Positions 1 through 64,000 of a DNA stretch of 64,000 bases are shown here, piece after piece. Under the pieces are notes generated by a model. That model did no database searches. It saw only the letters and a program-made list of their open reading frames with translations, and had not been told where the DNA came from. Each line of letters begins with the position of its first letter. Position 1 is the first letter of the stretch. The position numbers and the translations under genes are program-made. This DNA comes from Bryobacterales bacterium (lineage in GTDB: Bacteria > Acidobacteriota > Terriglobia > Bryobacterales > UBA6623), in contig JAPPLB010000150.1 of NCBI GenBank assembly GCA_028819575.1, positions 8,683 to 72,682 on the forward strand, read 5' to 3'.

Positions 1-1
1 G

Positions 2-946
2 CCTCTCGACGACGCTTACCGCTTGCGCTACACCCTCACCGACCTGCAACGCGCCGTGCGGGAACTGACGAACCGCATCGGGCGTGAGCGCGGGCGTCCA
101 TTGCACCTGGCGGTGCGCGTGACAACGACGCTGGAATCCTGCCGCCGCATCGGTTACGACCTGCCGGCCTGGGTGAAAGAGGGGCTCTGTGACATCGTGA
201 TCGCGGGCGGCGGAGCACTCACCGATCCCGGCGTCGAAGTGGAGAAGTTCCGTGAGCTTCTGAACGACACGGGCATCCGTTTCTACCCGGGGTTCGACAG
301 CGGCTTCTGGGGGGAGCACGAGGGCCTGATGCCCCGGGAAGAATGGAATACCGCCTGGGTGCGCGCGCTCGCCGAGGGTTACTGGGCTCGCGGCGCCGAC
401 AGCATGTATGTCTTCAACTGGCACGCCAACGAACGCGGGCGGCGGCCTCTGCTGACCACGATCGGCTCGCCCGCGACTTTACGCCGAACGAACAAGGTCC
501 ATGCAGCGCTACACCGGCACATCAGGGAGGACGCAGCCCCATGGACCGGCGCCGATCTGCACGACCGGATCCATGGGGAGACACCGGTCGAGTTGCATCC
601 GACCTTGTCCGGCGACGGACCGCGCTTCCGCGTGCCGGTCCATGAGTCACCGGCCGATGCGCGGACGGTGGAGCTGCACATCGAAATCGACCACTACACG
701 GCGCTCGACAAGATCCGAGTCACCTTCGACGGGAACCAGCTCGGCCCGCCGGCTGTCCGCAGCGCCTCACGCGAACTCAACGACGATCCGGCCGACTTCG
801 GCGAATCGAGCTGGCTCGTATGGCCGCTCGCTCCACAAAGCGCTGTTGTCGGCGAGCACGAGGTGCAGACGATTCTCCTCGAACGCAATCGTCACGTCAG
901 GCCGCCTCTAGTGGTGAAGCATGTCGAGATCCATGTGCGGTATTGA
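2..946 (+). CDS. hypothetical protein, 5'-truncated by window edge (possibly TIM-barrel/glycoside-hydrolase-like)
   Basis: The frame is open from position 2, with no stop upstream of the TTG at 23. GC3-rich coding pattern. I recognised no diagnostic motif. Confidence 0.5.
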   Translation, partial: PLDDAYRLRYTLTDLQRAVRELTNRIGRERGRPLHLAVRVTTTLESCRRIGYDLPAWVKEGLCDIVIAGGGALTDPGVEVEKFRELLNDTGIRFYPGFDSGFWGEHEGLMPREEWNTAWVRALAEGYWARGADSMYVFNWHANERGRRPLLTTIGSPATLRRTNKVHAALHRHIREDAAPWTGADLHDRIHGETPVELHPTLSGDGPRFRVPVHESPADARTVELHIEIDHYTALDKIRVTFDGNQLGPPAVRSASRELNDDPADFGESSWLVWPLAPQSAVVGEHEVQTILLERNRHVRPPLVVKHVEIHVRY

Positions 947-1020
947 GGCCTGACCGCCAAGGGTTCTATTCCCTGTGAGAACCGCACGCCGGCCGGACTT
1001 TGGCGCGAGGAGTCATCAAT

Positions 1021-1047
1021 GAGTAGCGTTTCTTACAAGCGCTACTC
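1021..1047. terminator. 8-bp perfect hairpin (GAGTAGCG...CGCTACTC), possible bidirectional terminator
   Basis: Inverted repeat seen directly. It lies 75 nt after the stop at 946. There is no U-tract. Confidence 0.25.
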
Positions 1048-1226
1048 GACGTAGATTCACGATTGCCGCAACCATCCAATGCGTCTGCGTGTTTGGACAC
1101 AAATGGCGGTTGGTCGATTGTCTAGAGCTTTTTCCCTTGCTGCCATGGTTTGTGCTGTGGCGCTGGTCTTGATCATGGAACAGCTCAAACCGCTGGTGTT
1201 CAGGGAGCGGATTGAAACCACCTGAT

Positions 1227-1253
1227 GCGGGCTGGAAGCCCGCGCACCCAGGG
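1227..1253. repeat. REP-like 27-mer GCGGGCTGGAAGCCCGCGCACCCAGGG (hairpin GCGGGC-N5-GCCCGC)
   Basis: A near-identical 27-mer recurs at 37643-37669. A related GCGGGCAAGATGCCCGC hairpin lies at 40757-40775. Confidence 0.6.
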
Positions 1254-1351
1254 GGCTCCTCTCGCCTTGGTGGGGGGCTGCCCTTCGGATGGGCGAGGGT
1301 GTATAGGTCAAGCCGCCGCGCTTCGGCAATCCGCACGGAGAACTACGGGAG

Positions 1352-2824
1352 CTAGTGATCGCCCGGCCGGTCTCGTTTTTTCTTGATGTCGATATTGAGG
1401 CGCTGGATTTTCTGATTCAGAGTCGACAGGGCGACGCGCAGACGGCGGGCGCACTCGGTCTGGTTCCAGCCGGACTTCTCCAGTTCCTGGGTAATGAGCC
1501 GACGCTCGAATTCTTCAACGATTTCCGGCAGGCTGGCGCCTTCGGCGGGCTTGACGTCGGTCGGGATATGCAGCCTGCGGATACCGTTGGCCTCCAGCAG
1601 CGACTGGGGCAGCATTTCCACCGGGACCTCGGGTCCGGTGGCGAGGACTACGGCCCGCTCGACTACGTTCTCGAGCTCACGGACGTTGCCCGGCCATTTG
1701 TGGTTCAGCAGGATTTGCAGGGCCTCGGACGCGAAACGGAGCTCCGACTGTTTGCGGTTGTTCAGGAAGCACTCATTCTCCAGGCAGTACTTCGTGAAGA
1801 AGTGGTCGATCAGCAGCGGGATGTCTTCCCGCCGCTCGCGCAGCGGCGGAAGATCGATCTGAATGACATTGAGCCGGTAATAGAGGTCTTCGCGGAACTC
1901 TCCCCTGGCCACCAACTCGGTCAGGTCGACGTTGGTGGCGGCCACGATGCGAACATCGACTTGAACCATGTTGGTCGAGCCAAGCGGCATGAACTCCCGC
2001 TCTTGAATGACGCGCAGCAGTTTGGCTTGCGTCTCCAGCCCGAGAGTGCCGACTTCGTCCAGGAAAAGCGTCCCGCCGTTGGCGCGGTCAAAGCAACCCT
2101 TCTGAGTTTGCGTGGCGCCGGTGAAGGCGCCGCGGACGTGTCCGAACAACCGGGATTCCAGCAAGTCGACAGGGATGGCGCCCGTGTTGACGGCGACGAA
2201 TGGACCATCGGCGCGCGGAGAATGAGAGTGGATGGCGTGCGAGATGAGTTCCTTGCCGGTTCCGCTTTCGCCGTGCACCAGGATTGTCGTGCGACTCTTG
2301 GCGACCTGAGTGACCAGCTCGAAGACACGCCGCATTTCCTCGGACTTGCCGATCAGGTTTCCGAAACTGTAGCGCCTGCGCAGAGCCTCTCGAAGGGCCG
2401 TGTTTTCCTGCTCGAGGCGGCTTTGCCTGATCGCCTGCTCGATCTCGAGCAGCAGCTTGGCATTATTCCAGGGCTTGGTGAGGAAATCGTTCGCGCCTCT
2501 CTTGATCGCCTGGACGGCGTTTTCGACGGACCCGTAGGCCGTAAGCATCAGGATGGGAATTTCCGCATTCGTACGGCGGACTTCCTCGACGACTTCCAGA
2601 CCACTGCGGTCGGGGAGCATCAGGTCGAGCAGGACCAGATCAAAAAACTCGTCCTTGAGCGCGGTGACGCCCTCACCGCCGGACTCGGCCATCGCGGTCG
2701 AATAGCCTTCGAGTTGGAGGAGAGTGTCGAGGCTCTCACGGATCGCCTCTTCGTCATCGACAATCAGGATGCGGCCTTTTGTCGTGACTGCTGCCTCAGC
2801 GACCGTTACCCGGCTGGCCTGCAT
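1352..2824 (-). CDS. sigma-54-dependent two-component response regulator (NtrC family)
   Basis: Receiver domain (RILIVDDEE...DLVLLDLMLPD), AAA+ sigma-54 activator core (GESGTGKE, GAFTGA-type loop as GAFTGAT) and a C-terminal Fis-type HTH. Confidence 0.92.
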   Translation of the reverse strand: MQASRVTVAEAAVTTKGRILIVDDEEAIRESLDTLLQLEGYSTAMAESGGEGVTALKDEFFDLVLLDLMLPDRSGLEVVEEVRRTNAEIPILMLTAYGSVENAVQAIKRGANDFLTKPWNNAKLLLEIEQAIRQSRLEQENTALREALRRRYSFGNLIGKSEEMRRVFELVTQVAKSRTTILVHGESGTGKELISHAIHSHSPRADGPFVAVNTGAIPVDLLESRLFGHVRGAFTGATQTQKGCFDRANGGTLFLDEVGTLGLETQAKLLRVIQEREFMPLGSTNMVQVDVRIVAATNVDLTELVARGEFREDLYYRLNVIQIDLPPLRERREDIPLLIDHFFTKYCLENECFLNNRKQSELRFASEALQILLNHKWPGNVRELENVVERAVVLATGPEVPVEMLPQSLLEANGIRRLHIPTDVKPAEGASLPEIVEEFERRLITQELEKSGWNQTECARRLRVALSTLNQKIQRLNIDIKKKRDRPGDH

Positions 2825-2945
2825 TTCTCACCACCGACAGCCGAAGCACGCGAAAAAGGCCGTGTTTCGTGTCTCGTGTCTCGTGATTCGTGAAAAACCA
2901 TAAAGGCCCTGTTGCGGGCGCCTTTTCCCTCCGCCCCGAGCGGAT
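2818..2945. repeat. truncated copy of the mosaic MITE-like element (one TIR, heptad array, partial module A)
   Basis: CCTGCATTTCTCACCAC followed by ...GTGTTTCGTGTCTCGTGTCTCGTGATTCGTG... It fills the HK-RR spacer and contains the RR start codon. Confidence 0.8.
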
Positions 2946-3004
2946 CATACAAGCGCGAAACATCCGGATCGGTGTCAACACCGCTTGCCCCGGAGGATTT
3001 CACA

Positions 3005-5971
3005 TCAGGCATGAATCGGCTTGGCCGCCACCGGAATCTCCACGATGAAAGTGGAGCCTTCACCGGGGCGGCTGTCCACCGTTATGGTACCGGAATGTTC
3101 CTGAATGATTCCGTAGCTGACGGCCAAACCCAGGCCGGTCCCACTCTTGGGACCTTTGGTCGTGAAGAAAGGATCGAAGACATGCCGTGCCTGGTCGGCG
3201 GTCATGCCCGAGCCCGTATCCCGGATTGAAACGCAGGCCATGCCGCCCCGCTCGATCGTGCTGACGATCAGCCGTCCGCCGTCCGGCATGGCATCGCGCG
3301 CATTGAGGATGAGATTGAGGAAGACCTGTTGCAGTTGTCCGGCGTTGCCGAGCACGCCGGATGCTTCAGGCAATAGATTCTTCTCGACCGAGATATGCCC
3401 CTGGCGAAGCTGAGGCGTGACCATCTCGAGGGTTTCGTTGATGGTGCGCGATAGATCGAGCGTCGTCTTCTCGCTGCCCGAGGTCCTTGAGAAGTTGAGC
3501 AGCGAGTTCACGATCTCGCTGGCACGGAAGGTTTGCGAGGTGATTTTGTCAAGAATCTCGGCAGTCCTGGGAGTTTCGGAAACCTGGCGAGCCAAGATTT
3601 GGGCATAACTGGAGATGACGGCCAGCGGCGTATTGACTTCATGCGCCACGCCGGCCGCGAGCAGTCCGATCGAGCTGAGCTTCTCGGCCTGGATCAGTTG
3701 ATTCTCAAGAACCGAGTGTTCGGTGACATCGTCGAAGATGATCAAGCGGCCGATGCGTTCGAACGTCTTTGTGACGAGAGGGGCCACGACGATGTTCAAC
3801 ACGCGCTCCTGGTCGTCGTGGCCGGAATCAGGCCGAAACTCGACGGGGAAGTCGCTTGCGCGGAGACGGAACTTGTACAAGTTCTTGAGGCCGGTGTCCT
3901 CGCGGATCTTGTTCAACTCAGTGACCAGCCTGGCGGGCAGCAACTCGTTCAGCCGCCGCCCCGACGCTTGCTGGCGAGAGATGCCGAACATCAGCTCCAG
4001 GGGGGTGTTCCAACTTCCCACACGGCCGTCAAGATCCGTTGCGGAGATGCCCACGCTCAAAGACTCGACAATGTTCTCGCTGTAGTCCTTGAGGCGCTCA
4101 TATTGCCGCGCCTTGCGGTCGAGGGATTCATGAAGCCGCGCATTCTCGATCGCGATCGCCAGGTAGCCCGACAAGGCTCGAACCAAAGCAATGTCTTCCG
4201 AGTTCAGAAACTGCCCGTCGCGAGTGCGCCCCAGCCCCAGATAAGCAATCGTCCGGCCCTTGACGCGGCAGGGAACATAGTCATTGAGGTCGAGGTCGAC
4301 AAGGGCCGACCGATACGGCGCCAATGCGGAGGGGGGTTGCCCGGCATCTTCGATGTGCAAGTGAGCACCGGCGTCGTTCGACGCCAGCGCGTGGTCCGCA
4401 AGAAACCGCGTGTTCGCGGCCTCGGCCACCCGCTCGAGCCCAACGGCCTTGACGAGCCGGAAGCTGCGGTCTCCAGTGGGCCCCTTCGCGAGGTCGGGCA
4501 CAAAAACGGCGACTTTCTTCAGGCGCAGGGTCTTTACGAGGCGGTCCGTGACCGAATCCAACGTCTTGTCCAGATCGGTCTCGGTGGTGAGCGCTGCGGC
4601 GAAGCCGGAGAGCGTCCGGCGCGAATCGTAGCGATCTCGGTAATGGCGCCGGTCAATTCGGGTCTGGATCCATGACCGCAAAGGCTGGAAGGCCAAGGCG
4701 CCGCCAAACACGGAGACGACCCAGACGGCCGGGCCGAAACCTTCGGCGCTCAAAATCGTCCCGCTCCATGCGAAGAGCAAACCATAGGCGGCGGCCAGCA
4801 ACCCCGACGCGGCCAGTGAAGCAGCCGTCACACGGCGCGCAAAAAGCTCGACGTCCATCAATCGATATCGAACGATGGCGTAAGCGAACGTCAGCGGAAT
4901 CAATCCCAGAGAGAAGACAGACAGCGTCTGGCTGGGGCTCGGAACTTGCCCGGCGACATACGGCGCAAGGTAGAAAACCGCGAAGGGCAGGGTACCCCAA
5001 AGAGAACCCATGGCCAGCCATCTTCGTTGTTGCCGCAGAATCGGTTCTTCGGTGCGGCCGGTCTGCCTTCGCAAGATCAGCGCTCCGACGATGAAGTAAA
5101 CGCCATAAAGGCCGAAGGCGATGCGATCCAACAGGAAACGCACTTCGACCAGCGGCAATGTGAACTCCAAGGCGCCGAGCGCGACAAGGTGCTGCACGAC
5201 ACCCAACCCCAATACCGGCAGGTAGAGCGCGCCTGAGGCCCAGCGGCGCCGGCGCGACGTTTTCCCGGCGTCCGGGAAGGTCAGACAGAAATGAAGGAAC
5301 AACGAGGGCGCCAGCAGCGTAGCCCAGACATCGGTCCAGTAAACAAGACGGTCCAGGCCGTCGAGGCGAGTCGTGTAGCTGAAGCAATGGAGAACAAACG
5401 AGACCAGGGTAAAGAGGAAAAAATGATGGACCATCGGCCCGGCTACGCGGGACAAAAGGACTGTCAGCCCAATAGCTAGGTAGGCCAGACCGACGATCCA
5501 TTGAAAGGAGGAGGCAACCCCACCCTCAGGCGCGGCTCCGACGATGACGCGGGTCTCGAATCGAGTGCCCGCCCGCTCGATGACATACGTCGCCTGCCTC
5601 CAGACCCCAATCCGGGCAAGCGTACGCGCCACATCCAGCGCTTCATCGATGGTGGAAGAGTCGATCCGTACGAGCCGGTCGCCTGCATGAATGCCTGCCT
5701 GCGCGCCCGGACCCTCGAGCTCGACGCGCAGTGACTCGACCCCTGCGGGCCGGTCGATCCAGGTGACGCCGTCGTGCGGCAACTGGAAATCACTACGGTC
5801 GGCGAGGTTCAGCAGGGCGATCAAGACGCAGGCCGCCGTGGCCAGCAGAAGCAGGCCGGTGACCGCTCGGGATGTCGTGCTCTTACTCACCTTCGTCTTC
5901 GAATCCATGGCCGGAGCCGCGCGGAGACATAACTCAACCCCAAAACGCAGACCATGGAGGTCATTTCCCAT
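3005..5971 (-). CDS. membrane sensor histidine kinase with periplasmic PDZ, polytopic membrane region, GAF/PAS, HisKA and HATPase_c domains
   Basis: PDZ-like segment GPGAQAGIHAGDRLVRID, multiple hydrophobic helices, H-box AAGVAHEVNTPLAVI, and N/G boxes (NLILNARDAM, DTGSGM, GTGLGLAVS). An alternative start is the ATG at 5908. Confidence 0.9.
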   Translation of the reverse strand: MGNDLHGLRFGVELCLRAAPAMDSKTKVSKSTTSRAVTGLLLLATAACVLIALLNLADRSDFQLPHDGVTWIDRPAGVESLRVELEGPGAQAGIHAGDRLVRIDSSTIDEALDVARTLARIGVWRQATYVIERAGTRFETRVIVGAAPEGGVASSFQWIVGLAYLAIGLTVLLSRVAGPMVHHFFLFTLVSFVLHCFSYTTRLDGLDRLVYWTDVWATLLAPSLFLHFCLTFPDAGKTSRRRRWASGALYLPVLGLGVVQHLVALGALEFTLPLVEVRFLLDRIAFGLYGVYFIVGALILRRQTGRTEEPILRQQRRWLAMGSLWGTLPFAVFYLAPYVAGQVPSPSQTLSVFSLGLIPLTFAYAIVRYRLMDVELFARRVTAASLAASGLLAAAYGLLFAWSGTILSAEGFGPAVWVVSVFGGALAFQPLRSWIQTRIDRRHYRDRYDSRRTLSGFAAALTTETDLDKTLDSVTDRLVKTLRLKKVAVFVPDLAKGPTGDRSFRLVKAVGLERVAEAANTRFLADHALASNDAGAHLHIEDAGQPPSALAPYRSALVDLDLNDYVPCRVKGRTIAYLGLGRTRDGQFLNSEDIALVRALSGYLAIAIENARLHESLDRKARQYERLKDYSENIVESLSVGISATDLDGRVGSWNTPLELMFGISRQQASGRRLNELLPARLVTELNKIREDTGLKNLYKFRLRASDFPVEFRPDSGHDDQERVLNIVVAPLVTKTFERIGRLIIFDDVTEHSVLENQLIQAEKLSSIGLLAAGVAHEVNTPLAVISSYAQILARQVSETPRTAEILDKITSQTFRASEIVNSLLNFSRTSGSEKTTLDLSRTINETLEMVTPQLRQGHISVEKNLLPEASGVLGNAGQLQQVFLNLILNARDAMPDGGRLIVSTIERGGMACVSIRDTGSGMTADQARHVFDPFFTTKGPKSGTGLGLAVSYGIIQEHSGTITVDSRPGEGSTFIVEIPVAAKPIHA

Positions 5972-6317
5972 GGAGCACGTTCGCTGCCAAACGCGGTCTA
6001 TGGCGGAGGGCGTCTAAATGCTTGAAAAACGATAGTGTATCGGTATTTCTCGAAGCTGCCGAAAGAGTTCCCGGTGCAGGAATCCCGTTTCTGGAAGCCG
6101 AGCCTGTGAATCCTGGGATAATTCGGCATGGCATGCCCCTTCCGTTCGGGCTGTGCACGGGGCATTCTCATCATCGACAGCGGAGGACGTTGATCGAGTC
6201 TTGTTCGGGCAGGCACGGAATCAACCCTGACCCGCATTCTTCCGCAAAGCCCGGTTCAATCGTGCGGCCGCGCTCTCGACCGGTCTCCCTGAAGCGTGCG
6301 CAAAGCGCTGAAACCGG

Positions 6318-6463
6318 CCTGCATAAAAAAGGCTGTGATTCGTGTTTCGTGCCTCGTGATTCATGAAAACCTAAAAACAGTGGCTAGTGGCTAGTGAAAG
6401 CCTTGAAAGCCCTGATTCGTGATGCGCACGGACTTCGCCTCGTTGCCTGGCGAGAAATGCAAG
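6318..6463. repeat. degenerate copy of the mosaic MITE-like element (heptads plus CAGTGGCTAGTGGCTAGTGA module)
   Basis: Ends are CCTGCAT... and ...CGAGAAATGCAAGC. The internal sequence is the reverse complement of modules seen at 49440-49500. Confidence 0.7.
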
Positions 6464-6645
6464 CTGTTGAAACTAATTGGACGACTCAGCCGTACCGTCC
6501 CTTGCAGGGCAGGTGAGGCAGAGTGTGTTTTTGTTCACCAAGATTTACTTGACGCGCCCTGGCAAGGTAGCTAGAATCGAGGCTAGAATATTGCGGTAGA
6601 AATCCGTCCGGTCGAAGCGCCGGCCCGAACACGGTCCGTTTAGAG

Positions 6646-8307
6646 GTGGCTATGCGGCGAATGCTCATTGTTGGTTGGCTTGTTGTTTTCATCGCTCTCG
6701 GTTTCACTCCCTCGTTGGTTGAAGGAGCCGAGGGGGAGGAGCCGCGGCAACTCTCGAAGAAGGAAGAGAAGAAACGACTGAAGCAGCTTCAAGACGAGTT
6801 GCGCGGACCCTTCAGGAAGTGGATGCGTGAAGATGTCCGCTACATCCTGACGTCGGAAGAAAGAAAGGCTTTTGTTCGTCTGACGACGGACGAGGAGCGT
6901 GAGAACTTCATCGAGCAGTTCTGGCTGCGGCGAGACCCCACTCCCGACACGCAAGAGAACGAATACCGGGAAGAGCACTACCGGCGGATCGCCTACTCCA
7001 ACGAGCGGTACGCATCAGGCATTCCCGGCTGGAGGACCGACCGCGGCCGCATCTACATCACCTTCGGTCCTCCCGACGAGATCGAATCGCACCCCTCCGG
7101 AGGGATGTACCAGAGACCGTATGAGGAAGGCGGCGGAATGACCTCGACCTACCCCTTCGAGATCTGGCGCTATCGCTGGATCGAGGGTGTCGGCCAGGAC
7201 GTATTGATTGAATTCGTAGATCCCACGATGACAGGCGAGTACCGCATGACGTTGGATCCCTCTGAAAAGGACGCCCTGCTCTACGTGCCGGGCGCTGGCC
7301 TCACGCTCGCCGAGCAGATGGGGCTCTCGGAAAAACGCGACCGCTTCATGCGCAGCGACGGCACCCGCATGGGCACTCCGATCGGCGGTGCGGTGTCGAT
7401 GCGTTACAACCAGTTCGAACGACTGCAACGATGGGCCGCTCTGCAGAAACCTCCTGAGATCAAGTTCAAGGATCTCGAGGCCGTCGTTGACTCCAGCATT
7501 GAATACAACACCTTGCCGGTTCGGATCGAGGTGCAATATACGCGGATCACGAACGAGAATATTCTGGCCGGAGTATCGGTTCAGTTGGATAACAAGGACC
7601 TGGTCTTCCGCGAAGAAGACGGACGGCACAAGGCGATCGTCAACATCTACGGCCGCGTGACGACGATGACCCGTCGCGTGGCGGCGATCTTCGAAGACGT
7701 GGTCACCGTGGATACCACCACGGAACGGCTTCCGTACGAGTCTGAACGATCAGCGCTCTACCAGAAACCATTGATTCTGGTGCCGGGGATGTATCGCCTG
7801 GAAGTCGTCTCGAAAGACGTGGTCGGCGAGACCATGAGTACCTATCGCACGGCGCTCGAGGTCCCGCAGTACGACGACGAGCGACTGGCGTCGAGCACGT
7901 TGATTCTGGCGGACCGCATCGAGCGTGTCCCGATGCGGTCACTCGGTCTGGGCCAGTTCGTGATCGGCAGCTCGAAAGTGCGCCCGCGCATCAACGAGGA
8001 GTTCAAGCAGGATGAGCGCCTGGGCATCTACCTGCAGGTTTACAACCTGGGCGAGGACGACTCGAGTTCGGAACCCAAAGGCAGCGTGACCTACCAAGTC
8101 GCACGCCTCGATCAGCCGGATGAATTGCTGTTGGACTTCACCGAGCCGATCAGTCAGATTCGCGGCGCCACTTCGAAGCAGATGATCGTGGAGAAGTTGT
8201 TGCCGCTCAAGACGTTGGATCCGGGAGAATACCGGCTTAGCCTGAGAGTGAACGATTCCATCAGGAACGAAACCCTAACACCATCGACAACGTTCAGGGT
8301 CAGGTAG
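6646..8307 (+). CDS. GWxTD domain-containing secreted protein
   Basis: N-terminal signal-like helix and the literal motif GWRTDRGRIYITFGPPDEIESHP. Confidence 0.85.
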   Translation: MAMRRMLIVGWLVVFIALGFTPSLVEGAEGEEPRQLSKKEEKKRLKQLQDELRGPFRKWMREDVRYILTSEERKAFVRLTTDEERENFIEQFWLRRDPTPDTQENEYREEHYRRIAYSNERYASGIPGWRTDRGRIYITFGPPDEIESHPSGGMYQRPYEEGGGMTSTYPFEIWRYRWIEGVGQDVLIEFVDPTMTGEYRMTLDPSEKDALLYVPGAGLTLAEQMGLSEKRDRFMRSDGTRMGTPIGGAVSMRYNQFERLQRWAALQKPPEIKFKDLEAVVDSSIEYNTLPVRIEVQYTRITNENILAGVSVQLDNKDLVFREEDGRHKAIVNIYGRVTTMTRRVAAIFEDVVTVDTTTERLPYESERSALYQKPLILVPGMYRLEVVSKDVVGETMSTYRTALEVPQYDDERLASSTLILADRIERVPMRSLGLGQFVIGSSKVRPRINEEFKQDERLGIYLQVYNLGEDDSSSEPKGSVTYQVARLDQPDELLLDFTEPISQIRGATSKQMIVEKLLPLKTLDPGEYRLSLRVNDSIRNETLTPSTTFRVR

Positions 8308-8341
8308 GCGGCCGCCGGAACGAACAGCAAAGCCCAACCCC

Positions 8342-10150
8342 ATGGCAAACCCAGGACATCGAGTCAAACGGAGCTGCGGCGGCGGGGCCTGCTTGCTGCC
8401 GTTGCTGGTTCTGCTGTTTGCGCCGGCTCTCGATGCCTCCATTTTCGGGTCTATCCGAGGGCTCGTACATGACCAACAGGGAGCGCCCCAGGTAGGCGTC
8501 CTGGTGACGCTGCTGACGCCGGAAGGCAAAGAGTCGCGCCAGGTTCGCACCGATTTCGACGGTGTATTCTCGGTGGATCATGTCCTGCCGGGACAATACT
8601 CCCTGCGAGTAGCCGTGGACCGGTTTCTGCCCGTCACGCGGGACGGAATCCAGGTGAAGGCCGGATTGAGCACGCTGCTGGATGTCAGCCTGCGGGGCGT
8701 GTTCGCCACTCTCCAACTGACCTACCCCGCGGATGGAAAGATCCGCGACATGAGCGACGACTGGAAATGGGCATTGCGCACATCCCTGTCGACTCGTCCC
8801 GTCCTGAGGTTCCGGCGTGTCGAAAGTAAAGAAACCAGGAGCGTGATGCGCAAGTTGGCGGGCCGCTTCAGCGACACCAAGGGCTACGCGCAGTTGAGCG
8901 GCGGCGGCATCAAGCGGTCGGCCTTGGCCAATGAAACGGATCTCGGTACGGCTTTTGCCGTGGCCACATCCGTCCTGGGCGAGAACAGCATCGTCGTGAG
9001 CGGCAACATGGGCTACGGCTCGGCGAACGGCACGCCGGCGGCGGCTTTCCGAACGAGCTACCGCCGCGAGATCGCCGAAGGCATCGCTCCGGAAGTTTCG
9101 GTAACCGTGCGGCAATTGCAGATGCCGATCGCGGCCGGACAGGCAATCTACGGTCCGGGCGGGAATCAGAATGGCCCCTCGCTCGAGACAGTGACGCTCG
9201 GCTTTTCGGATACTGCGCGGCTGGGCGACCGGACCCGGTTCGATTACGGCTTTCTGTTTGAATCGGTCCGCTTCCTCAATCGACTGAATTTTGTCAGCCC
9301 TTATGGACGCTTGGTGTACGAGCTGGGCAAGAACAGGGAAGTGCAGTTGCGCTATGCGTCGGGAGTTCCCCATACGGCGCAGAGAGCGACGGTGGGTGAG
9401 GACGGGACGTTACGCCAGGAAGTTTCTTCTTTGGGCATGTTCCCGAGAATGGCGCTGCGAGACGGCCGCCCGACCGTGCAACGGGCCGAGCATATCGAGA
9501 TCGCCTACCGCGAAGAGAAAGGCGACAATCTGCTCGAACTGGCCGTGTACAGAGACGACCTGAACAACGCAGCACTGTCGGCGATGACTCCAGCCGGGCA
9601 TTTCTCCGGCAGAGAGGTTTTGCCGGACCTTTTCTCCGACAGCTCCACACTGAACGCCGGCAGCTATCAGACCAGCGGTTACCGTGTTTCCTATGCCCGA
9701 AGACTTCGCGACCGGCTTCAGGCGGCCATCGGTTACAGCTCAACCGGTGTCCTCTCTCCCACGAGTTCGCAACTGCAGACGGCGGATGTGAACGAGTTGC
9801 GGCGGTCGCTGAAGGTGAAACGAGCCAGTCTGGTGACCGCGTCTGTTTCAACAACCCTTCCGCGCGCCGGGACTCAAGTCGTCAGCAGCTATCAGTGGTC
9901 GAATCAGTTGGCTGCCATCGCGCCGGATCTCTACAACGATTTCGCTTCCCGGTCCGACCCGGGACTCAATCTCGTTATCCGACAGCCATTGCCGTTTTCG
10001 GACGGCCTGCCGGGCAGGCTGGAGGCGACCGGGTACATCAACAATCTACTGAAGGCCGGATACATTCCAGTCCAGACCTTCGATGGACAGCAGATCTTCC
10101 TTTTACCCGCCGTGCGGAGTTACCGAGGCGCCCTCAGCTTCGTATTCTGA
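8342..10150 (+). CDS. outer-membrane beta-barrel protein with N-terminal carboxypeptidase-regulatory-like domain
   Basis: Signal peptide. CarboxypepD_reg-like segment (GSIRGLVHDQQGAPQVGVLVTLL...DGVFSVDHVLPGQYSLRV). C-terminal OMP beta-signal ending ...ALSFVF. Confidence 0.75.
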   Translation: MANPGHRVKRSCGGGACLLPLLVLLFAPALDASIFGSIRGLVHDQQGAPQVGVLVTLLTPEGKESRQVRTDFDGVFSVDHVLPGQYSLRVAVDRFLPVTRDGIQVKAGLSTLLDVSLRGVFATLQLTYPADGKIRDMSDDWKWALRTSLSTRPVLRFRRVESKETRSVMRKLAGRFSDTKGYAQLSGGGIKRSALANETDLGTAFAVATSVLGENSIVVSGNMGYGSANGTPAAAFRTSYRREIAEGIAPEVSVTVRQLQMPIAAGQAIYGPGGNQNGPSLETVTLGFSDTARLGDRTRFDYGFLFESVRFLNRLNFVSPYGRLVYELGKNREVQLRYASGVPHTAQRATVGEDGTLRQEVSSLGMFPRMALRDGRPTVQRAEHIEIAYREEKGDNLLELAVYRDDLNNAALSAMTPAGHFSGREVLPDLFSDSSTLNAGSYQTSGYRVSYARRLRDRLQAAIGYSSTGVLSPTSSQLQTADVNELRRSLKVKRASLVTASVSTTLPRAGTQVVSSYQWSNQLAAIAPDLYNDFASRSDPGLNLVIRQPLPFSDGLPGRLEATGYINNLLKAGYIPVQTFDGQQIFLLPAVRSYRGALSFVF

Positions 10151-10183
10151 CACTGAGCTCATTCCGAGGCCGCTGAAGAAGTC

Positions 10184-10552
10184 ATGAAGACGCTTTATCT
10201 GGGTTTGGTGTTGGTTCTTGCGGGATTCGCTCCCCAAGCGGACGCCGCCAAGCCCATGACTCGTCTGCAGGTCCTGGTACAGAACGAGAAAGGCGATCCC
10301 GTACCGCGAGCCAGCGTAATCGTGCGGACCGTAAAAGGGAAAAAAAAGAACAAGGTGACTGACACCTTACAACTCAAAACCAGCCAGCAAGGCACCGCGC
10401 CGCTACCGCCAATCCGGCAGGGCCCCATCCTGCTGCAGATACACGCCCGCGGTTACCAGACCTTTGGAGAAACCATCGAACTCACAGAGCCTGAGCAGAC
10501 GGTCAACGTCACTCTGAAGCTGCCTCAAGATCAGGCAACCGTCACGCGTTAG
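10184..10552 (+). CDS. small secreted PEGA/carboxypeptidase-regulatory-like domain protein
   Basis: Signal peptide MKTLYLGLVLVLAGFAPQADA followed by a single beta-sandwich-like unit (ASVIVRTV...ILLQIHARGYQTFGETIEL). Confidence 0.65.
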   Translation: MKTLYLGLVLVLAGFAPQADAAKPMTRLQVLVQNEKGDPVPRASVIVRTVKGKKKNKVTDTLQLKTSQQGTAPLPPIRQGPILLQIHARGYQTFGETIELTEPEQTVNVTLKLPQDQATVTR

Positions 10553-10595
10553 CGGCGGCATTCGGCCTGTATCCCGCTCGACAACCAAGAAAACT

Positions 10596-11201
10596 ATGCG
10601 TCTTTTTGCAGCTCTTGAACTGGACACCAAAGTCATTGCCAATCTCACCGAGTTGGTGCACCGTCTCCGACCCTGCGGAGCGATTTACTGGAGCCATCCC
10701 CAGAGCATGCATCTCACGTTGAAATATATCGGCGACTGGGCTGTGCATCGGGTGGACGTACTCGTACAGGCCCTGCAGCGTGTCAAGGTGCCGCCTTCCC
10801 TCAGCGTGCCTCTGGCCGGTTTGGGCTTCTTCCCCAACCCCCGGAACCCGAAAGTCTTCTGGGCCGGCGCCGAGAATACACCCGCGCTCCGCCGATTGGC
10901 GAGCAGTGTAGACAGCGAGTTGCAGATGCTTGGCATCGCTCCGGAAATCCGTCCGTATTTCCCACACCTCACACTCGGACGCGTCGTCGAGGGCGCCCAA
11001 CTTGACGAGTTGTACCGGAGCGTAGAAGATCTGCCGAGCCGCGAGTTCGGAGCCATATCGCCGGACCGCTTCGTGCTGTTCGAAAGCACGTTGGCGAACG
11101 GCGGGTCGATGTATCGAAAAGTGGCTGAGTTCCCGTTCACCAATGGCGCTACCCCGGTTGACGAGCCCGAGACCGCGCAGCCGGTCGGAGCCGGCAGTTA
11201 G
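10596..11201 (+). CDS. thpR: RNA 2',3'-cyclic phosphodiesterase (2H phosphoesterase, ThpR/LigT)
   Basis: Two HxTx motifs (HLTLKY and HLTLGR) at the expected spacing. Size is about 200 aa. Confidence 0.85.
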   Translation: MRLFAALELDTKVIANLTELVHRLRPCGAIYWSHPQSMHLTLKYIGDWAVHRVDVLVQALQRVKVPPSLSVPLAGLGFFPNPRNPKVFWAGAENTPALRRLASSVDSELQMLGIAPEIRPYFPHLTLGRVVEGAQLDELYRSVEDLPSREFGAISPDRFVLFESTLANGGSMYRKVAEFPFTNGATPVDEPETAQPVGAGS

Positions 11202-11499
11202 CCTGCATTTCTCACCACCCGACGGCCCAAGCACGCGATAACAGGCCGTGATTCGTGACTCGTGATTCGTGAGCCCAAAACCCAGGCAGGCGTTACGACC
11301 GTCGCTCATGGGCGTCATTTGTTACGCTTGCGTGCCGTTCTCCATGGGGTAAAGGCCGTGTTGCGTGTCTCGTAACCCGAGGGCCGAAGGAGGCGATACG
11401 GCAAGTACGCCTGCGCACGCCTTTTCCTCCGCCCGGCTTGCGCCTCGTCCTGACGGCCCTCTCACGCACTTCGCCTCGCCACGTGGTGAGAAAGGCAGG
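11198..11499. mobile_element. full-length mosaic MITE-like element (302 bp), inverted orientation
   Basis: TIRs are TTAGCCTGCATTTCTCACCAC and GTGGTGAGAAAGGCAGG (1 mismatch). It carries internal heptads and module A. The left TIR contains the thpR stop codon. Confidence 0.85.
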
Positions 11500-11674
11500 A
11501 TAATCGTGATGCACAAAAAGTTTCACTGATCGGCGTCAATGGGCCGGCCGGCGAACTTCTTTTGCATGCATACTGCGACGAAGCGCAACGACAGCTTGTC
11601 GATCCGGCGGTCAGTTTCGACGAAGATCCGAAACGGAAACGCGTGCCGGGAGAACCCAGGGTCAAGGAGGCGAG

Positions 11675-12943
11675 ATGACGAGTTCAAGCAAACACATCTG
11701 TAGCGCAGTTGCATTCATCATGCTGACGGCTTCATGCTCACATTTCCAGGCAGGCACAGAGTTCACTGCGCTATCGGTACCGTTCGTTGCCCCCAAGGGA
11801 AGCTATGTAACGCAACAGGACCGTTATCACACGTTTCGCATTCCAGGCATGATCGTCTCGCCAGACGGTTCGATACTGCTTTTTGCCGAGGGGCGCCGAG
11901 GAGAGGGCAGCGACCCGAGGCGTGATGAGAACGCACCGATCGATCTTGTCATGCGACGAAGCACCGATAACGGCCGGACCTGGGAGCCCCTGGTGGTCAT
12001 CGATTCCGGTTATCGCCCTGACGGCGGACTGGTCGATTTCGCTGACCCGACTCCGGTGCTTGACGCGACGACCGGCACAGTGTTCTTGTTCTACGGACAG
12101 TGGCCGGACATTGCTCCGATTACCGTCGACTACGGACAGAGCACCGACCCCGATGACGGCAACCATGTCGTTTGGGTCCGCTCGAGCAGCGACAACGGCA
12201 TGACGTGGTCGGATCGTGAGCAAATCGTGTATCCGGACGAACCCCACGAGACGAGCGACGGGCTCTATTGGAGACAGGCTGAGCCCGGTCCGGGCAACGG
12301 CATCCAACTCCGATGGCAGGACGACTCGGGCGCACCCAATGGCCGACTGATCATTCCGGCCAAGCGAAGCGGCTCGAAAACTCCGAATGGAGAAGTTACG
12401 GTCGAGCCGTTCGTCTATTACTCCGATGACCACGGCAAGACCTGGCGTGTCGGCAACGTCACACCGGGACCGGATGCCAACGAGGATGAAGTTGTCGAGC
12501 TGACCGACGGCAGCGTACTACTGGATGCCCGGCAGAACAGTGGTGATTTCAGGCGGCGCCATCTGAGCACGGACGGCGGTGTCACGTGGGAAGCTGATCG
12601 ACCGGACGACATACCCATCACGGCGGTAGACGGCTCACTGGCGCGCTATTCCGCCGCACGCAGCATGCATGACCGGGATCGACTGCTTTTCTCCGGCCCG
12701 CGGGGTGAAGGCGGCCTCAACCGCAACAATATCACGGTCTGGACCAGCTACGACGAGGGAAAGACCTTCACGAATCCGGTTCAGTTCAACACCGGGTTTG
12801 CAGCCTACTCGGTACTGCAACGCTTGTCTGACGGCAAGATCGGAATGGTCGTCGAAACCGCGCAAGACGAGGGTGTCCGATACGGGGAGATCACGTTCTA
12901 TCGTTTCGACATCGCTGAATTGGAAAACAAGGACAGGGACTGA
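11675..12943 (+). CDS. exo-alpha-sialidase (BNR/Asp-box, GH33-like) lipoprotein
   Basis: Lipobox LTASC. The FRIP motif is present as FRIPGM. Four Asp-boxes: SxDxGxTW as STDNGRTW, SSDNGMTW, SDDHGKTW and STDGGVTW. Confidence 0.9.
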   Translation: MTSSSKHICSAVAFIMLTASCSHFQAGTEFTALSVPFVAPKGSYVTQQDRYHTFRIPGMIVSPDGSILLFAEGRRGEGSDPRRDENAPIDLVMRRSTDNGRTWEPLVVIDSGYRPDGGLVDFADPTPVLDATTGTVFLFYGQWPDIAPITVDYGQSTDPDDGNHVVWVRSSSDNGMTWSDREQIVYPDEPHETSDGLYWRQAEPGPGNGIQLRWQDDSGAPNGRLIIPAKRSGSKTPNGEVTVEPFVYYSDDHGKTWRVGNVTPGPDANEDEVVELTDGSVLLDARQNSGDFRRRHLSTDGGVTWEADRPDDIPITAVDGSLARYSAARSMHDRDRLLFSGPRGEGGLNRNNITVWTSYDEGKTFTNPVQFNTGFAAYSVLQRLSDGKIGMVVETAQDEGVRYGEITFYRFDIAELENKDRD

Positions 12944-13291
12944 CAGGGCGTGGCGAGGAAAGCTGGGCAATGCGTTCCCTCTAACGAACGAGCGGCCGCC
13001 GCTCTCAGAAGCCGATATAGGTGTCAGAGTACGGATCGTGCTCACCACAAGACAGCTCGCGCGAAATCGCCTGCCCATTGGCTGCTCCTCGATTGGGGCC
13101 ACCTAAAAAGCTCGGGCGAGAGCCGATCTGCTCCCGCTCTGAGCGTTGTGCCGAGAGTCGCGCCTGTTAACAGCTTTTCCGTGAATGCTGCTCGAGACTC
13201 CCTTCAACTCTCCGACGTACCTCGCTGTCCGATCATACACACGCGTTGAGGTCGGATCGGACATGATTTGCTAGAAAGTAGATCAACCGCC

Positions 13292-14215
13292 ATGACAATT
13301 CGTGAAATCCATCAATCCGGTCCATATCGGTATAGCTACTCGCCGTTTCATCCGCCCATCGCCACGGTCGAGCCGGGTGAGACAGTGGCGATTCATACCG
13401 TTGACGCTTTCGAGAACAAGATGACACCCGAGGTGCGGCATTTTGCCGATGTCTGCACCTACCCTTTCTTGAATCCGCAAACCGGACCGATCGTCGTCAA
13501 TGGAGCCGAGCCCGGCGACACGCTCGCCGTCAAGATCCACGAAATCACTCCAACCCGCGACCACGCCATAACGGGTACGATTCCGTACTTCGGCGGCCTT
13601 ACATCCACGAAGCTCGACCCGACATTGCAGCCGCCGCTGGAGGAGCAATGGCTGTACCTGCCTATCGACGATGCGGGTATTCACTTCGACGCGCAGAGAG
13701 TGATCCCCTATGAGCCGTTCCTGGGCACGATGGGCGTCGCACCGGAGATTGAAGCCGTCAATGCGCTGACGCCCGACTACTACGGCGGCAACATGGACTG
13801 CGTGGAGACACGGCCAGGCAATGAAGTGTGGTTCCCAGTACACGTCGACGGCGCACACTTCTTCACCGGCGACGCTCACGCCAGCCAGGGCGACGGAGAG
13901 CTTACAGGCGTGGCTCTGGAGATTCCGGCCCGCGTAACGGTGTCGTTCGAGGTGAAGAAAGGGTATGGCGTCAAATGGCCCCGCATCGTGAGCAGTGATT
14001 TTCTCATGGTTGCGGGCAGCGCTCGTCCTCTGGAGGCGGCTGCCCGAATCGCCTGGGTCGAGCTGATCGACTGGATGGTCAACGACTACGGCTTCGACCG
14101 CATGAAGGCCTACCATCTGCTAGGACAGGTAGGGCAAATGCGTCTCGGCAACATGGTCGATCCCAAATACACGATGGTCGCCAAATGCCCTCGGCGCTAC
14201 CTCGACCGCCTCTGA
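13292..14215 (+). CDS. acetamidase/formamidase family protein
   Basis: N-terminal pattern ...PPIATVEPGETVAIHTVDAFE... and ...GGNMDC... are typical of the FmdA/AmdA family. The ATG at 13292 is preferred over the TTG at 13268. Confidence 0.75.
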   Translation: MTIREIHQSGPYRYSYSPFHPPIATVEPGETVAIHTVDAFENKMTPEVRHFADVCTYPFLNPQTGPIVVNGAEPGDTLAVKIHEITPTRDHAITGTIPYFGGLTSTKLDPTLQPPLEEQWLYLPIDDAGIHFDAQRVIPYEPFLGTMGVAPEIEAVNALTPDYYGGNMDCVETRPGNEVWFPVHVDGAHFFTGDAHASQGDGELTGVALEIPARVTVSFEVKKGYGVKWPRIVSSDFLMVAGSARPLEAAARIAWVELIDWMVNDYGFDRMKAYHLLGQVGQMRLGNMVDPKYTMVAKCPRRYLDRL

Positions 14216-14398
14216 TTTCGATTAGGCAGCATACCCTCGAACGACTTGGCCTGGCTCTTCCGATGCTCCGCGTCCGACAGCGCTTGCGCTGTCAGAACAC
14301 ATTGCCCTGTTGGTTGTGCAACGGGGATATTTCAGATGTGCCTGACGTCGTTGCTCAGATTCTCAGAATGGGTTTGTCCGAGCCTCGGGTCTGAACGC

Positions 14399-15868
14399 CT
14401 AGGCCAACAACTTGTGAATGACGTTGCCACCCACATCCGTCAGGCGGAAGTCGCGTCCTTGAAACTTGAACGTAAGCTTCTCGTGGTCCAGGCCAAGTAG
14501 ATGCAAGATCGTGGCTTGCACGTCATGAATCGGAGCAAGATCCTCTACAGCATTGAAGCCGAAGTCGTCGGTTACACCGATCTTTTGACCGGGTTTGATG
14601 CCGCCTCCGGCGAACCACATCGTGAAAGATTCGATGTGATGATTCCGGCCGACCGTCGCACGGAGTTGACCCATCGGCGTACGGCCGAACTCCCCTCCCC
14701 ACACGACCAATGTCTCGTCAAACAGGCCACGCTGCTTGAGATCCTTGATCAGAGCCGCGCAGCCCTGATCGATTTCTTTTGTGACGTTATCGAGACCCTC
14801 GTTGAGGTTGTTGTTGCCGCCGCCGTGATGATCCCAGTCTGTGTGGTAGAGCTGCACGAAACGCACACCACGCTCAACGAGCCGCCGCGCCAACAAGCAG
14901 TTGTTCGCGAACGACTTGGCTCCTGGCTCGGCGCCATACAGATCGAGCGTTTTCTTGCTTTCGCTTGAGAAGTCGATCAGTTCCGGTCCGCTCGTTTGCA
15001 TACGGTAGGCCATTTCATACGAAGAAATGCGTGTAGCGATCTCAAAATCACCCGTTTCCTCGAGGTGCTGCAGGTTGAGTTGGCGGATCGTATCGAGCGT
15101 TCGTTTCTGCCGGCTCGTGCTGACACCCTTGGGGTTCGAAAGATTCAGGATCGGATCGCCGCTGCTTTGAAACGGCACGCCCTGGTGAGTGGTCGGCAGA
15201 AATCCACTGCCCCAATTGAGAGCGCCGCCGCGGGGGCCGCGCGTCCCGGATTGCAGGACGACAAAGCCCGGCAGCTCCTCCGACTCGCTCCCCAATCCGT
15301 AGGTCACCCATGCCCCCATGCTGGGATGCCCAAAACGAGATGAGCCTGTATTGGCGTAAATCTTCGCTGGAGCGTGGTTGAAATTCTCCGCCTTGACGGT
15401 CGAGACGAAGGACAGATCGTCAACTACTCGCGCCGTGTTGGGCAGGCACTCGGAGACGTAGCGGCCCGACTCGCCGTAACGCTTGAACTTGCGCTTCGTG
15501 CCCAATAGCTGCATGGGTTCTTTTTCGAAGCTCTCCATGAAGGCGAAGCGTTTGCCTTCGAGGAACGACTTCGGGATCGGCTTGCCGTCGTACTCCTGCA
15601 GCGCGGGTTTGTAGTCAAAGAGTTCGAATTGACTGGGACCGCCGGCCATGAAGAGGTAAATGACGCTCTTCACTCGAGGGCTGAAATGCGGTTTTTTGGG
15701 CGCCAGAGGATTCCTGACCTCCGGAAGCTCGGCCGCCGAGGCGTTCCCGCGCCGAGACAATGGCGGATACAGCAAAGACGTAAGGGCGATTTGTCCCAGT
15801 CCTACGAAACACTTCTGAAAAAAGTGACGACGGGTGTCGGTTAGCAGCAGAGTGTCATGTGGAGGCAT
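14399..15868 (-). CDS. DUF1501 domain protein (sulfatase-like, Tat-exported)
   Basis: Twin-arginine leader (TRRHFFQKCFVGLG). Conserved DUF1501 blocks: HTDWDHHG and GGEFGRTP. Confidence 0.88.
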   Translation of the reverse strand: MPPHDTLLLTDTRRHFFQKCFVGLGQIALTSLLYPPLSRRGNASAAELPEVRNPLAPKKPHFSPRVKSVIYLFMAGGPSQFELFDYKPALQEYDGKPIPKSFLEGKRFAFMESFEKEPMQLLGTKRKFKRYGESGRYVSECLPNTARVVDDLSFVSTVKAENFNHAPAKIYANTGSSRFGHPSMGAWVTYGLGSESEELPGFVVLQSGTRGPRGGALNWGSGFLPTTHQGVPFQSSGDPILNLSNPKGVSTSRQKRTLDTIRQLNLQHLEETGDFEIATRISSYEMAYRMQTSGPELIDFSSESKKTLDLYGAEPGAKSFANNCLLARRLVERGVRFVQLYHTDWDHHGGGNNNLNEGLDNVTKEIDQGCAALIKDLKQRGLFDETLVVWGGEFGRTPMGQLRATVGRNHHIESFTMWFAGGGIKPGQKIGVTDDFGFNAVEDLAPIHDVQATILHLLGLDHEKLTFKFQGRDFRLTDVGGNVIHKLLA

Positions 15869-16005
15869 GGCGGTACCCTCGAGATGGAGGCGCGGTGACT
15901 ACCTGTTCTCATCCAATATTCAGGTTCGGACCTCCGGCTGCTTCAATGGTATACCTCGACGTGCTGTTGTGGGAAGCGCTTTCTCCGGTCTGTGCTGTTA
16001 TCCGG

Positions 16006-17028
16006 CTAGAGACTGGCGGCAGGAAGTTCTTCCAGGCCTTTGAGGAGAGTGGCTTCGATTTCCTTATTGACGCCCCCTTCGTAGATTTCGCGGGCAACCC
16101 GGATGGCGTTCTTGATGGCGTGGGCGTTCGAGCGACCGTGGCAGATGACGCAGACGCCTTTGACGCCGAGGAGCGGAGCTCCGCCGTATTCGGTGTAGTC
16201 CACCCGCTTGCGGAAGTCCTCGAAGGCTCCGCGCGAAAGCGCATAGCCGAGTTGGCGGGTGAGATTGGCTTCGAGTGACTCGCGGAGCAGAGATTTGACG
16301 GTATTTACGAGTCCTTCGCTGACCTTGAGCGCAACATTGCCGATGAAGCCGTCGCAGACGATGACGTCGGCATGTCCGCTGTAGAGGTCCTGGCCTTCGA
16401 CATTGCCGATAAAGTTGATGGGGAGTTGCTTGAGCAGCGGAGTCGCTTCGCGGGTGAGCTCGTTGCCCTTATGTTCTTCCTCGCCGATCGACAGGATACC
16501 GATGCGGGGATTCTCCCGGTGACAAACGACACGGGAGTAGGCCGCGCCCATGATGGCGAAGTCGGTCAGCATTTCCGGTGCGCAGTCCACGTTCGCACCA
16601 ACGTCGATCAGGACGGCCAGGGTTCCCTTCAAGGTGGGGAAGACCTGTGCAATAGCCGGTCGATGGACACCGGGGAGGACGCCCATGACAACCTTCGATA
16701 TGGCCATTGTGGCGCCGGTGTTCCCTGCAGAAATCAGTCCCTGGGCATAACCGTCGCGCACGAGCCCGGTTGCGACCCGTATCGAGCTATCCTTTGCACG
16801 GACGGCCTTGCCGGCTACATCGGACATCGAGATCACCTCACTGGCGTGAGCAATCTCGATTGGCAGCAGGGCGGCTTCTTCGTACTGGGCGAGTTCGCGC
16901 CTCAGGACGTTCTTACGGCCGACGAGAATGATGCCGAGACCGTATTCGCGGGCGGCCTGGACAGCTCCCTCGACTTCAACGCGGGGTGCCTGATCTCCGC
17001 CCATTGCATCGAGGGCAATCTTGAGCAT
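16006..17028 (-). CDS. plsX: phosphate acyltransferase PlsX
   Basis: [12 protein letters not shown] start and the GNTGA motif. Conserved rpmF-plsX synteny. Confidence 0.95.
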
Positions 17029-17157
17029 CGGTTTCTCGAGCGTGAAAGGAGGGAGCGTAACGATGACGGTATTGTGCCACCCTCGTCAAAACGCGGTCAA
17101 GCAAAACCTCAGATGGCAACGAAACCGTTGCGCGGGACAGTGCGGGACATGTGTCGA

Positions 17158-17340
17158 CTACTCGGTCTCGATTTCGACGACTTCCCGGCCGCGGTATTGG
17201 CCGCACTCCGGGCAGACGCGATGAGGTAATTTCTGGGCGCCGCAGTTCGGACAGAGGCCCTGAGTGGAGCGTTTGAGATGGTCGTGAGCCCGGCGCTTAT
17301 GCGTGCGAGCCTTGGAATGGCGTCGTTTCGGATTGGGCAT
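17158..17340 (-). CDS. rpmF: 50S ribosomal protein L32
   Basis: [19 protein letters not shown] followed by a CxxC...CxxC zinc ribbon. 60 aa. Confidence 0.97.
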
Positions 17341-17347
17341 GACTTCC

Positions 17348-17887
17348 CTATGATTTCATCTTCGATCGAAACTCCCGCAGAACGTCCCAACGGGGATCGA
17401 CGAATTTATCTTCGCAACGGCAATCCGCCGAGCCGCGCCTGGCGCCGCAGCGGGGACAGATTCCCGGGCAGTTCTCGTCACAGAGCGCTTGCATCGGCAG
17501 CCATAGCAAGAGTTGCTCGCGAATCACGTCTCCCAACTCGATACCGCGGCCTTCGTAGAACCCCAGATCCATATCGTCCCGTTCGATCCGAATCTCCTCG
17601 GAGCAGGCAATCATCGCCATCGGGTAGTAGAACAGGTCGAAGTTCTCGCGAAGAGTCTTGGACACGGGCTCCAAACAGCGGGCACAACTGCCACCGGCCT
17701 CTCCCTCGATTCTCCCGCGGACTCGAATCGTGCGGGAGCCTGATCGGTCAAGCAACTCCGCAACCCCCGCGGCGCGCAACTCCCCGCTCTGCCGCCAATC
17801 GCTATCAGCGAGGACGATGGCGCCGGGAGCGAACCGGCTATCGAAGGGGACCGTTCGACGCTCAAGCTCTAGGACTTCAATGAACAC
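17348..17887 (-). CDS. yceD: DUF177/YceD family protein
   Basis: Sits immediately upstream of rpmF. C-terminal Cys cluster ([13 protein letters not shown]) typical of YceD. Confidence 0.85.
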
Positions 17888-18337
17888 GGTTCCAGCCTCG
17901 CGAAAGGCCGCACCACAAGCTATTATACCCGACGGGATGCGGCGGCAACGGAAGACCCGAATGCACTGCGCCGGCGGGAAGAGAAGATCTTCGCCGCCGG
18001 CGCAGGTAGGTTCGTATGTGGGAAGAGCCGAGGTTTACCAGAACGCAGTGTGATTCGGGACACGTCGCGGTTCAGGAATTACCTCAACCGCTCTGGTTCA
18101 CCTCTCATCTACAATCAAGACGAACGAACAATGATTTTTTTCGGCAGGAACGTGCGAGAACTGCGAGCAACCTCGCCTGAAGGGGCTCGGGAGGCTTAAA
18201 CTGTTGTTTCATAGGGCTTTTTCGTAATGCTCAAATTGACAGTGATCTGCTGGAAAGACGAAAATGAGGTTGTCCTGCCGTAAGAATGTCTGCCTGATAC
18301 GTCTAATACTTTCAGGCACAGTGGCACCTGGAGCGCT

Positions 18338-18886
18338 GTGCAGTTGAATGGTGAGCATGATTCGGCCCTACGCGAGACGGAGACAGTCTTTGCTTCGTAT
18401 CGAGAGAGCCTGATCCGCTACCTTCGGTACCAGATGGAAGACAACTCCGAAGCCGAAGACATTGCTCAAGAGGCGTTCGTTCGCTACTACGAGTCAAGAG
18501 TCCGAAGAGAGGAGATTCTCCAGCCCCGCGCCTGGTTGTTTCGAGTAGCCCACAACTTGGTGATCGACCGCGGGCGGAAAAAGAAGCCGGAGTTATTGGA
18601 CGATGAGGCTTGGCTGAATGTGGAGCGGCGATTAGCTTCTCCTTCGGCTCCCGCGGACGAAAAAGTCTACATATCGCAGTTACCGTGGCACCGGCTCAGT
18701 AAGATGGAGTTGGAGTGCATGAGGCTGCGGACGGAAGGTTTGAAGCTCCGAGAGATCGGGGAAGTGTTGGGTCTGGCTATCTCAAGTGTCGTCAGTTACC
18801 TGGCCAGAGCCACGAAGAAGTTAGGAGCGACAGAAGTCGGTGAGAATAAGGCATCTCAGCACGGAAGAACTCCTGCTCCGGTGTGA
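18338..18886 (+). CDS. ECF-type RNA polymerase sigma-70 family factor
   Basis: Region 2 (AEDIAQEAFVRYY...WLFRVAHNLVIDRGRK) and region 4 HTH (REIGEVLGLAISSVVSYLARA). Start is GTG or TTG and is uncertain. Confidence 0.88.
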   Translation: MQLNGEHDSALRETETVFASYRESLIRYLRYQMEDNSEAEDIAQEAFVRYYESRVRREEILQPRAWLFRVAHNLVIDRGRKKKPELLDDEAWLNVERRLASPSAPADEKVYISQLPWHRLSKMELECMRLRTEGLKLREIGEVLGLAISSVVSYLARATKKLGATEVGENKASQHGRTPAPV

Positions 18887-20360
18887 AGCCGAGCTAGGGT
18901 TAGAACGCGCGGCGCATCTGGATGAGTGCGAGGCGTGCCGGACTGCTCTCGTCGAACTGGTCGAGTTGCTTGACGGCGCCGAGCAGGAGTTGCGCTGTAC
19001 CGTCCCAGCGGATACCGCTGCGGAGCGTGCGGCCGCCTGGGACGCCATCGAGCAGCGTATCAGCAAGCCCGCGACGGTACTTGCCTTCCCGGCGCGCTGG
19101 GCGGCGGCTTATGGTGTAGCCGCCGTGTTGGGCTTTGCCGTTTTCAGCGGAATTACGGAAATGGATCTCTTCGGGCCGAGCCCGGTGGCCGATCCGGTTA
19201 CGAGCGCCGAGGCGACGCTTCCTGAACCACCGGCTTTGGAGCCTGCCGCGCCGGAGCCCGTTCAGCAAGAGCGGGTATCGATAGAGTCTCCTGCCGCGGC
19301 CGAATCGGAGCAAACGGAAACCGTTGCCGCCGTTGCCGCTGCGTCAGATCCTGTCATCTCTGAAAAAAAGACATTGGAGCGTTACGCGGGCGAGCCATCC
19401 GCGCCGGATGCTGTCCCGGCTGGCGCAGTGTCGTTCCTGGAACCTCCCGAGATTGCTGCTGCCCGATCGACGATGGCCTCGTTGCTGTTGCCGACGACCG
19501 CTCGATTGATCGAGCCGATTGTCGAACCCGGGATGATCGAGCAGCCTCTGTTGACTTTGGCCGCCGCCAAGGAAGTCATCGAAGGTCACTGGATTCTCCA
19601 CCGCGCCAAAGTCTGGCGTGAGGACATCGCGCCCGTCTGGACGAATAACGGACTGGCGTTCGTAGGCACTGTGGACAACGAACAAGTCCGCGACAAAGTC
19701 GCCGCTGTGGTTCGCTCGGCGCAGAAGGGCCGCGAAGTCCCGCTGGAGTTGCGGTTGCGACCCGTCTCCCCGGATTCGGACCGTTCATCCGCTTCGACTT
19801 CACTGGAGCGAGGCATTGCCGGCGGCGTTGTCCGGACAGCTCTTCTGGCCCATTACCGTGACGTGGCTCGCCGGTCGTTCGCGTCTACCGAGCCGTCGGA
19901 ACTGGAAGGCGAACTTGACCGGTTCATGAACAGCGTTTTCGAGAATCAGTCGAACCTGCTCGCTCACCTCTATCAGTTGAACGCGCTGGTGAGTGACGTG
20001 CCGGAGGAATTGGTTCCGGATGTGGCCTCTTCCAGCCGTTTCGTCGAATTGGCGGTAACCCATACCAACGCCGCTCGGCAGCACCAGGCTCGGATCTACG
20101 ACCTGTTGTCCGAGTCGCTGCCACGCAAGTACTGGAGCTACAAAACCAAGGATGGCGACGTTCCATTCAAGGGTCTTCATGGTGAAGCAAAAGCGTTGTT
20201 GCAAGATGCTCTGGAACTCGACGCTACTCTCACCGCCTTGCTGAGCACTCCTCAGCATCTGCTGGATGCCGGTGACGCGAACGTTTCCTGCGGAGAAGCG
20301 CTGAGCCGCATTCGCACTCGTCTGAGTCGCATCAAAGCCGATACCGCTAAACTACGGTAG
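18840..20360 (+). CDS. ZAS-type anti-sigma factor, single-pass membrane protein with a large periplasmic domain
   Basis: Hx3Cx2C motif (HLDECEAC) and one TM helix (WAAAYGVAAVLGFAVFSGI). Follows the ECF sigma gene. The 47-nt overlap makes the start uncertain. Confidence 0.7.
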   Translation: MRIRHLSTEELLLRCEAELGLERAAHLDECEACRTALVELVELLDGAEQELRCTVPADTAAERAAAWDAIEQRISKPATVLAFPARWAAAYGVAAVLGFAVFSGITEMDLFGPSPVADPVTSAEATLPEPPALEPAAPEPVQQERVSIESPAAAESEQTETVAAVAAASDPVISEKKTLERYAGEPSAPDAVPAGAVSFLEPPEIAAARSTMASLLLPTTARLIEPIVEPGMIEQPLLTLAAAKEVIEGHWILHRAKVWREDIAPVWTNNGLAFVGTVDNEQVRDKVAAVVRSAQKGREVPLELRLRPVSPDSDRSSASTSLERGIAGGVVRTALLAHYRDVARRSFASTEPSELEGELDRFMNSVFENQSNLLAHLYQLNALVSDVPEELVPDVASSSRFVELAVTHTNAARQHQARIYDLLSESLPRKYWSYKTKDGDVPFKGLHGEAKALLQDALELDATLTALLSTPQHLLDAGDANVSCGEALSRIRTRLSRIKADTAKLR

Positions 20361-20366
20361 GCGGCT

Positions 20367-23300
20367 ATGTCCTACCGGGTCGGTATTGTCGCAGGTGTAG
20401 TGGCGTGCCTGCTCGGGACGGTTGCCCATGCCGTTGATCCCTGCGTGATTCGCGGTAACGTAATCACGTCGGGCTCGGAGCCTCTTCCGGGCACGCAGGT
20501 TGAACTGATCGACTTTTCCACCGGAAAGGTCATCGTCACCCATACGGACTCGCAAGGACGCTTTGCATTCGAGGGTTTGGCGACCGGCCGCTACTCCGTT
20601 TCTTTTTCGCTCGAGCAATATGCGACCCAAAGGATCGGGCCCTACGAGTTGCTGCCCGGCATCCCGCTCGAGCTTTTGGTGCAACTGCAGAGTCTGGCCC
20701 CGCCTTTGACGCGGGCGAAGGCCGGCCTGGAAGGCATCGCACTTGAGTACGGACTCGTTCGCGAGCAGATCGAGGGTTTGCCGGTTCTGGTCGGCAGCGA
20801 AGGCCGTACGTCGGTCGACAAGCTGTTGTTGATGGTTCCGGGCATGAGTCCGACGACTTCGCTTGAGGTCGATCCTTTCTCGGGACGCGGCGCAGCGGTC
20901 TCAGCCAACGGTTCACGACGTTCGGCGATCAACTACCAGTTCGATGGCGCGCTGAACAATTCGCAGAATCGCATCACTGGCGCGCAAGCCGCGACCTTCG
21001 GGCCCATACCGGAAGCCGTCGAGTCTTTTCGTGTCGTGACGCACACCTATTCGGCGGCTGACGGTCGTAACGCAGGCGCGATCGTGGCCCCGCTGTCGCG
21101 GCGCGGCGATAACAATTGGCACGGATCGCTACGAAGCTTCTGGCGCCCTGGCATGAACGATGCCCTGGAGTCGTTCGACGGCTCGACGGATTCCATCAAT
21201 GGATGGACCGGAGGTGGACAGATCGGTGGGCCGCTATGGCGCAAGCGTGGACTCTTCTTTCTGTTGGACGCCGAAGGCTGGGGCACGCAGCGTGAGCATC
21301 TTGAAATCTCGAACGTCTTGAGCGAAGCAGAGCGCTCGGGAGACTTTTCGGCCGTTCCCGCCTTTGACCGACCCATCGATCCTGATACGCTCCAGCCCTA
21401 TCCCAATGCGCAGTTGCCCACGACCACCTTCGATCCGTTAATGGCCAAATATCTCGACACCTTTGTGCCGAGGGCCAACGTCGATACAAACCTGCATCGG
21501 CAACAGAGCACGCTTGACAGCAGCGGCGAGATGCTGCTTGGCCGGTTGGATTACCGGCGCCGACAGTGGTTGATGAGCTGGAGTCACCACACCTTCCGGA
21601 ATACCGTGCGGGACCCGCTGTCGGAGGTGCTGCTCACCGTGCCCGGGGTAGCCGAACAGCGGCGCCAGCTTTCCAACAACTCTCAAATCTCCATCACATA
21701 TTCGCCGACAGCCAACTTCACACACTCGACCGGCATAGCCGGACAGCGTCTGGCGATTGGCCGCTGGCAAGGACTCCTGGACTTTCGTGATGTGTCGGCC
21801 GAGAGTGTCGGATTCAATTTCCGGAGCTTCGGTACTGACCCCGGAACGATCCCCGACGTTACGCTTTTGACCAACGCAGGCGCGGAGAAACTGCGCATTA
21901 CACCGTTCTTGTTCAGTGAGGGTTCAGCGCAGACGACGCTTCAGCTTCGCGAAGACGTCAACTATCGCCGCGAGCGCGTGGGCTTGCGCGCAGGCGTGTC
22001 CTATCAGCGCGGCGTCTGGCCGTTTTCCAACACCGAGAACCATGCCGGCAGCTTCACGTTTGGAACCCCTGCTACCGGGGGGACGCGCAACAGCGTGGCG
22101 AACCTGCTCAGCGGCGTCCCAAGTGGCTACCGTTTGCAGACGCCGCGAAGCTTGAATCTTCACTGGACCGAGTGGGCCTACTACGGCGAGGCCGTGTTGC
22201 GGCCGTTTCGTGGTGCGCAAATCACTCTCGGCTTGCGGTACGAGTCGCAGCCGCCGGCGGTCGACCGGCTGGATCGCGTGGCGGCTTTTCGCGAGGAAGT
22301 GGAATCGCAGCGTTTTCCCGACACCTTGTCGAACCTCATCTTCCCCGGCGATCCCGATGGCGACCTCGGGCCGTTGCCACGCTCAACGGTCGAGACGGAT
22401 GGCAAGCACTTCGTTCCACGCGTTGGCCTCAGCTATTCTCCGGTATCGGACAACCGGGTCTCGCGTTGGATCTTCGGCGAGTCCGGACGCTCGGTTTTCC
22501 GTGCTTCCTACGGCGTCTTCTACGATTTCGGGACGTTCGCCGGATCAAGCGCCGCGGCGCTGTTTCAGGCCACCTATCCGCCGTTCAGCACCGATAACCG
22601 TTTCGACTTCACGCCGTTCTCCGGCACCCAAGGGAGTTTCGAAGCGCCGCTGTCGAAGATTCCGGTGCTCGATCCGAATGCGATTCGCAGTCAGTATGTG
22701 ACGTATCCCATCCGGGTGTTTGATCGCAATTTCGACAACGCCTTTGCCCGGCATTGGACCATCGGTTGGCAGCGCCTGCTGCCCGGGCGCGTGCTGGTTA
22801 GTGGGGTTTACCTGGGTACACGGAGCGAACAATTACAGCGGCAGCGTGAGTTGAACGTCTTCAGGCGCAATCCTCTCCTGCCGTTCAGCTTCATCAGCGG
22901 CATGCGCCGGTACTCGCTGTACACGGATATCCGGCAATTCGAGAGCACAGGCACGAGTCTTTACCACGCGGCTCAAATTCGTGCGACGCGGTACCTGAAC
23001 CGGGGCCTGGCCTTCGACGTGAGCTACAACTGGTCCCGCGCGCACGACGACGGCAGCACCACGTTTGGAGATGAGTTGAATACGGAGCCCTGGGCTCTGT
23101 CCAACTTTGATCGCCGCAACACGTTTACGGCTACCTGGTTCTATCAGCTTGGCTTGGCGCCGGGCCTGCGAAACCGCGCGGCTTGGCTTGACGGATGGAT
23201 GATCAGCGGCACTTGGCGATATCGCTCCGGGTTGCCCCTCGATATCCGGCAAACGCAGGACCCGACGTTCAGTTTCGAGCACGTCGGGCGACCGGATCTG

Positions 23301-23681
23301 GTAGGTGAATTCCGGCGGCTCGATCCCGGCGAGAATCGGACTTTCACTTTATCCGACGGGCGCAAGATCACCGGTCGATTCGCTTTCGACCCGACGGCGT
23401 TTCAACGTGTCGGGCCCACCGATTTTGACGAGTTGCGGCCGGGTAACGTCGGACGGAACCAGTTCACCACCGGTGGCTTTCAGCAGTGGGACATGCGTGT
23501 CGCCAAGGCGGTCAGCTTGAACGAAGCTCTGTCCGCGAACGTCGGCCTCGACTTCATCAACCTCTTCAACAATAAAAACTGGGACCTGCCGTTCAACAAT
23601 ATCGACCATCCGTTCTTCGGTGTCGTGCGAACGGAAGGGCTTGATCGCACGCTTCAGTTGAGCGTTCGGCTTCAGTTCTAG
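20367..23681 (+). CDS. TonB-dependent-receptor-like outer-membrane protein with N-terminal carboxypeptidase-regulatory-like domain
   Basis: Signal peptide. CarboxypepD_reg segment (IRGNVITSGSEPLPGTQVELID...GRFAFEGLATGRYSVS). About 1000 aa of barrel ending in the OMP signal ...LSVRLQF. Confidence 0.85.
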   Translation: MSYRVGIVAGVVACLLGTVAHAVDPCVIRGNVITSGSEPLPGTQVELIDFSTGKVIVTHTDSQGRFAFEGLATGRYSVSFSLEQYATQRIGPYELLPGIPLELLVQLQSLAPPLTRAKAGLEGIALEYGLVREQIEGLPVLVGSEGRTSVDKLLLMVPGMSPTTSLEVDPFSGRGAAVSANGSRRSAINYQFDGALNNSQNRITGAQAATFGPIPEAVESFRVVTHTYSAADGRNAGAIVAPLSRRGDNNWHGSLRSFWRPGMNDALESFDGSTDSINGWTGGGQIGGPLWRKRGLFFLLDAEGWGTQREHLEISNVLSEAERSGDFSAVPAFDRPIDPDTLQPYPNAQLPTTTFDPLMAKYLDTFVPRANVDTNLHRQQSTLDSSGEMLLGRLDYRRRQWLMSWSHHTFRNTVRDPLSEVLLTVPGVAEQRRQLSNNSQISITYSPTANFTHSTGIAGQRLAIGRWQGLLDFRDVSAESVGFNFRSFGTDPGTIPDVTLLTNAGAEKLRITPFLFSEGSAQTTLQLREDVNYRRERVGLRAGVSYQRGVWPFSNTENHAGSFTFGTPATGGTRNSVANLLSGVPSGYRLQTPRSLNLHWTEWAYYGEAVLRPFRGAQITLGLRYESQPPAVDRLDRVAAFREEVESQRFPDTLSNLIFPGDPDGDLGPLPRSTVETDGKHFVPRVGLSYSPVSDNRVSRWIFGESGRSVFRASYGVFYDFGTFAGSSAAALFQATYPPFSTDNRFDFTPFSGTQGSFEAPLSKIPVLDPNAIRSQYVTYPIRVFDRNFDNAFARHWTIGWQRLLPGRVLVSGVYLGTRSEQLQRQRELNVFRRNPLLPFSFISGMRRYSLYTDIRQFESTGTSLYHAAQIRATRYLNRGLAFDVSYNWSRAHDDGSTTFGDELNTEPWALSNFDRRNTFTATWFYQLGLAPGLRNRAAWLDGWMISGTWRYRSGLPLDIRQTQDPTFSFEHVGRPDLVGEFRRLDPGENRTFTLSDGRKITGRFAFDPTAFQRVGPTDFDELRPGNVGRNQFTTGGFQQWDMRVAKAVSLNEALSANVGLDFINLFNNKNWDLPFNNIDHPFFGVVRTEGLDRTLQLSVRLQF

Positions 23682-23934
23682 AAGGACGAGTCGAGACAGG
23701 CGGACTTTGCCGTCGGGGTCGATGGAGTAAGCCTCCTCGATTCAAGGAACTTGCTGTCACGCTCTTTGCGCTGCCGGTCTACCGTGTCGCGAACGGTTCG
23801 GGGCGACGGGGGCGTGTGGACGTTTGCTCTGTCGTTCGCCGCGGTTCACCGACCCGCATCGCCGTCCTGTTCATTCCGCGCCGAGCGATTGTAGAGTCCT
23901 TCCGCACCTTCCAGATGACTTTCACCATGTACTA

Positions 23935-25158
23935 CTAACGGACCGCCATCACCTGGACTTGTTCGAGTTGGCTTTGGATCACCTGGAGCGTGGTCCGTAC
24001 CGGCGGGTTGTTGGGGAAGTACTCTTTGAACACCGCATTCATCTCGTCCATGTCGGCCATGTCTTTGAGATAGACGTGGGCGTCGACCACGTGCTCCATA
24101 TCCATCCCGGCAAGGTTCAACGTATCCCGGATCTTCTCCAGCGAGTCGCGCATCTGCTCCGCTACCGTTTCTCCTGCACCCGACTTGCCGGACGTCCAAA
24201 GCGTATCTCCCGCGAGGACACCGCCTCCGGATGAGGTCGGGCTGGTTCTCATATACCCGGGAACGACTCGGCCCTTGTTGCCCGAATCACGGGTAGCGAC
24301 GAAGGTGATCTCGGTCGAGATCGTCCCCGGCAGTCTCGAAACACAGAAGCTGGCCCGGCTCGACGCGCTGCCGATCGTGAAAAAGTTCTTGTAAACGGAG
24401 TTCAACCTGCCGTAAACGGGCCCGCGATTGCCTTCGGGATCGAGGAAGTAGACGTTCACAAAGACGGCGTCTTCGTGGTCGAGTCCGGCGGCGTTGAGGA
24501 TTGCGCCGATGTTCTTCATCGTCTGTTCGGTCTGGCCCTCGATCGTGGGATCGATTTCGTTTGTCTGCGGATGACGGCCTCCGCTGCCGGAAACGTACAG
24601 CATGTCTCCGGCCCAAACACCGGGCCGATACGGCCCCATGGCGGCCGGGATCGAGCCCTCGGGAGGAATGACGATCGAGATCTTCGACTTGTCGGCGTAG
24701 GCGATGCAGGTGACTTCGAGATTGGCATTGCCGGGCAGGCCGGGAAATTCGAGCGTCGTTCGAGCCGGAAAGTGCTCGGGGCCGAAGTAGCTGCCGTAAA
24801 CTTCGTTCATGTCCTTGTAGTTGTCCATGTCGGCGAGTTGGACATGGCAAGTAACGACGTTCGAGAAGTCCATGCCGGCCGCTCGCAGGACATGTCCCAT
24901 GTTGTCCATCGCCATACGGGTCTGGTCGGCAATGCCATCGGGCTGGTCGCCGGTCTTCGGGTCTCTGTCGATCTGGCCGGAAATGTAAAGGTAGTCATCG
25001 ACCAGGATGCCGGGCGTATACGGTTTGCCGGCCGCGAATTCGTCCGGGTAGATGAACTGCCTCTCGACCTTGTAGTGATGCTCGCCGATCAGAATGCCCG
25101 CCAAGGGCGAGAGGAGCGAGAGGAAACCGATCAGACAAACAGTGGATTTCAATTTCAT
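23935..25158 (-). CDS. exported protein made of three tandem RidA/YjgF/L-PSP domains
   Basis: Signal peptide MKLKSTVCLIGFLSLLSPLAG. Three RidA-like units of roughly 120 aa, each with a YxSGQ/SG motif and a conserved Arg (PARTT, SSRAS, PVRTT). Confidence 0.85.
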   Translation of the reverse strand: MKLKSTVCLIGFLSLLSPLAGILIGEHHYKVERQFIYPDEFAAGKPYTPGILVDDYLYISGQIDRDPKTGDQPDGIADQTRMAMDNMGHVLRAAGMDFSNVVTCHVQLADMDNYKDMNEVYGSYFGPEHFPARTTLEFPGLPGNANLEVTCIAYADKSKISIVIPPEGSIPAAMGPYRPGVWAGDMLYVSGSGGRHPQTNEIDPTIEGQTEQTMKNIGAILNAAGLDHEDAVFVNVYFLDPEGNRGPVYGRLNSVYKNFFTIGSASSRASFCVSRLPGTISTEITFVATRDSGNKGRVVPGYMRTSPTSSGGGVLAGDTLWTSGKSGAGETVAEQMRDSLEKIRDTLNLAGMDMEHVVDAHVYLKDMADMDEMNAVFKEYFPNNPPVRTTLQVIQSQLEQVQVMAVR

Positions 25159-25176
25159 GGGTGTTCTCCTTGGCTC

Positions 25177-26418
25177 CTATCGGACGGCAATCATGGAGAT
25201 TTCTTCGAGCACTTTCTCGCGAGGCCCCTCCTGCATTACCTGTACAGTAGTGCGCACGGGCTGGTTGGAAGGGAAGTACTCTCGGAAGATCTCCGTCATC
25301 TTGGGCATGTCGTCGAGATTCTTCAGGTAGACGTTGGTGCTGACCACGTTTTCAAGACCCATACCGGCGATTTTGAGAATCCGCAGTCTGGATTCGATCG
25401 ACGCGCGGAACTGCGACTCGATGTCGTCCCCTGCGCCCGGAGCGGATTTCGCCGAGAGATACATCGTGTTGCCGTCGATCGTCGCCGGGACGGCCGTGTG
25501 CGAGGGCCGGCGCCCATGTGGGTAGACGCGGCCTTTTTTTCGCATGTTGCGCGTCGCAATGAAGGTGATCTCGACACTGATGGTTCCGGGAAGCCGCGAC
25601 AAGCAGAAGCTCGCCCTGGCCGAAGGCCGCCCGAGGTCGAAGTACTCGCTGTAAACCGAGTTCAGCTTGCCGTAGTTCTCGGGTCCCAGGTAGTAAGGAT
25701 TCACCATCACCGTGTTTTCGTAGTCAAGGCCGGCGGCCTTGAGAATCTCGCCGACCGTGTCGAGTGTCTGCTTCGTCTGCCCTTCGATCGTCGGGTCGAT
25801 CTCGTTCGTCTGCGGATTGCGGCCTCCTTGTCCGGACAGGTAGAGCGTATCGCCGGCCCACACGGCGGGCGAGTAGGGGCCCATCGCGGCGGGCGTTTTG
25901 CCCTCCTCGGGGCGGACGACTTCGATTTTCGACTTGTCGCCATAGGCGATGCAGGTGATCTCGAGGCGCGAGTCCGAGGGCAAGGCGGGGAACTCCAGCG
26001 TCGTCCGAGCGGGGTAGCGTCCGGACGTGTAGTAGCTGCCGTAGACCTTGTTCATGCCCTGGTAATCATCCATGTCGTCAAGCTGCACGTGGCACGTCAC
26101 GACGTTGTCGTAGTCCATGTCCGCGTCGCGCAGCACGTAGCCCATGTTCTTCATCGCCATGTGGGTCTGCTCTTCGATCGTTGAGGGCTGCTCGCGCGTC
26201 TGAGGATCAAGACTGACTTGACCGGCGATATAGAGTGTCTCGCCGACGAGGACGCCGGGGCTGTACGGCTTGCCGGGCGGGAACTCTTGGGGGTAAATGA
26301 ACTTGCGTTCGACCTTGAAGGACGGGCCTTCTGCTTCCGGCGCCTCAGGTGCGCAGCCCAAGGCCAGAGCCGTCAAGACAACAATGACAATCGAATGCAG
26401 TTTCACTCGCTCCTCCAA
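25177..26418 (-). CDS. lipoprotein made of three tandem RidA/YjgF/L-PSP domains (paralog of 23935-25158)
   Basis: Lipobox LTALALGC. Same three-unit layout (PARTT, SARAS, PVRTT). High identity to the neighbouring gene. Confidence 0.85.
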   Translation of the reverse strand: MEERVKLHSIVIVVLTALALGCAPEAPEAEGPSFKVERKFIYPQEFPPGKPYSPGVLVGETLYIAGQVSLDPQTREQPSTIEEQTHMAMKNMGYVLRDADMDYDNVVTCHVQLDDMDDYQGMNKVYGSYYTSGRYPARTTLEFPALPSDSRLEITCIAYGDKSKIEVVRPEEGKTPAAMGPYSPAVWAGDTLYLSGQGGRNPQTNEIDPTIEGQTKQTLDTVGEILKAAGLDYENTVMVNPYYLGPENYGKLNSVYSEYFDLGRPSARASFCLSRLPGTISVEITFIATRNMRKKGRVYPHGRRPSHTAVPATIDGNTMYLSAKSAPGAGDDIESQFRASIESRLRILKIAGMGLENVVSTNVYLKNLDDMPKMTEIFREYFPSNQPVRTTVQVMQEGPREKVLEEISMIAVR

Positions 26419-26575
26419 CTCGCTCCAATCGACCCGAATAGGTTAGCAGCTATGGCGGATGATCTCAAAAGCTTGAAAGGAGTGAACTCGTCGGCAGTCG
26501 AACGAGGGCTCTCGGGAAGCGGCTGCCGGCGCTGCTGATTGGACGCGTGGAACTGGTCTCGTGGGCGAATGGCTC

Positions 26576-26956
26576 CTACCAGCCCGTCCTGGGCCCCGGA
26601 TACGGACCCACCTGCCGGATCCGAGGAAACGTCTCCACCGTTCCTCCCGCTTCAATCACTTCCAAACACTCCCGAGCCGACCGCTCAATCGCCTGCGTAT
26701 CCACTCCGTCCCACTCCGGCAGATAGCCTTGAATCTTCTTCAGCCCTTTGCGAAGCTGCCTCGTCGCCCCGACAACGTTCCGGTTGCGGTGGTGATAGAA
26801 GCCGACCGCGAAATGAATCAGGCTTTGCAGGAACCAGCGGTCGGGCTGTTTCGTGGGCGTCCAGACCTCTTCCAGCACTTCATGACAGTCGTAGAACTCG
26901 CCTCCGTTAAACAGGTCGATGCCCTTTTGGAACAGGAGTTTGGGATCGGACTGCAT
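26576..26956 (-). CDS. DUF309 domain protein
   Basis: FNGGEFYDCHEVLEEVW...LQSLIHFAVGFYH is the DUF309 signature. The start is placed at the ATG at 26956 (MQSDPKLL). Confidence 0.8.
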   Translation of the reverse strand: MQSDPKLLFQKGIDLFNGGEFYDCHEVLEEVWTPTKQPDRWFLQSLIHFAVGFYHHRNRNVVGATRQLRKGLKKIQGYLPEWDGVDTQAIERSARECLEVIEAGGTVETFPRIRQVGPYPGPRTGW

Positions 26957-27182
26957 GTTAAAAGTCCGTGTTGAAACCCCGCGTAGCACCGAGAGCGGCC
27001 CGCATAGCACCGCTAATGGCGCTGTGCCCGGCTGACAAGGCGCGACCATGGAGCATATTGGACATATTCGACCGAGAAGCAACGCAGTTCAGCCGGGATG
27101 TATCGCCGCTTGAATGTAGAGGGGTTTTTGCCACGGGCTGCTAAACTCAACAGTTTATTTCACGGGCCCTTCCGAGTCCTGA

Positions 27183-27812
27183 GTGCCGTTCAACACCGAG
27201 CGAAAAGAGCTGGAGCAAGCCCGCCGCGAGGACGGGCGCTTGCCGCCGGGCCAGTCTCTCACTCTCAAGTGGCCGGTCCTTCACGAGGGTCCCGTCCCCC
27301 CGTTCGACCCCGAGAGGTGGCGCTTCTGGGTGAGCGGCCTCGTCGAGAATCCCTTCGAACTGGCCTGGCATGAGTTCCAGCAGCTTCCCCGAACGACGGT
27401 CACCGCTGATTTCCACTGCGTCACCACCTGGAGCAAGTTCGACAACCGCTGGACGGGAGTGCCGTTTTCTGTTATCGCCACGAAGGCCGCGCCGAAACGG
27501 GAAGCAAAATTCGTTATGGTCAAGGCCGAGGGCGGTTACAGCACGAACGTCTCATTGACGGATTTGATGCGGGACAACGTGCTCTTCGCCGACCAGCATG
27601 AGCCCGAGCCTCTCACGCCGGAACATGGCGGACCGCTGCGCCTGGTCGTCCCACATCTCTATGCCTGGAAAAGCGCCAAGTGGGTAAGAGGGTTGGAGTT
27701 CATTGCCGAGGATCGCCCCGGCTTCTGGGAACAGGTCGGCTATCACATGAACGGCGATCCGTTCAAGGAACAGCGCTACCGGGAATCGAATAGACGGCGG
27801 AAGGTCCTATAA
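27183..27812 (+). CDS. sulfite-oxidase-like molybdopterin oxidoreductase (small YedY/SUOX-fold family)
   Basis: ...FHCVTTWSKFDNRWTGVPF... and ...GGPLRLVVPHLYAWKSAKWV... are typical of the Mo-co binding oxidoreductase domain. GTG start. Confidence 0.8.
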   Translation: MPFNTERKELEQARREDGRLPPGQSLTLKWPVLHEGPVPPFDPERWRFWVSGLVENPFELAWHEFQQLPRTTVTADFHCVTTWSKFDNRWTGVPFSVIATKAAPKREAKFVMVKAEGGYSTNVSLTDLMRDNVLFADQHEPEPLTPEHGGPLRLVVPHLYAWKSAKWVRGLEFIAEDRPGFWEQVGYHMNGDPFKEQRYRESNRRRKVL

Positions 27813-27837
27813 CTCATACTGCCAAACTTTCAAGAGC

Positions 27838-28248
27838 ATGTCCTGGCTAGGCCGCTTGTTCAAGAAAGACATCAAGGCGCCCCTGCGAGGAGCGCGGCCC
27901 GTCCGCCGCGAAAAGACCTATTCGGCGGACACAGGCTATGTCTACCAGTACTTCTACGAGGGTTACCGCGAGTTGACACAGGCCGGCGAATCCGGCTTCG
28001 AGCATGTCTTCAGCGTGACGTCGGATCGCATTTCACGTTTCCCGATCAACATCTTTCTGTCCCACCAGGTCATCGAGGCCTGGCAAGCCGGCAATGATCG
28101 CGAACTGAGCGCGACCGAGCAATATGCCATCGTCAAGATGACGTTGTTTGCATTGTTTGACGATCGAACCGACTTCGACGGCTCCGAGCGGAACTTCGAT
28201 GTCAGTCTCGAGAATGTCGAAGAGCACGCTGAAACTCTGGATCTGTAG
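27838..28248 (+). CDS. hypothetical protein
   Basis: Clean GC3-rich ORF of 136 aa. No motif recognised. Confidence 0.6.
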   Translation: MSWLGRLFKKDIKAPLRGARPVRREKTYSADTGYVYQYFYEGYRELTQAGESGFEHVFSVTSDRISRFPINIFLSHQVIEAWQAGNDRELSATEQYAIVKMTLFALFDDRTDFDGSERNFDVSLENVEEHAETLDL

Positions 28249-28898
28249 CGGCGCTGCCTGAACGCCGTTCCTTGAAAGCGGAGTTCCTCCGAGGAATTCA
28301 GCGAAGCCGATGATGCGATTCGAGAACACGGAGTTTCGATACGGATCGGATCGATGACCGCTTCCCGCATCCTGTGGGAGTGCCTGGAGCCGCATCATAT
28401 GCAAGTCCGCAGCGGAATCATTTCTTCCGGCAGGGTCGTTATTCCGGCGCGGGTCTGGAGCAGCCCGCATGGTGAGTGCCTCCTCTGATGCGGAGAAGCA
28501 GGTGGCTGAAAAATGCAAGGTCGGGAGTCTCTGCAACGAAGATGGAGGTCCGCTCGCCTCGCCGCTTATAGTCTTGTCCGGAACCTTTTCCCCTAAAAGA
28601 ACACTGCTTCGTTATCTGGCAGGAGTGGACGGCGGTTCATGGGGGCCAAATGTACGATTTCATACAAGCATTAACTCGTCGATCAACCCGCCTTGGTGCC
28701 CCGCGAAAGTGGCCTCGCGACCGTCAATAGCGCGATTTGCGGGTTATTTATGGTTTCTAGTGCTCCGCCGCTCCGACCTTGCAACCTTTATCGTGTTGGT
28801 GACGTCGTACTGCACTACCGTGGGCCTGTGTCAGAGGGGTTTTCCGTGTTAGCCTTACTTACAGTTCCAGACTGAGTGCCCCTGATGTAGGTATGCTC

Positions 28899-30332
28899 AT
28901 GCAGCGGATCAAGATACTGGCTGCCGTTTTAGGTTTGTTGTTTGCCACCACTGTCTGGTCTCAACAAGACGGAGACAGAGACGGCGGGGCCACCGGTAAC
29001 CCGCCAGGTGGGGCTACCGGCGGCGTGCCGGGTGGGACTGCTGGTGACATACCAGGAGGGGCTGCCGGTGGCTTGCCAGGTGGCCCGCCAGGTGGGGCTA
29101 TTGGCGGTGCGCCAGGGGGCACGACCGGTGGCAGGCCAGAGGGGGCTACCCGTGGCACAACCGGTGACGGTGACCGAGGTAGGGGAAACCGCCCAACCAC
29201 CGAAGATCAGCAGGAAGACATCATCGACCCCTACAGAGAGCAGCAAGAACAGCCGCAGCCATTTCCTCGATCGCAGAACGGGCACCTGCGTCTGCGGCGT
29301 CCGGTCATTCTCAGCGGCAAGGTCATGTTGGGAAACGGCATGACGCCTCCGGAGCCGGTGAGGATTTACGTGGAGTGCGATGGCCGGCGCATGACCACCG
29401 ACTATACCAATAGCAAGGGTGTCTTCAACGTCGATCTTAACAATCCTCAAAACACCTTTCTCGATGCGGGCGTCGGAGGTCCTTGGAAAGGTCACGGAGT
29501 CTGCGTCGACCGGTTTGGGCGAGTCAACCTGTTCGGTTGCCAGCTTTTCGCCGAGTTGGGCGGCTATCGAGCTGATCCGATTCAATTGGTTGCTCGTCGC
29601 AGCATCTTTGACAATCCCGACGTCGGAGCGATAGTCCTGCGACGCTTGGATGGTGTCGATGGTATGTCCATCAGTTACACCAGTCTGTCAGCCCCCGGGA
29701 AGGCCAAAAAAGCCTACGGCAAGGCATTCAGGGAAATGCAGAAGAGGGGACCGGACCTGCAAAAGGCCGAGAAGGAATTGGAGACGGCGGTGGGCTTGCA
29801 CTCCGAATACGCCGCGGCCTGGAACCTGCTGGGCCACGCTCGCCTGATGCAGGGCGACCGGGAACGCGGCCGGGCCGCGTTCGAAAAGGCTGTCGAAGCC
29901 GACCCGAAATTCCTGGATCCCTACCCCGCTCTCGCGCGTCTGGCGCTCGTCGAGGAGCGCTGGGATGATGGCCTGCAATGGTCGAATCAGCTTCTGCGGC
30001 TGAATCCCCACGTTGCGATTTCACATTACTATTCGGCCATTGCCAACTTTCGTTTAGGCCGCATGGAGGCTTCCAAGAAGTCGATGCTCGATCTTCAGGA
30101 GAAAAGCGCCGGCAGAGATTTTCCCCGGTCGCATCAGATCCTCGGTATGATCCATGCTGAACAGGGGCTCTACGAGCAGGCTGCCACATCCTATCGCGAC
30201 TATCTCGCGGTGCAGCCGGACGGGCCTTTCGCTTTACAGATCCAACGTCAACTCCGCGATTGGGAATTGCTGGGGGTGATCCGGAAACAGGAGACCGCCG
30301 CGGCGCCGACCGTCGCCGTCACCCAGGACTGA
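28899..30332 (+). CDS. secreted Gly-rich repeat / beta-sandwich / TPR protein, paralog 1 of 3
   Basis: Conserved start MQRIKIL plus signal peptide. About 70 aa of PGGxxGxx repeats, a CarboxypepD_reg-like unit (LSGKVMLGNGMTPPEPVRIYVECDG) and a C-terminal TPR region. A start 6 nt upstream is possible. Confidence 0.85.
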   Translation: MQRIKILAAVLGLLFATTVWSQQDGDRDGGATGNPPGGATGGVPGGTAGDIPGGAAGGLPGGPPGGAIGGAPGGTTGGRPEGATRGTTGDGDRGRGNRPTTEDQQEDIIDPYREQQEQPQPFPRSQNGHLRLRRPVILSGKVMLGNGMTPPEPVRIYVECDGRRMTTDYTNSKGVFNVDLNNPQNTFLDAGVGGPWKGHGVCVDRFGRVNLFGCQLFAELGGYRADPIQLVARRSIFDNPDVGAIVLRRLDGVDGMSISYTSLSAPGKAKKAYGKAFREMQKRGPDLQKAEKELETAVGLHSEYAAAWNLLGHARLMQGDRERGRAAFEKAVEADPKFLDPYPALARLALVEERWDDGLQWSNQLLRLNPHVAISHYYSAIANFRLGRMEASKKSMLDLQEKSAGRDFPRSHQILGMIHAEQGLYEQAATSYRDYLAVQPDGPFALQIQRQLRDWELLGVIRKQETAAAPTVAVTQD

Positions 30333-30377
30333 CCCGGATATCTCCCAAGCGGTAAGGAGGCGTGTGTGCGACGGTCC

Positions 30378-30510
30378 TCAGTTGGTGAGATATCCAGGCT
30401 CGGTTGATGACCTCGAACCGGTCGGGTTGCCACACATCCATCGCGTCGATCCCTCTCCCTGCAAGCGCGTCAGGTCGACTTCGGATCGTATTCGCCCCGG
30501 TACCGCAACC
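30378..30510. repeat. decayed copy of the VWA gene's 3' end and downstream spacer, carried in the tandem-duplication unit
   Basis: Aligns by eye with 33726-33860, for example ...GATCCCTCTCCCTGCAAGCGCGTCAGGTCGACTT... against ...GGTCCCTCTCCCTGCAGGTGCGTCAGGTTGACTT... Confidence 0.75.
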
Positions 30511-30621
30511 TTTTTGTTGTTGGCGACGTCGTACTGCGCTACCAAAGGCCTTGGTCGGAGGGGGTTTCTGTGAGTGCCTTACTGACAGTTGCAGCCTGAA
30601 TACCCGAAAGGGGGGATGATC

Positions 30622-31875
30622 ATGCAACGGATCAAGATTCTGGCTGCCGTTTTGGGCTTGTTGTTTGCTACGGCTGTCTGGTCTCAACAAGACGGCGGCA
30701 GAGGCAGTGGCGGCACGACCGGCGGCTCTGGCGGCACGACCGGTGGCGGTGGCCGAAGTACGGGAAACCTTCCAACCACCGGCGGTCAGCAGGGACGTAG
30801 TACCTACGACTCCTACCGACGGCAGGACTTGGACCTCCGCAGGCGCCCGTTTTACCTCAGCGGCAAGGTTGTGTTGGCGAACGGCATGACGCCTCCTGAG
30901 CCGGTGAAGGTTTACTTGGATTGCGACGGTCAGCGCCGGCCCGCCGGCTACACCAATTCCAAGGGTACCTTCAGGGTCGATCTCACCGATCGCAACACCC
31001 CCTTTGCCGATGCGAGCATGGGAGGGATGGGGCCACGGCGCGGATTCAGCAGCAGCGGCCTCGGACGAGTCACCCTGTTCGGTTGCCAGCTTCTCGCCGA
31101 GTTGGGCGGCTATCAAGCTGATCCGATTCCGTTTGGTAGTCGCAGCATCTTTGACAATCCCAATGTCGGAACGATGGTCCTGCGACGCTTGGATGGTGTT
31201 GAAGGTATGCCTATCAGTTTCACCAGTCTGTCAGCCCCCAATAAGGCCAGAAAAGCCTACGACAAGGCATTCAGGGAAATGCAGAAGAAAGAGCCGAACC
31301 TGCAAAAGGCCGAGAAGGAATTGGAGACGGTGGTGGGCTTGCACTCCGAATACGCCGCGGCCTGGAATATGCTGGGCCGCGTTCGCATGATGCAGGCCGA
31401 CCGGGAAGGCGGCCGGACCGCGTTCGAGAAGGCTGTCGAAGCCGACCCGAAATACCTCGATCCCTATCCCGATCTCGCACTTCTGGCGCTCACCGAGGAG
31501 CGCTGGGACGATGGCCTGCAGTGGTCGAATCAGCTTCTGCGGCTGAATCCCCACGTTGCGATTGCTCATTATTATTCGGCCATTGCAAACTTTTATTTAG
31601 GCCGGATGGAGGCTTCCAGGAAGTCGGTGCGAGAGCTCAAGGAGAAAAGCGCCGACGGATATTTTCCCCAGTCGCATCTGATCCTCGGCATGATCCATGC
31701 TCAACAGGGGCTCTACGAGCAGGCAGCCATATCCTTCCGCGACTATCTCACGGTGCAGCCGGACGGGCCCGTCGCTTCACAGATCCAACGTCAACTCCAC
31801 GATTGGGAAGTTCTGGGGAAGATCCGGAAACAGGAAGACCCCGGGGCGCCGACCGCGGCCATGCCCCGGAACTGA
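30622..31875 (+). CDS. secreted Gly-rich / beta-sandwich / TPR protein, paralog 2 of 3
   Basis: Same architecture as paralog 1 with a shorter Gly-rich tract. RBS AAAGGGGGG. The conserved upstream 120 nt is also present. Confidence 0.85.
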   Translation: MQRIKILAAVLGLLFATAVWSQQDGGRGSGGTTGGSGGTTGGGGRSTGNLPTTGGQQGRSTYDSYRRQDLDLRRRPFYLSGKVVLANGMTPPEPVKVYLDCDGQRRPAGYTNSKGTFRVDLTDRNTPFADASMGGMGPRRGFSSSGLGRVTLFGCQLLAELGGYQADPIPFGSRSIFDNPNVGTMVLRRLDGVEGMPISFTSLSAPNKARKAYDKAFREMQKKEPNLQKAEKELETVVGLHSEYAAAWNMLGRVRMMQADREGGRTAFEKAVEADPKYLDPYPDLALLALTEERWDDGLQWSNQLLRLNPHVAIAHYYSAIANFYLGRMEASRKSVRELKEKSADGYFPQSHLILGMIHAQQGLYEQAAISFRDYLTVQPDGPVASQIQRQLHDWEVLGKIRKQEDPGAPTAAMPRN

Positions 31876-31920
31876 CCCGGGTATCGCCCAAGCGCCGAGG
31901 AGGAGTGTCTGGGGCGATCC

Positions 31921-32053
31921 TCGGTTGGTGAGATGTCCAAGCTGGGCCAATGACCTCAAACCGGTCGGGTTGACACACATCTACTGTGCCGATCCCTCTC
32001 CCTGCAAGCGCGTCAGGTCGATTTCGGATAGTATTCGCCCCGGTCCCGCAACC
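31921..32053. repeat. second decayed copy of the VWA 3' end and spacer
   Basis: Collinear with 30378-30510 and 33726-33860. Confidence 0.75.
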
Positions 32054-32163
32054 TTTCTGTTGTTGGCGACGCCTTACTGCAAAACCGAAGGCCTTGGTCA
32101 CAGGGGTTTGCTGTGATAGCCTTACTGGCAGTTCCGGCCTGAATACCCGACAGGAGGGTGATC

Positions 32164-33477
32164 ATGCAACGAATCAGGATTCTGGCTACCGTTCTGGGTT
32201 TGTTGTTTACGACGGCTGTCTGGGCTCAACAGACAGGCGGCACTGGCGGTACCACCGGGGGCGCCACCGGTGGCACGACAGGTGGCGGTGGCCGAGGTAG
32301 TACGGGAAACCTCCCGACCACCGGCGGTCAGCAGGGGCGAACCAGCGACCCCTACGGACGGGAGCAACAGCAGATTCCCCAACCGGACTTCAGGCGCCCG
32401 CTGTATCTCAGCGGCAAGGTCGTGTTGGCGAACGGCATGCCGCCTCCGGAGCCGGTGAAGATTTATTTGGATTGCAACGGCCAGCGCCGGCCCGCCGGCT
32501 TCACCAATACCAAGGGCACCTTCAGCGTCGATCTTAACGATCGCAACAACCTCGCGTTTGCCGATGCGAGCGTCCAGGGAGCACCCGTTGGGATAGGGCA
32601 ACAAGGGGGCGGGGGCGGATTCGGCACTGTCGGAACCAACCTTTCTTCTCGCAGCGACGGCCTCGGTCGAGTCAACCTGTTCGGTTGTCAGCTTCTCGCC
32701 GAGTTGGGGGGCTATCAAGCTGACCCGGTTCCTCTGGGTACTCGCAGCGTCTTTGACAACCCCAACATCGGAACGATGGTCATGCAGCGCTTGGATGGAG
32801 TAGAAGGTTCGTCCATCAGTGTCACCAGTCTGTCAGCCCCCAAGAAGGCCAAGAAAGCCTACGACAAGGCCTTCAGGGAGATGCAGAAGAAGGAGCCGAA
32901 CCTGCAAAAGGCCAAAAAAGAGTTGGAGTCGGCGGTGGGTCTGCACTCCGAGTACGCTACGGCCTGGAACCTGCTGGGTCGCATTCGAATGATGCAGGAC
33001 GACCTCGAAGGAGGCCGGGCCGCGTTCGAGAAGGCTGTCGAAGCCGACCCGAAATTCCTGGATCCCTATCCCGCTCTCTCGCGTCTGGCGCTCACTGAGC
33101 AGCGCTGGGACGATGGCCTGCAGTGGTCGAATCAGCTTCTGCGGTTGAATCCCCACGCCTCGATGGCGCATTACTTTTCGGCCATTGCCAACTTCCGTTT
33201 AGGACGGATGGAGGCTTCCAAGAAGTCGGTGATCGAGCTCAAGGAGAAGAATGCCGACAGAGACTTTCCCCAGTCCCATCAGATCCTTGGCATGATCCAT
33301 GCTCAACAGGGGCTCTACGAGCAGGCGGCCACATCCTACCGCGACTATCTCACGGTGCAGCCGGACGGCCCCGCCGCTTCGCAGATCAAACGCCAGCTCC
33401 ACGAATGGGAAATTCTGGGGGTGATCCAGAAAAAGGAAGCCGCGGCGGCGCCGACAGCCGCCGTCCCCCAGAACTGA
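32164..33477 (+). CDS. secreted Gly-rich / beta-sandwich / TPR protein, paralog 3 of 3
   Basis: Same architecture as paralogs 1 and 2. RBS CAGGAGGG lies 5 nt before the ATG. Confidence 0.85.
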   Translation: MQRIRILATVLGLLFTTAVWAQQTGGTGGTTGGATGGTTGGGGRGSTGNLPTTGGQQGRTSDPYGREQQQIPQPDFRRPLYLSGKVVLANGMPPPEPVKIYLDCNGQRRPAGFTNTKGTFSVDLNDRNNLAFADASVQGAPVGIGQQGGGGGFGTVGTNLSSRSDGLGRVNLFGCQLLAELGGYQADPVPLGTRSVFDNPNIGTMVMQRLDGVEGSSISVTSLSAPKKAKKAYDKAFREMQKKEPNLQKAKKELESAVGLHSEYATAWNLLGRIRMMQDDLEGGRAAFEKAVEADPKFLDPYPALSRLALTEQRWDDGLQWSNQLLRLNPHASMAHYFSAIANFRLGRMEASKKSVIELKEKNADRDFPQSHQILGMIHAQQGLYEQAATSYRDYLTVQPDGPAASQIKRQLHEWEILGVIQKKEAAAAPTAAVPQN

Positions 33478-33512
33478 CCTGACTGCTCTCACGTGGCCAG
33501 TCGAGGTGCTTG

Positions 33513-33721
33513 CTAACCTGCATATCTCACCACGTGGCGAGACGAATTGCGTGAGAGGGTCGTCAGGACTAGGCACAAGCCGGGCGGAGGAAAAAGGCGC
33601 GAGCCGCTTGGCGCGCGCAGACGTACTTGAACAGTACGTTGAGCACGGCAAGCAAGCGTAACGAAGTCATGGCGGTCATACCGCGTACTTCGGCCGTCGG
33701 GTGGTGAGAAATGCAGGTTAG
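33513..33721. mobile_element. short (209 bp) mosaic MITE-like element with 21-bp TIRs
   Basis: TIRs are CTAACCTGCATATCTCACCAC and GTGGTGAGAAATGCAGGTTAG. It is absent from the two paralogous spacers. Confidence 0.9.
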
Positions 33722-33817
33722 GGCTTCAGTTTGTGAGATATCCAGGCTGGACCGATGACATCAAACCGATAGGGGTATGCACCACCGGCTACACCGGTCC
33801 CTCTCCCTGCAGGTGCG

Positions 33818-34792
33818 TCAGGTTGACTTGGGGTAGTATCCGGTCCGAGCCTGCACCTTGAGGTTCTTGCGCCGCGTTCGCAAGTTGATTTTGCGAAGCC
33901 CGGCCCCGCTTGAGTTGCTGTCGGGTGAGAAACCGATGCTGTATTGGCTGCGCAGTTCGTTCTGAATCTCATCGAAGATCTGCCGCAGTGTCCGCTTGCG
34001 CGTCACCTCGAAGACGTTGCCGCCGGTTTCCCGCGCCATCTTTTTCAGCGCCCCGGAACCGCCGCCCGCGAAGCCCATCCGGCCATAGTAGAAAGTGCGG
34101 TCGTAGTACCGCACGCCGTACACCACGACATCGGATTTGTGAGCCGCTTCGACCGCCTCCTCGCGATCGACGCGGCTGCCGTAGTCGACGCCGTCGGAGA
34201 TCAGCACAATGGCCTTGCGCCCGACCTGCCCCTGCATCATCTCATCGGAGGCAAGGTACACTGCGTCGTAGAGGGCCGTCCCCACCGGCGGTCCTGAATT
34301 CGGCACAGGTCCGGGATGGATGCCGCGGTTGGCTCCTTCCACTTGCAGGTCTTCGAGAGACCTTTCCAGCAGCTTTTGCGAGCCTGTCAAATCTTGCAGC
34401 AATTCGACATTGACGTCGAAGCTGATCAGGAATGCCAAGTCCTTTTGGAGTCGGAGCACCTGCGAAAAGAATTGGGCGGCGGCCCGCTGCTCTTCGTAGA
34501 TCAGACGTTCCTGGCTGACGCTGGTGTCGACAAGCAGCCCCACCGTGAGTGGCAGGTCCGTCTGTTGAGAGAAGTAGCGAATCTGTTGGCGCTTACCGCC
34601 CTCTTCCAGGATGAAGTCGTCTTTACTGAGGTCCGTGACCAGACCACCCTTGTTGTCGCGTACCGTGGCCAGGAGATTTACGACCTCCACGTCCACCGAG
34701 ATGATCGCTTCTTCCTGGGCTCCGGCCGTTCTGCGCAGCCAGGGGCTCGCTGCGGAAGCCGCAAGCAGGGAGATGGCCCTTCGTCGATGCAT
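33818..34792 (-). CDS. VWA domain protein (acidobacterial VWFA-related family, TIGR03436-like)
   Basis: Signal MHRRRAISLLAASAASPWL, then IISVDVEVVNL...D-x-S-x-S MIDAS-like motif (VGLLVDTSVS)...IVLISDGVD. The ORF can extend to 34858. Confidence 0.8.
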   Translation of the reverse strand: MHRRRAISLLAASAASPWLRRTAGAQEEAIISVDVEVVNLLATVRDNKGGLVTDLSKDDFILEEGGKRQQIRYFSQQTDLPLTVGLLVDTSVSQERLIYEEQRAAAQFFSQVLRLQKDLAFLISFDVNVELLQDLTGSQKLLERSLEDLQVEGANRGIHPGPVPNSGPPVGTALYDAVYLASDEMMQGQVGRKAIVLISDGVDYGSRVDREEAVEAAHKSDVVVYGVRYYDRTFYYGRMGFAGGGSGALKKMARETGGNVFEVTRKRTLRQIFDEIQNELRSQYSIGFSPDSNSSGAGLRKINLRTRRKNLKVQARTGYYPKST

Positions 34793-34902
34793 AACTCTAT
34801 TTCTGGGACGATCAGGCCACGGCGGTGGTTTCCCGGATCCCGAAACGCGGACAGCCATTTCTGATCGAACGACTAAGAATTATCGCAGTTCAGGTCCGAT
34901 AT

Positions 34903-35191
34903 TAGCCTGCATTTCTCACCACGTGGCGAGGCGAAGTGCGTGAGAGGGCCGTCAGGACGAGGCGCGAGCCGGGCGGAGGAAAAAGGCGTGAGCCAAGCGC
35001 ACTTGCCAAATCACTTCCTTCACCCCTCTTGTCACGAAACGCGGCCTTCCCGGTTCACTGGCCGTCAGACATTTCTTCTGGAGCGAACCAGACCCCCTCT
35101 CATGGTTTTCACGAATCACGAAACACGAAACACGAATCACGGCCTTTTTCTCGCGTGCTTCGACCGTCGGGTGGTGAGAAATGCAGGTTAG
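34903..35191. mobile_element. full-length mosaic MITE-like element (289 bp)
   Basis: Perfect 17-bp TIRs CCTGCATTTCTCACCAC / GTGGTGAGAAATGCAGG. Modules A, S and the heptad array are all present. Confidence 0.9.
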
Positions 35192-35323
35192 CCCAAGCCG
35201 CCCGGGGCCGGCACACTCCGCTGCTCGAACCTGACAAGGAGGGGCTCGATCAGTGCCCGAACCCTCCCGCCGAAGATCGGCATCTTGTGTTTCAGTGAAC
35301 GAACGTACGCTTCCCCGCCACCG

Positions 35324-35536
35324 TCACTCGCTCCGGGTTACGACGGACCACAAGTAGAGCAGCATGCCGGCTCCAACAAGCAAGGCCCCCAGGCTGAGGA
35401 ACAGGAAGAAAGAAACGGGATGGATCCAGAACAAGGTGGTCAGTTCGACTCCAATCCCCGAAGCGATCAGCAACCCGGATAGCTGGAGGCGGCCGGCGAA
35501 TCCGGCCCGCAGGCCCAGCGACCGAATCCGGCTCAT
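35324..35536 (-). CDS. small two-helix membrane protein, translationally coupled to the tetraheme cytochrome
   Basis: ATGA start/stop overlap at 35533-35536. 70 aa with two hydrophobic helices. Confidence 0.55.
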   Translation of the reverse strand: MSRIRSLGLRAGFAGRLQLSGLLIASGIGVELTTLFWIHPVSFFLFLSLGALLVGAGMLLYLWSVVTRSE

Positions 35537-36150
35537 TGCCTGGCCTCGGGTTCCCAACTCGGGAATCGGTCCAGCTTCGTGACCTCGTGAATCAGGTTGT
35601 GACACATCAGGCATGACCTCTCGCCATCGAGCAGCTCGGCGCGGAATGCCTTGTGGGCCGGGTGCTCCTCGTAGGACCGCGCCCCTTCGTGGCATTCCAG
35701 ACAGGCTTGGTTCTCATATGGCTGATACAGCTTGACCGGCTCTGAAGCAGTGCCCCAAATGTTGTGCCATACGTGCCTCACGCCGCGGATCTTGTCATCA
35801 ACGTCCCCGAACATCGTGTAGTTGGTGTGGCATGCATAGCAAGCTTTGTCGATGGGGATTCGCTTGTTCTGATAATGCGCGGCTGGAAGGAATCGAGCAT
35901 CGTCAATCCGGAGACTTTCTCCATAGGGTTGAATGATGTGGCACGAGAGGCAGAACTCCTTTGTCTTGGCCTGTTCGTAGTGCTGGCCGGCGCCGCCCAG
36001 CAGCAGAAGCCCCGGCAGTGCAAAGAGAGAAACAAAAGCCAGGATCTTGCCCCCGGTGGTGGCAGCCAGCTCGGGCCGCCGGAAAAGGGCCGCAATCAAC
36101 GCGAGTGTTGCGATGGCCAGGGCACTGAGGCTGATGACGTAACCGGTCAC
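35533..36150 (-). CDS. NapC/NirT/NrfH-family membrane-anchored tetraheme cytochrome c (quinol dehydrogenase)
   Basis: N-terminal TM helices plus four CxxCH motifs (CLSCH, CYACH, CLECH, CLMCH). About 200 aa. Confidence 0.85.
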   Translation of the reverse strand: MTGYVISLSALAIATLALIAALFRRPELAATTGGKILAFVSLFALPGLLLLGGAGQHYEQAKTKEFCLSCHIIQPYGESLRIDDARFLPAAHYQNKRIPIDKACYACHTNYTMFGDVDDKIRGVRHVWHNIWGTASEPVKLYQPYENQACLECHEGARSYEEHPAHKAFRAELLDGERSCLMCHNLIHEVTKLDRFPSWEPEARQ

Positions 36151-36174
36151 TGAAAAAGGCCTCCGCGCCGCCGG

Positions 36175-37443
36175 CTAGCGGCTGCTGCGCATCTCCTGCG
36201 CCAATGTTTTGATCTCGGTCAGATCCTGCAACATCTCGCTCCAGCCGTACCAGAGCGCGTAATCCGGATTGTTGTGAAACACGCCCTGAAACGCTCGCAT
36301 CCGGTGCTCCAGGTGCATCTTGAAGAGTCTTTGTTCGATCACCGACGGTGCGTCGTGGAAAGCCAGCAGGTCCGGGAAGTTGTACGCATAGTGGTCCGGC
36401 TTGCGCAGCACCCCGTCGCGGTAGAGGGTACTGACGATGCGGATCGCCTCGGCAAGCAGCCGGTCCGTTTCCCGGATCATCTCGTCGCCCTTCTCGAGTT
36501 CCGCTCGTACAAAATTTCCCGAGTGGCACTGCTCGCAAACACCGATCATGCGGTCGCGCTCCTTCTGCCAATCCTCTTGGGTCAGCCGGGCGACATCGGC
36601 TTGCTTGACGGCATCCAGGCGCGCGGTTGGATTTCCCTGCGGGTCCAGGACACCGAGCGCTTGGAGGATGGTGGTTCGATCGGCCGCCCACTGGGCGTCT
36701 TCCGGCATGGGCAATCGCACGGCCAGGAATCCCCAGGCTGTCCGCACGCCGTGATCCCCCTGCGGCATGTGGCACGTCTGGCAGGTGGGCGCCGCGGCCT
36801 GCTCCGGCAGCGTTCCGCTCTGCTTGAGCAGATGCCGAACGCCATGCTTGGACGAGGAATACATCTCCCACTGCGGATGGTCGATGCCCATGTGGCACGT
36901 CCGGCAAGCTTGTGGCTCCCGGGCCTCTTTGACGGAAAAGAGGTGGCGCGTATGGCAGGCGTCGCACGAGGCAAGGCCGAACATGACACCCTCGGCCTTC
37001 AACTGCCGGATCTCCTCCTCACTCTTGAGCCCGAGGCGGTGGCACCCTCCACAGCCCTTCATGCCTTCCGTGAGAGCCATCGGCAGCCAATGCGTCGTCG
37101 GCATGGCGTTCATGCTGGCCCAGGCCAGAGCGTGCTTGCCGCCTTCGAACTGCTCTGTCTGGATCGGATGGCAAGTCCCGCAAACATCCGGCGTCGCGGT
37201 CTTGACCAAAGCGACATTGTCCGCCGAGTCATGCTCGTCGCCGTGACATAGCGAGCAGTCCACACCCTTCTCGCTGTGCCGGCTCAGTTCCCAATCCGTG
37301 ACGATGCTCGGCGTCACGCTGCGGTGACAGTCGACGCAGTCCGATGAGCTGCGAGAGGTGTCTTCCCCGCCGCCGCACGCTGCCAGCGCCAGAACGGCCG
37401 GCAGTAGAAAGCATCTTCTCCGACGCGATCGTCTTGTTCTCAA
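36175..37443 (-). CDS. octaheme cytochrome c, hydroxylamine-oxidoreductase (HAO) family-like lipoprotein
   Basis: Eight CxxCH motifs (CVDCH, CSLCH, CGTCH, CGGCH, CDACH, CRTCH, CQTCH, CEQCH). Lipobox LALAAC. The start is placed at TTG 37443, although the ORF is open to 37701. Confidence 0.8.
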   Translation of the reverse strand: MRTRRSRRRRCFLLPAVLALAACGGGEDTSRSSSDCVDCHRSVTPSIVTDWELSRHSEKGVDCSLCHGDEHDSADNVALVKTATPDVCGTCHPIQTEQFEGGKHALAWASMNAMPTTHWLPMALTEGMKGCGGCHRLGLKSEEEIRQLKAEGVMFGLASCDACHTRHLFSVKEAREPQACRTCHMGIDHPQWEMYSSSKHGVRHLLKQSGTLPEQAAAPTCQTCHMPQGDHGVRTAWGFLAVRLPMPEDAQWAADRTTILQALGVLDPQGNPTARLDAVKQADVARLTQEDWQKERDRMIGVCEQCHSGNFVRAELEKGDEMIRETDRLLAEAIRIVSTLYRDGVLRKPDHYAYNFPDLLAFHDAPSVIEQRLFKMHLEHRMRAFQGVFHNNPDYALWYGWSEMLQDLTEIKTLAQEMRSSR

Positions 37444-37642
37444 CTGGTTGTGATGAACCCGCGGCCATTGCGGGAAGATGCATCCCTCAAGAAGACGTGC
37501 TCTGCAAATTCTGGTCGTCCGGGCGATGTGCTCCAAGCGCATTGACCTGTTCGAGCTCTCATTATATGGCCCGTTCCATTCCGGCCCTGATCGGCGCCCT
37601 GACAGCCCATGCGAAGGAAAAGTCCTGCCGCATCGTTCGTCG

Positions 37643-37669
37643 GCAGGCTGGAAGCCTGTGCTCCCAGGG
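37643..37669. repeat. REP-like 27-mer GCAGGCTGGAAGCCTGTGCTCCCAGGG
   Basis: 23 of 27 positions identical to 1227-1253. It abuts the truncation point of the DUF1156 stub. Confidence 0.6.
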
Positions 37670-37768
37670 ATGTCCGTTCCGGATCGACTTCTCCCGCACA
37701 TCGCGCCGCGACACTTCAGCGATGGGAAAGTCCACCTCGGTCAGCCTCTTGCGCTCCTTGGGGATCAC
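37667..37768 (-). pseudogene. N-terminal stub of a DUF1156-type putative DNA methylase
   Basis: (M)IPKERKRLTEVDFPIAEVSRRDVREKSIRNGHP matches the DUF1156 N-terminus. The expected [11 protein letters not shown] is missing. GTGA overlap with the HEPN gene's stop. Confidence 0.6.
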
Positions 37769-38157
37769 AAACGCTCCTCGGCCCAGCGAACCACGGCTTC
37801 GGCGATCTCGATTGCCTTCGCATATTGTTGCTCAGTGACAGGCTGGTCGATCCCCGGGTAGCGAGTGATCGTAGCGAATTGGGTAAGCTTCCTGGCCTGG
37901 CCGACGTCATCCGGGATCGCCTCGCCTGCATCTTTGAGCATGGAAAGCAAACGTGCCAGGTCATGCACATACGGGAAGTCAATGCCACGCTTGATCATCA
38001 GCGCCTTGATAGCCTTCTCGGCGGCCTGTTGTGCGTCGAAGCACAGATCCTCCAGGTAGACGCCGGGGATACGGTTCACCGCCATGGCCAGATTGCTGCG
38101 GGAGCGGTTCAACCATTCCCGGGGATCGTCCGCTGGAAAACGTTCAGGCGGCTTCAT
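37765..38157 (-). CDS. HEPN domain toxin-like protein (of a HEPN/MNT pair)
   Basis: ...AQQAAEKAIKALMIKRGIDFPYVHDLARLL...ITRYPG is typical of PF05168-type HEPN. It overlaps the upstream MNT gene by 14 nt. Confidence 0.85.
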   Translation of the reverse strand: MKPPERFPADDPREWLNRSRSNLAMAVNRIPGVYLEDLCFDAQQAAEKAIKALMIKRGIDFPYVHDLARLLSMLKDAGEAIPDDVGQARKLTQFATITRYPGIDQPVTEQQYAKAIEIAEAVVRWAEERL

Positions 38158-38473
38158 AGATCACCCGGCCTTCCCGCAGTGCAGGTTTGATGATCACCGC
38201 GTGGCTATCCCTGTACCGCTCCACGTCGCCAGGCGTGACCACAACCGCGTCGATCGCTACACCGATGCCGTCCAGGTTCATGTATATCTCGCCCGTCAGT
38301 TCCAGAACGTCGGCGCCCTCCTTGATGATGAGCAAGTCCACGTCGCTGTGCGGTCCCATCTTGCCCCGGGCAGCGGACCCGAAGAGAATGATCTTCTCCG
38401 GCCGGGCCACCTCTACGATGCGCCGGATGATTTCGTCCAACGTCTCTTGATCAAGTATCCTTCGGGCCCTCAT
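38144..38473 (-). CDS. minimal nucleotidyltransferase (MNT) antitoxin-like protein
   Basis: ILFGSAARGKMGPHSDVDLLI carries the GS-x9-12-DxD nucleotidyltransferase motif. 109 aa. Confidence 0.88.
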   Translation of the reverse strand: MRARRILDQETLDEIIRRIVEVARPEKIILFGSAARGKMGPHSDVDLLIIKEGADVLELTGEIYMNLDGIGVAIDAVVVTPGDVERYRDSHAVIIKPALREGRVIYEAA

Positions 38474-38529
38474 TTGTCAAATCCTCAATGAATGTCAGGA
38501 TGATCCGCTGCATTCCGCCGTCCGGACTC

Positions 38530-38683
38530 ATCGCGCTTGTCCACCTGTGAGGCCGCCGCGCCCGCCGCAGGTGCAGCTCGACGGCTGCCCGCGACGGATC
38601 GACTTCTCCAGCGCCGCGTGCCGCGACACTTCGGAGATCGGAAAGTCCACCTCGCCCAGCCGCTTGCACTCCTTGTGGATCAT
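38530..38683 (-). pseudogene. second, frameshifted N-terminal stub of a DUF1156-type methylase
   Basis: MIHKECKRLGEVDFPISEVSRHAALEKSIRRGQP is followed, after a frame change, by ...VELHLRRARRP (compare [11 protein letters not shown]). Confidence 0.6.
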
Positions 38684-38698
38684 GGTTCTTCATTTTGT

Positions 38699-38914
38699 CT
38701 ACGAACGAGGCGGAACGATGATCTTACATCTGGGGCCGCTGGATTGGCCCAGCTTTCTGCCCAACGTCACTAGCGGGCAATCGAGCGCCTCGGCCAACAC
38801 CAGTTCCGGGCCGGCCGGATAGCCCTCGGTGACCGCGGATTCCGCCCACTTCCCCTCCTTCCCCGAGTCGACCAGGGCTGCGGCCAGCACGGACGCATCG
38901 ACGACCACCGTCAC
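38699..38914 (-). pseudogene. vapC: internally deleted PIN-domain VapC toxin
   Basis: GTG overlaps the antitoxin stop (GTGA). VTVVVDASVLAAALVDS is the PIN N-terminus and ...ALDCPLVTL... is the PIN C-terminus, but only 71 codons remain. Confidence 0.65.
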
Positions 38915-39189
38915 CGCCGGTCCATATCGCGGGCGCTGAGAATGTTGGCGGGTCGGACACGGGTTTCCGCCGCCGCCTTGCGCTCCCGCACTCCTTGCAG
39001 CCAAGTGTCGAGAGAAGGACGGGAGGCGATGCGTTCCAACTCGGAGCGGAGAAATTCCTGCATCGATTGGCGTTGCAACGCCGCCCGCGCCGCAAGCTCG
39101 TCGCGCACTTCCTGGGGGACTCCTCTGATGGTGATCTGTACCGGTATGAACGCATTATGCCATATTAATATTGATTTGGGGCCAGACAC
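38911..39189 (-). CDS. vapB: ribbon-helix-helix (FitA/VapB-like) antitoxin
   Basis: ...PVQITIRGVPQEVRDELAARAALQRQSMQEFLRSELERIA is a typical RHH plasmid-stability antitoxin. The N-terminal extension and GTG start are uncertain. Confidence 0.75.
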   Translation of the reverse strand: MSGPKSILIWHNAFIPVQITIRGVPQEVRDELAARAALQRQSMQEFLRSELERIASRPSLDTWLQGVRERKAAAETRVRPANILSARDMDRR

Positions 39190-39191
39190 CT

Positions 39192-40484
39192 ATGGACGAA
39201 GATGCTTTAACTGCCGCACTGAAGAATGTGCTCATCCAAGTTGATGACGTCAGCATCGCCACTCGTGATGTCAGCATCCGCACACAGAGTGGATATCTAT
39301 TAACAGAAGGCCCTCTGTTGGCGGAAATGCGAGAGTCGAATATTGACCACGAGCTTGCAAAGATTATTTTTCCCATTTTGGAAGTGCAGCCAGAATTCAA
39401 AGACAAAGCACTGATGATCAACACGGGTGGCGGATCCATGGGATTCCACAGTCAATTTGTTGCAACCGTGTTAGTTCGCGAGGCACGGCGTCGGAAATCG
39501 GCAAAGGATGCTGTCAGGTGGCTAAAAAAAGTGCTAGAGACCGACAGTGCGGAGATGTTGGTTATTCAGACTCTGTGGGGCATATCTCCGAAAAACCGGA
39601 TTTCCGTCTGGAAAGACGTAGAGTTACTTCCGTTCGAATCTCTGCCCCCTTCTCGTCAGAAGGAGCAAATCACAAATGTTCTCGATTGGCCTTACAATTT
39701 GCGCCTTCCAACACTTTTTTTTGCACATGAACCTCCTACTGCAGCGCTAATTTCGAAGACGGAAGTCCGTCCCTTTCTGATTGACAAATCCATAGAAGAA
39801 AACTCAACGGATAGAGACATCCGTAAAGCCTACCCTCCGTTGGATGACATCAGACTCTGCCTGGGTCTGGAAGGTCCATCGATCATTATTGCTGGACCAA
39901 GTTGGTTCCAATACGTCGATGCAGACTTGGAAGCGGCCCTTATCGCCACGAGTAGCAGCTATGGCAGTCAGGAGATATTACCTTTTGGTCTTCTTATAGA
40001 TTCTTTAGAGACGACAACTAACCTGCAAGCTATTGTGCGAGGATACATGGCATTGGAACAGAGAGTAAAAAATCAGGTTCATATCGCTCTTGAGAGGCTC
40101 CATCAAGCTCTTATCCGCACGGATCCGGCCGCACGTGCACTTGAAGTATCAATCGCGTTAGAAACATTGCTGATTGATGACCCTGGTGAGCATACATTCA
40201 AGATCTCGTATCGTGCGTCTCTGCTTATTTCTGACACGGTTGAGGAACGGATGGAAGCCAGGGCAATAATTCAGGCTGCTTATAGCATGCGGAGTGCTCT
40301 TGTGCATAGCGGTCAGACTAAGTCCATGGTTAAGATCAAAGGTCAGGGAGAGAAGTCAGCGGAAGAAGTCGCTAGTAGTGCTGTCACAATCACTGCGCTC
40401 GTGATCAAGCGAATCATAATGCGAGGTAGTATCCCTGAATGGAATCGATTTGAGTTATCAGACGGTAGAATATGGAAGTCCTAG
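39192..40484 (+). CDS. low-GC orphan protein with unknown N-terminal domain and C-terminal HEPN-like domain carrying Rx4H (candidate ApeA-like defence RNase)
   Basis: Compositional break at the island edges. AAYSMRSALVHSG contains R-x4-H at 40290-40307, inside a helical C-terminal region of about 140 aa. ATG 39192 is preferred over TTG 39171. Confidence 0.6.
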   Translation: MDEDALTAALKNVLIQVDDVSIATRDVSIRTQSGYLLTEGPLLAEMRESNIDHELAKIIFPILEVQPEFKDKALMINTGGGSMGFHSQFVATVLVREARRRKSAKDAVRWLKKVLETDSAEMLVIQTLWGISPKNRISVWKDVELLPFESLPPSRQKEQITNVLDWPYNLRLPTLFFAHEPPTAALISKTEVRPFLIDKSIEENSTDRDIRKAYPPLDDIRLCLGLEGPSIIIAGPSWFQYVDADLEAALIATSSSYGSQEILPFGLLIDSLETTTNLQAIVRGYMALEQRVKNQVHIALERLHQALIRTDPAARALEVSIALETLLIDDPGEHTFKISYRASLLISDTVEERMEARAIIQAAYSMRSALVHSGQTKSMVKIKGQGEKSAEEVASSAVTITALVIKRIIMRGSIPEWNRFELSDGRIWKS

Positions 40485-40486
40485 CA

Positions 40487-40717
40487 TTAGCGGACCCTCC
40501 ATCTGACGAGTTTGGTATGTTCTGCTGAACAGTTACATGTGCAGATGGGGTAGTCCAGAAGAGGGGTTCCCCCGGCCTTTTCCAGAAGGGCAAGAAGGCA
40601 GTTGAGGTCGTGCACGAGCGGGAAGTCGATATAACCTGCGGCGAAGCTACTGATCAGGCCGAGCATCCGCATGAACAGATCCCAGAGGGACTGGATTTCG
40701 TAGGTGGCCATGGTCAA
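40487..40717 (-). pseudogene. chimeric relic: duplicated 3' fragment of the SSS transporter fused to a HEPN gene fragment
   Basis: MATYEIQSLWDLFMRMLGL and FAAGY copy residues of the 40826-43378 product. IDFPLVHDLNCLLALLEKAGG resembles IDFPYVHDLARLLSMLKDAGE of the HEPN gene. Confidence 0.7.
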
Positions 40718-40727
40718 TCTGAGGAGC

Positions 40728-40775
40728 GCAGGCTACTAGCCTGCCTGAGAAGAGTGCGGGCAAGATGCCCGCGCA
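40728..40775 (-). terminator. two adjacent GC-rich hairpins downstream of the transporter operon (REP-like or terminator)
   Basis: GCAGGCTA-C-TAGCCTGC at 40728-40744 and GCGGGC-AAGAT-GCCCGC at 40757-40775. There is no U-tract. Confidence 0.4.
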
Positions 40776-40825
40776 AGGAGAGCAGAAGCCGCCGGCGCGG
40801 GGTTGCACAACCGCCCGGTCTGCGA

Positions 40826-43378
40826 TCAGATTCGTTCCGGCGGGATTTGCGTATAGACGGTCAGGCCCTTGAGGCCTTTGGGGCGGTCTGGGAGGAGGAG
40901 GCTGGCGAGGTAGCCAGCGGCGAAGCAGGTGAGCAGGCCGATGGCCGCGTACAGGAAGAAGCTGACGGCGGTATGGGTCTGGACCCAGTAGATGACTGCG
41001 GCGCTGATGACGGCCCCGATGAGCGCCCCTCGTCCGTTGGCGCGGCGGGTGAACATGCCGACCGCGAAGAGTCCGGCCATGCCGCTGCTGAGCAGGCCGA
41101 GCATCCGCATGAACAGATCCCACAGCGACTGGATCTCGTAGGTGGCCATGGTCGCGGCGGTGACGGTAGCGATCAGGCCGAGTCCGGCGGTCAGCCACCG
41201 CGCCAGGCGCAGGCGGACGGCATCCGTGGATTCAGGTCGGAAACGGGCGTAGAAATCCGTCACGACGGCGGTCGAGACGCTGTTCAGGCCGCTGTCGAGA
41301 GTGGACATCGAAGCGGCGAACAGGGCGGCGATGACGATCCCGGTGATGCCGGAGGGCAATTGCTGTGAGATGAAGTGGGGGAAGATCGAGTCCGTGGGCA
41401 GGTTGGGGCTCAGGAGTTCGGGCGTGAGCTTGTAGAAGACGTAGAGCGCAGTGCCGAGCAGGAACCAGACGATAGTTTCCGGCAGCACGATGGCGGCGTT
41501 CATCCAGATGGAATCGGCGGCGCTTTTTTCGTCACGCGTCGTGAGATAGCGTTGGACGACAACCTGGTCGGAGGTGTAGGTGACCAGGTTGATGAAGAGG
41601 TTTCCGATGACGAGGACCCATATCGTACTGGTCGTGTAGTCCCAGCCCCAATGGATGACTTTGAATTTGTCATCGGCCATGCCGAGCGAGAAGATCGTCG
41701 ACAATCCTCCGTCGACGCCGAAAATCATGATCACCAGGCACAACAGGCCGCCGCCGAGCAGGACGATGGCTTGCAGCACGTCCGTCCAGACGACGGCCTC
41801 GATGCCGCCGAGAACGGTGTAGAGCGTGCTGAGAACGCCCATCACGACAATGCAGACGTAGACGTTCATGCCGGTGACGGCGGAGAGGGCCATCGCCGGC
41901 AGAAACAGGACGATCGCCATGCGGCCGAGTTGAAAGAGGATGAACGCGGCGCTGGCGTAGAGGCGGGTCGCGAGGTTGAAGCGCCGCTCCAGGTATTCGT
42001 AGGCGCTGGTGAGGTTGAGGCGGCGAAAGAACGGCAGATAGAAGTAGACCACCACCGGCGTGATGAGCATGAAGGCGAACGTGTTGACGAAGTAGGCCCA
42101 GTCGGTGGCGTAGACCTTGGCTGGAGCCGCCATGAAGGTGATGGCGCTGAGTTGGGTTCCGAAGAGGCTGATGCCGGCCGCCCACCAGGGGATGCGGCGG
42201 CCGGCCAGGAAGTAGTCGGCGGTGGTTTTCTCGCGGCGGGAGAAGTAGACGCCCATCCCGATGAGCATCGCGAGGTATGCGCCGAGGCAGACGTAGTCGA
42301 GCGTGGTGAAGCCGCTGGGCTGATGGCGGGTTTCGAGGGCAAGCACGTGCGGGGAGCGGTGGCCGGGGCGGTCTTCGCCGGAGGCGATGACGATGCGGCC
42401 GTTCCAGCGCGTTGCGGAGGTTGTGACGAGCGCTTCGGTCATCTCGCCGAGTTCGGTCCAGGTGTCGGTGATGGTGTGGTAGGCGAGTACGGTCTTGGGG
42501 AAGCCGGGATGGTCGTCGCCCAGTCCCTGCGCGCGGAAGAAGAGCTCGCCGTCGTCACCGCTGAAGATGAGGATGTGGCTCGGACCCTCGGTGATGGCTG
42601 AGGCGGCGACGACGGGGTGCGGAACGTCGGCGACCTGCTGCCATCCGGCTTCGGGGCGATAGCGGTATGCGTCGGTCAGGAAACGGCGGGTAGTCGAGCC
42701 GTCCTCGGCGGTGACGAGCTCGGCGCCGCTGAAAACGTAGATCGCGCCATCCTGCGCCGCGGCGGCGGGAAGGATGCGAGCGGGGCCGGGCCAGGGGTCG
42801 AGAACTTCCCAGACGGATTCGGGATCGCCGAGGTCGAGCCGCCAGAAGTTGTTCATCGCGCGGGTGGAGTCGGGGGCTTGCTGGCCGCCGGCGATATAGA
42901 TCGATGTGCCGAGCAGGGCGGCGCTGGTCATGGCGCAGGCTTCAGGCAGGTCGGGAAGTTGTCGTTGATGGAGAGTTCCATCCTGCCATTGGAGAAGCCG
43001 GACGTCGCGGTAATGGCGTTGGGCATCGCCGCCGCCGAGAAGGATGAACCCTTCTTCTGTCGAAACGCTCCCGCCGTAGGCCAGCGGATGCTCGAGCTGG
43101 AAGTTGGACAGCCAGTCATCGGAGCCCGGCTCGAGGATGTATACCTCGCGCCGCCACTGCTTGGTCCCGCCCTGAAATGGGGAGATGGGGAAGTTCGAGC
43201 CGCCGGCGACCACGAGCGCCTCATTGGATACGCCGACGAAAGGCCCGCCGAGGCCGAGGGGCGTGGGGAGGTCTGGGAGGAGAGACCACTGGAGGGGCGT
43301 CTCATGTGCTTCGTTCGCGGTTGCCGGGAGCGCCCCAGCGATCAGGAAGAGTATGAGGCCGACGGCGGTGCGTTTCAT
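40826..43378 (-). CDS. fusion protein: periplasmic six-bladed Kelch/NanM-like (sialic acid mutarotase family) domain plus sodium:solute symporter (SSS)
   Basis: Signal peptide. Six Kelch-like blades (LVVAGGSNF, FILLGGGDA, IYIAGGQQA, IYVFSGAEL, ILIFSGDDG, IVIASGED). This is followed by about 500 aa of 13-14 TM SSS core (GRRIPWWAAGISLFGTQLSAITFM). Confidence 0.85.
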   Translation of the reverse strand: MKRTAVGLILFLIAGALPATANEAHETPLQWSLLPDLPTPLGLGGPFVGVSNEALVVAGGSNFPISPFQGGTKQWRREVYILEPGSDDWLSNFQLEHPLAYGGSVSTEEGFILLGGGDAQRHYRDVRLLQWQDGTLHQRQLPDLPEACAMTSAALLGTSIYIAGGQQAPDSTRAMNNFWRLDLGDPESVWEVLDPWPGPARILPAAAAQDGAIYVFSGAELVTAEDGSTTRRFLTDAYRYRPEAGWQQVADVPHPVVAASAITEGPSHILIFSGDDGELFFRAQGLGDDHPGFPKTVLAYHTITDTWTELGEMTEALVTTSATRWNGRIVIASGEDRPGHRSPHVLALETRHQPSGFTTLDYVCLGAYLAMLIGMGVYFSRREKTTADYFLAGRRIPWWAAGISLFGTQLSAITFMAAPAKVYATDWAYFVNTFAFMLITPVVVYFYLPFFRRLNLTSAYEYLERRFNLATRLYASAAFILFQLGRMAIVLFLPAMALSAVTGMNVYVCIVVMGVLSTLYTVLGGIEAVVWTDVLQAIVLLGGGLLCLVIMIFGVDGGLSTIFSLGMADDKFKVIHWGWDYTTSTIWVLVIGNLFINLVTYTSDQVVVQRYLTTRDEKSAADSIWMNAAIVLPETIVWFLLGTALYVFYKLTPELLSPNLPTDSIFPHFISQQLPSGITGIVIAALFAASMSTLDSGLNSVSTAVVTDFYARFRPESTDAVRLRLARWLTAGLGLIATVTAATMATYEIQSLWDLFMRMLGLLSSGMAGLFAVGMFTRRANGRGALIGAVISAAVIYWVQTHTAVSFFLYAAIGLLTCFAAGYLASLLLPDRPKGLKGLTVYTQIPPERI

Positions 43379-44790
43379 TCGTCAGCGATCGCCGGGCGCT
43401 TCAGGTGCCAGTCGGTCGCCTGTTCGTAGGCGTGGCCGATTTCCAGAATGCCCGCTTCGTCCCAGAGGCGGCCGATGATCTGTAGGCCGATGGGGAGATT
43501 CTCTTCGGTGAGGCCGCAGGGGACGGAGAGCAGTGGCAGGCCCGTGAGGTTCAGCGCGCGTGCGTTCCGGGTGGTGGCGATCCGGACGTTGTGTTCGACG
43601 CCGGCGACGGTCAGGGTGTTTTGGCCGATCTTGGCGGGAGGCACCGGGATCGTAGGAGTGACGATCGCGTCGACACTGCCGAGGAGCTCGTTGAAGGCGT
43701 CGATGAGAGCGCGCCGTCGGCGCTGGGCATTCAGGTATTCGGATGCTCGGATGAAGCGGCCCTGATCGAAGAGCGCGCGTACGTCGTCACCGATCTCGCT
43801 TCGCCGTTCGCGCAGCCGTTTCTCGTGCACGGACGTGGCCTCGGCAAGCAGGATGAGTCTGCCGATCTCGTTGAACTCTTCGATGTCGGGGACCTTGATC
43901 GAGACCAGCTCGGCGCCGATGTCTTCGAGCACCGTAATCGCTTTGCGCGCGGCCGCTTCGATGTCGGGGTGCAGGCCGTCGAAGTAGAAGTTTTCGGGGA
44001 TGCCGAGCTTTCGGCCGGCAAGAGTGGGCTCCGGTCCCAGTCTTGGTTCGATCACGGGTTGATCGGCGCAGCTTTCGTCGCGCGGATCTCCGCCCGCCAT
44101 GGCGCAGTAGACATCCGCGGTGTCGCGAACGGTGCAGCCGAAGGGGCCGGCGTGATCGAGGGTGTGGCCAAGGGGGAAGACGCCGTAGCGGCTCACCCGT
44201 CCGAAGGTGGGCTTGAGGCCGACAAGGCCGCAGAAGGACGCGGGGATGCGGATCGAGCCGCCGGTGTCCGAACCGAGCGAGAAGCTGCAAAGGCCTCCGG
44301 CGAGAGCGGAGGTCGAGCCCCCGCTCGATCCGCCGGGAATGCGGTCGGTGTCCCAGGGATTGCGAATGGCTCCGTAGTGCGGATTGTTGCTCGTGATGCC
44401 GTAGGCCCATTCATGCAAACCCGCCTTGCCGAGCATCACCGCCCCCGCGGCGGTCAGTTTCTCGATGACGGCGCAGTCGAAGTCGGGGATGAAGTCGTCC
44501 ATGATCTTCGAACCGATAGTGGTCTTGATGCCCTTGGTGTAGAAGAGGTCTTTGGCGGCATAGGGAATGCCGTGGAGCTTGCCGCGGTAGTTGCCCGCCC
44601 GGATTTCCTGCTCGGCCTGCCGCGCCTGTGCGAGAGCATGCTCGGCGGTGACGGTGATGAAGGCGTTCAGGCGGGGTTGCCGCCTTTCGATGAGGTCGAT
44701 TAGGTGTTGCGTAAGTTCGACGGGGGAAAGTTCGCCTCGCTCGATTCTGGGAGCGAGATCCGTGATGGTGAGATTCATTGCTTGATTCAA
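43375..44790 (-). CDS. amidase-signature family amidase (GatA-like)
   Basis: GGSSGGS motif and the Ser-cisSer-Lys signature context (KDLFYTKG...GGSSGGSTSALA). ATGA overlap with the downstream transporter gene. Confidence 0.9.
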   Translation of the reverse strand: MNQAMNLTITDLAPRIERGELSPVELTQHLIDLIERRQPRLNAFITVTAEHALAQARQAEQEIRAGNYRGKLHGIPYAAKDLFYTKGIKTTIGSKIMDDFIPDFDCAVIEKLTAAGAVMLGKAGLHEWAYGITSNNPHYGAIRNPWDTDRIPGGSSGGSTSALAGGLCSFSLGSDTGGSIRIPASFCGLVGLKPTFGRVSRYGVFPLGHTLDHAGPFGCTVRDTADVYCAMAGGDPRDESCADQPVIEPRLGPEPTLAGRKLGIPENFYFDGLHPDIEAAARKAITVLEDIGAELVSIKVPDIEEFNEIGRLILLAEATSVHEKRLRERRSEIGDDVRALFDQGRFIRASEYLNAQRRRRALIDAFNELLGSVDAIVTPTIPVPPAKIGQNTLTVAGVEHNVRIATTRNARALNLTGLPLLSVPCGLTEENLPIGLQIIGRLWDEAGILEIGHAYEQATDWHLKRPAIADE

Positions 44791-44799
44791 GACCTGCGG

Positions 44800-44973
44800 T
44801 CAGCGGCCGGAAGGGCGGAACGAATGGACCGGATCGGTGGTGCTCAAGTCCCGGTCGAGGGCTCGCGCGGTCTTGTCTGCAACCTCTTCCACGATGGGGC
44901 GGATTGCGTCCAACTCTTCGTCGGGAATGTCGAACCGCCAGGCTTCGGCGGCCTGTTTGACGGACATGGGCAT
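44800..44973 (-). CDS. 57-aa GatC/AtzG(HpxX)-like small protein, not in the ORF track
   Basis: My translation is MPMSVKQAAEAWRFDIPDEELDAIRPIVEEVADKTARALDRDLSTTDPVHSFRPSGR. It ends 9 nt before the amidase start and is GC3-rich. Confidence 0.5.
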   Translation of the reverse strand: MPMSVKQAAEAWRFDIPDEELDAIRPIVEEVADKTARALDRDLSTTDPVHSFRPSGR

Positions 44974-45029
44974 GCTGCGCTTCCCCTTGAGCGAGCCTAC
45001 AGTTTACAGTGTTGGTGATAAGACTTCAT

Positions 45030-45070
45030 TTACCCTGCATTTCTCACCACGTGGCGAGGGATGCAGGTGA
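45030..45070. repeat. collapsed hairpin version of the MITE-like element (two TIRs back to back)
   Basis: TTACCCTGCATTTCTCACCACGTGGCGAGGGATGCAGGTGA. Confidence 0.6.
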
Positions 45071-45110
45071 TAAAGCTTATCCGGACTGAACTGCTCGACG
45101 AGGGGGACAG

Positions 45111-46883
45111 ATGCCTGAGACCTTGGCCCGATTGTTTCGCCATGCCGTGTCCTATGACAAGCCGGACATGATTCTTACGAAGATTGAAGGGGCCTACGGG
45201 CCGATCGCTGCCAGCGAAGTGTACCGCCGTGTGGCAAGGACCCACTTCGAGTTACGGAACGCGGGCATCGCTGCGGGGGATCGTTGTGCCCTGCTTTCGG
45301 AAAATCGTTGGGAATGGGCGGTGACCGATTTCGCCATGATGACCGCGGGCGTGGTCAGCGTGCCGATCTATCCCACGCTGCCAGCACAGCAGATCCACTA
45401 TCTGCTGCAGCACTCGGAGTCGCGCGTGATCTTCGTTTCTACCGAGGAGCAGCTCGAGAAGATCCTGAGTATTTGGGATGACCTCCCCGCGTTGGAGGGC
45501 GTGGTCATCTTCGATTCCTATGACACGGATGACGAGCGAATCACGGCCCTGGCGACCCTTTTGGGCGAGAAACCCCTGTCCGAGGATGAGCGCGAGGATT
45601 TTGAGCAAGCGATAAGCGCCGTACAACCGCAGGACCTGGCGAGCATCATCTACACGTCGGGCACGACGGGAACGCCGAAGGGAGTGATGCTCACGCACAG
45701 CAACTTCGGCAGCAATGTGCGCGACAACGGACTCAATGTCAGCCAGGACGACGTTGCCCTTTCGTTCCTGCCGCTGTCGCATGTGGCGGAGCGCATGGCG
45801 GACTACGCGTTTTTCCAGGACGGTGCGACGGTGGCTTATGCCGAGTCGATCGAAGCCGTGCCTCAGAACCTGCTGGAAGTCAAACCGACCGTTGCCGTGG
45901 GCGTGCCGCGGTTTTTCGAGAAGGTTCATGACAAGGTTCAGGCTGCGGTGTCTGCTGCTCCCGCGGTTCGACGCGGACTGTTCCACTGGGCGATCGGTAC
46001 AGGGAAGGCGTCGGCTCCCTATCGCCTCAAGAACGAGCCCATGCCGCTGGGTCTCCGTTTGAAGTCAGGGTTGGCCGACCGGCTGGTCTTCGCGAAGCTC
46101 AGAGGGCGGCTCGGCGGGCGCATTCGCTTTTTCATGTCGGGTGCGGCTCCCCTTCCGCTGCACGTTGCTGAATTTTTCTACGCCGTCGGGATCAAGATCT
46201 GCGAAGCCTATGGACTGACCGAGACGTCACCCGTCGTCTCTTTGAATTACCCGGACAGTCTGCGGTTCGGAACCGTAGGAAGGGTGATCAAGAACGTCGA
46301 GGTGAAGATCGCCGACGACGGCGAGATCCTGGTGCGCGGCCCCAACGTCATGCGCGGCTATTACAAGGATGAAGAGAGAACCGCCGAGGTAATTCGCGAC
46401 GGCTGGTTCCACACCGGCGACATCGGCAAGATCGACGAGGACGGCTACCTCAGCATCACCGATCGCAAGAAGGACCTCTTCAAGACGTCCGGCGGTAAGT
46501 ATGTGGCGCCCCAGCCGATTGAGAATCAGATCAAGACCAGCAGTTATGTGTCCACTGCCGTTGTCGTTGCGGAGGGACGGAACTTTCCGAGCGCTCTGAT
46601 CGTGCCCGACTTCGAGAAGTTGCAGCAATATGCGGAGCAGCAGGGTATCGATGTGGCGGACCGGGGAACGTTGGTGCGGCACGCCGGGATTGTGAGCATG
46701 ATCGAGAATGAAGTGGACTCGGCATGCCAGGGACTGGCGCGGCACGAGCGGGTCAAGAAGGTGGCGCTGCTCGAAGAAGAGTTTTCCATCGACAAGGGGG
46801 AGATCACTCCCACGATGAAAGTGCGCCGCCGGGAAGTCGAGAAGCTTTACGCGGACCGTATCGAGGAAATCTATTCTTCCTGA
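45111..46883 (+). CDS. long-chain-fatty-acid--CoA ligase (AMP-dependent synthetase)
   Basis: AMP-binding motif IIYTSGTTGTPKGV, TGDIGKIDEDGYLSITDRKKD, and the C-terminal GEITPTMKVRR. Confidence 0.9.
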   Translation: MPETLARLFRHAVSYDKPDMILTKIEGAYGPIAASEVYRRVARTHFELRNAGIAAGDRCALLSENRWEWAVTDFAMMTAGVVSVPIYPTLPAQQIHYLLQHSESRVIFVSTEEQLEKILSIWDDLPALEGVVIFDSYDTDDERITALATLLGEKPLSEDEREDFEQAISAVQPQDLASIIYTSGTTGTPKGVMLTHSNFGSNVRDNGLNVSQDDVALSFLPLSHVAERMADYAFFQDGATVAYAESIEAVPQNLLEVKPTVAVGVPRFFEKVHDKVQAAVSAAPAVRRGLFHWAIGTGKASAPYRLKNEPMPLGLRLKSGLADRLVFAKLRGRLGGRIRFFMSGAAPLPLHVAEFFYAVGIKICEAYGLTETSPVVSLNYPDSLRFGTVGRVIKNVEVKIADDGEILVRGPNVMRGYYKDEERTAEVIRDGWFHTGDIGKIDEDGYLSITDRKKDLFKTSGGKYVAPQPIENQIKTSSYVSTAVVVAEGRNFPSALIVPDFEKLQQYAEQQGIDVADRGTLVRHAGIVSMIENEVDSACQGLARHERVKKVALLEEEFSIDKGEITPTMKVRRREVEKLYADRIEEIYSS

Positions 46884-46961
46884 CCGCGGAAGCATCACCG
46901 CAAGCACCCTGGGAACACGGGCTGCGAAGAAAAAACTCGCCCGCATCCCCGCCGTCGGTCC

Positions 46962-49268
46962 TCAGCGCTTGGGCCAGTCGAGGTGGCGATGCAGGAAATC
47001 GAAGCTGCCCTCGGCGTTGATCTCGTGGGGTCCGAGAAAGAATTCGATCTCGGTCCTGTCCGCTATGCCTAGTTCCGCGTAGTGTTGGCGCACCTTTGCA
47101 TACTCATAGGCGACCCACTCGTCGGGAGCTACGCCGTCATGGTGGCCGCGTTCGACCATGAACGGACGGGGCGCCATCATCTTGGCGAGGTCGCTGTAGT
47201 TGAAGGTGTTGCCCAGGTTGAACTCGAACATCTCGTACTCGCCCGTGAAGACGTAGCTGTAGCGGTGCGCGTCGCTGGTGTTCTTCCAGATCCATTCGTT
47301 GAAGTCCGCCGAGCAGATGGAAAGGGCGTATTTCTTGAGCAGGGGCGGCACCCTCACCGCCGTCTTTCCCCCATAGGAGAGGCCGTAGAAAGCGATCTGT
47401 TTCCGATTGACAAACGGTAACGTCTCCAGCCATTCCAGGATGCGGTCATGCTGGCCCAGAATGAAGGAGAAGAGCGACACCCCCAGGGGGTTGGCCTTGC
47501 GTTGCAGGACGCGGAAGTCATCACGGCCGATGTAGGGGTTCTGCGGCGCGAATACGATAAAGCCTCGATCGGCCAGGCGCGCGCCGTAGTGGTGGTAGGG
47601 TCCCTTGATCGCGGAATCGACCAGCATCCGGGGTCTGCCCTCGAGTCCGTGTTGGGTGACGACGACGGGGCGCTGTTCGCCGGGCTTGAGGTCATTCGGC
47701 AGGAGCAGGATGCCATAGGCAAAGACTTCAGGCCAGACGGGCAGGACCACTTGGTAGCCTTTCCATGCCGCAGTCTCGTACGTGAGCCGGGTGTAGGCTT
47801 CGAGCGGTTCGGAGGGGTCGGGCAGGCGTCCGATCACCTCTTCCCAGAGAACCTTTCGGTACTCGTCGGCGCTTTGCTCCCAGTCAGCGACCGTGGCGCG
47901 CTCCGCTTTGGCCCAGAATCGCTTGCGCGTGAACTCGGACTTCCGGACCAGCGCCTGCGTATGGTCGACAAGCTCGTCGAACTGCCGCCGGAGACGCCGG
48001 GAAGGATCGAAGGCGCGGCGTTGCTCGCTGGGCGTCGAGGGGTTCTCGCCAACGGTGCTTGAGGTGTCGAAGAGGGAAACGAACGCTTGCAGGGTCGCTC
48101 CGGCCCCCGGGTCATGACCGTTGCCGGGTTGGAATTGAAGATGGTCCTCCGCGCCCAACCGGGCAAAGGTGGGTCGGGCTCGGTCTATCTCGGCCCGGAC
48201 CTCGGATGCAGAAGGTGACGGGATCCGGCCCGGAGCCGCTCCGCTCCGCGTCGGGGTGACGGGCGGCGGCCCGCTGATCGGAGGTGTGGGCGCTGCTTCG
48301 ATCACCAGGCGGCGCGGCGCGATGAGACGCGCGATCTCCGCATCGCCATACCGTTCCAGCAGCCGCCAGACATTGCGGTAGATGGGTTCGCTCCAGAGCC
48401 CCTCGCGCGGGCCGAAGTAGCCGCTGACGAGACTCGCGTCGATGCGGGTGTCGATGGCGGCGCTATAAAGGGCGAGCAGGCCGCCCTCGCCGTATCCGGC
48501 AACCCCGACCTTCGCGTCAGGGTCCTCTGCCTTGATGGCGTCGACCGCCGCAAGCACCTTCTGGACTTCGTAGCCGATGATGTGACGTCCCATCTCGAAC
48601 GCCATGCTGTAGATGAACTCGCGATGCGGCTGATTGGTGTAGCGGATGCGCGGGTGTCCTGACCAGTCGTCGGCGCGGTCGATAAGCGTGGGAACGATGA
48701 CGCGCAGGCCCGATTCGGCGAGCAGGCGCGGGTATTGGGCGGCTTTGGCGACACCCGGGGCCAGTCCCACGGCCGCCTCGGGCGGCACGTCCGCATCAGG
48801 CAGGGCGATGACGTGTCCGCGCGGTCTTCCCGTGGGCTGGAGCAGAAGCCCCTCCCCGTGAACGCCGGAAAATACGGGCCAACGGATCGTATGAATTTCA
48901 TACGCGGATGTCTTCGCGGCCAGCGAAGGTTGACGAGTCGTGCCGGCAAGCTCGAATCCGTCGCTCGGCAGTCGATCATCGACGGCGCCGATGATGCGTC
49001 GAAAATGCTCCCGGTTGGCCGCTACGGAAGTTTCGTACGCTTCCGGAGAAGAATAGTCGGAGTTCCAGTGCAGCCGGCGCTGGGATGCCAGGAACTCCGT
49101 CGCAACCGTCAGATAGCGGTTGATGCCCGAGACCATGCGGGCCGCGAGATCGCCCTCCCATTCGAGAGGCCGTGTGCCGTCCAGCGGTTGAGCCTCGAGG
49201 CGGCAAACCGGACTAAGCGGCAGAGTGAGCGCGAAAAACAAGCAGGCAAAAGGAGTTGAACGGGACAT
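46962..49268 (-). CDS. secreted protein with two alpha/beta-hydrolase-like halves (C-terminal half carries the GLSYG nucleophile elbow)
   Basis: Signal peptide. N-terminal half has GYGEGG with no Ser. C-terminal half has IAFYGLSYGGKTA (GxSxG). Confidence 0.6.
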   Translation of the reverse strand: MSRSTPFACLFFALTLPLSPVCRLEAQPLDGTRPLEWEGDLAARMVSGINRYLTVATEFLASQRRLHWNSDYSSPEAYETSVAANREHFRRIIGAVDDRLPSDGFELAGTTRQPSLAAKTSAYEIHTIRWPVFSGVHGEGLLLQPTGRPRGHVIALPDADVPPEAAVGLAPGVAKAAQYPRLLAESGLRVIVPTLIDRADDWSGHPRIRYTNQPHREFIYSMAFEMGRHIIGYEVQKVLAAVDAIKAEDPDAKVGVAGYGEGGLLALYSAAIDTRIDASLVSGYFGPREGLWSEPIYRNVWRLLERYGDAEIARLIAPRRLVIEAAPTPPISGPPPVTPTRSGAAPGRIPSPSASEVRAEIDRARPTFARLGAEDHLQFQPGNGHDPGAGATLQAFVSLFDTSSTVGENPSTPSEQRRAFDPSRRLRRQFDELVDHTQALVRKSEFTRKRFWAKAERATVADWEQSADEYRKVLWEEVIGRLPDPSEPLEAYTRLTYETAAWKGYQVVLPVWPEVFAYGILLLPNDLKPGEQRPVVVTQHGLEGRPRMLVDSAIKGPYHHYGARLADRGFIVFAPQNPYIGRDDFRVLQRKANPLGVSLFSFILGQHDRILEWLETLPFVNRKQIAFYGLSYGGKTAVRVPPLLKKYALSICSADFNEWIWKNTSDAHRYSYVFTGEYEMFEFNLGNTFNYSDLAKMMAPRPFMVERGHHDGVAPDEWVAYEYAKVRQHYAELGIADRTEIEFFLGPHEINAEGSFDFLHRHLDWPKR

Positions 49269-49398
49269 GGAAACAGCCCCCTGTCGTCGAACACGAGAAG
49301 ACCGGACACTCCCGGCGTGGAAGCGATCCAGGGGAAGTCTGATTATCGAAGACGATAGACCGGAAAGTCGAGTGGACGGGTTCGCCGTGCGGCCCCTC

Positions 49399-49620
49399 TG
49401 AGCCTGCCTTTCTCACCACGCGGCGAGGCACAGTCCGTGCGGGTCACGAATCAGCGCTTTCCAGGCTTTCACTAGCTACTAGCCACTGCCTTTAAGGTTT
49501 TTACGAAACACGGGACACGAATCACGGCTTTTACGCAAGCAGCTTTGGAGCAACGGCCGTACCGCCTGCTTGGTTTTGGGGTCACGAATCACGAGACACG
49601 AAACACGAATCATGGCTTTT
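49399..49620. repeat. MITE-like element copy with an intact left TIR and a truncated right end
   Basis: GAGCCTGCCTTTCTCACCAC..., the TCACTAGCTACTAGCCACTG module and two heptad arrays. It ends abruptly at the AT-rich vapB promoter. Confidence 0.8.
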
Positions 49621-49634
49621 ATACTTTTATAAGG

Positions 49635-49660
49635 TAGAATAACTGGTCATATTGACCGGT
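49635..49660 (+). promoter_or_regulatory. putative vapBC promoter -10 (TAGAAT) and palindromic operator ACTGGTCATATTGACCGGT
   Basis: A 7/8 inverted repeat lies 14 nt upstream of the AGGAG RBS. Type II antitoxins commonly autoregulate through such palindromes. Confidence 0.4.
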
Positions 49661-49673
49661 TTAGGAGTGCAAT

Positions 49674-49925
49674 ATGCGTGAAGTACGAACTACCGAGGCC
49701 AAGTCGCGCCTGGCGGAACTCCTGCGGGCGGTCGAGTACGGCGAGACGTTTGCAATCACCCGCCACGGCAGGCCGATTGCGCATCTGGTTCCGGCAAGCG
49801 ACCAGCGTAAAGCGTCACAGAAAGAAGCGGTGGAGCGCTTCCGAGCCCACCGTCGGCAGTGGCGCTGCATTGGGATGACGCCCGAGGAGATCCTCGCGTC
49901 GATTCACGAAGGACGTCGCTGGTGA
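49674..49925 (+). CDS. vapB: Phd/YefM-type antitoxin (VapB partner)
   Basis: MREVRTTEAKSRLAELLRAVEYGETFAITRHGRPIAHLVP is the canonical Phd/YefM N-terminus. Its stop overlaps the toxin's GTG. Confidence 0.88.
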   Translation: MREVRTTEAKSRLAELLRAVEYGETFAITRHGRPIAHLVPASDQRKASQKEAVERFRAHRRQWRCIGMTPEEILASIHEGRRW

Positions 49926-50341
49926 GCCGTTTCGTGCTCGACGCATCCGTCGCGTCGGCGTGGCTCTTTGACGACGAAAACGATCCGCGGTCGAACGAGG
50001 CGTTAGCGCGCCTTGAAAGTGAAGTGGCGCTGGTGCCGCAGTTTTGGCACATCGAAGTCAGGAGCGCACTGCTCGGCGCAGAACGCCGAGGCCGCATACG
50101 AGTGGATGAAGTCGGCGAACGATTGCGCAGGCTGGGTGAGTTGCCGATCAGGACGGACATGGAACCGGACTTCAGAGTCGCTTTTACGCTGGCCCGAACA
50201 CATGGACTTTCCATGTACGATGCGGTGTATCTGGAGTTGGCTCAACGGTCGGGGGCGCCTCTTGCGACACTGGACCAGGCGCTGGCGCGCGCAGCCGTTG
50301 CTGCGGGGCGTCAGTTGATTGAGCCGCTCACCGAGCTGTGA
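49922..50341 (+). CDS. vapC: PIN-domain ribonuclease toxin VapC
   Basis: VLDASVASAWLFDDE...YDAVYLELAQRSGAPLATLD carries the PIN acidic residues. GTGA overlap with the antitoxin. Confidence 0.88.
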   Translation: MSRFVLDASVASAWLFDDENDPRSNEALARLESEVALVPQFWHIEVRSALLGAERRGRIRVDEVGERLRRLGELPIRTDMEPDFRVAFTLARTHGLSMYDAVYLELAQRSGAPLATLDQALARAAVAAGRQLIEPLTEL

Positions 50342-50427
50342 GGGTTCATGACTCCGAAGACAGCCGGGCAGGACGAGTCGAACCTTGCGAAGAACCCCGC
50401 AATCGATCTGTTGAAAGCTCTCGGCTA

Positions 50428-50748
50428 CTCCCACGTGCCGCAGGACGAGGCGCGAGCCGGGCGGCGAAAAAAGGCGCGAGCAGTGTACTGGCCGTATCGC
50501 CTCATTCGGCCCTCGGGTTACGAGACACGCCACACGGCCTTTACGGTTCATCGGCCGTCAGACATTTCTTCGGGAGCGAACCAAGCCTCACCGAATGCCT
50601 TTCACGAGACACGAAACACGAGTCACGAATCACGGCTTTTATGCTTTTCACGAATCACGAGACACGAAACACGAATCACGGCTTTTTTTCGAATCACGGC
50701 CTTTTTCCCGCGTGCTTCGATCGTCGGGTGGTGAGAAATGCAGCTTAG
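50428..50748. mobile_element. full-length mosaic MITE-like element (321 bp) with an eroded left TIR and an intact right TIR
   Basis: Contains module A, module S, two heptad arrays and ...CGTCGGGTGGTGAGAAATGCAGCTTAG. Confidence 0.8.
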
Positions 50749-50795
50749 AGGCAACGCAAGCGAGAAGCCGCCCGATGCCGCTGCGGCGAACGAAG

Positions 50796-52850
50796 TCAGA
50801 CGGCTACGAGCGGCGCGATGACCAGGGCGACGATGGACATCAGCTTGATCAGGATGTTCATCGAGGGGCCTGAGGTGTCTTTGAACGGGTCGCCGACGGT
50901 GTCGCCGACGACGGTTGCCTTGTGAGCTTCGCCGCCCTTCTGCTCGCCCGCTACTTCGCCCTTCTCGATGGCCTTCTTGGCGTTGTCCCAGGCGCCTCCG
51001 GCGTTGGCCATGAAGAGCGCCAGCAGCACGCCGGCGACGGTGGCTCCGGCGAGCATGCCGCCGAGAGCTTCCGGGCCCAGCAGGTAGCCGACGGTGACCG
51101 GAGCGCTGACGGCGATGACTCCGGGCACGACCATTTCTTTCAGCGCGGCCGCCGTGGCGATGTCGACGCAGCGGGCGGCGTCGGGCTTGACGCCGGGCTC
51201 GCCGGCCAGCAGCCCCTTGATTTCGCGGAACTGCCGCCGAATTTCTTCCACCATCAGACTGGCTGCGCGGCCGACGCTTGTCATCGTTTGCGCCGCGATG
51301 ATGAATGGCAGCGTGCCGCCGATCAGTAGCCCGATCACGACGCGGGCATCGTTGATCTGGATGACGACCGCTTCGAGACCCTGGCTGAGGCGGACGGCGT
51401 CCACAGCCTGAGTGTAGGCGGAGAAGAGCGCCAGGGCGGCGAGGGCGGCGGAGCCGATCGCGAAACCCTTGCCCATGGCCGCTGTGGTGTTGCCCAGCGA
51501 ATCGAGCTCGTCGGTGATGGCGCGCACGTCGGGTCCGAGACCGGCCATCTCCGAGATGCCGCCGGCATTGTCGGCAATCGGGCCATACGCATCGACGCTC
51601 ATCGTGATGCCCACCGTCGCCAGCATGCCGACCGCCGCAATGCCTATTCCATACAGGCCGGCTACCTCATGTGCGAGGTAAATCGCGAGACAGATCATGA
51701 ACACGGGGAAGGCGCAGCTCCGGAAGCCGACGGCCAGACCCTGAATGATGTTGGGGGCGGCGCCGGTTTTGGAAGCTTCCGCAATATCCCGGATCGGCCC
51801 CATCGACGTGTAGTACTCGGTGATAAAGCCGATTGCGACGCCGGCCACCGTGCCGGCCAGGACGGCCCAGAACACGGATTGGCTCACTCCGACCGCGCCA
51901 ACCGCGGCGTAGCCGCCCGCGAGGAAGAGCAGGGCGGCGAGCCAGGCGGAATAGCGGAGAGCGGATGCCGGCCCCATGCTCTTGAGAACCTGGATCGAGA
52001 GGATGCCGAGCAGGGACGCAATCGTACCCACTGCCGCCAGCACGAGCGGCAGCGACATCAAGCCCGCGCGGACCGCCTCGGCGCTGTTGCCCGCGGCTAG
52101 CAGTTGCAGTCCTTCGGTGGACAGCGTGGCGGCGATGGCCAGGGTGGCGATCATCGACCCTACGTAGGATTCGAAGATATCGGCGCCCATGCCGGCGACG
52201 TCGCCGACGTTGTCGCCGACGTTGTCGGCGATGACACCGGGATTGCGAGGATCGTCTTCCGGGATGCCCGCTTCGACCTTGCCCACCAGGTCGCTGCCGA
52301 CGTCAGCGGCCTTGGTGTAGATGCCTCCGCCCACGCGGGCGAACAAGGCGATGGAGCTCGCTCCCATCGCGAATCCGTTGATGTAGACGGCCTCTTCCAC
52401 GCCGGAGAAGACTTGCGCGAAGATCCCGACGCCAAGCAGGCCAAGCCCGGCTACCGCGAGGCCCATCACCGATCCGCCGCCGAATGCGACGAGCAGCGCG
52501 GCGTCCGTACCCTCGGCTCGCGCGGCTTCGCTGGTGCGCGAGTTGGCCTTGGTGGCCGCTTTCATTCCGACGAAACCGGCGACCACGGAGAAGATCGCTC
52601 CCGAGATGAAGCAGATGGCGGTTTCGACGCTGAGCTTCCAGGCCAGCAGCGCGGCGACAATGACGACGAAGACGCCCAGAATGCGGTATTCGCGATAGAG
52701 GAACGCCATCGCGCCGCGATGGATCAGTTCGGAGATTTCCCGCATGCGCTCATTGCCGGGCGAGCGTTTGCCGACCATGATGAAGAGCAACAGAGCGCAT
52801 AAGAGCCCGAGCAAACCGATATACGGAGTGAGTGCAAGAAGATCGTTCAT
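50796..52850 (-). CDS. hppA: membrane-bound proton/sodium-translocating pyrophosphatase
   Basis: ...[18 protein letters not shown]..., ...DNAGGISEM... and ...[23 protein letters not shown]... are H+-PPase signatures. About 16 TM helices. Confidence 0.95.
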
Positions 52851-53137
52851 TTTCCGAGATAAGACAGAACTGACAATATGGGGCGGGGGACCCCTGCCTG
52901 ATACCTTCTACCGGCGGTCCGGGAAGACCGCAATGGGAATTCTCAGCGTAACATGCATTCGTCAAGGATGGCTACGGCGGCGGCGTTGCATGTCGGCGTA
53001 ATGTGAAAAGTTCGTCCTGCGAGCCGGACAGGACGTTCCCCTTCATCTGACCTGAAACATCCTGTTGATCAAGCCGGGTTGACACTCATCCGGATGTTTC
53101 CTGTCTGAATGCTCCGCCCAGGAGCGGAGAAAAAAAC

Positions 53138-53212
53138 GGCCCGTCAGACATTTCTTCTGGAGCGAACCAAGCCCCACCAAATGCATTTCACGAAACACGA
53201 GTCACGAAACGC
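53138..53212. repeat. solo module S plus heptads of the MITE-like family
   Basis: GGCCCGTCAGACATTTCTTCTGGAGCGAACCAAGCC...TTTCACGAAACACGAGTCACGAAAC. Confidence 0.7.
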
Positions 53213-53229
53213 AAACGTTGCATATGGGC

Positions 53230-53253
53230 ACTGAAGCCCTTCAGTCTTTTTTT
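53230..53253 (+). terminator. intrinsic-terminator-like hairpin plus T7 run (ACTGAAGCCCTTCAGTCTTTTTTT) in an intergenic region
   Basis: A 6-bp stem, a 4-nt loop and seven consecutive T. There is no protein gene upstream on the + strand. Confidence 0.4.
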
Positions 53254-53752
53254 GCCGCCCGGCTTGCTTAGCATGAAGATCATGGCTCGTGATCAAGGCC
53301 TGGATTCGTTCCCTGCGAGCGCCTGCGAAGCAAAAATCCTTCCCGCTTCAGATCGTCTTGTTCGGGCGCGTTCCCTGCAAAGATTTCCCACGATTTCCCG
53401 GCATTTCCCAGGTACCCCCCCGCATCAAGTGCCCCTGATGTGAAACAAAGTTCCGGGCGCACCTGTCAATGGCAATCGAAAACTGCACACTTTTTGGAGA
53501 GACGTCGCTGGCGGCATTGATGTTCTTCCGTTGAGGCCCAACCCGAAACGCGGCGTGAAGCTGGGGGGCGGCGCCCTCCGGGCTTCTACCGCTGCGGCGG
53601 ACTCGAAATGAACCCATGCTGAGAATGGAGAACGTTCTTTATTGCGTTGACATGGACATGACGGTGCGCTGATATCGGCCTCCGGCGCGAACCGCTTCAG
53701 CCCGCCGACCAAGCATGGGCGGATACGGCCAAGAAGTTGATATCGTAAGCGT

Positions 53753-53885
53753 TCAGCCTGCTTTTCTCACCAAGGGGCGAGGCGAAGTGCGTGAGAGGGC
53801 CGTCAGGACGAGGCGCGCGGCGCAAGCCAGCGCAAGTTCCGAGGTTTTCACGAAACACGAGACACGAAACACGAGACACGGCCTT
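53753..53885. repeat. MITE-like element copy (left TIR, module A, heptads) abutting the start codon of the kinase-deaminase gene
   Basis: TCAGCCTGCTTTTCTCACCAAGGGGCGAGGCGAAGTGCGTGAGAGGGCCGTCAGGACGAGGCG...CACGAAACACGAGACACGAAACACGAGACACGG. Confidence 0.8.
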
Positions 53886-54887
53886 ATGATCATCGGCCTG
53901 ACAGGCGCCAACGGCGCGGGAAAAACAGTTACCGCCGACCACCTCAAGGCGAAAGGATTTCGCTTCTACTCGCTTTCAGACGAGATTCAAGAGGAGCTGA
54001 GACGGCTAGGCCGGCCGGCGACGCGCGAGAACCTGATCGAAATGGGAAATCGGTTGCGGGTTGAGTTCGGCTCCGCCGTGCTGGCCGAGCGTGTGAAGGC
54101 GAAGCTTCGCCCGGATCAGAACTATGTGATTGACTCGATTCGGAACCCGTCTGAGGTCGCGGCCCTGCGGGCGAACGGCGATTTTCATCTGTTGCGCGTG
54201 GACGCGCCTCCGGAAGTTCGCTACGAGCGTGTGGTCAATCGCGGCGGCGACCGCAAGCCTGTCTCTCGAGAGGAGTTCGTCGAGCAGGAGCGGCGCGAGA
54301 TGGAAAGCGACGACCCCACGCGGCAGCAACTGCGGGCCTGCTTCGAGCTGGCTGACGAAACGGTCATGAATGACTCGTCACCGACCTCGTTGAAGCAAAG
54401 CATCGATGAAATCGTCACAGGCTGGTTGATGAAGGCTCGGCGGCCTGGCTGGGACGAGTATTTCATGGAAATCGCGCGGATCGCGGCCCTTCGTAGCAAC
54501 TGCATGAAACGCAAGGTGGCCGCTGTGATCGTCAAGGACCGGCGGATCATTTCAACCGGCTACAACGGCACGCCGCGGGGAGTGAAAAACTGCAACGAGG
54601 GCGGCTGCCCGCGCTGCAACTCGCTTGCCGATAGTGGTACAGGCCTGGGCGAGTGCTTGTGTTCTCACGCAGAGGAGAACGCAATCGTCCAAGCGGCCTA
54701 CCATGGGATCGGCGTCAAGGATTCGACGCTCTACACAACCTATTCGCCGTGCCTGATCTGCACCAAGATGATCATCAACGCGGGGATCTACGAGGTGGTC
54801 TTCAGCCGGGAATATCCTCTTGGTGATGTAGCACTGGAGCTTCTGGAGGAAGCGGGGGTCAAGCTCAAGCGGCTACAGTTGGATTGA
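53886..54887 (+). CDS. fusion of an N-terminal P-loop nucleotide-kinase-like domain and a C-terminal dCMP/cytidine deaminase (ComEB-type) domain
   Basis: Walker A GLTGANGAGKT. Deaminase zinc motifs CSHAEENAI and PCLICTKMI. The start is set at ATG 53886, because the upstream part of the ORF is MITE sequence. Confidence 0.85.
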   Translation: MIIGLTGANGAGKTVTADHLKAKGFRFYSLSDEIQEELRRLGRPATRENLIEMGNRLRVEFGSAVLAERVKAKLRPDQNYVIDSIRNPSEVAALRANGDFHLLRVDAPPEVRYERVVNRGGDRKPVSREEFVEQERREMESDDPTRQQLRACFELADETVMNDSSPTSLKQSIDEIVTGWLMKARRPGWDEYFMEIARIAALRSNCMKRKVAAVIVKDRRIISTGYNGTPRGVKNCNEGGCPRCNSLADSGTGLGECLCSHAEENAIVQAAYHGIGVKDSTLYTTYSPCLICTKMIINAGIYEVVFSREYPLGDVALELLEEAGVKLKRLQLD

Positions 54888-54936
54888 GAACGGCGAATCG
54901 AGTTTTCGGAGGCGTCTCGGTGTCAACAGTCGCTGC

Positions 54937-57900
54937 ATGCGGCCGAGCCCCATGTTCTCGGACGGGCCGGAGTTCGATAGAATGACAGTCTTCCCTATGC
55001 GGGTCCTTCCGGTGTCGCTGCTGGTTGTGGCCGCTCTCCTCACGAGCTGCTCCAATAACTCAGGCCCCGCATTCGCGCCGTCTGGCCCCAGGCAGATCGA
55101 ACTACAACAGATTCGAAATCTCGGCAAGGCCTTCTACGAGAACCCCGCCACGCAAAATCTCGCGCCGGAGACGTTGCGCAAGGCGGTGGACATCGATCCG
55201 GATTCAGCTCGCGATCAGTTGAATTACGGTCTCGCGCTGCTGCGCGCCGGCCTGACGGAAGAGGGCATCGCTGCGGTCCGCAAGGCGCAGGAGATGGACC
55301 CGGAGATTCCCCATACCTGGTTCAACCTCGGGGTGGAGTTCAAGAAACAAGGCGAGATGGATCAGGCGCTCGTACAGTTCGAGCGGATGGCCGAGTTGAT
55401 TCCCAATCACGCCAAGACTCGCTACCAGCTTGGAACGCTTTACAAGCAGCAGGGCGAAACCGAAAGGGCGATGGAGGAGTTCGAGAGGGCGGCTGAGCTC
55501 GATCCGAGCCTGGCGGCGCCGCACTTCCAGATGTTCGGGTTGCAGCGGCGGGCTGACCCCGAGCGTGCTCGCGAGGAAATCGAGATCTTCAAGAAGCTGA
55601 AGGCGGCCCAGGCCGGCGCGGCGGTGGGCGAGGACGTTGACTGGAGCTTCTACTCGGAGTTGTACGATCCGATTCGACCCGCCATGCCGCCGTCCGCTGG
55701 CGAGGTTCGTTTCGAAGCCGAGGCCGTTGCGGTCGATTTGGAGGGCACGCCCTTGGGGATCGAGGTTCTCGACGCGGACGGCGACGGGGCAACGGACATG
55801 CTCGTGTGGTCAGGCGAAGCGGCGCTGCTGCTTGCCCGAAGCGGCGGAACGTGGGAACGGCGGGAATCGCCGGGCCTCTCCGGGACCGCCGGATTGCGGC
55901 GGTTCGCGATCGGAGACTCGAACAACGACGGTTTCTCCGACTGCGCCGTGGTGCACAGCGGCGGCGTCGATTTGATGTCCAGCGCTTCGGGTCGATTCGA
56001 CGCACGAACGACCTTGATCGAGGGTGATTTCGCGGATGCGGTCTGGGTGGACTTCGATCATGACTACGACCTCGATCTGATGGCCGTGGGCCGGGATCAG
56101 GCTCTGCTTCGCAACAATGGCGATGGGACGTTCCTCAATGTCTCGGAGAAGTTTCCTTTCGAGAAGGGTCCGGCAAGGGCCGTGACTACCCTCGAATTGG
56201 AAGAGGACAACGGGAACGACATCGTGATCGCCTACGAGGATGCGCTGGTGGTGTTCGAAGATCGCAAGCTGGGCCTGTTCGAACCGCATCCGGTCGCAGG
56301 GTTAGCCACCGGCTCGGGCATCGCCCGGCTTGATGTATTCGATCTCGACCATGACGGCTTTCTCGATGTCGTGTTGACCACCGAATCCGGTTCGCGCGTA
56401 GCCGAAAACCATGATGGAGATTTGAAGCCCGGACCGGATCTGCCGCGCCTGCTCGCGGTGGGAGACAGTACGAACCGTGGCTGGTTCGACGTGCTGGGAA
56501 GCGACGGTTTGGCGCTGAATGCGGGGGCATTCCGGTTCACGTCAAGCGGCGCCGCGACGGGATCTTTCAGCGCGGCCGCCGCGGCTGATTTCAACGGCGA
56601 CGGTGCGGTCGATTTCGCGACGTTGTCAACCGACGGCGCGCTTGCGATCCAGCGGAATCGAACCGGGACGCAAAATCATCACGTAACGATCGCGATCGAA
56701 GGCGTCAAGAACCAGAAGCGGGCCGAGGGAGCGCGGGTGGAAGTCAAGGCGGGACTCGGCTACGGCAAGCAGATCTACCGCGGGATTCCTCTCACGTTCG
56801 GCGTTGGAGCGAGCGAGTCGGTCGAGACGGTGCGCATTACTTGGCCCAACGGATTGATTCAGAACGAGTCCGAGCAGCCGGTCGGCGTGATGCATCGATA
56901 TGTCGAGAAGCCGCGGCTCTCGGGCTCGTGCCCGATGATTTTCACCTGGAACGGTACCGAGTTCGAGTTCATCAGCGACGTGCTCGGCGTAGCGCCTCTC
57001 GGGGTCGGCCTCGGGGACGGGCGGTTCTTCCCGACCGATAACGACGAGTACATCCAGGTCGGCAGTGCGTCTCTCAAGCCGCGGGATGGTTTCTACGAGG
57101 TGCGCGTGACGGAAGAACTGCGCGAAGTATCCTACCTCGATCAGATCCGGCTCATCGCTCTCGATCACCCGGCCGGCACCGAGATTTATACCAACGAAAA
57201 GTTCATCTCGCCGCCGTTCCCGCCGTTCCGCTTGTTTGGAGTGAGGGAGCGGCTGCCGGCGTCCTCGGCGATCGACGGCCGCGGGCGGGACGTGCTTGAT
57301 GAGCTGTCACGGCGTGACCGGCGCTATCCCGAGGGATTCAGCCGGGACTTCGCGGGCCGGGCCGGGATGCACACGCTGACTCTTGATTTCGAAAGTCTGC
57401 GTGGACATGACGACGCCGTGCTCTTTCTGCATGGCTGGGTGGATTGGGCGGACGGGAGTACTTTCGTCGGCTCGGCGCAGAGCGCGGGCAACATGCTGCT
57501 GCCGCCGCGTCTGGAAGTTCGCGGCGAGCGGGGCGAGTGGGTGACGGCGATCGAAGACATGGGCATCCCGTCGGGCAAGCCGAAGACGATCGCCGTTGAT
57601 CTCAAGGGTGTGTTTCCGTCTGATTCCCGGGAGATCCGGATCACTACGAACCTGTGTGTCTATTGGGACGAAGTGTTTGCCGCCTTGCATGCCAGGCAGC
57701 CGGAAGTTCGATTGACCGGATTGAACGCCGCGAAGGCCTCCTTGGGATTCCGCGGGTTTTCGAAAGTCGAGATTCATCCCGAGCGGAGGCAACCCGAGAA
57801 GTTCATCTATTCGCAGGTGCAACCGGCGTCGATGTGGAATCCCACTCCGGGCTACTACACCAACTACGGTGACGTGCGAGAGTTGCTGGCCGACATCGAT

Positions 57901-58203
57901 GACCGCTTCGTCATCATGGGTTCCGGTGACGAGCTGAAGCTGCTGTTCCCGGCCAACGGGCTTCCGGAACTGCCCGGCGGCTGGACTCGCGACTACCTGC
58001 TGTACTTCGACGGCTGGGCGAAGGACGGCGATGCGAATACGGCCTACAGTTCCGCCGTCGAGCCCCTGCCTTTCCATGGGATGAGCGGCTATCCCTACGG
58101 ACCGGACGAGAGCTATCCCGACGGCGAACTGCACCGAAAATATCTCGAAGAATACAACCAACGCCCGGCGTTACGTCTGCTGCCTCGGTTTTCCCGGCCA
58201 TGA
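54937..58203 (+). CDS. CRTAC1-family lipoprotein: TPR, FG-GAP/VCBS repeats and an ASPIC/UnbV domain
   Basis: Lipobox LLTSC, TPR region, repeated DxDxDGxxD loops (DADGDGATD, DSNNDGFSD, DLDHDGFLD, DFNGDGAVD) and the UnbV_ASPIC block (RVEVKAGLGYGKQIY...VRITWPNG). An alternative start is at 54997. Confidence 0.85.
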   Translation: MRPSPMFSDGPEFDRMTVFPMRVLPVSLLVVAALLTSCSNNSGPAFAPSGPRQIELQQIRNLGKAFYENPATQNLAPETLRKAVDIDPDSARDQLNYGLALLRAGLTEEGIAAVRKAQEMDPEIPHTWFNLGVEFKKQGEMDQALVQFERMAELIPNHAKTRYQLGTLYKQQGETERAMEEFERAAELDPSLAAPHFQMFGLQRRADPERAREEIEIFKKLKAAQAGAAVGEDVDWSFYSELYDPIRPAMPPSAGEVRFEAEAVAVDLEGTPLGIEVLDADGDGATDMLVWSGEAALLLARSGGTWERRESPGLSGTAGLRRFAIGDSNNDGFSDCAVVHSGGVDLMSSASGRFDARTTLIEGDFADAVWVDFDHDYDLDLMAVGRDQALLRNNGDGTFLNVSEKFPFEKGPARAVTTLELEEDNGNDIVIAYEDALVVFEDRKLGLFEPHPVAGLATGSGIARLDVFDLDHDGFLDVVLTTESGSRVAENHDGDLKPGPDLPRLLAVGDSTNRGWFDVLGSDGLALNAGAFRFTSSGAATGSFSAAAAADFNGDGAVDFATLSTDGALAIQRNRTGTQNHHVTIAIEGVKNQKRAEGARVEVKAGLGYGKQIYRGIPLTFGVGASESVETVRITWPNGLIQNESEQPVGVMHRYVEKPRLSGSCPMIFTWNGTEFEFISDVLGVAPLGVGLGDGRFFPTDNDEYIQVGSASLKPRDGFYEVRVTEELREVSYLDQIRLIALDHPAGTEIYTNEKFISPPFPPFRLFGVRERLPASSAIDGRGRDVLDELSRRDRRYPEGFSRDFAGRAGMHTLTLDFESLRGHDDAVLFLHGWVDWADGSTFVGSAQSAGNMLLPPRLEVRGERGEWVTAIEDMGIPSGKPKTIAVDLKGVFPSDSREIRITTNLCVYWDEVFAALHARQPEVRLTGLNAAKASLGFRGFSKVEIHPERRQPEKFIYSQVQPASMWNPTPGYYTNYGDVRELLADIDDRFVIMGSGDELKLLFPANGLPELPGGWTRDYLLYFDGWAKDGDANTAYSSAVEPLPFHGMSGYPYGPDESYPDGELHRKYLEEYNQRPALRLLPRFSRP

Positions 58204-60971
58204 GCACGCCTCGAAAACTAGCGATCTGCTTGCTGCTGGTCGTCGTCAGCGCGGGCTGGATCTGGGCGTTTCCGGAGGCAAGTGTCTTCTTCGTCGGCAC
58301 GGTGCTGCTGCATGTGGTGCTCGGCGTGGTGCTCGTCGGCGCGGCGTTCCGTCATTGGCGATCTGGATGGATGGCGTTGCTTCGACGAGATGCGAAGTTC
58401 GCGCTCTCCGCTTTGGCGGCCTCGGCTCTGTTCGGCCTGGTCCTCGGGTATGTCGGTGCGACGCGGCCGAACCAGTGGATTGTTCAGATCCACGGCGCGG
58501 CGGGATTCCTGGGCGTAGCGCTATTGACGGGATGGGCGGTCCGTCACGCCAGGGCATTTGCGCCGTGGGTCGGCGGGGCGGGCGTGCTGGCGCTGTGCCT
58601 GCCGATCTACGTGGCGCTTCGGAGTCACTGGTTCCCGACGCCACAGGACCGCATCGTGAACCCACTGGAAGCACCCGAGTCGATGGAATACGAGGGCGGC
58701 GGCGTGGGAAGCCCTTTCTTCCCTTCGGCCTCGCAAACCAATACGGGAGGCTACATCCCATCGGATTTCTTCCTTGATTCGAAACTCTGCGGTGAGTGCC
58801 ACAAGGACGTCTACGAGCAGTGGAACGAATCGATGCACCACTTCTCGTCGTTCAACAACCAGTTCTATCGCAAGTCGATCGAGTACATGCAGGAGACCGC
58901 AGGCATCGAAGCTTCGAAGTGGTGCGCGGGCTGTCACGACCACGCGATGTTCTTCAACGGCCGGTTCGAGAAACCCGCCAAAGGGCAGATCGACACGCCG
59001 GAAGCGCAAGCCGGGTTGGGGTGCGTTTCGTGCCATTCGATTTCGAGTGTCGCGGACACGATGGGCAACGGCGGGTTCACGATCGAGTACCCGGCCCTGC
59101 ATCCGTTGATGGCGAGCAGGAATCCCGTCATTCGCGCCATCGACAGCTACGTCATCAACACCGCGCCGGCCGCCCACCGCCGAACCTTCATGAAGCCGTT
59201 CATGCGGCAGGACCGCGCCGAGTTTTGTTCGTCTTGCCACAAGGTGCATCTTGACCTGCCGGTGAACAACTACCGTTGGATTCGCGGCTTCAACGAATAC
59301 GATTCGTGGCAGGCGAGCGGCGTCTCGGGGCAGGGAGCGCGGTCGTTCTACTATCCGGCGGAGTCGGCGGACTGCTCGGATTGCCACATGCCGCTCGTCG
59401 AATCGGATGATCCGGGCAACGTGGACGGCTACGTGCACTCGCATCGCTTTCCGGCCGCGAACACCGCTGTGCCCTACGTCAACGGGCATCAAGAGCAGCT
59501 TCGGGTTACACGGGAATTTCTGGAAGGCTCCGTGACCGTGGACATCTTTGCGATGGCTCCGGCCGCGGACCTCGGCGGGCTCGAAATGCGCCGTACGAGT
59601 TCGGATGAGCCGATGCTCGCGACCTCTTTCGCTGTCGGCGAAGAAAGCGCGGCCATGGGAGCGGCCGCCGTGCTCCGCGAAGTAGGTGAGACGGCTGCTC
59701 CGCTCGACCGTGCGCAGGCGAGGGTCGCGCCGGGCGATGTCGTTCGCATCGACGTCGTCGTGCGTACGCGTACGGTGGGCCACTTCTTCCCGGGCGGTAC
59801 GGTGGACTCGTTCGATGTATGGCTCGAGCTGTCGGCCAGGGACGCCGGCGGAAAGCCTTTTTTCTGGAGTGGCTGGATCGAGGACGACGGCCAGGGCCCG
59901 GTCGAGGATGGCGCGCATTTCTATCGAGCGTGGCTCCTCGACGAGCATGGCAATCCCATCAACAAGCGAAACGCCTTCCATATGAGGAGCGCTCTGTACG
60001 TCAGGCAGATTCCCCCCGGCGCGGCCGACGTAGCCCATTTCCGGATGCGCGTCCCCGAAGATGCCAAAGGCCCGATCGAGCTCCACGCCAAGCTGAACTA
60101 TCGGAAGTTCTCCCACTTCTACACCTCGTTTTCCTATGCCGGACAGCCGAAGGCCGACGGCGCGGCGTTCACGAAAGACTACGATGACCGCGAGTTCACC
60201 TCCGATCCGGCGGACATTCCGGACAATGTTTCAGGAGACATTCGCGATCGAATCCCGGATCTTCCCGTGATCGTGATCGCCGAGGATCGGAAGACGATCG
60301 GGGTGGGCGGCGGTGCGCCTTCCTGGGGACCGGTGGTCCGTGAGGAAGACTACGAGCGCTGGAACGACTACGGGATCGGGTTGCTCCTTCAGGGAGACCT
60401 GAAAGGAGCCGAATACGCCTTCGAGCGGGTGACCCAAGCGCGTCCGGACTTCGCGGACGGCTGGTTGAACGTGGCGCGTTCACTGATTCGCGAAGGACGT
60501 ACGGACGAAGCGGCCGGCTACCTCGAACGAGCGCGGGAGATCGACGACAGCCTCGGCAGAATTCACTTCTTCCGGGCCGCCGTGGCTCGCGCCGAAGGGG
60601 ATTACGACACGGCGATCGAGGCGTTGGAGCGCGTGTTGGACGCCTATCCCCGGGACCGCGTGGCGCTGAATCAATACGCCGTCGTGCTGCGGCTGCAACG
60701 GCGCTACGAGGAAGCTCTGGAGATTCTCGACCGCGTCGCGCGCATCGACCCCGAAGACCTGCAAATGTACTACACGCGCATGCTCTGCTACCGCGGCCTC
60801 GGCGATGAAGAAGCCGCCGCGCGCGCCGAGGCGCGCTTCTTGCGCTTCAAGGCCGATGAGTCGGCGCAAACGATTACCGCGACGCGCCGCCGGCAAAGCG
60901 CGGAAGACAACAACGAGCGACAAGCGATCCACGAACACGTCTCGGTGCCCGGCGACTGGCCGGAAGAGTGA
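58200..60971 (+). CDS. membrane-anchored pentaheme c-type cytochrome-like protein with C-terminal TPR domain
   Basis: About 5 N-terminal TM helices. Five CxxCH motifs (CGECH, CAGCH, CVSCH, CSSCH, CSDCH). C-terminal TPR repeats. ATGA overlap with the upstream gene. Confidence 0.8.
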   Translation: MSTPRKLAICLLLVVVSAGWIWAFPEASVFFVGTVLLHVVLGVVLVGAAFRHWRSGWMALLRRDAKFALSALAASALFGLVLGYVGATRPNQWIVQIHGAAGFLGVALLTGWAVRHARAFAPWVGGAGVLALCLPIYVALRSHWFPTPQDRIVNPLEAPESMEYEGGGVGSPFFPSASQTNTGGYIPSDFFLDSKLCGECHKDVYEQWNESMHHFSSFNNQFYRKSIEYMQETAGIEASKWCAGCHDHAMFFNGRFEKPAKGQIDTPEAQAGLGCVSCHSISSVADTMGNGGFTIEYPALHPLMASRNPVIRAIDSYVINTAPAAHRRTFMKPFMRQDRAEFCSSCHKVHLDLPVNNYRWIRGFNEYDSWQASGVSGQGARSFYYPAESADCSDCHMPLVESDDPGNVDGYVHSHRFPAANTAVPYVNGHQEQLRVTREFLEGSVTVDIFAMAPAADLGGLEMRRTSSDEPMLATSFAVGEESAAMGAAAVLREVGETAAPLDRAQARVAPGDVVRIDVVVRTRTVGHFFPGGTVDSFDVWLELSARDAGGKPFFWSGWIEDDGQGPVEDGAHFYRAWLLDEHGNPINKRNAFHMRSALYVRQIPPGAADVAHFRMRVPEDAKGPIELHAKLNYRKFSHFYTSFSYAGQPKADGAAFTKDYDDREFTSDPADIPDNVSGDIRDRIPDLPVIVIAEDRKTIGVGGGAPSWGPVVREEDYERWNDYGIGLLLQGDLKGAEYAFERVTQARPDFADGWLNVARSLIREGRTDEAAGYLERAREIDDSLGRIHFFRAAVARAEGDYDTAIEALERVLDAYPRDRVALNQYAVVLRLQRRYEEALEILDRVARIDPEDLQMYYTRMLCYRGLGDEEAAARAEARFLRFKADESAQTITATRRRQSAEDNNERQAIHEHVSVPGDWPEE

Positions 60972-61088
60972 AGGGACCGGCTACGAGTAGCATTCGCAGC
61001 GCACCCGCTCCACGGACTCTCGTGAGTCGATAGGAATACTCGATTTCTCGAACTCATACGCACAATTCTTCTTTGTCATTGGCTCGAT

Positions 61089-61137
61089 CTGCCTTTTCTC
61101 ACTTCACCTCGCAGCGCCCTGAGGTGAGAAAAACAGG
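61089..61137. repeat. minimal hairpin relative of the MITE TIRs
   Basis: CTGCCTTTTCTCAC...GTGAGAAAAACAGG. Confidence 0.4.
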
Positions 61138-61153
61138 AAGAGACTCTACGTCT

Positions 61154-62254
61154 TCAGATCAATCGGCGGTCGAAGGTTACGGATTTGATGAGGGCGAAGA
61201 CGGGAGTTCCCTTCGTGAGTCCCAGGTCTTCGACGGCGGCTCGCGTGAGCCGCGCGCGGAAGCGGGTGGTTCTCAGGGCGACATAGACTTCGGCGAAGGC
61301 GGTGTCGGGCTCGGGGGTGATGTCGTCCACGGCGCCGGGGAGGACGTTGCGGATGCTGATGCCTTCGGGCCGCCGGGTGGCCAGGGCCACGTCGCGGGCT
61401 CGGATGCGGAGGCGGATGGTGTCGCCGGGCTTGAGGTGGCCGACCATCGGCATTTTCAGCGTCTCGCCGTCGAGGTCGAGATGGGTGAGCGCGAGGCGCT
61501 CGTCTTGTCCGGTCACACGGGCCTCGACCAGGGCGCCGGCATCGAAGCGGCCGGTGATGGGCTGGAGGTCGAGGCGTTCGACGATCGCTGCGGCGGGGCC
61601 GTAGGCTTGCGGGCGGCCGTCCGCCAAGACAAGCACGCGGTCGGCGAGCCGGACGACTTCTTCCAGAGCGTGGCTGACGTAGATGGTCGGGATGCCGAAG
61701 CGCTTCGGGAGATCTTCCAGATAAGGCAGAATGTCGGCTTTGCGTTCGAGGTCAAGGGCGGAGAGGGGCTCGTCGAGCAGGAGCAGCTTGGGGCGGGTCA
61801 GGAGCGTCCGGGCGAGGGCGACGCGTTGGCGCTCTCCCCCGGAGAGCGAACCGATGCTCCGGTCCAGCAGCGGTCGAAGGTCGAGGGCGGCGATGACGTC
61901 GCCGCGGTTGAAGCCGGCGGCGCGGGTTCGGCTGCGCTTGTCGGCAAAAGCGAGATTGCCGGCCACGCCAAGATGCCCGAAGAGGCGCGCATCCTGGAAC
62001 ATGAAGCCGACGGGCCGGCGATGTGCGGGGACGTTCACTCGGGCCTCGCTGTCGAACCAGATCTCGCCTCCGAGGGCGATGCGGCCGGCCCTCGGGGTCT
62101 CGAAGCCGGCGATCGTCTGGAGGAGCGTGCTCTTGCCGCCGCCGCTCGGTCCGAAGAGCGCGGTGACGCCGTCGAGGCGCAGCTCTTCCGCAACATCGAG
62201 GTCGAATCCGGGAAAGGAAAGCTGGACCCGGAGGGACAGCAACTCAGCCGACAT
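61154..62254 (-). CDS. modC: molybdate ABC transporter ATP-binding protein with C-terminal TOBE/Mop domain
   Basis: Walker A GPSGGGKST, signature LSGGERQRVALAR, Walker B LLLLDEP. The start is set at MSAELL, overlapping the modB end by 11 nt. Confidence 0.9.
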   Translation of the reverse strand: MSAELLSLRVQLSFPGFDLDVAEELRLDGVTALFGPSGGGKSTLLQTIAGFETPRAGRIALGGEIWFDSEARVNVPAHRRPVGFMFQDARLFGHLGVAGNLAFADKRSRTRAAGFNRGDVIAALDLRPLLDRSIGSLSGGERQRVALARTLLTRPKLLLLDEPLSALDLERKADILPYLEDLPKRFGIPTIYVSHALEEVVRLADRVLVLADGRPQAYGPAAAIVERLDLQPITGRFDAGALVEARVTGQDERLALTHLDLDGETLKMPMVGHLKPGDTIRLRIRARDVALATRRPEGISIRNVLPGAVDDITPEPDTAFAEVYVALRTTRFRARLTRAAVEDLGLTKGTPVFALIKSVTFDRRLI

Positions 62255-62915
62255 GCACGGGGAACCTTCGGTTGAACGTGTAGATGAGCAGCAGGACACA
62301 GAAAGAGAAAGCGACGAGGCCCGCCGAGAGGACGTGCGCCTCGGCATAGCGCAACGTCTCGACATGCTCGTAGATGGCGATCGAGATGACGCGTGTGCGT
62401 CCGGGGATGTTGCCGCCGACCATCAGCACCACGCCGAATTCACCGATGGTGTGAGCGAAGGTGAGCACGGCCGCGGTGAGAAAGCCCCGCGCTGAAAGAG
62501 GTACGGCAACGTTGAGAAAGGCGTCGAGCGGCGAGGCGCGCAGGCTGGCGGCGGCTTCCATCGGCCCGCGGCCTACCGTTTCGAATGCGCTCTGAAGCGG
62601 CTGCACCATGAAGGGCAGTGAATAGAAGATGGAGGCGACGACCAGTCCGCTGAAGGAAAAGGTGAGAGCGTCGCCGGTGACATCGACCCAGAGACCGCCC
62701 AGGAAAGACGTGGGGCTGAGGATGACGAGCAGGTAGAAGCCGAGCACGGTGGGTGGCAGGACGAGCGGCAGCGCCGTGACCGCTTCGACGGCGGGCTTGA
62801 GGCGCGAGGTCGTCGTAGCGAGCCACCAGGAGATGGGCGTCCCCAGGACGAGCAGGATGGCGGTGGTGACGAGCGCCAGGTGGAGCGTGAGCCAGAGAGG
62901 TCCGAGATCGGGCAT
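62244..62915 (-). CDS. modB: molybdate ABC transporter permease
   Basis: Five or six TM helices, an ABC permease EAA-type loop (MEAAASLRASPLDAF) and synteny between modA and modC. Confidence 0.9.
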   Translation of the reverse strand: MPDLGPLWLTLHLALVTTAILLVLGTPISWWLATTTSRLKPAVEAVTALPLVLPPTVLGFYLLVILSPTSFLGGLWVDVTGDALTFSFSGLVVASIFYSLPFMVQPLQSAFETVGRGPMEAAASLRASPLDAFLNVAVPLSARGFLTAAVLTFAHTIGEFGVVLMVGGNIPGRTRVISIAIYEHVETLRYAEAHVLSAGLVAFSFCVLLLIYTFNRRFPVHVG

Positions 62916-62918
62916 GGG

Positions 62919-63698
62919 TCAGTCCACGGCGTAGCCGAAACTTTCGATGACGCCGCGGGATTCCTTCGACTTCAGGTAGTCGAGAAAGGCGCGAGCGGCG
63001 GGATTGTCGATGCCTCGGTTGAGCAGAACGGCATCCTGGCGGATGGGCGCGTAAAGGTGTTGAGGTACGTCCCATCGGCTGCCTTTCTGTCGATTGCGGG
63101 GACTGAGGACATGGGACAGCGCGACGAAGCCCACGTCGGCGTTGCCGGTGGCGACGAGGGCGTGTGCCTGGCCGATGTTTTCACCCATGACGATGCGCTG
63201 ACGGAGGGTGCCGAAGAGGCCGAGGGCTTTCAGTGTTTCGCGGGCGGCGGCGCCGTAAGGGGCCAGGTCGGGGTTGGCGATGGCGAGCTTGTCGAATGCG
63301 CCGTCCCGGAGGATTGCGGGGCCGGCGGCGGAAATGCGGTTGGGGTCGGGGCTCCAGAGCGTGAGACGTCCGATGGCATAGGTGAATCGGGACCCGGCGA
63401 CGGCCTGGGATGAGGTTTCGAGCAGTCGAGGCCGGTGCTGATCCGCGGCCAGCAGGATGTCGAAGGGGGCGCCATGGCGGATTTGGGCGTACAGTTTGCC
63501 GGTGGAGCCTGTGGTGATGGTGAGGGTGTGCTCGCTTGTGTCCTCGAAGTGGGTTGCCAGGTGGTTGGCCGTTTCGGAGAAATTGGCGGCGACGGCGACG
63601 AGAGCGTCCCCGGCGGATGCCGAGGAGCAGAGGAATACTCCCACTAGAGTGGCCAGGACCGGCAGAGCAGGGAAGCGTCCTTTTGACAAGCTAAGCAC
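62919..63698 (-). CDS. modA: molybdate ABC transporter periplasmic substrate-binding protein
   Basis: Signal peptide. ...LTITTGSTGKLYAQIRHGAPFDILLAAD... is typical of ModA. GTG start. Confidence 0.88.
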   Translation of the reverse strand: MLSLSKGRFPALPVLATLVGVFLCSSASAGDALVAVAANFSETANHLATHFEDTSEHTLTITTGSTGKLYAQIRHGAPFDILLAADQHRPRLLETSSQAVAGSRFTYAIGRLTLWSPDPNRISAAGPAILRDGAFDKLAIANPDLAPYGAAARETLKALGLFGTLRQRIVMGENIGQAHALVATGNADVGFVALSHVLSPRNRQKGSRWDVPQHLYAPIRQDAVLLNRGIDNPAARAFLDYLKSKESRGVIESFGYAVD

Positions 63699-63959
63699 TA
63701 CGGTTTCCCCAGCGTAACACCGGCGGTGAAGGAGATATGGCCGGACGGCAGTGGAGACCGCTCAGCTCCTCCGGGACCATGGGCGCGCCATGGATCGCCG
63801 GTGCGTTTTTCTCCGAGGCGATGTTGTGCGGAGTAGGTCGTTGGCGGGTCGTATCCTTTACGGACAGACTTTGGTCCGACCCGGCCAGGTTCCCGCTAGG
63901 ATCTTTGGGGATCTTGGGATAGAATGGCGCTAACGTCGGTCCTACAGGAGGAGATCTGA

Positions 63960-64000
63960 TGGACAAACAATACCGCCCGATGGTTGATTTCCTGGTGGCC
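63960..64000 (+). CDS. start of an unidentified gene, truncated by the window end
   Basis: RBS GGAGGAG lies 6 nt before ATG (MDKQYRPMVDFLVA...). Confidence 0.4.

Follow-up and report, generated by a model that had tools for sequence, protein, structure and literature searches.

In the genome of a soil member of the Bryobacterales, the two ends of a miniature transposable element (MITE) enclose a small operon for a toxin and its antitoxin. The outer terminal inverted repeats (TIRs) around the operon are, with a probability of roughly 0.55, the ends of one resident MITE: the toxin-antitoxin cassette would come and go through recombination inside MITE sequence, and the inner ends would have been trimmed by deletions afterwards. 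The anatomy of the locus, a series of alleles in relatives, junctions common to other loci and the end points of deletions were observed directly. The whole stretch of DNA analysed (the window) is 64 kb long; its features are collected in Table 1, and related loci are given by L numbers. The initial annotation had offered two readings, a composite-transposon-like unit with vapBC as mobilisable cargo of ~1.35 kb, or MITE copies serving as landing pads for recombination. The landing-pad reading fits best, as solo and occupied alleles differ entirely inside MITE sequence.

Table 1. Positions of the cassette, its flanks and the MITE copies in the window
Feature	Position	Strand	Remarks
Dienelactone-hydrolase-family protein gene (left flank)	46962-49268	-	768 aa; used to locate orthologous loci
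GA where the family usually has the TA duplication	49400-49401	.	left outer junction CCCCTCT-GA-GCCTGC
Left MITE copy	49402-49628	+	left TIR intact (49402-49427); final ~45 nt including right TIR missing
vapB upstream region, cassette-owned	49629-49673	+	homology to MITE-free cassettes L004 (93%) and L007 (96.7%) begins here
vapB antitoxin gene	49674-49925	+	83 aa; Phd/YefM family; PF02604 (PhdYeFM_antitox), E 2e-12
vapC toxin gene	49922-50341	+	139 aa; PIN domain; PF01850, E 1.5e-13
Type I restriction hsdR remnant	50348-50440	+	first 31 codons (MTPKTAGQDESNLAKNPAIDLLKALGYSHVP); HSDR_N E 0.015, weak
Right MITE copy	50441-50745	+	starts CAGGACGAGG...; right TIR intact (50721-50745)
TA at right outer junction	50746-50747	.	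GCAGCT-TA-GAGGCAACG
H+-translocating pyrophosphatase gene (right flank)	50796-52850	-	684 aa; used to locate orthologous loci
Complete reference MITE copy	34906-35186	+	TIR core matches, BLAST
Complete MITE copy	11202-11498	-	same family
Complete MITE copy	33517-33716		same family
Partial MITE copies	2817-2911, 6316-6465, 45033-45068, 53141-53210, 53755-53885		same family

The PF01850 match spanned residues 5-125 of the 139 in VapC, and a by-eye look at the translation placed acidic residues within VLDASV, HIEV and MYDAVYLE. The vapC gene starts with GTG and overlaps the vapB stop by 4 nt (GTGA); the antitoxin gene is small, lies directly upstream and is translationally coupled by this overlap. 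Because the antitoxin is of the Phd/YefM type and does not have the classical VapB fold, the name vapB is positional only. NCBI names the two products prevent-host-death family antitoxin and VapC family toxin. Against other alleles, dN/dS was 0.06-0.17 for vapB and 0.3-0.9 for vapC, the latter figure being based on few substitutions, and the vapC reading frame was unbroken in every allele checked (aligned, or called as a 139-aa gene). Judged by sequence, the pair is a predicted active toxin-antitoxin system. A mosaic test for crossover on the variable sites of vapBC gave no clear pattern, the window allele carrying mostly private substitutions. The vapB-start pattern had OZ241991.1 as its sole match in GTDB genomes and none in JGI metagenomes or viral contigs, and an Rfam search of the 64-kb window returned no match.

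The region between the left MITE copy and vapB (49629-49673) holds a -10-like TAGAAT (49635-49640), an AGGAG (49663-49667) and the palindrome CTGGTCATATTGACCGG (49643-49659), a candidate operator. This AT-rich stretch had been described as the vapB promoter. It may serve as one; a sigma-70 consensus scan called no promoter upstream of vapB. The ~85 nt previously noted beside vapBC resolved into these 45 nt and the 31-codon hsdR remnant.

The two bracketing MITE copies have the same orientation and are therefore direct repeats. Outward-facing ends are present on both sides (49402-49427 and 50721-50745), and within them a 23-nt inverted repeat is 87% complementary (49404-49426 and 50721-50743). 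The initial annotation was right in placing vapBC between two MITE copies that keep their outer TIRs, and in the good outer TIR of the left copy, but not in ending that copy at 49620 or in giving the right copy an eroded inner TIR. The left break lies 9 nt to the right of the earlier call, because MITE homology runs through ...TATACTTTT and homology to MITE-free cassettes begins at 49629. The body of the left copy contains CACGAAT/CACGAGA/CACGAAA heptad arrays, and the copy is a mosaic. Its first 26 nt, common to the L026 and L025 alleles of this hydrolase-pyrophosphatase locus, are identical to L025 (24/27 against L010), whereas its body does not match L025 but has 93% identity with the left MITE that L010 carries at another locus.

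The right copy keeps its right TIR and begins at 50441, not 50428; its first ~48 nt, the entire left TIR included, are absent and not eroded. The supposed eroded TIR CTCCCACGTGCCG (50428-50440) contains no MITE sequence. These 13 nt are codons 27-31 of the hsdR remnant (...GYSHVP) and are present where hsdR continues: in other alleles CTCCCACGTGCCG extends as hsdR (...PPQDH...) for ~97 nt more, followed by a complete MITE. The HSDR_N match of the 31-codon remnant does not reach the Pfam cut-off, and the same N-terminus in longer relatives gave E 8.7e-16 (P0279). The frame runs on to 51 codons in L009, L010 and L025. The interval 50348-50440 does not show HSDR_N followed by helicase domains and is a remnant, not a gene. 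In comparison with L025 and L016, a ~147-nt deletion at a GCCG microhomology took the rest of hsdR', a TA and the left end of the MITE. The case is a warning for annotation, in that an apparent eroded TIR turned out to be the coding remnant of a neighbouring gene. Both inner junctions of the window were reproduced by Logan contig L003 and by ENA scaffolds L001 and L002.

The bracketing copies belong to a repeat family with ~10 copies or fragments in the window, mostly in spacers (BLAST). The TIR core GCCTTTCTCACCAC matched 12 times in the window against 0.49 expected, and the heptad-end motif 9 times against 0.02 expected. Complete copies are 136-337 nt long with termini G-CCTGCATTTCTCACCAC...GTGGTGAGAAATGCAGG-C, and many more copies were found in related loci; the family has the TIRs, small size, non-coding sequence and copy number of a MITE. 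A TA dinucleotide, the target-site duplication, adjoins 14 of the 18 distinct complete copies on each side, and the corresponding transposase is presumably of the IS630/Tc1-mariner type, possibly of the IS5/IS427 type. Insertions are polymorphic between related genomes. Between its hydrolase and AMP-binding genes L008 carries a copy for which the window (46906-46961) has no counterpart, and L001 and the window show a presence/absence difference at 39163-40808. No cognate transposase or insertion sequence with matching TIRs was seen in the ~350 kb of loci compared, and the MITE TIR had no match among viral contigs.

Relatives carry several alleles of the hydrolase-pyrophosphatase locus. The initial annotation had asked for a site at which the unit is missing, and two were found. 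In L008 (flanks 90-92% identical) the site is clean and empty, holds no MITE, ends exactly at the outer TIRs and reads CCCCTCTTTGGGGCAACG. In L026, the closest relative (flanks 98.8-99%), there is one complete MITE and no vapBC. The outer junctions of this solo MITE, CTCTGA-GCCTGC ... GCAGGT-TA-GAGGC, are the same idiosyncratic ones as in the window. L026 matches the window only at 49240-49427 and from 50690 onwards, so the difference between the two alleles lies wholly inside MITE sequence; of the MITE itself, the solo and occupied alleles have in common no more than 26 nt at the start of the left copy and 56 nt at the end of the right one.

L025 and L016 (94-97%) carry a complete left MITE and then a second MITE that lacks its left (5') end and ends in the same MITE-vapB junction as in the window. 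Next come vapBC, 51 hsdR codons and a TA, and after this TA a complete right MITE and a second TA. Both flanking MITEs are complete in these alleles, and the inner-end damage of the window copies appears on this comparison to be secondary. L007 and L013 have vapBC without a left MITE, beginning at the same TA with an older upstream sequence of 92 nt; the L004 cassette, which has no MITE within 6 kb, has 65 nt of it in common. L017 has an additional MITE inside the hsdR remnant. The divergence of vapBC (96.3-97.2%) tracks that of the flanks (94-96.7%) in L007, L016 and L025, which argues that the cassette is old at this locus. Its absence from the 99%-identical L026 therefore looks like a recent loss, a comparison made between short-read metagenome scaffolds (window and L026) in which repeat assembly can mislead and the common exact stretches are only ~26-39 nt.

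The cassette adjoins MITEs at four different Bryobacterales loci. The left MITE-vapB junction of the window was also found in a SelA-DinB spacer in L010-L012, 95.8% identical across the junction and with no gap; the same site is empty in L009. The right hsdR'-MITE junction was found in L015, a third locus, and in L013. Left-junction states (old or MITE) and right-junction states (long hsdR' or deleted) occurred in all four of the four combinations (L009, L013, L010/L025 and the window), so recombination between the two junctions is required. In L013 the hydrolase-side cassette is also joined to a GAF histidine-kinase gene, which in L009 is found upstream of the cassette. The search for the unit elsewhere proposed in the initial annotation thus recovered parts of it and not the whole: no independent site held the complete unit with its own duplication. 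L010-L012 have CA and not TA at the left flank, a different right junction and extra repeat DNA past the right TIR, and L015 has the right junction without the right TIR. A unit never found elsewhere and never missing, the outcome that would have spoken against mobility, does not describe these data in view of L008, L026, L010-L012 and L015. The left-junction pattern had no match in GTDB genomes or JGI metagenomes. An extra repeat, 'X', of ~90-140 nt adjoins MITE ends and complicates the right boundary at the SelA-DinB locus. We considered and rejected convergence of three left junctions upstream of the -10 box through toxin-antitoxin selection, as the L015 and L025 junctions may be one diverged event. 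The sequence at these two left junctions is AT-rich and ambiguous.

These alleles and junctions bear on the composite-transposon reading, in which a transposase from elsewhere in the genome uses the outer TIRs and moves the whole 1.35-kb non-autonomous unit. Each outer TIR has one mismatch from the family consensus and the pair is good, the empty site of L008 offers a plausible TCT-TA-GAG target, and the family is mobile by its TA duplications and polymorphic insertions. The left MITE and cassette recur at the SelA-DinB locus with the left boundary exactly at the TIR end, and experiments have demonstrated mobilisation of DNA enclosed by paired MITE-type elements (TIME-COMP, PMC4133298). However, the outer junctions also flank the solo MITE of L026 and hence date from the insertion of a single MITE and not of a composite. 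The search for a target duplication outside the unit, suggested in the initial annotation, returned junctions of GA...TA; these are common to the L026 solo MITE, and a 2-nt TA does not discriminate. L007 and L013 carry vapBC at the hydrolase-pyrophosphatase site without the left MITE, and L015 lacks the right TIR. At SelA-DinB the left flank is CC-CA, and the insertion extends ~100 nt beyond the right TIR into another repeat. TA was seen at 0 of 3 independent vapBC-associated left ends against 14/18 ordinary copies, a weak signal (p ~0.04). The failure to find a transposase with these TIRs in the loci compared, or the junction pattern in GTDB genomes or JGI metagenomes, also counts against it. 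Movement of vapBC as composite cargo would be possible, but we consider it unlikely.

The abundance of the family raises the further possibility that vapBC was resident and that independent MITE insertions at TA sites to its left and right, truncated afterwards, produced the bracket as a by-product of MITE density. This density is high in the window, and the right MITE of L025 and L016, with TA on both sides, looks like a simple insertion beside the cassette end. The additional MITE in the hsdR remnant of L017 and the MITE-free surroundings of the L004 cassette are also consistent with the absence of a functional link. On the other hand, the MITE-cassette junctions are illegitimate, could hardly arise twice and are common to different loci, which suggests that the cassette travels together with MITE pieces. 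Neither the restriction of allele differences to MITE sequence nor the association at four loci is expected of independent insertions, and this explanation seems quite improbable.

The MITE-free left ends raise a third alternative, that the cassette is itself a TA-duplicating non-autonomous element, old and decayed at its ends (CCCTCGCCGCG... to ...GATCACGTGCTTC), that used the same hot TA as the MITE, the MITEs being secondary. In L007 and L013 at this locus and in L009 at another, the MITE-free left end begins at one and the same nucleotide right after TA; TA follows the right end in L025 and L016, and 10 nt of the left end match TIR-proximal MITE sequence in reverse complement. Against this, the 27-nt left end CCCTCGCCGCGAGCACGCGCAAAGAGG scored 20 against MITE ends compared with 18 for shuffles (sd 2.5), a score that 20% of shuffles reach; as a MITE remnant, CCCTCGCCGCGAGCACGCGCAAAGAGG (L007, L013, L009) thus does not align locally above shuffles. 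The right end runs on as native sequence in L004 and P0273 and is for that reason a breakpoint and not a terminus, and no allele has both cassette ends abutting flanks. We regard this alternative as very unlikely, though there are hints that the cassette or an ancestral form may once have had transposon-like ends of its own.

Under the preferred reading, with MITEs as recombination handles, a resident MITE would have inserted in the hydrolase-pyrophosphatase spacer, its ends now split between the two apparent copies, and vapBC would have lodged between them along with what is left of the hsdR gene that used to adjoin it. The cassette would circulate among Bryobacterales genomes and loci with MITE fragments on its flanks. 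Entry here was most likely by homologous recombination between these fragments and the resident MITE, which would act as portable homology or landing pad. The two flanking copies have the direct-repeat orientation that allows recombination to excise the cassette and leave a solo MITE. Later, the ~147-nt microhomology deletion would have brought codon 31 of hsdR up against internal sequence of the right MITE, and rearrangement in the heptad-rich MITE bodies would have taken away the inner end of the left copy. We propose that the intact toxin-antitoxin genes probably act as a filter on surviving deletions, since a cell that loses its antitoxin gene would be poisoned. We infer the direction of events (gain or loss) and their dependence on host recombination. 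Several observations weigh against the landing-pad reading: the solo-MITE allele offers only short homology (26 and 56 nt), neither a circular intermediate nor a donor molecule was seen, and the MITE-free left end of the cassette directly follows TA in L007, L013 and L009. The MITE body in L026 resembles the first MITE of L025 and is no hybrid of the window copies, so the window allele is neither its direct parent nor its product.

A more far-reaching form of the handle reading, which we consider possible but less probable than not, makes vapBC a transposase-independent hitch-hiker. Recombination between the direct flanks would free a circle of one hybrid MITE and the toxin-antitoxin pair, and the circle would re-enter any MITE copy in the same or a related genome via host homologous recombination. 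Post-segregational killing by VapC would select against loss and limit erosion by flanking deletions. An abundant MITE family would in that case give addiction modules a network of docking sites across the genome.

The alleles of this locus form a natural series that runs from an empty site through a solo MITE and a cassette between complete MITEs to progressively trimmed forms and copies at other loci. The series shows gain, loss and shuffling of a chromosomal toxin-antitoxin system at nucleotide resolution in an uncultured soil lineage of Acidobacteriota. If MITE recombination is the vehicle, it helps to explain how toxin-antitoxin modules come to be patchily distributed among close relatives without a dedicated transposase, and why they occur at rearrangement breakpoints.

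Formation of solo long terminal repeats (LTRs) and homology-driven reinsertion resemble what we see, in that the outer junctions of solo and occupied alleles coincide and all differences fall within the repeat. LTRs and IS26 are far longer than these MITEs, and both LTR elements and IS26 come with an integrase or transposase of their own; unlike in those systems, the homology here is tens to a few hundred nt. Mobile insertion cassettes (MICs, e.g. MIC231 of Bacillus cereus) carry transposase-less passenger genes between IS-type inverted repeats. They have a single TIR pair matching a known IS, and mobilisation by the transposase of that IS is proven. The window cassette likewise has passenger genes without a transposase and, under the composite reading, would be mobilised by one encoded elsewhere. 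Unlike in MICs, both ends here can be recognised as truncated MITE copies that still have a repeat body, and no IS with matching TIRs was seen in the loci compared.

As in TIME-COMP of Pseudomonas (Szuplewska et al. 2014, PMC4133298), two transposase-less repeats with IS-like TIRs bracket unrelated DNA, and the outward TIRs could serve as ends of one larger non-autonomous element. TIMEs are Tn3-family derivatives that generate 5-6 bp duplications, and their transposition was captured with a trap plasmid (PMC4133298). The window unit differs in its TA duplication, in its deleted inner ends and in a solo-MITE allele that has identical outer junctions, and its movement as a whole is hypothetical. 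In Tn3-family elements, toxin-antitoxin passengers lie next to genes for the element's transposase and resolvase (Lima-Mendez et al. 2020, PMC7157771); here too a type II toxin-antitoxin system is embedded in a transposable-element context, but without a transposition gene. Closest in layout is MITEPsy2/TA8 on pPsv48C (Bardaji et al. 2019, PMC6354349), in which direct ~230-nt MITEs flank a segment with a type II toxin-antitoxin system. Recombination between the two direct 228-nt copies deletes the intervening DNA at ~4e-3 and leaves a solo MITE, and the toxin-antitoxin system inside the interval counter-selects this loss 50-fold (PMC6354349). That system is an 8.3-kb interval on a plasmid and was measured experimentally; the present one is chromosomal, its interval holds approximately only the toxin-antitoxin genes, and the evidence is comparative. 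The locus is thus a testable chromosomal counterpart of the plasmid result that a toxin-antitoxin system counter-selects MITE-mediated deletions.

The window derives from an uncultured Bryobacterales (Acidobacteriota) genome, and NCBI assigns the VapB and VapC proteins to a "Bryobacterales bacterium" MAG. Its hydrolase-pyrophosphatase spacer carries the vapBC cassette between two MITE copies. Two ENA scaffolds and a Logan contig match this DNA exactly or at 99.8% identity and independently confirm the junctions. The initial annotation had the left copy stop abruptly at 49620, before the vapB promoter region. L004, a contig of 101 kb that carries ParA, PemK and further toxin-antitoxin genes and is free of MITEs for 6 kb around the cassette, has a 93%-identical cassette copy that covers only window 49629-50401. 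Because this match starts at 49629, the break is real, but its position is 49628/49629.

Coordinates of the cassette region in the window and of the sites of repeat X
Feature	Position	Strand	Remarks
Dienelactone-hydrolase-family gene	46962-49268	minus	left flank of cassette region
GA dinucleotide	49400-49401		left outer junction, abuts left MITE copy
Left MITE copy	49402-49628		
vapB upstream sequence (45 nt)	49629-49673		TAGAAT box and 17-nt palindrome
vapB	49674-49925		Phd/YefM family, E 2e-12
vapC	49922-50341		PIN, E 1.5e-13; GTGA overlap with vapB
hsdR gene remnant (31 codons)	50348-50440		
Right MITE copy	50441-50745		
TA dinucleotide	50746-50747		right outer junction, abuts right MITE copy
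H+-pyrophosphatase gene	50796-52850	minus	right flank of cassette region
X repeat sites	window 2940-3008, 53047-53117 (minus); L010 7958-8049; L009 7617-7750; L012 2189-2272		

The stretch previously read as the eroded left TIR of the right copy (CTCCCACGTGCCG) proved to be hsdR coding sequence. The short ORF after vapC starts like HsdR, with a weak Pfam HSDR_N match (E 0.015), and the same N-terminus occurs on longer proteins matching HSDR_N at E 8.7e-16 (P0279; full-database search). In alleles L009, L010-L012, L016 and L025 the frame runs on (...LGYSHVPPQDH...) to 51 codons; the inner end of the right copy is missing, not eroded. This longer remnant is followed in L016 and L025 by TA and then by a complete MITE that has its left TIR, by CA in place of TA and then such a MITE in L010-L012, and in L009 by about 140 nt of a second repeat, X, which separates it from the MITE. 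Relative to these alleles the window has a deletion of about 147 nt with GCCG microhomology, which took the remaining hsdR sequence together with the TA and 48 nt from the start of the MITE. On contig L017 a complete MITE (1096-1270) is inserted within the hsdR remnant, downstream of vapC.

The repeat family fits the usual MITE definition. The window has 12 occurrences of the TIR core (0.49 expected) and nine of the heptad-end motif (0.02 expected), and BLAST identified about ten copies or fragments. Complete copies are non-coding, measure 136-337 nt, have the termini G-CCTGCATTTCTCACCAC...GTGGTGAGAAATGCAGG-C and bodies built from modules that vary and from heptad arrays of the CACGAAT type, and are polymorphic (present or absent) among related genomes. 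At each end, TA adjoins 14 of the 18 distinct complete copies, a duplication that we take to suggest an IS630/Tc1-mariner-type parent, or possibly one of IS5/IS427 type. No parent IS was found for the family, which is probably undescribed, in about 350 kb of sequence covered. On contig L008 a complete copy with TA on both sides (7333-7509) lies between hydrolase and AMP-binding genes and is absent at window 46906-46961; this separately indicates that the family has moved since the two lineages diverged. A 36-nt mini-element at window 45033-45068 consists only of a left TIR and the final 9 nt of a right end (CCCTGCATTTCTCACCACGTGGCGAGGGATGCAGGT), left either by an extreme internal deletion or by excision.

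The 7-nt-unit arrays (CACGAAT, CACGAGA, CACGAAA; for example window 49494-49628 and 50602-50706) end in CACGGC-T-rich tracts. Their unit number differs among copies and alleles, an 88-nt block of the window's left copy being missing from L010, and they may be a substrate for unequal recombination. Repeat X (about 90-140 nt; ...GTGCGGATCA...TTTCACATCAG) recurs directly beside MITE ends, joined via CTAG, and L012 has it on its own as well. It may represent another MITE family, or extend the one flanking the cassette.

The hydrolase-pyrophosphatase spacer is an accretion hotspot. L008 (flanks 90-92% identical to the window) has an empty site (...CCCCTCTTTGGGGCAACG...) without a MITE. L026 (flanks 98.8-99%) has a single complete MITE without vapBC; its outer junctions are those of the window (CTCTGA/GCCTGC and GCAGGT/TA/GAGGC), and its match to the window breaks off at 49427 and resumes at 50690. 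The solo MITE contains a G+C-rich hairpin-like insert of about 55 nt (reverse complement 4335-4390; CCCTCTCCCGCTGGGAGAGGG...) unseen in other copies. L025 and L016 (flanks 94-97%) carry a complete MITE and then a second one without its left end, which finishes in the window's MITE/vapB junction and is followed by vapBC, the long hsdR remnant, TA, a complete MITE and TA. L007 and L013 (also 94-97%) are without a left MITE: after the same flank and a TA they have an older upstream sequence of 92 nt, of which 65 nt are common to L004. The right junction of L013 is the window's; that of L007 is 72 nt shorter, from a deletion between two GCAGGACGAG repeats, and its spacer contains additional genes (about 4 kb) and further MITEs. 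The L007 cargo, from a 95%-identical genome (reverse complement 11575-15670), comprises ORFs of 198, 207 and 195 aa and an HNH endonuclease, interspersed with one complete and several nested or truncated MITEs.

In L007, L016 and L025 vapBC identity (96.3-97.2%) tracks flank identity, so the cassette is old at this locus. That the 99%-identical L026 lacks it is most simply a recent loss, with the direction of gain and loss assigned by parsimony within a recombining population. Several alleles, those of the window and L026 included, come from short-read metagenome assemblies.

The cassette was also found at other loci. In L010-L012 it sits between SelA and a DinB-family gene, a spacer that is empty in L009; repeat X blurs the right boundary of this insertion. 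The left MITE there has the window's body and the same junction, 95.8% identical and gap-free over 49592-50441. In L015 the cassette lies between sCache-domain and peroxidase genes and has the window's right junction, without the right TIR. In L009 (OZ241991.1, a GTDB representative genome) it lies upstream of FlK-SelA and is preceded by a complete MITE. Here vapB is split by a 1877-nt insertion (5022-6898, corresponding to window 49819/49820) encoding a group II intron reverse transcriptase (RVT_1 and GIIM); vapC is intact, so the toxin gene would be without an intact antitoxin gene. A pattern search for the left junction returned no match in GTDB species genomes or JGI metagenomes. In L013 a GAF/histidine-kinase/response-regulator gene follows the hydrolase-side cassette, replacing the pyrophosphatase gene, and the same kinase gene lies in L009 about 3 kb upstream of the cassette (L013 2126-4489 against L009 1-1503). 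The two arrangements suggest that the chromosome was rearranged, with the breakpoint at the cassette/MITE cluster.

The window holds a second toxin-antitoxin pair, a FitA-like antitoxin (38911-39189, minus) and a possibly truncated PIN ORF (about 38699-38920, minus), beside a strain polymorphism. Window 39163-40808 contains a 437-aa ORF (39171-40484), whereas the 99.8%-identical L001 (201-1138) has a complete MITE (461-667) and other sequence in place of that ORF.

The MITE/vapB and hsdR/MITE junctions are illegitimate joins, each of which should have a single origin. Old and new left junctions each occur with old and with new right junctions (L009, L013, L010/L025 and the window), so recombination between the junctions has occurred. 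The left copy of the window is a mosaic, with 26 TIR-proximal nt that are identical to same-locus L025 and a body that matches other-locus L010. Solo-MITE and occupied alleles have common outer junctions and differ solely inside MITE sequence. Together with the L013 rearrangement, these comparisons make homologous recombination inside MITE sequence the favoured route for insertion, exchange and removal of the cassette. The outer TIRs would be inherited from a single resident MITE insertion. The bracketing copies share one orientation; hence the "outward TIRs" of the initial annotation are one left and one right end, just as a single element would have. That annotation had offered a composite transposon or recombination landing pads. 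Composite transposition of the whole MITE-vapBC-MITE unit is less favoured: among the loci compared, only parts of the unit recur away from this spacer, its outer junctions also flank the solo MITE of L026, and the 2-nt duplication does not separate it from MITE recombination.

From the intact genes under purifying selection and the precedent of MITEPsy2 (PMC6354349), we infer that the toxin-antitoxin pair may protect the cassette from loss. The architecture of the locus is similar to that of TIME-COMP composite MITE elements (PMC4133298) and of mobile insertion cassettes, and its behaviour is like that of MITEPsy2, in which direct-repeat recombination is guarded by a toxin-antitoxin pair (PMC6354349). 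The kinds of events are already known; the locus adds an example from a new phylum, and its MITE family is probably undescribed. The worth of the locus lies in its unusually complete allele series rather than in a new principle.
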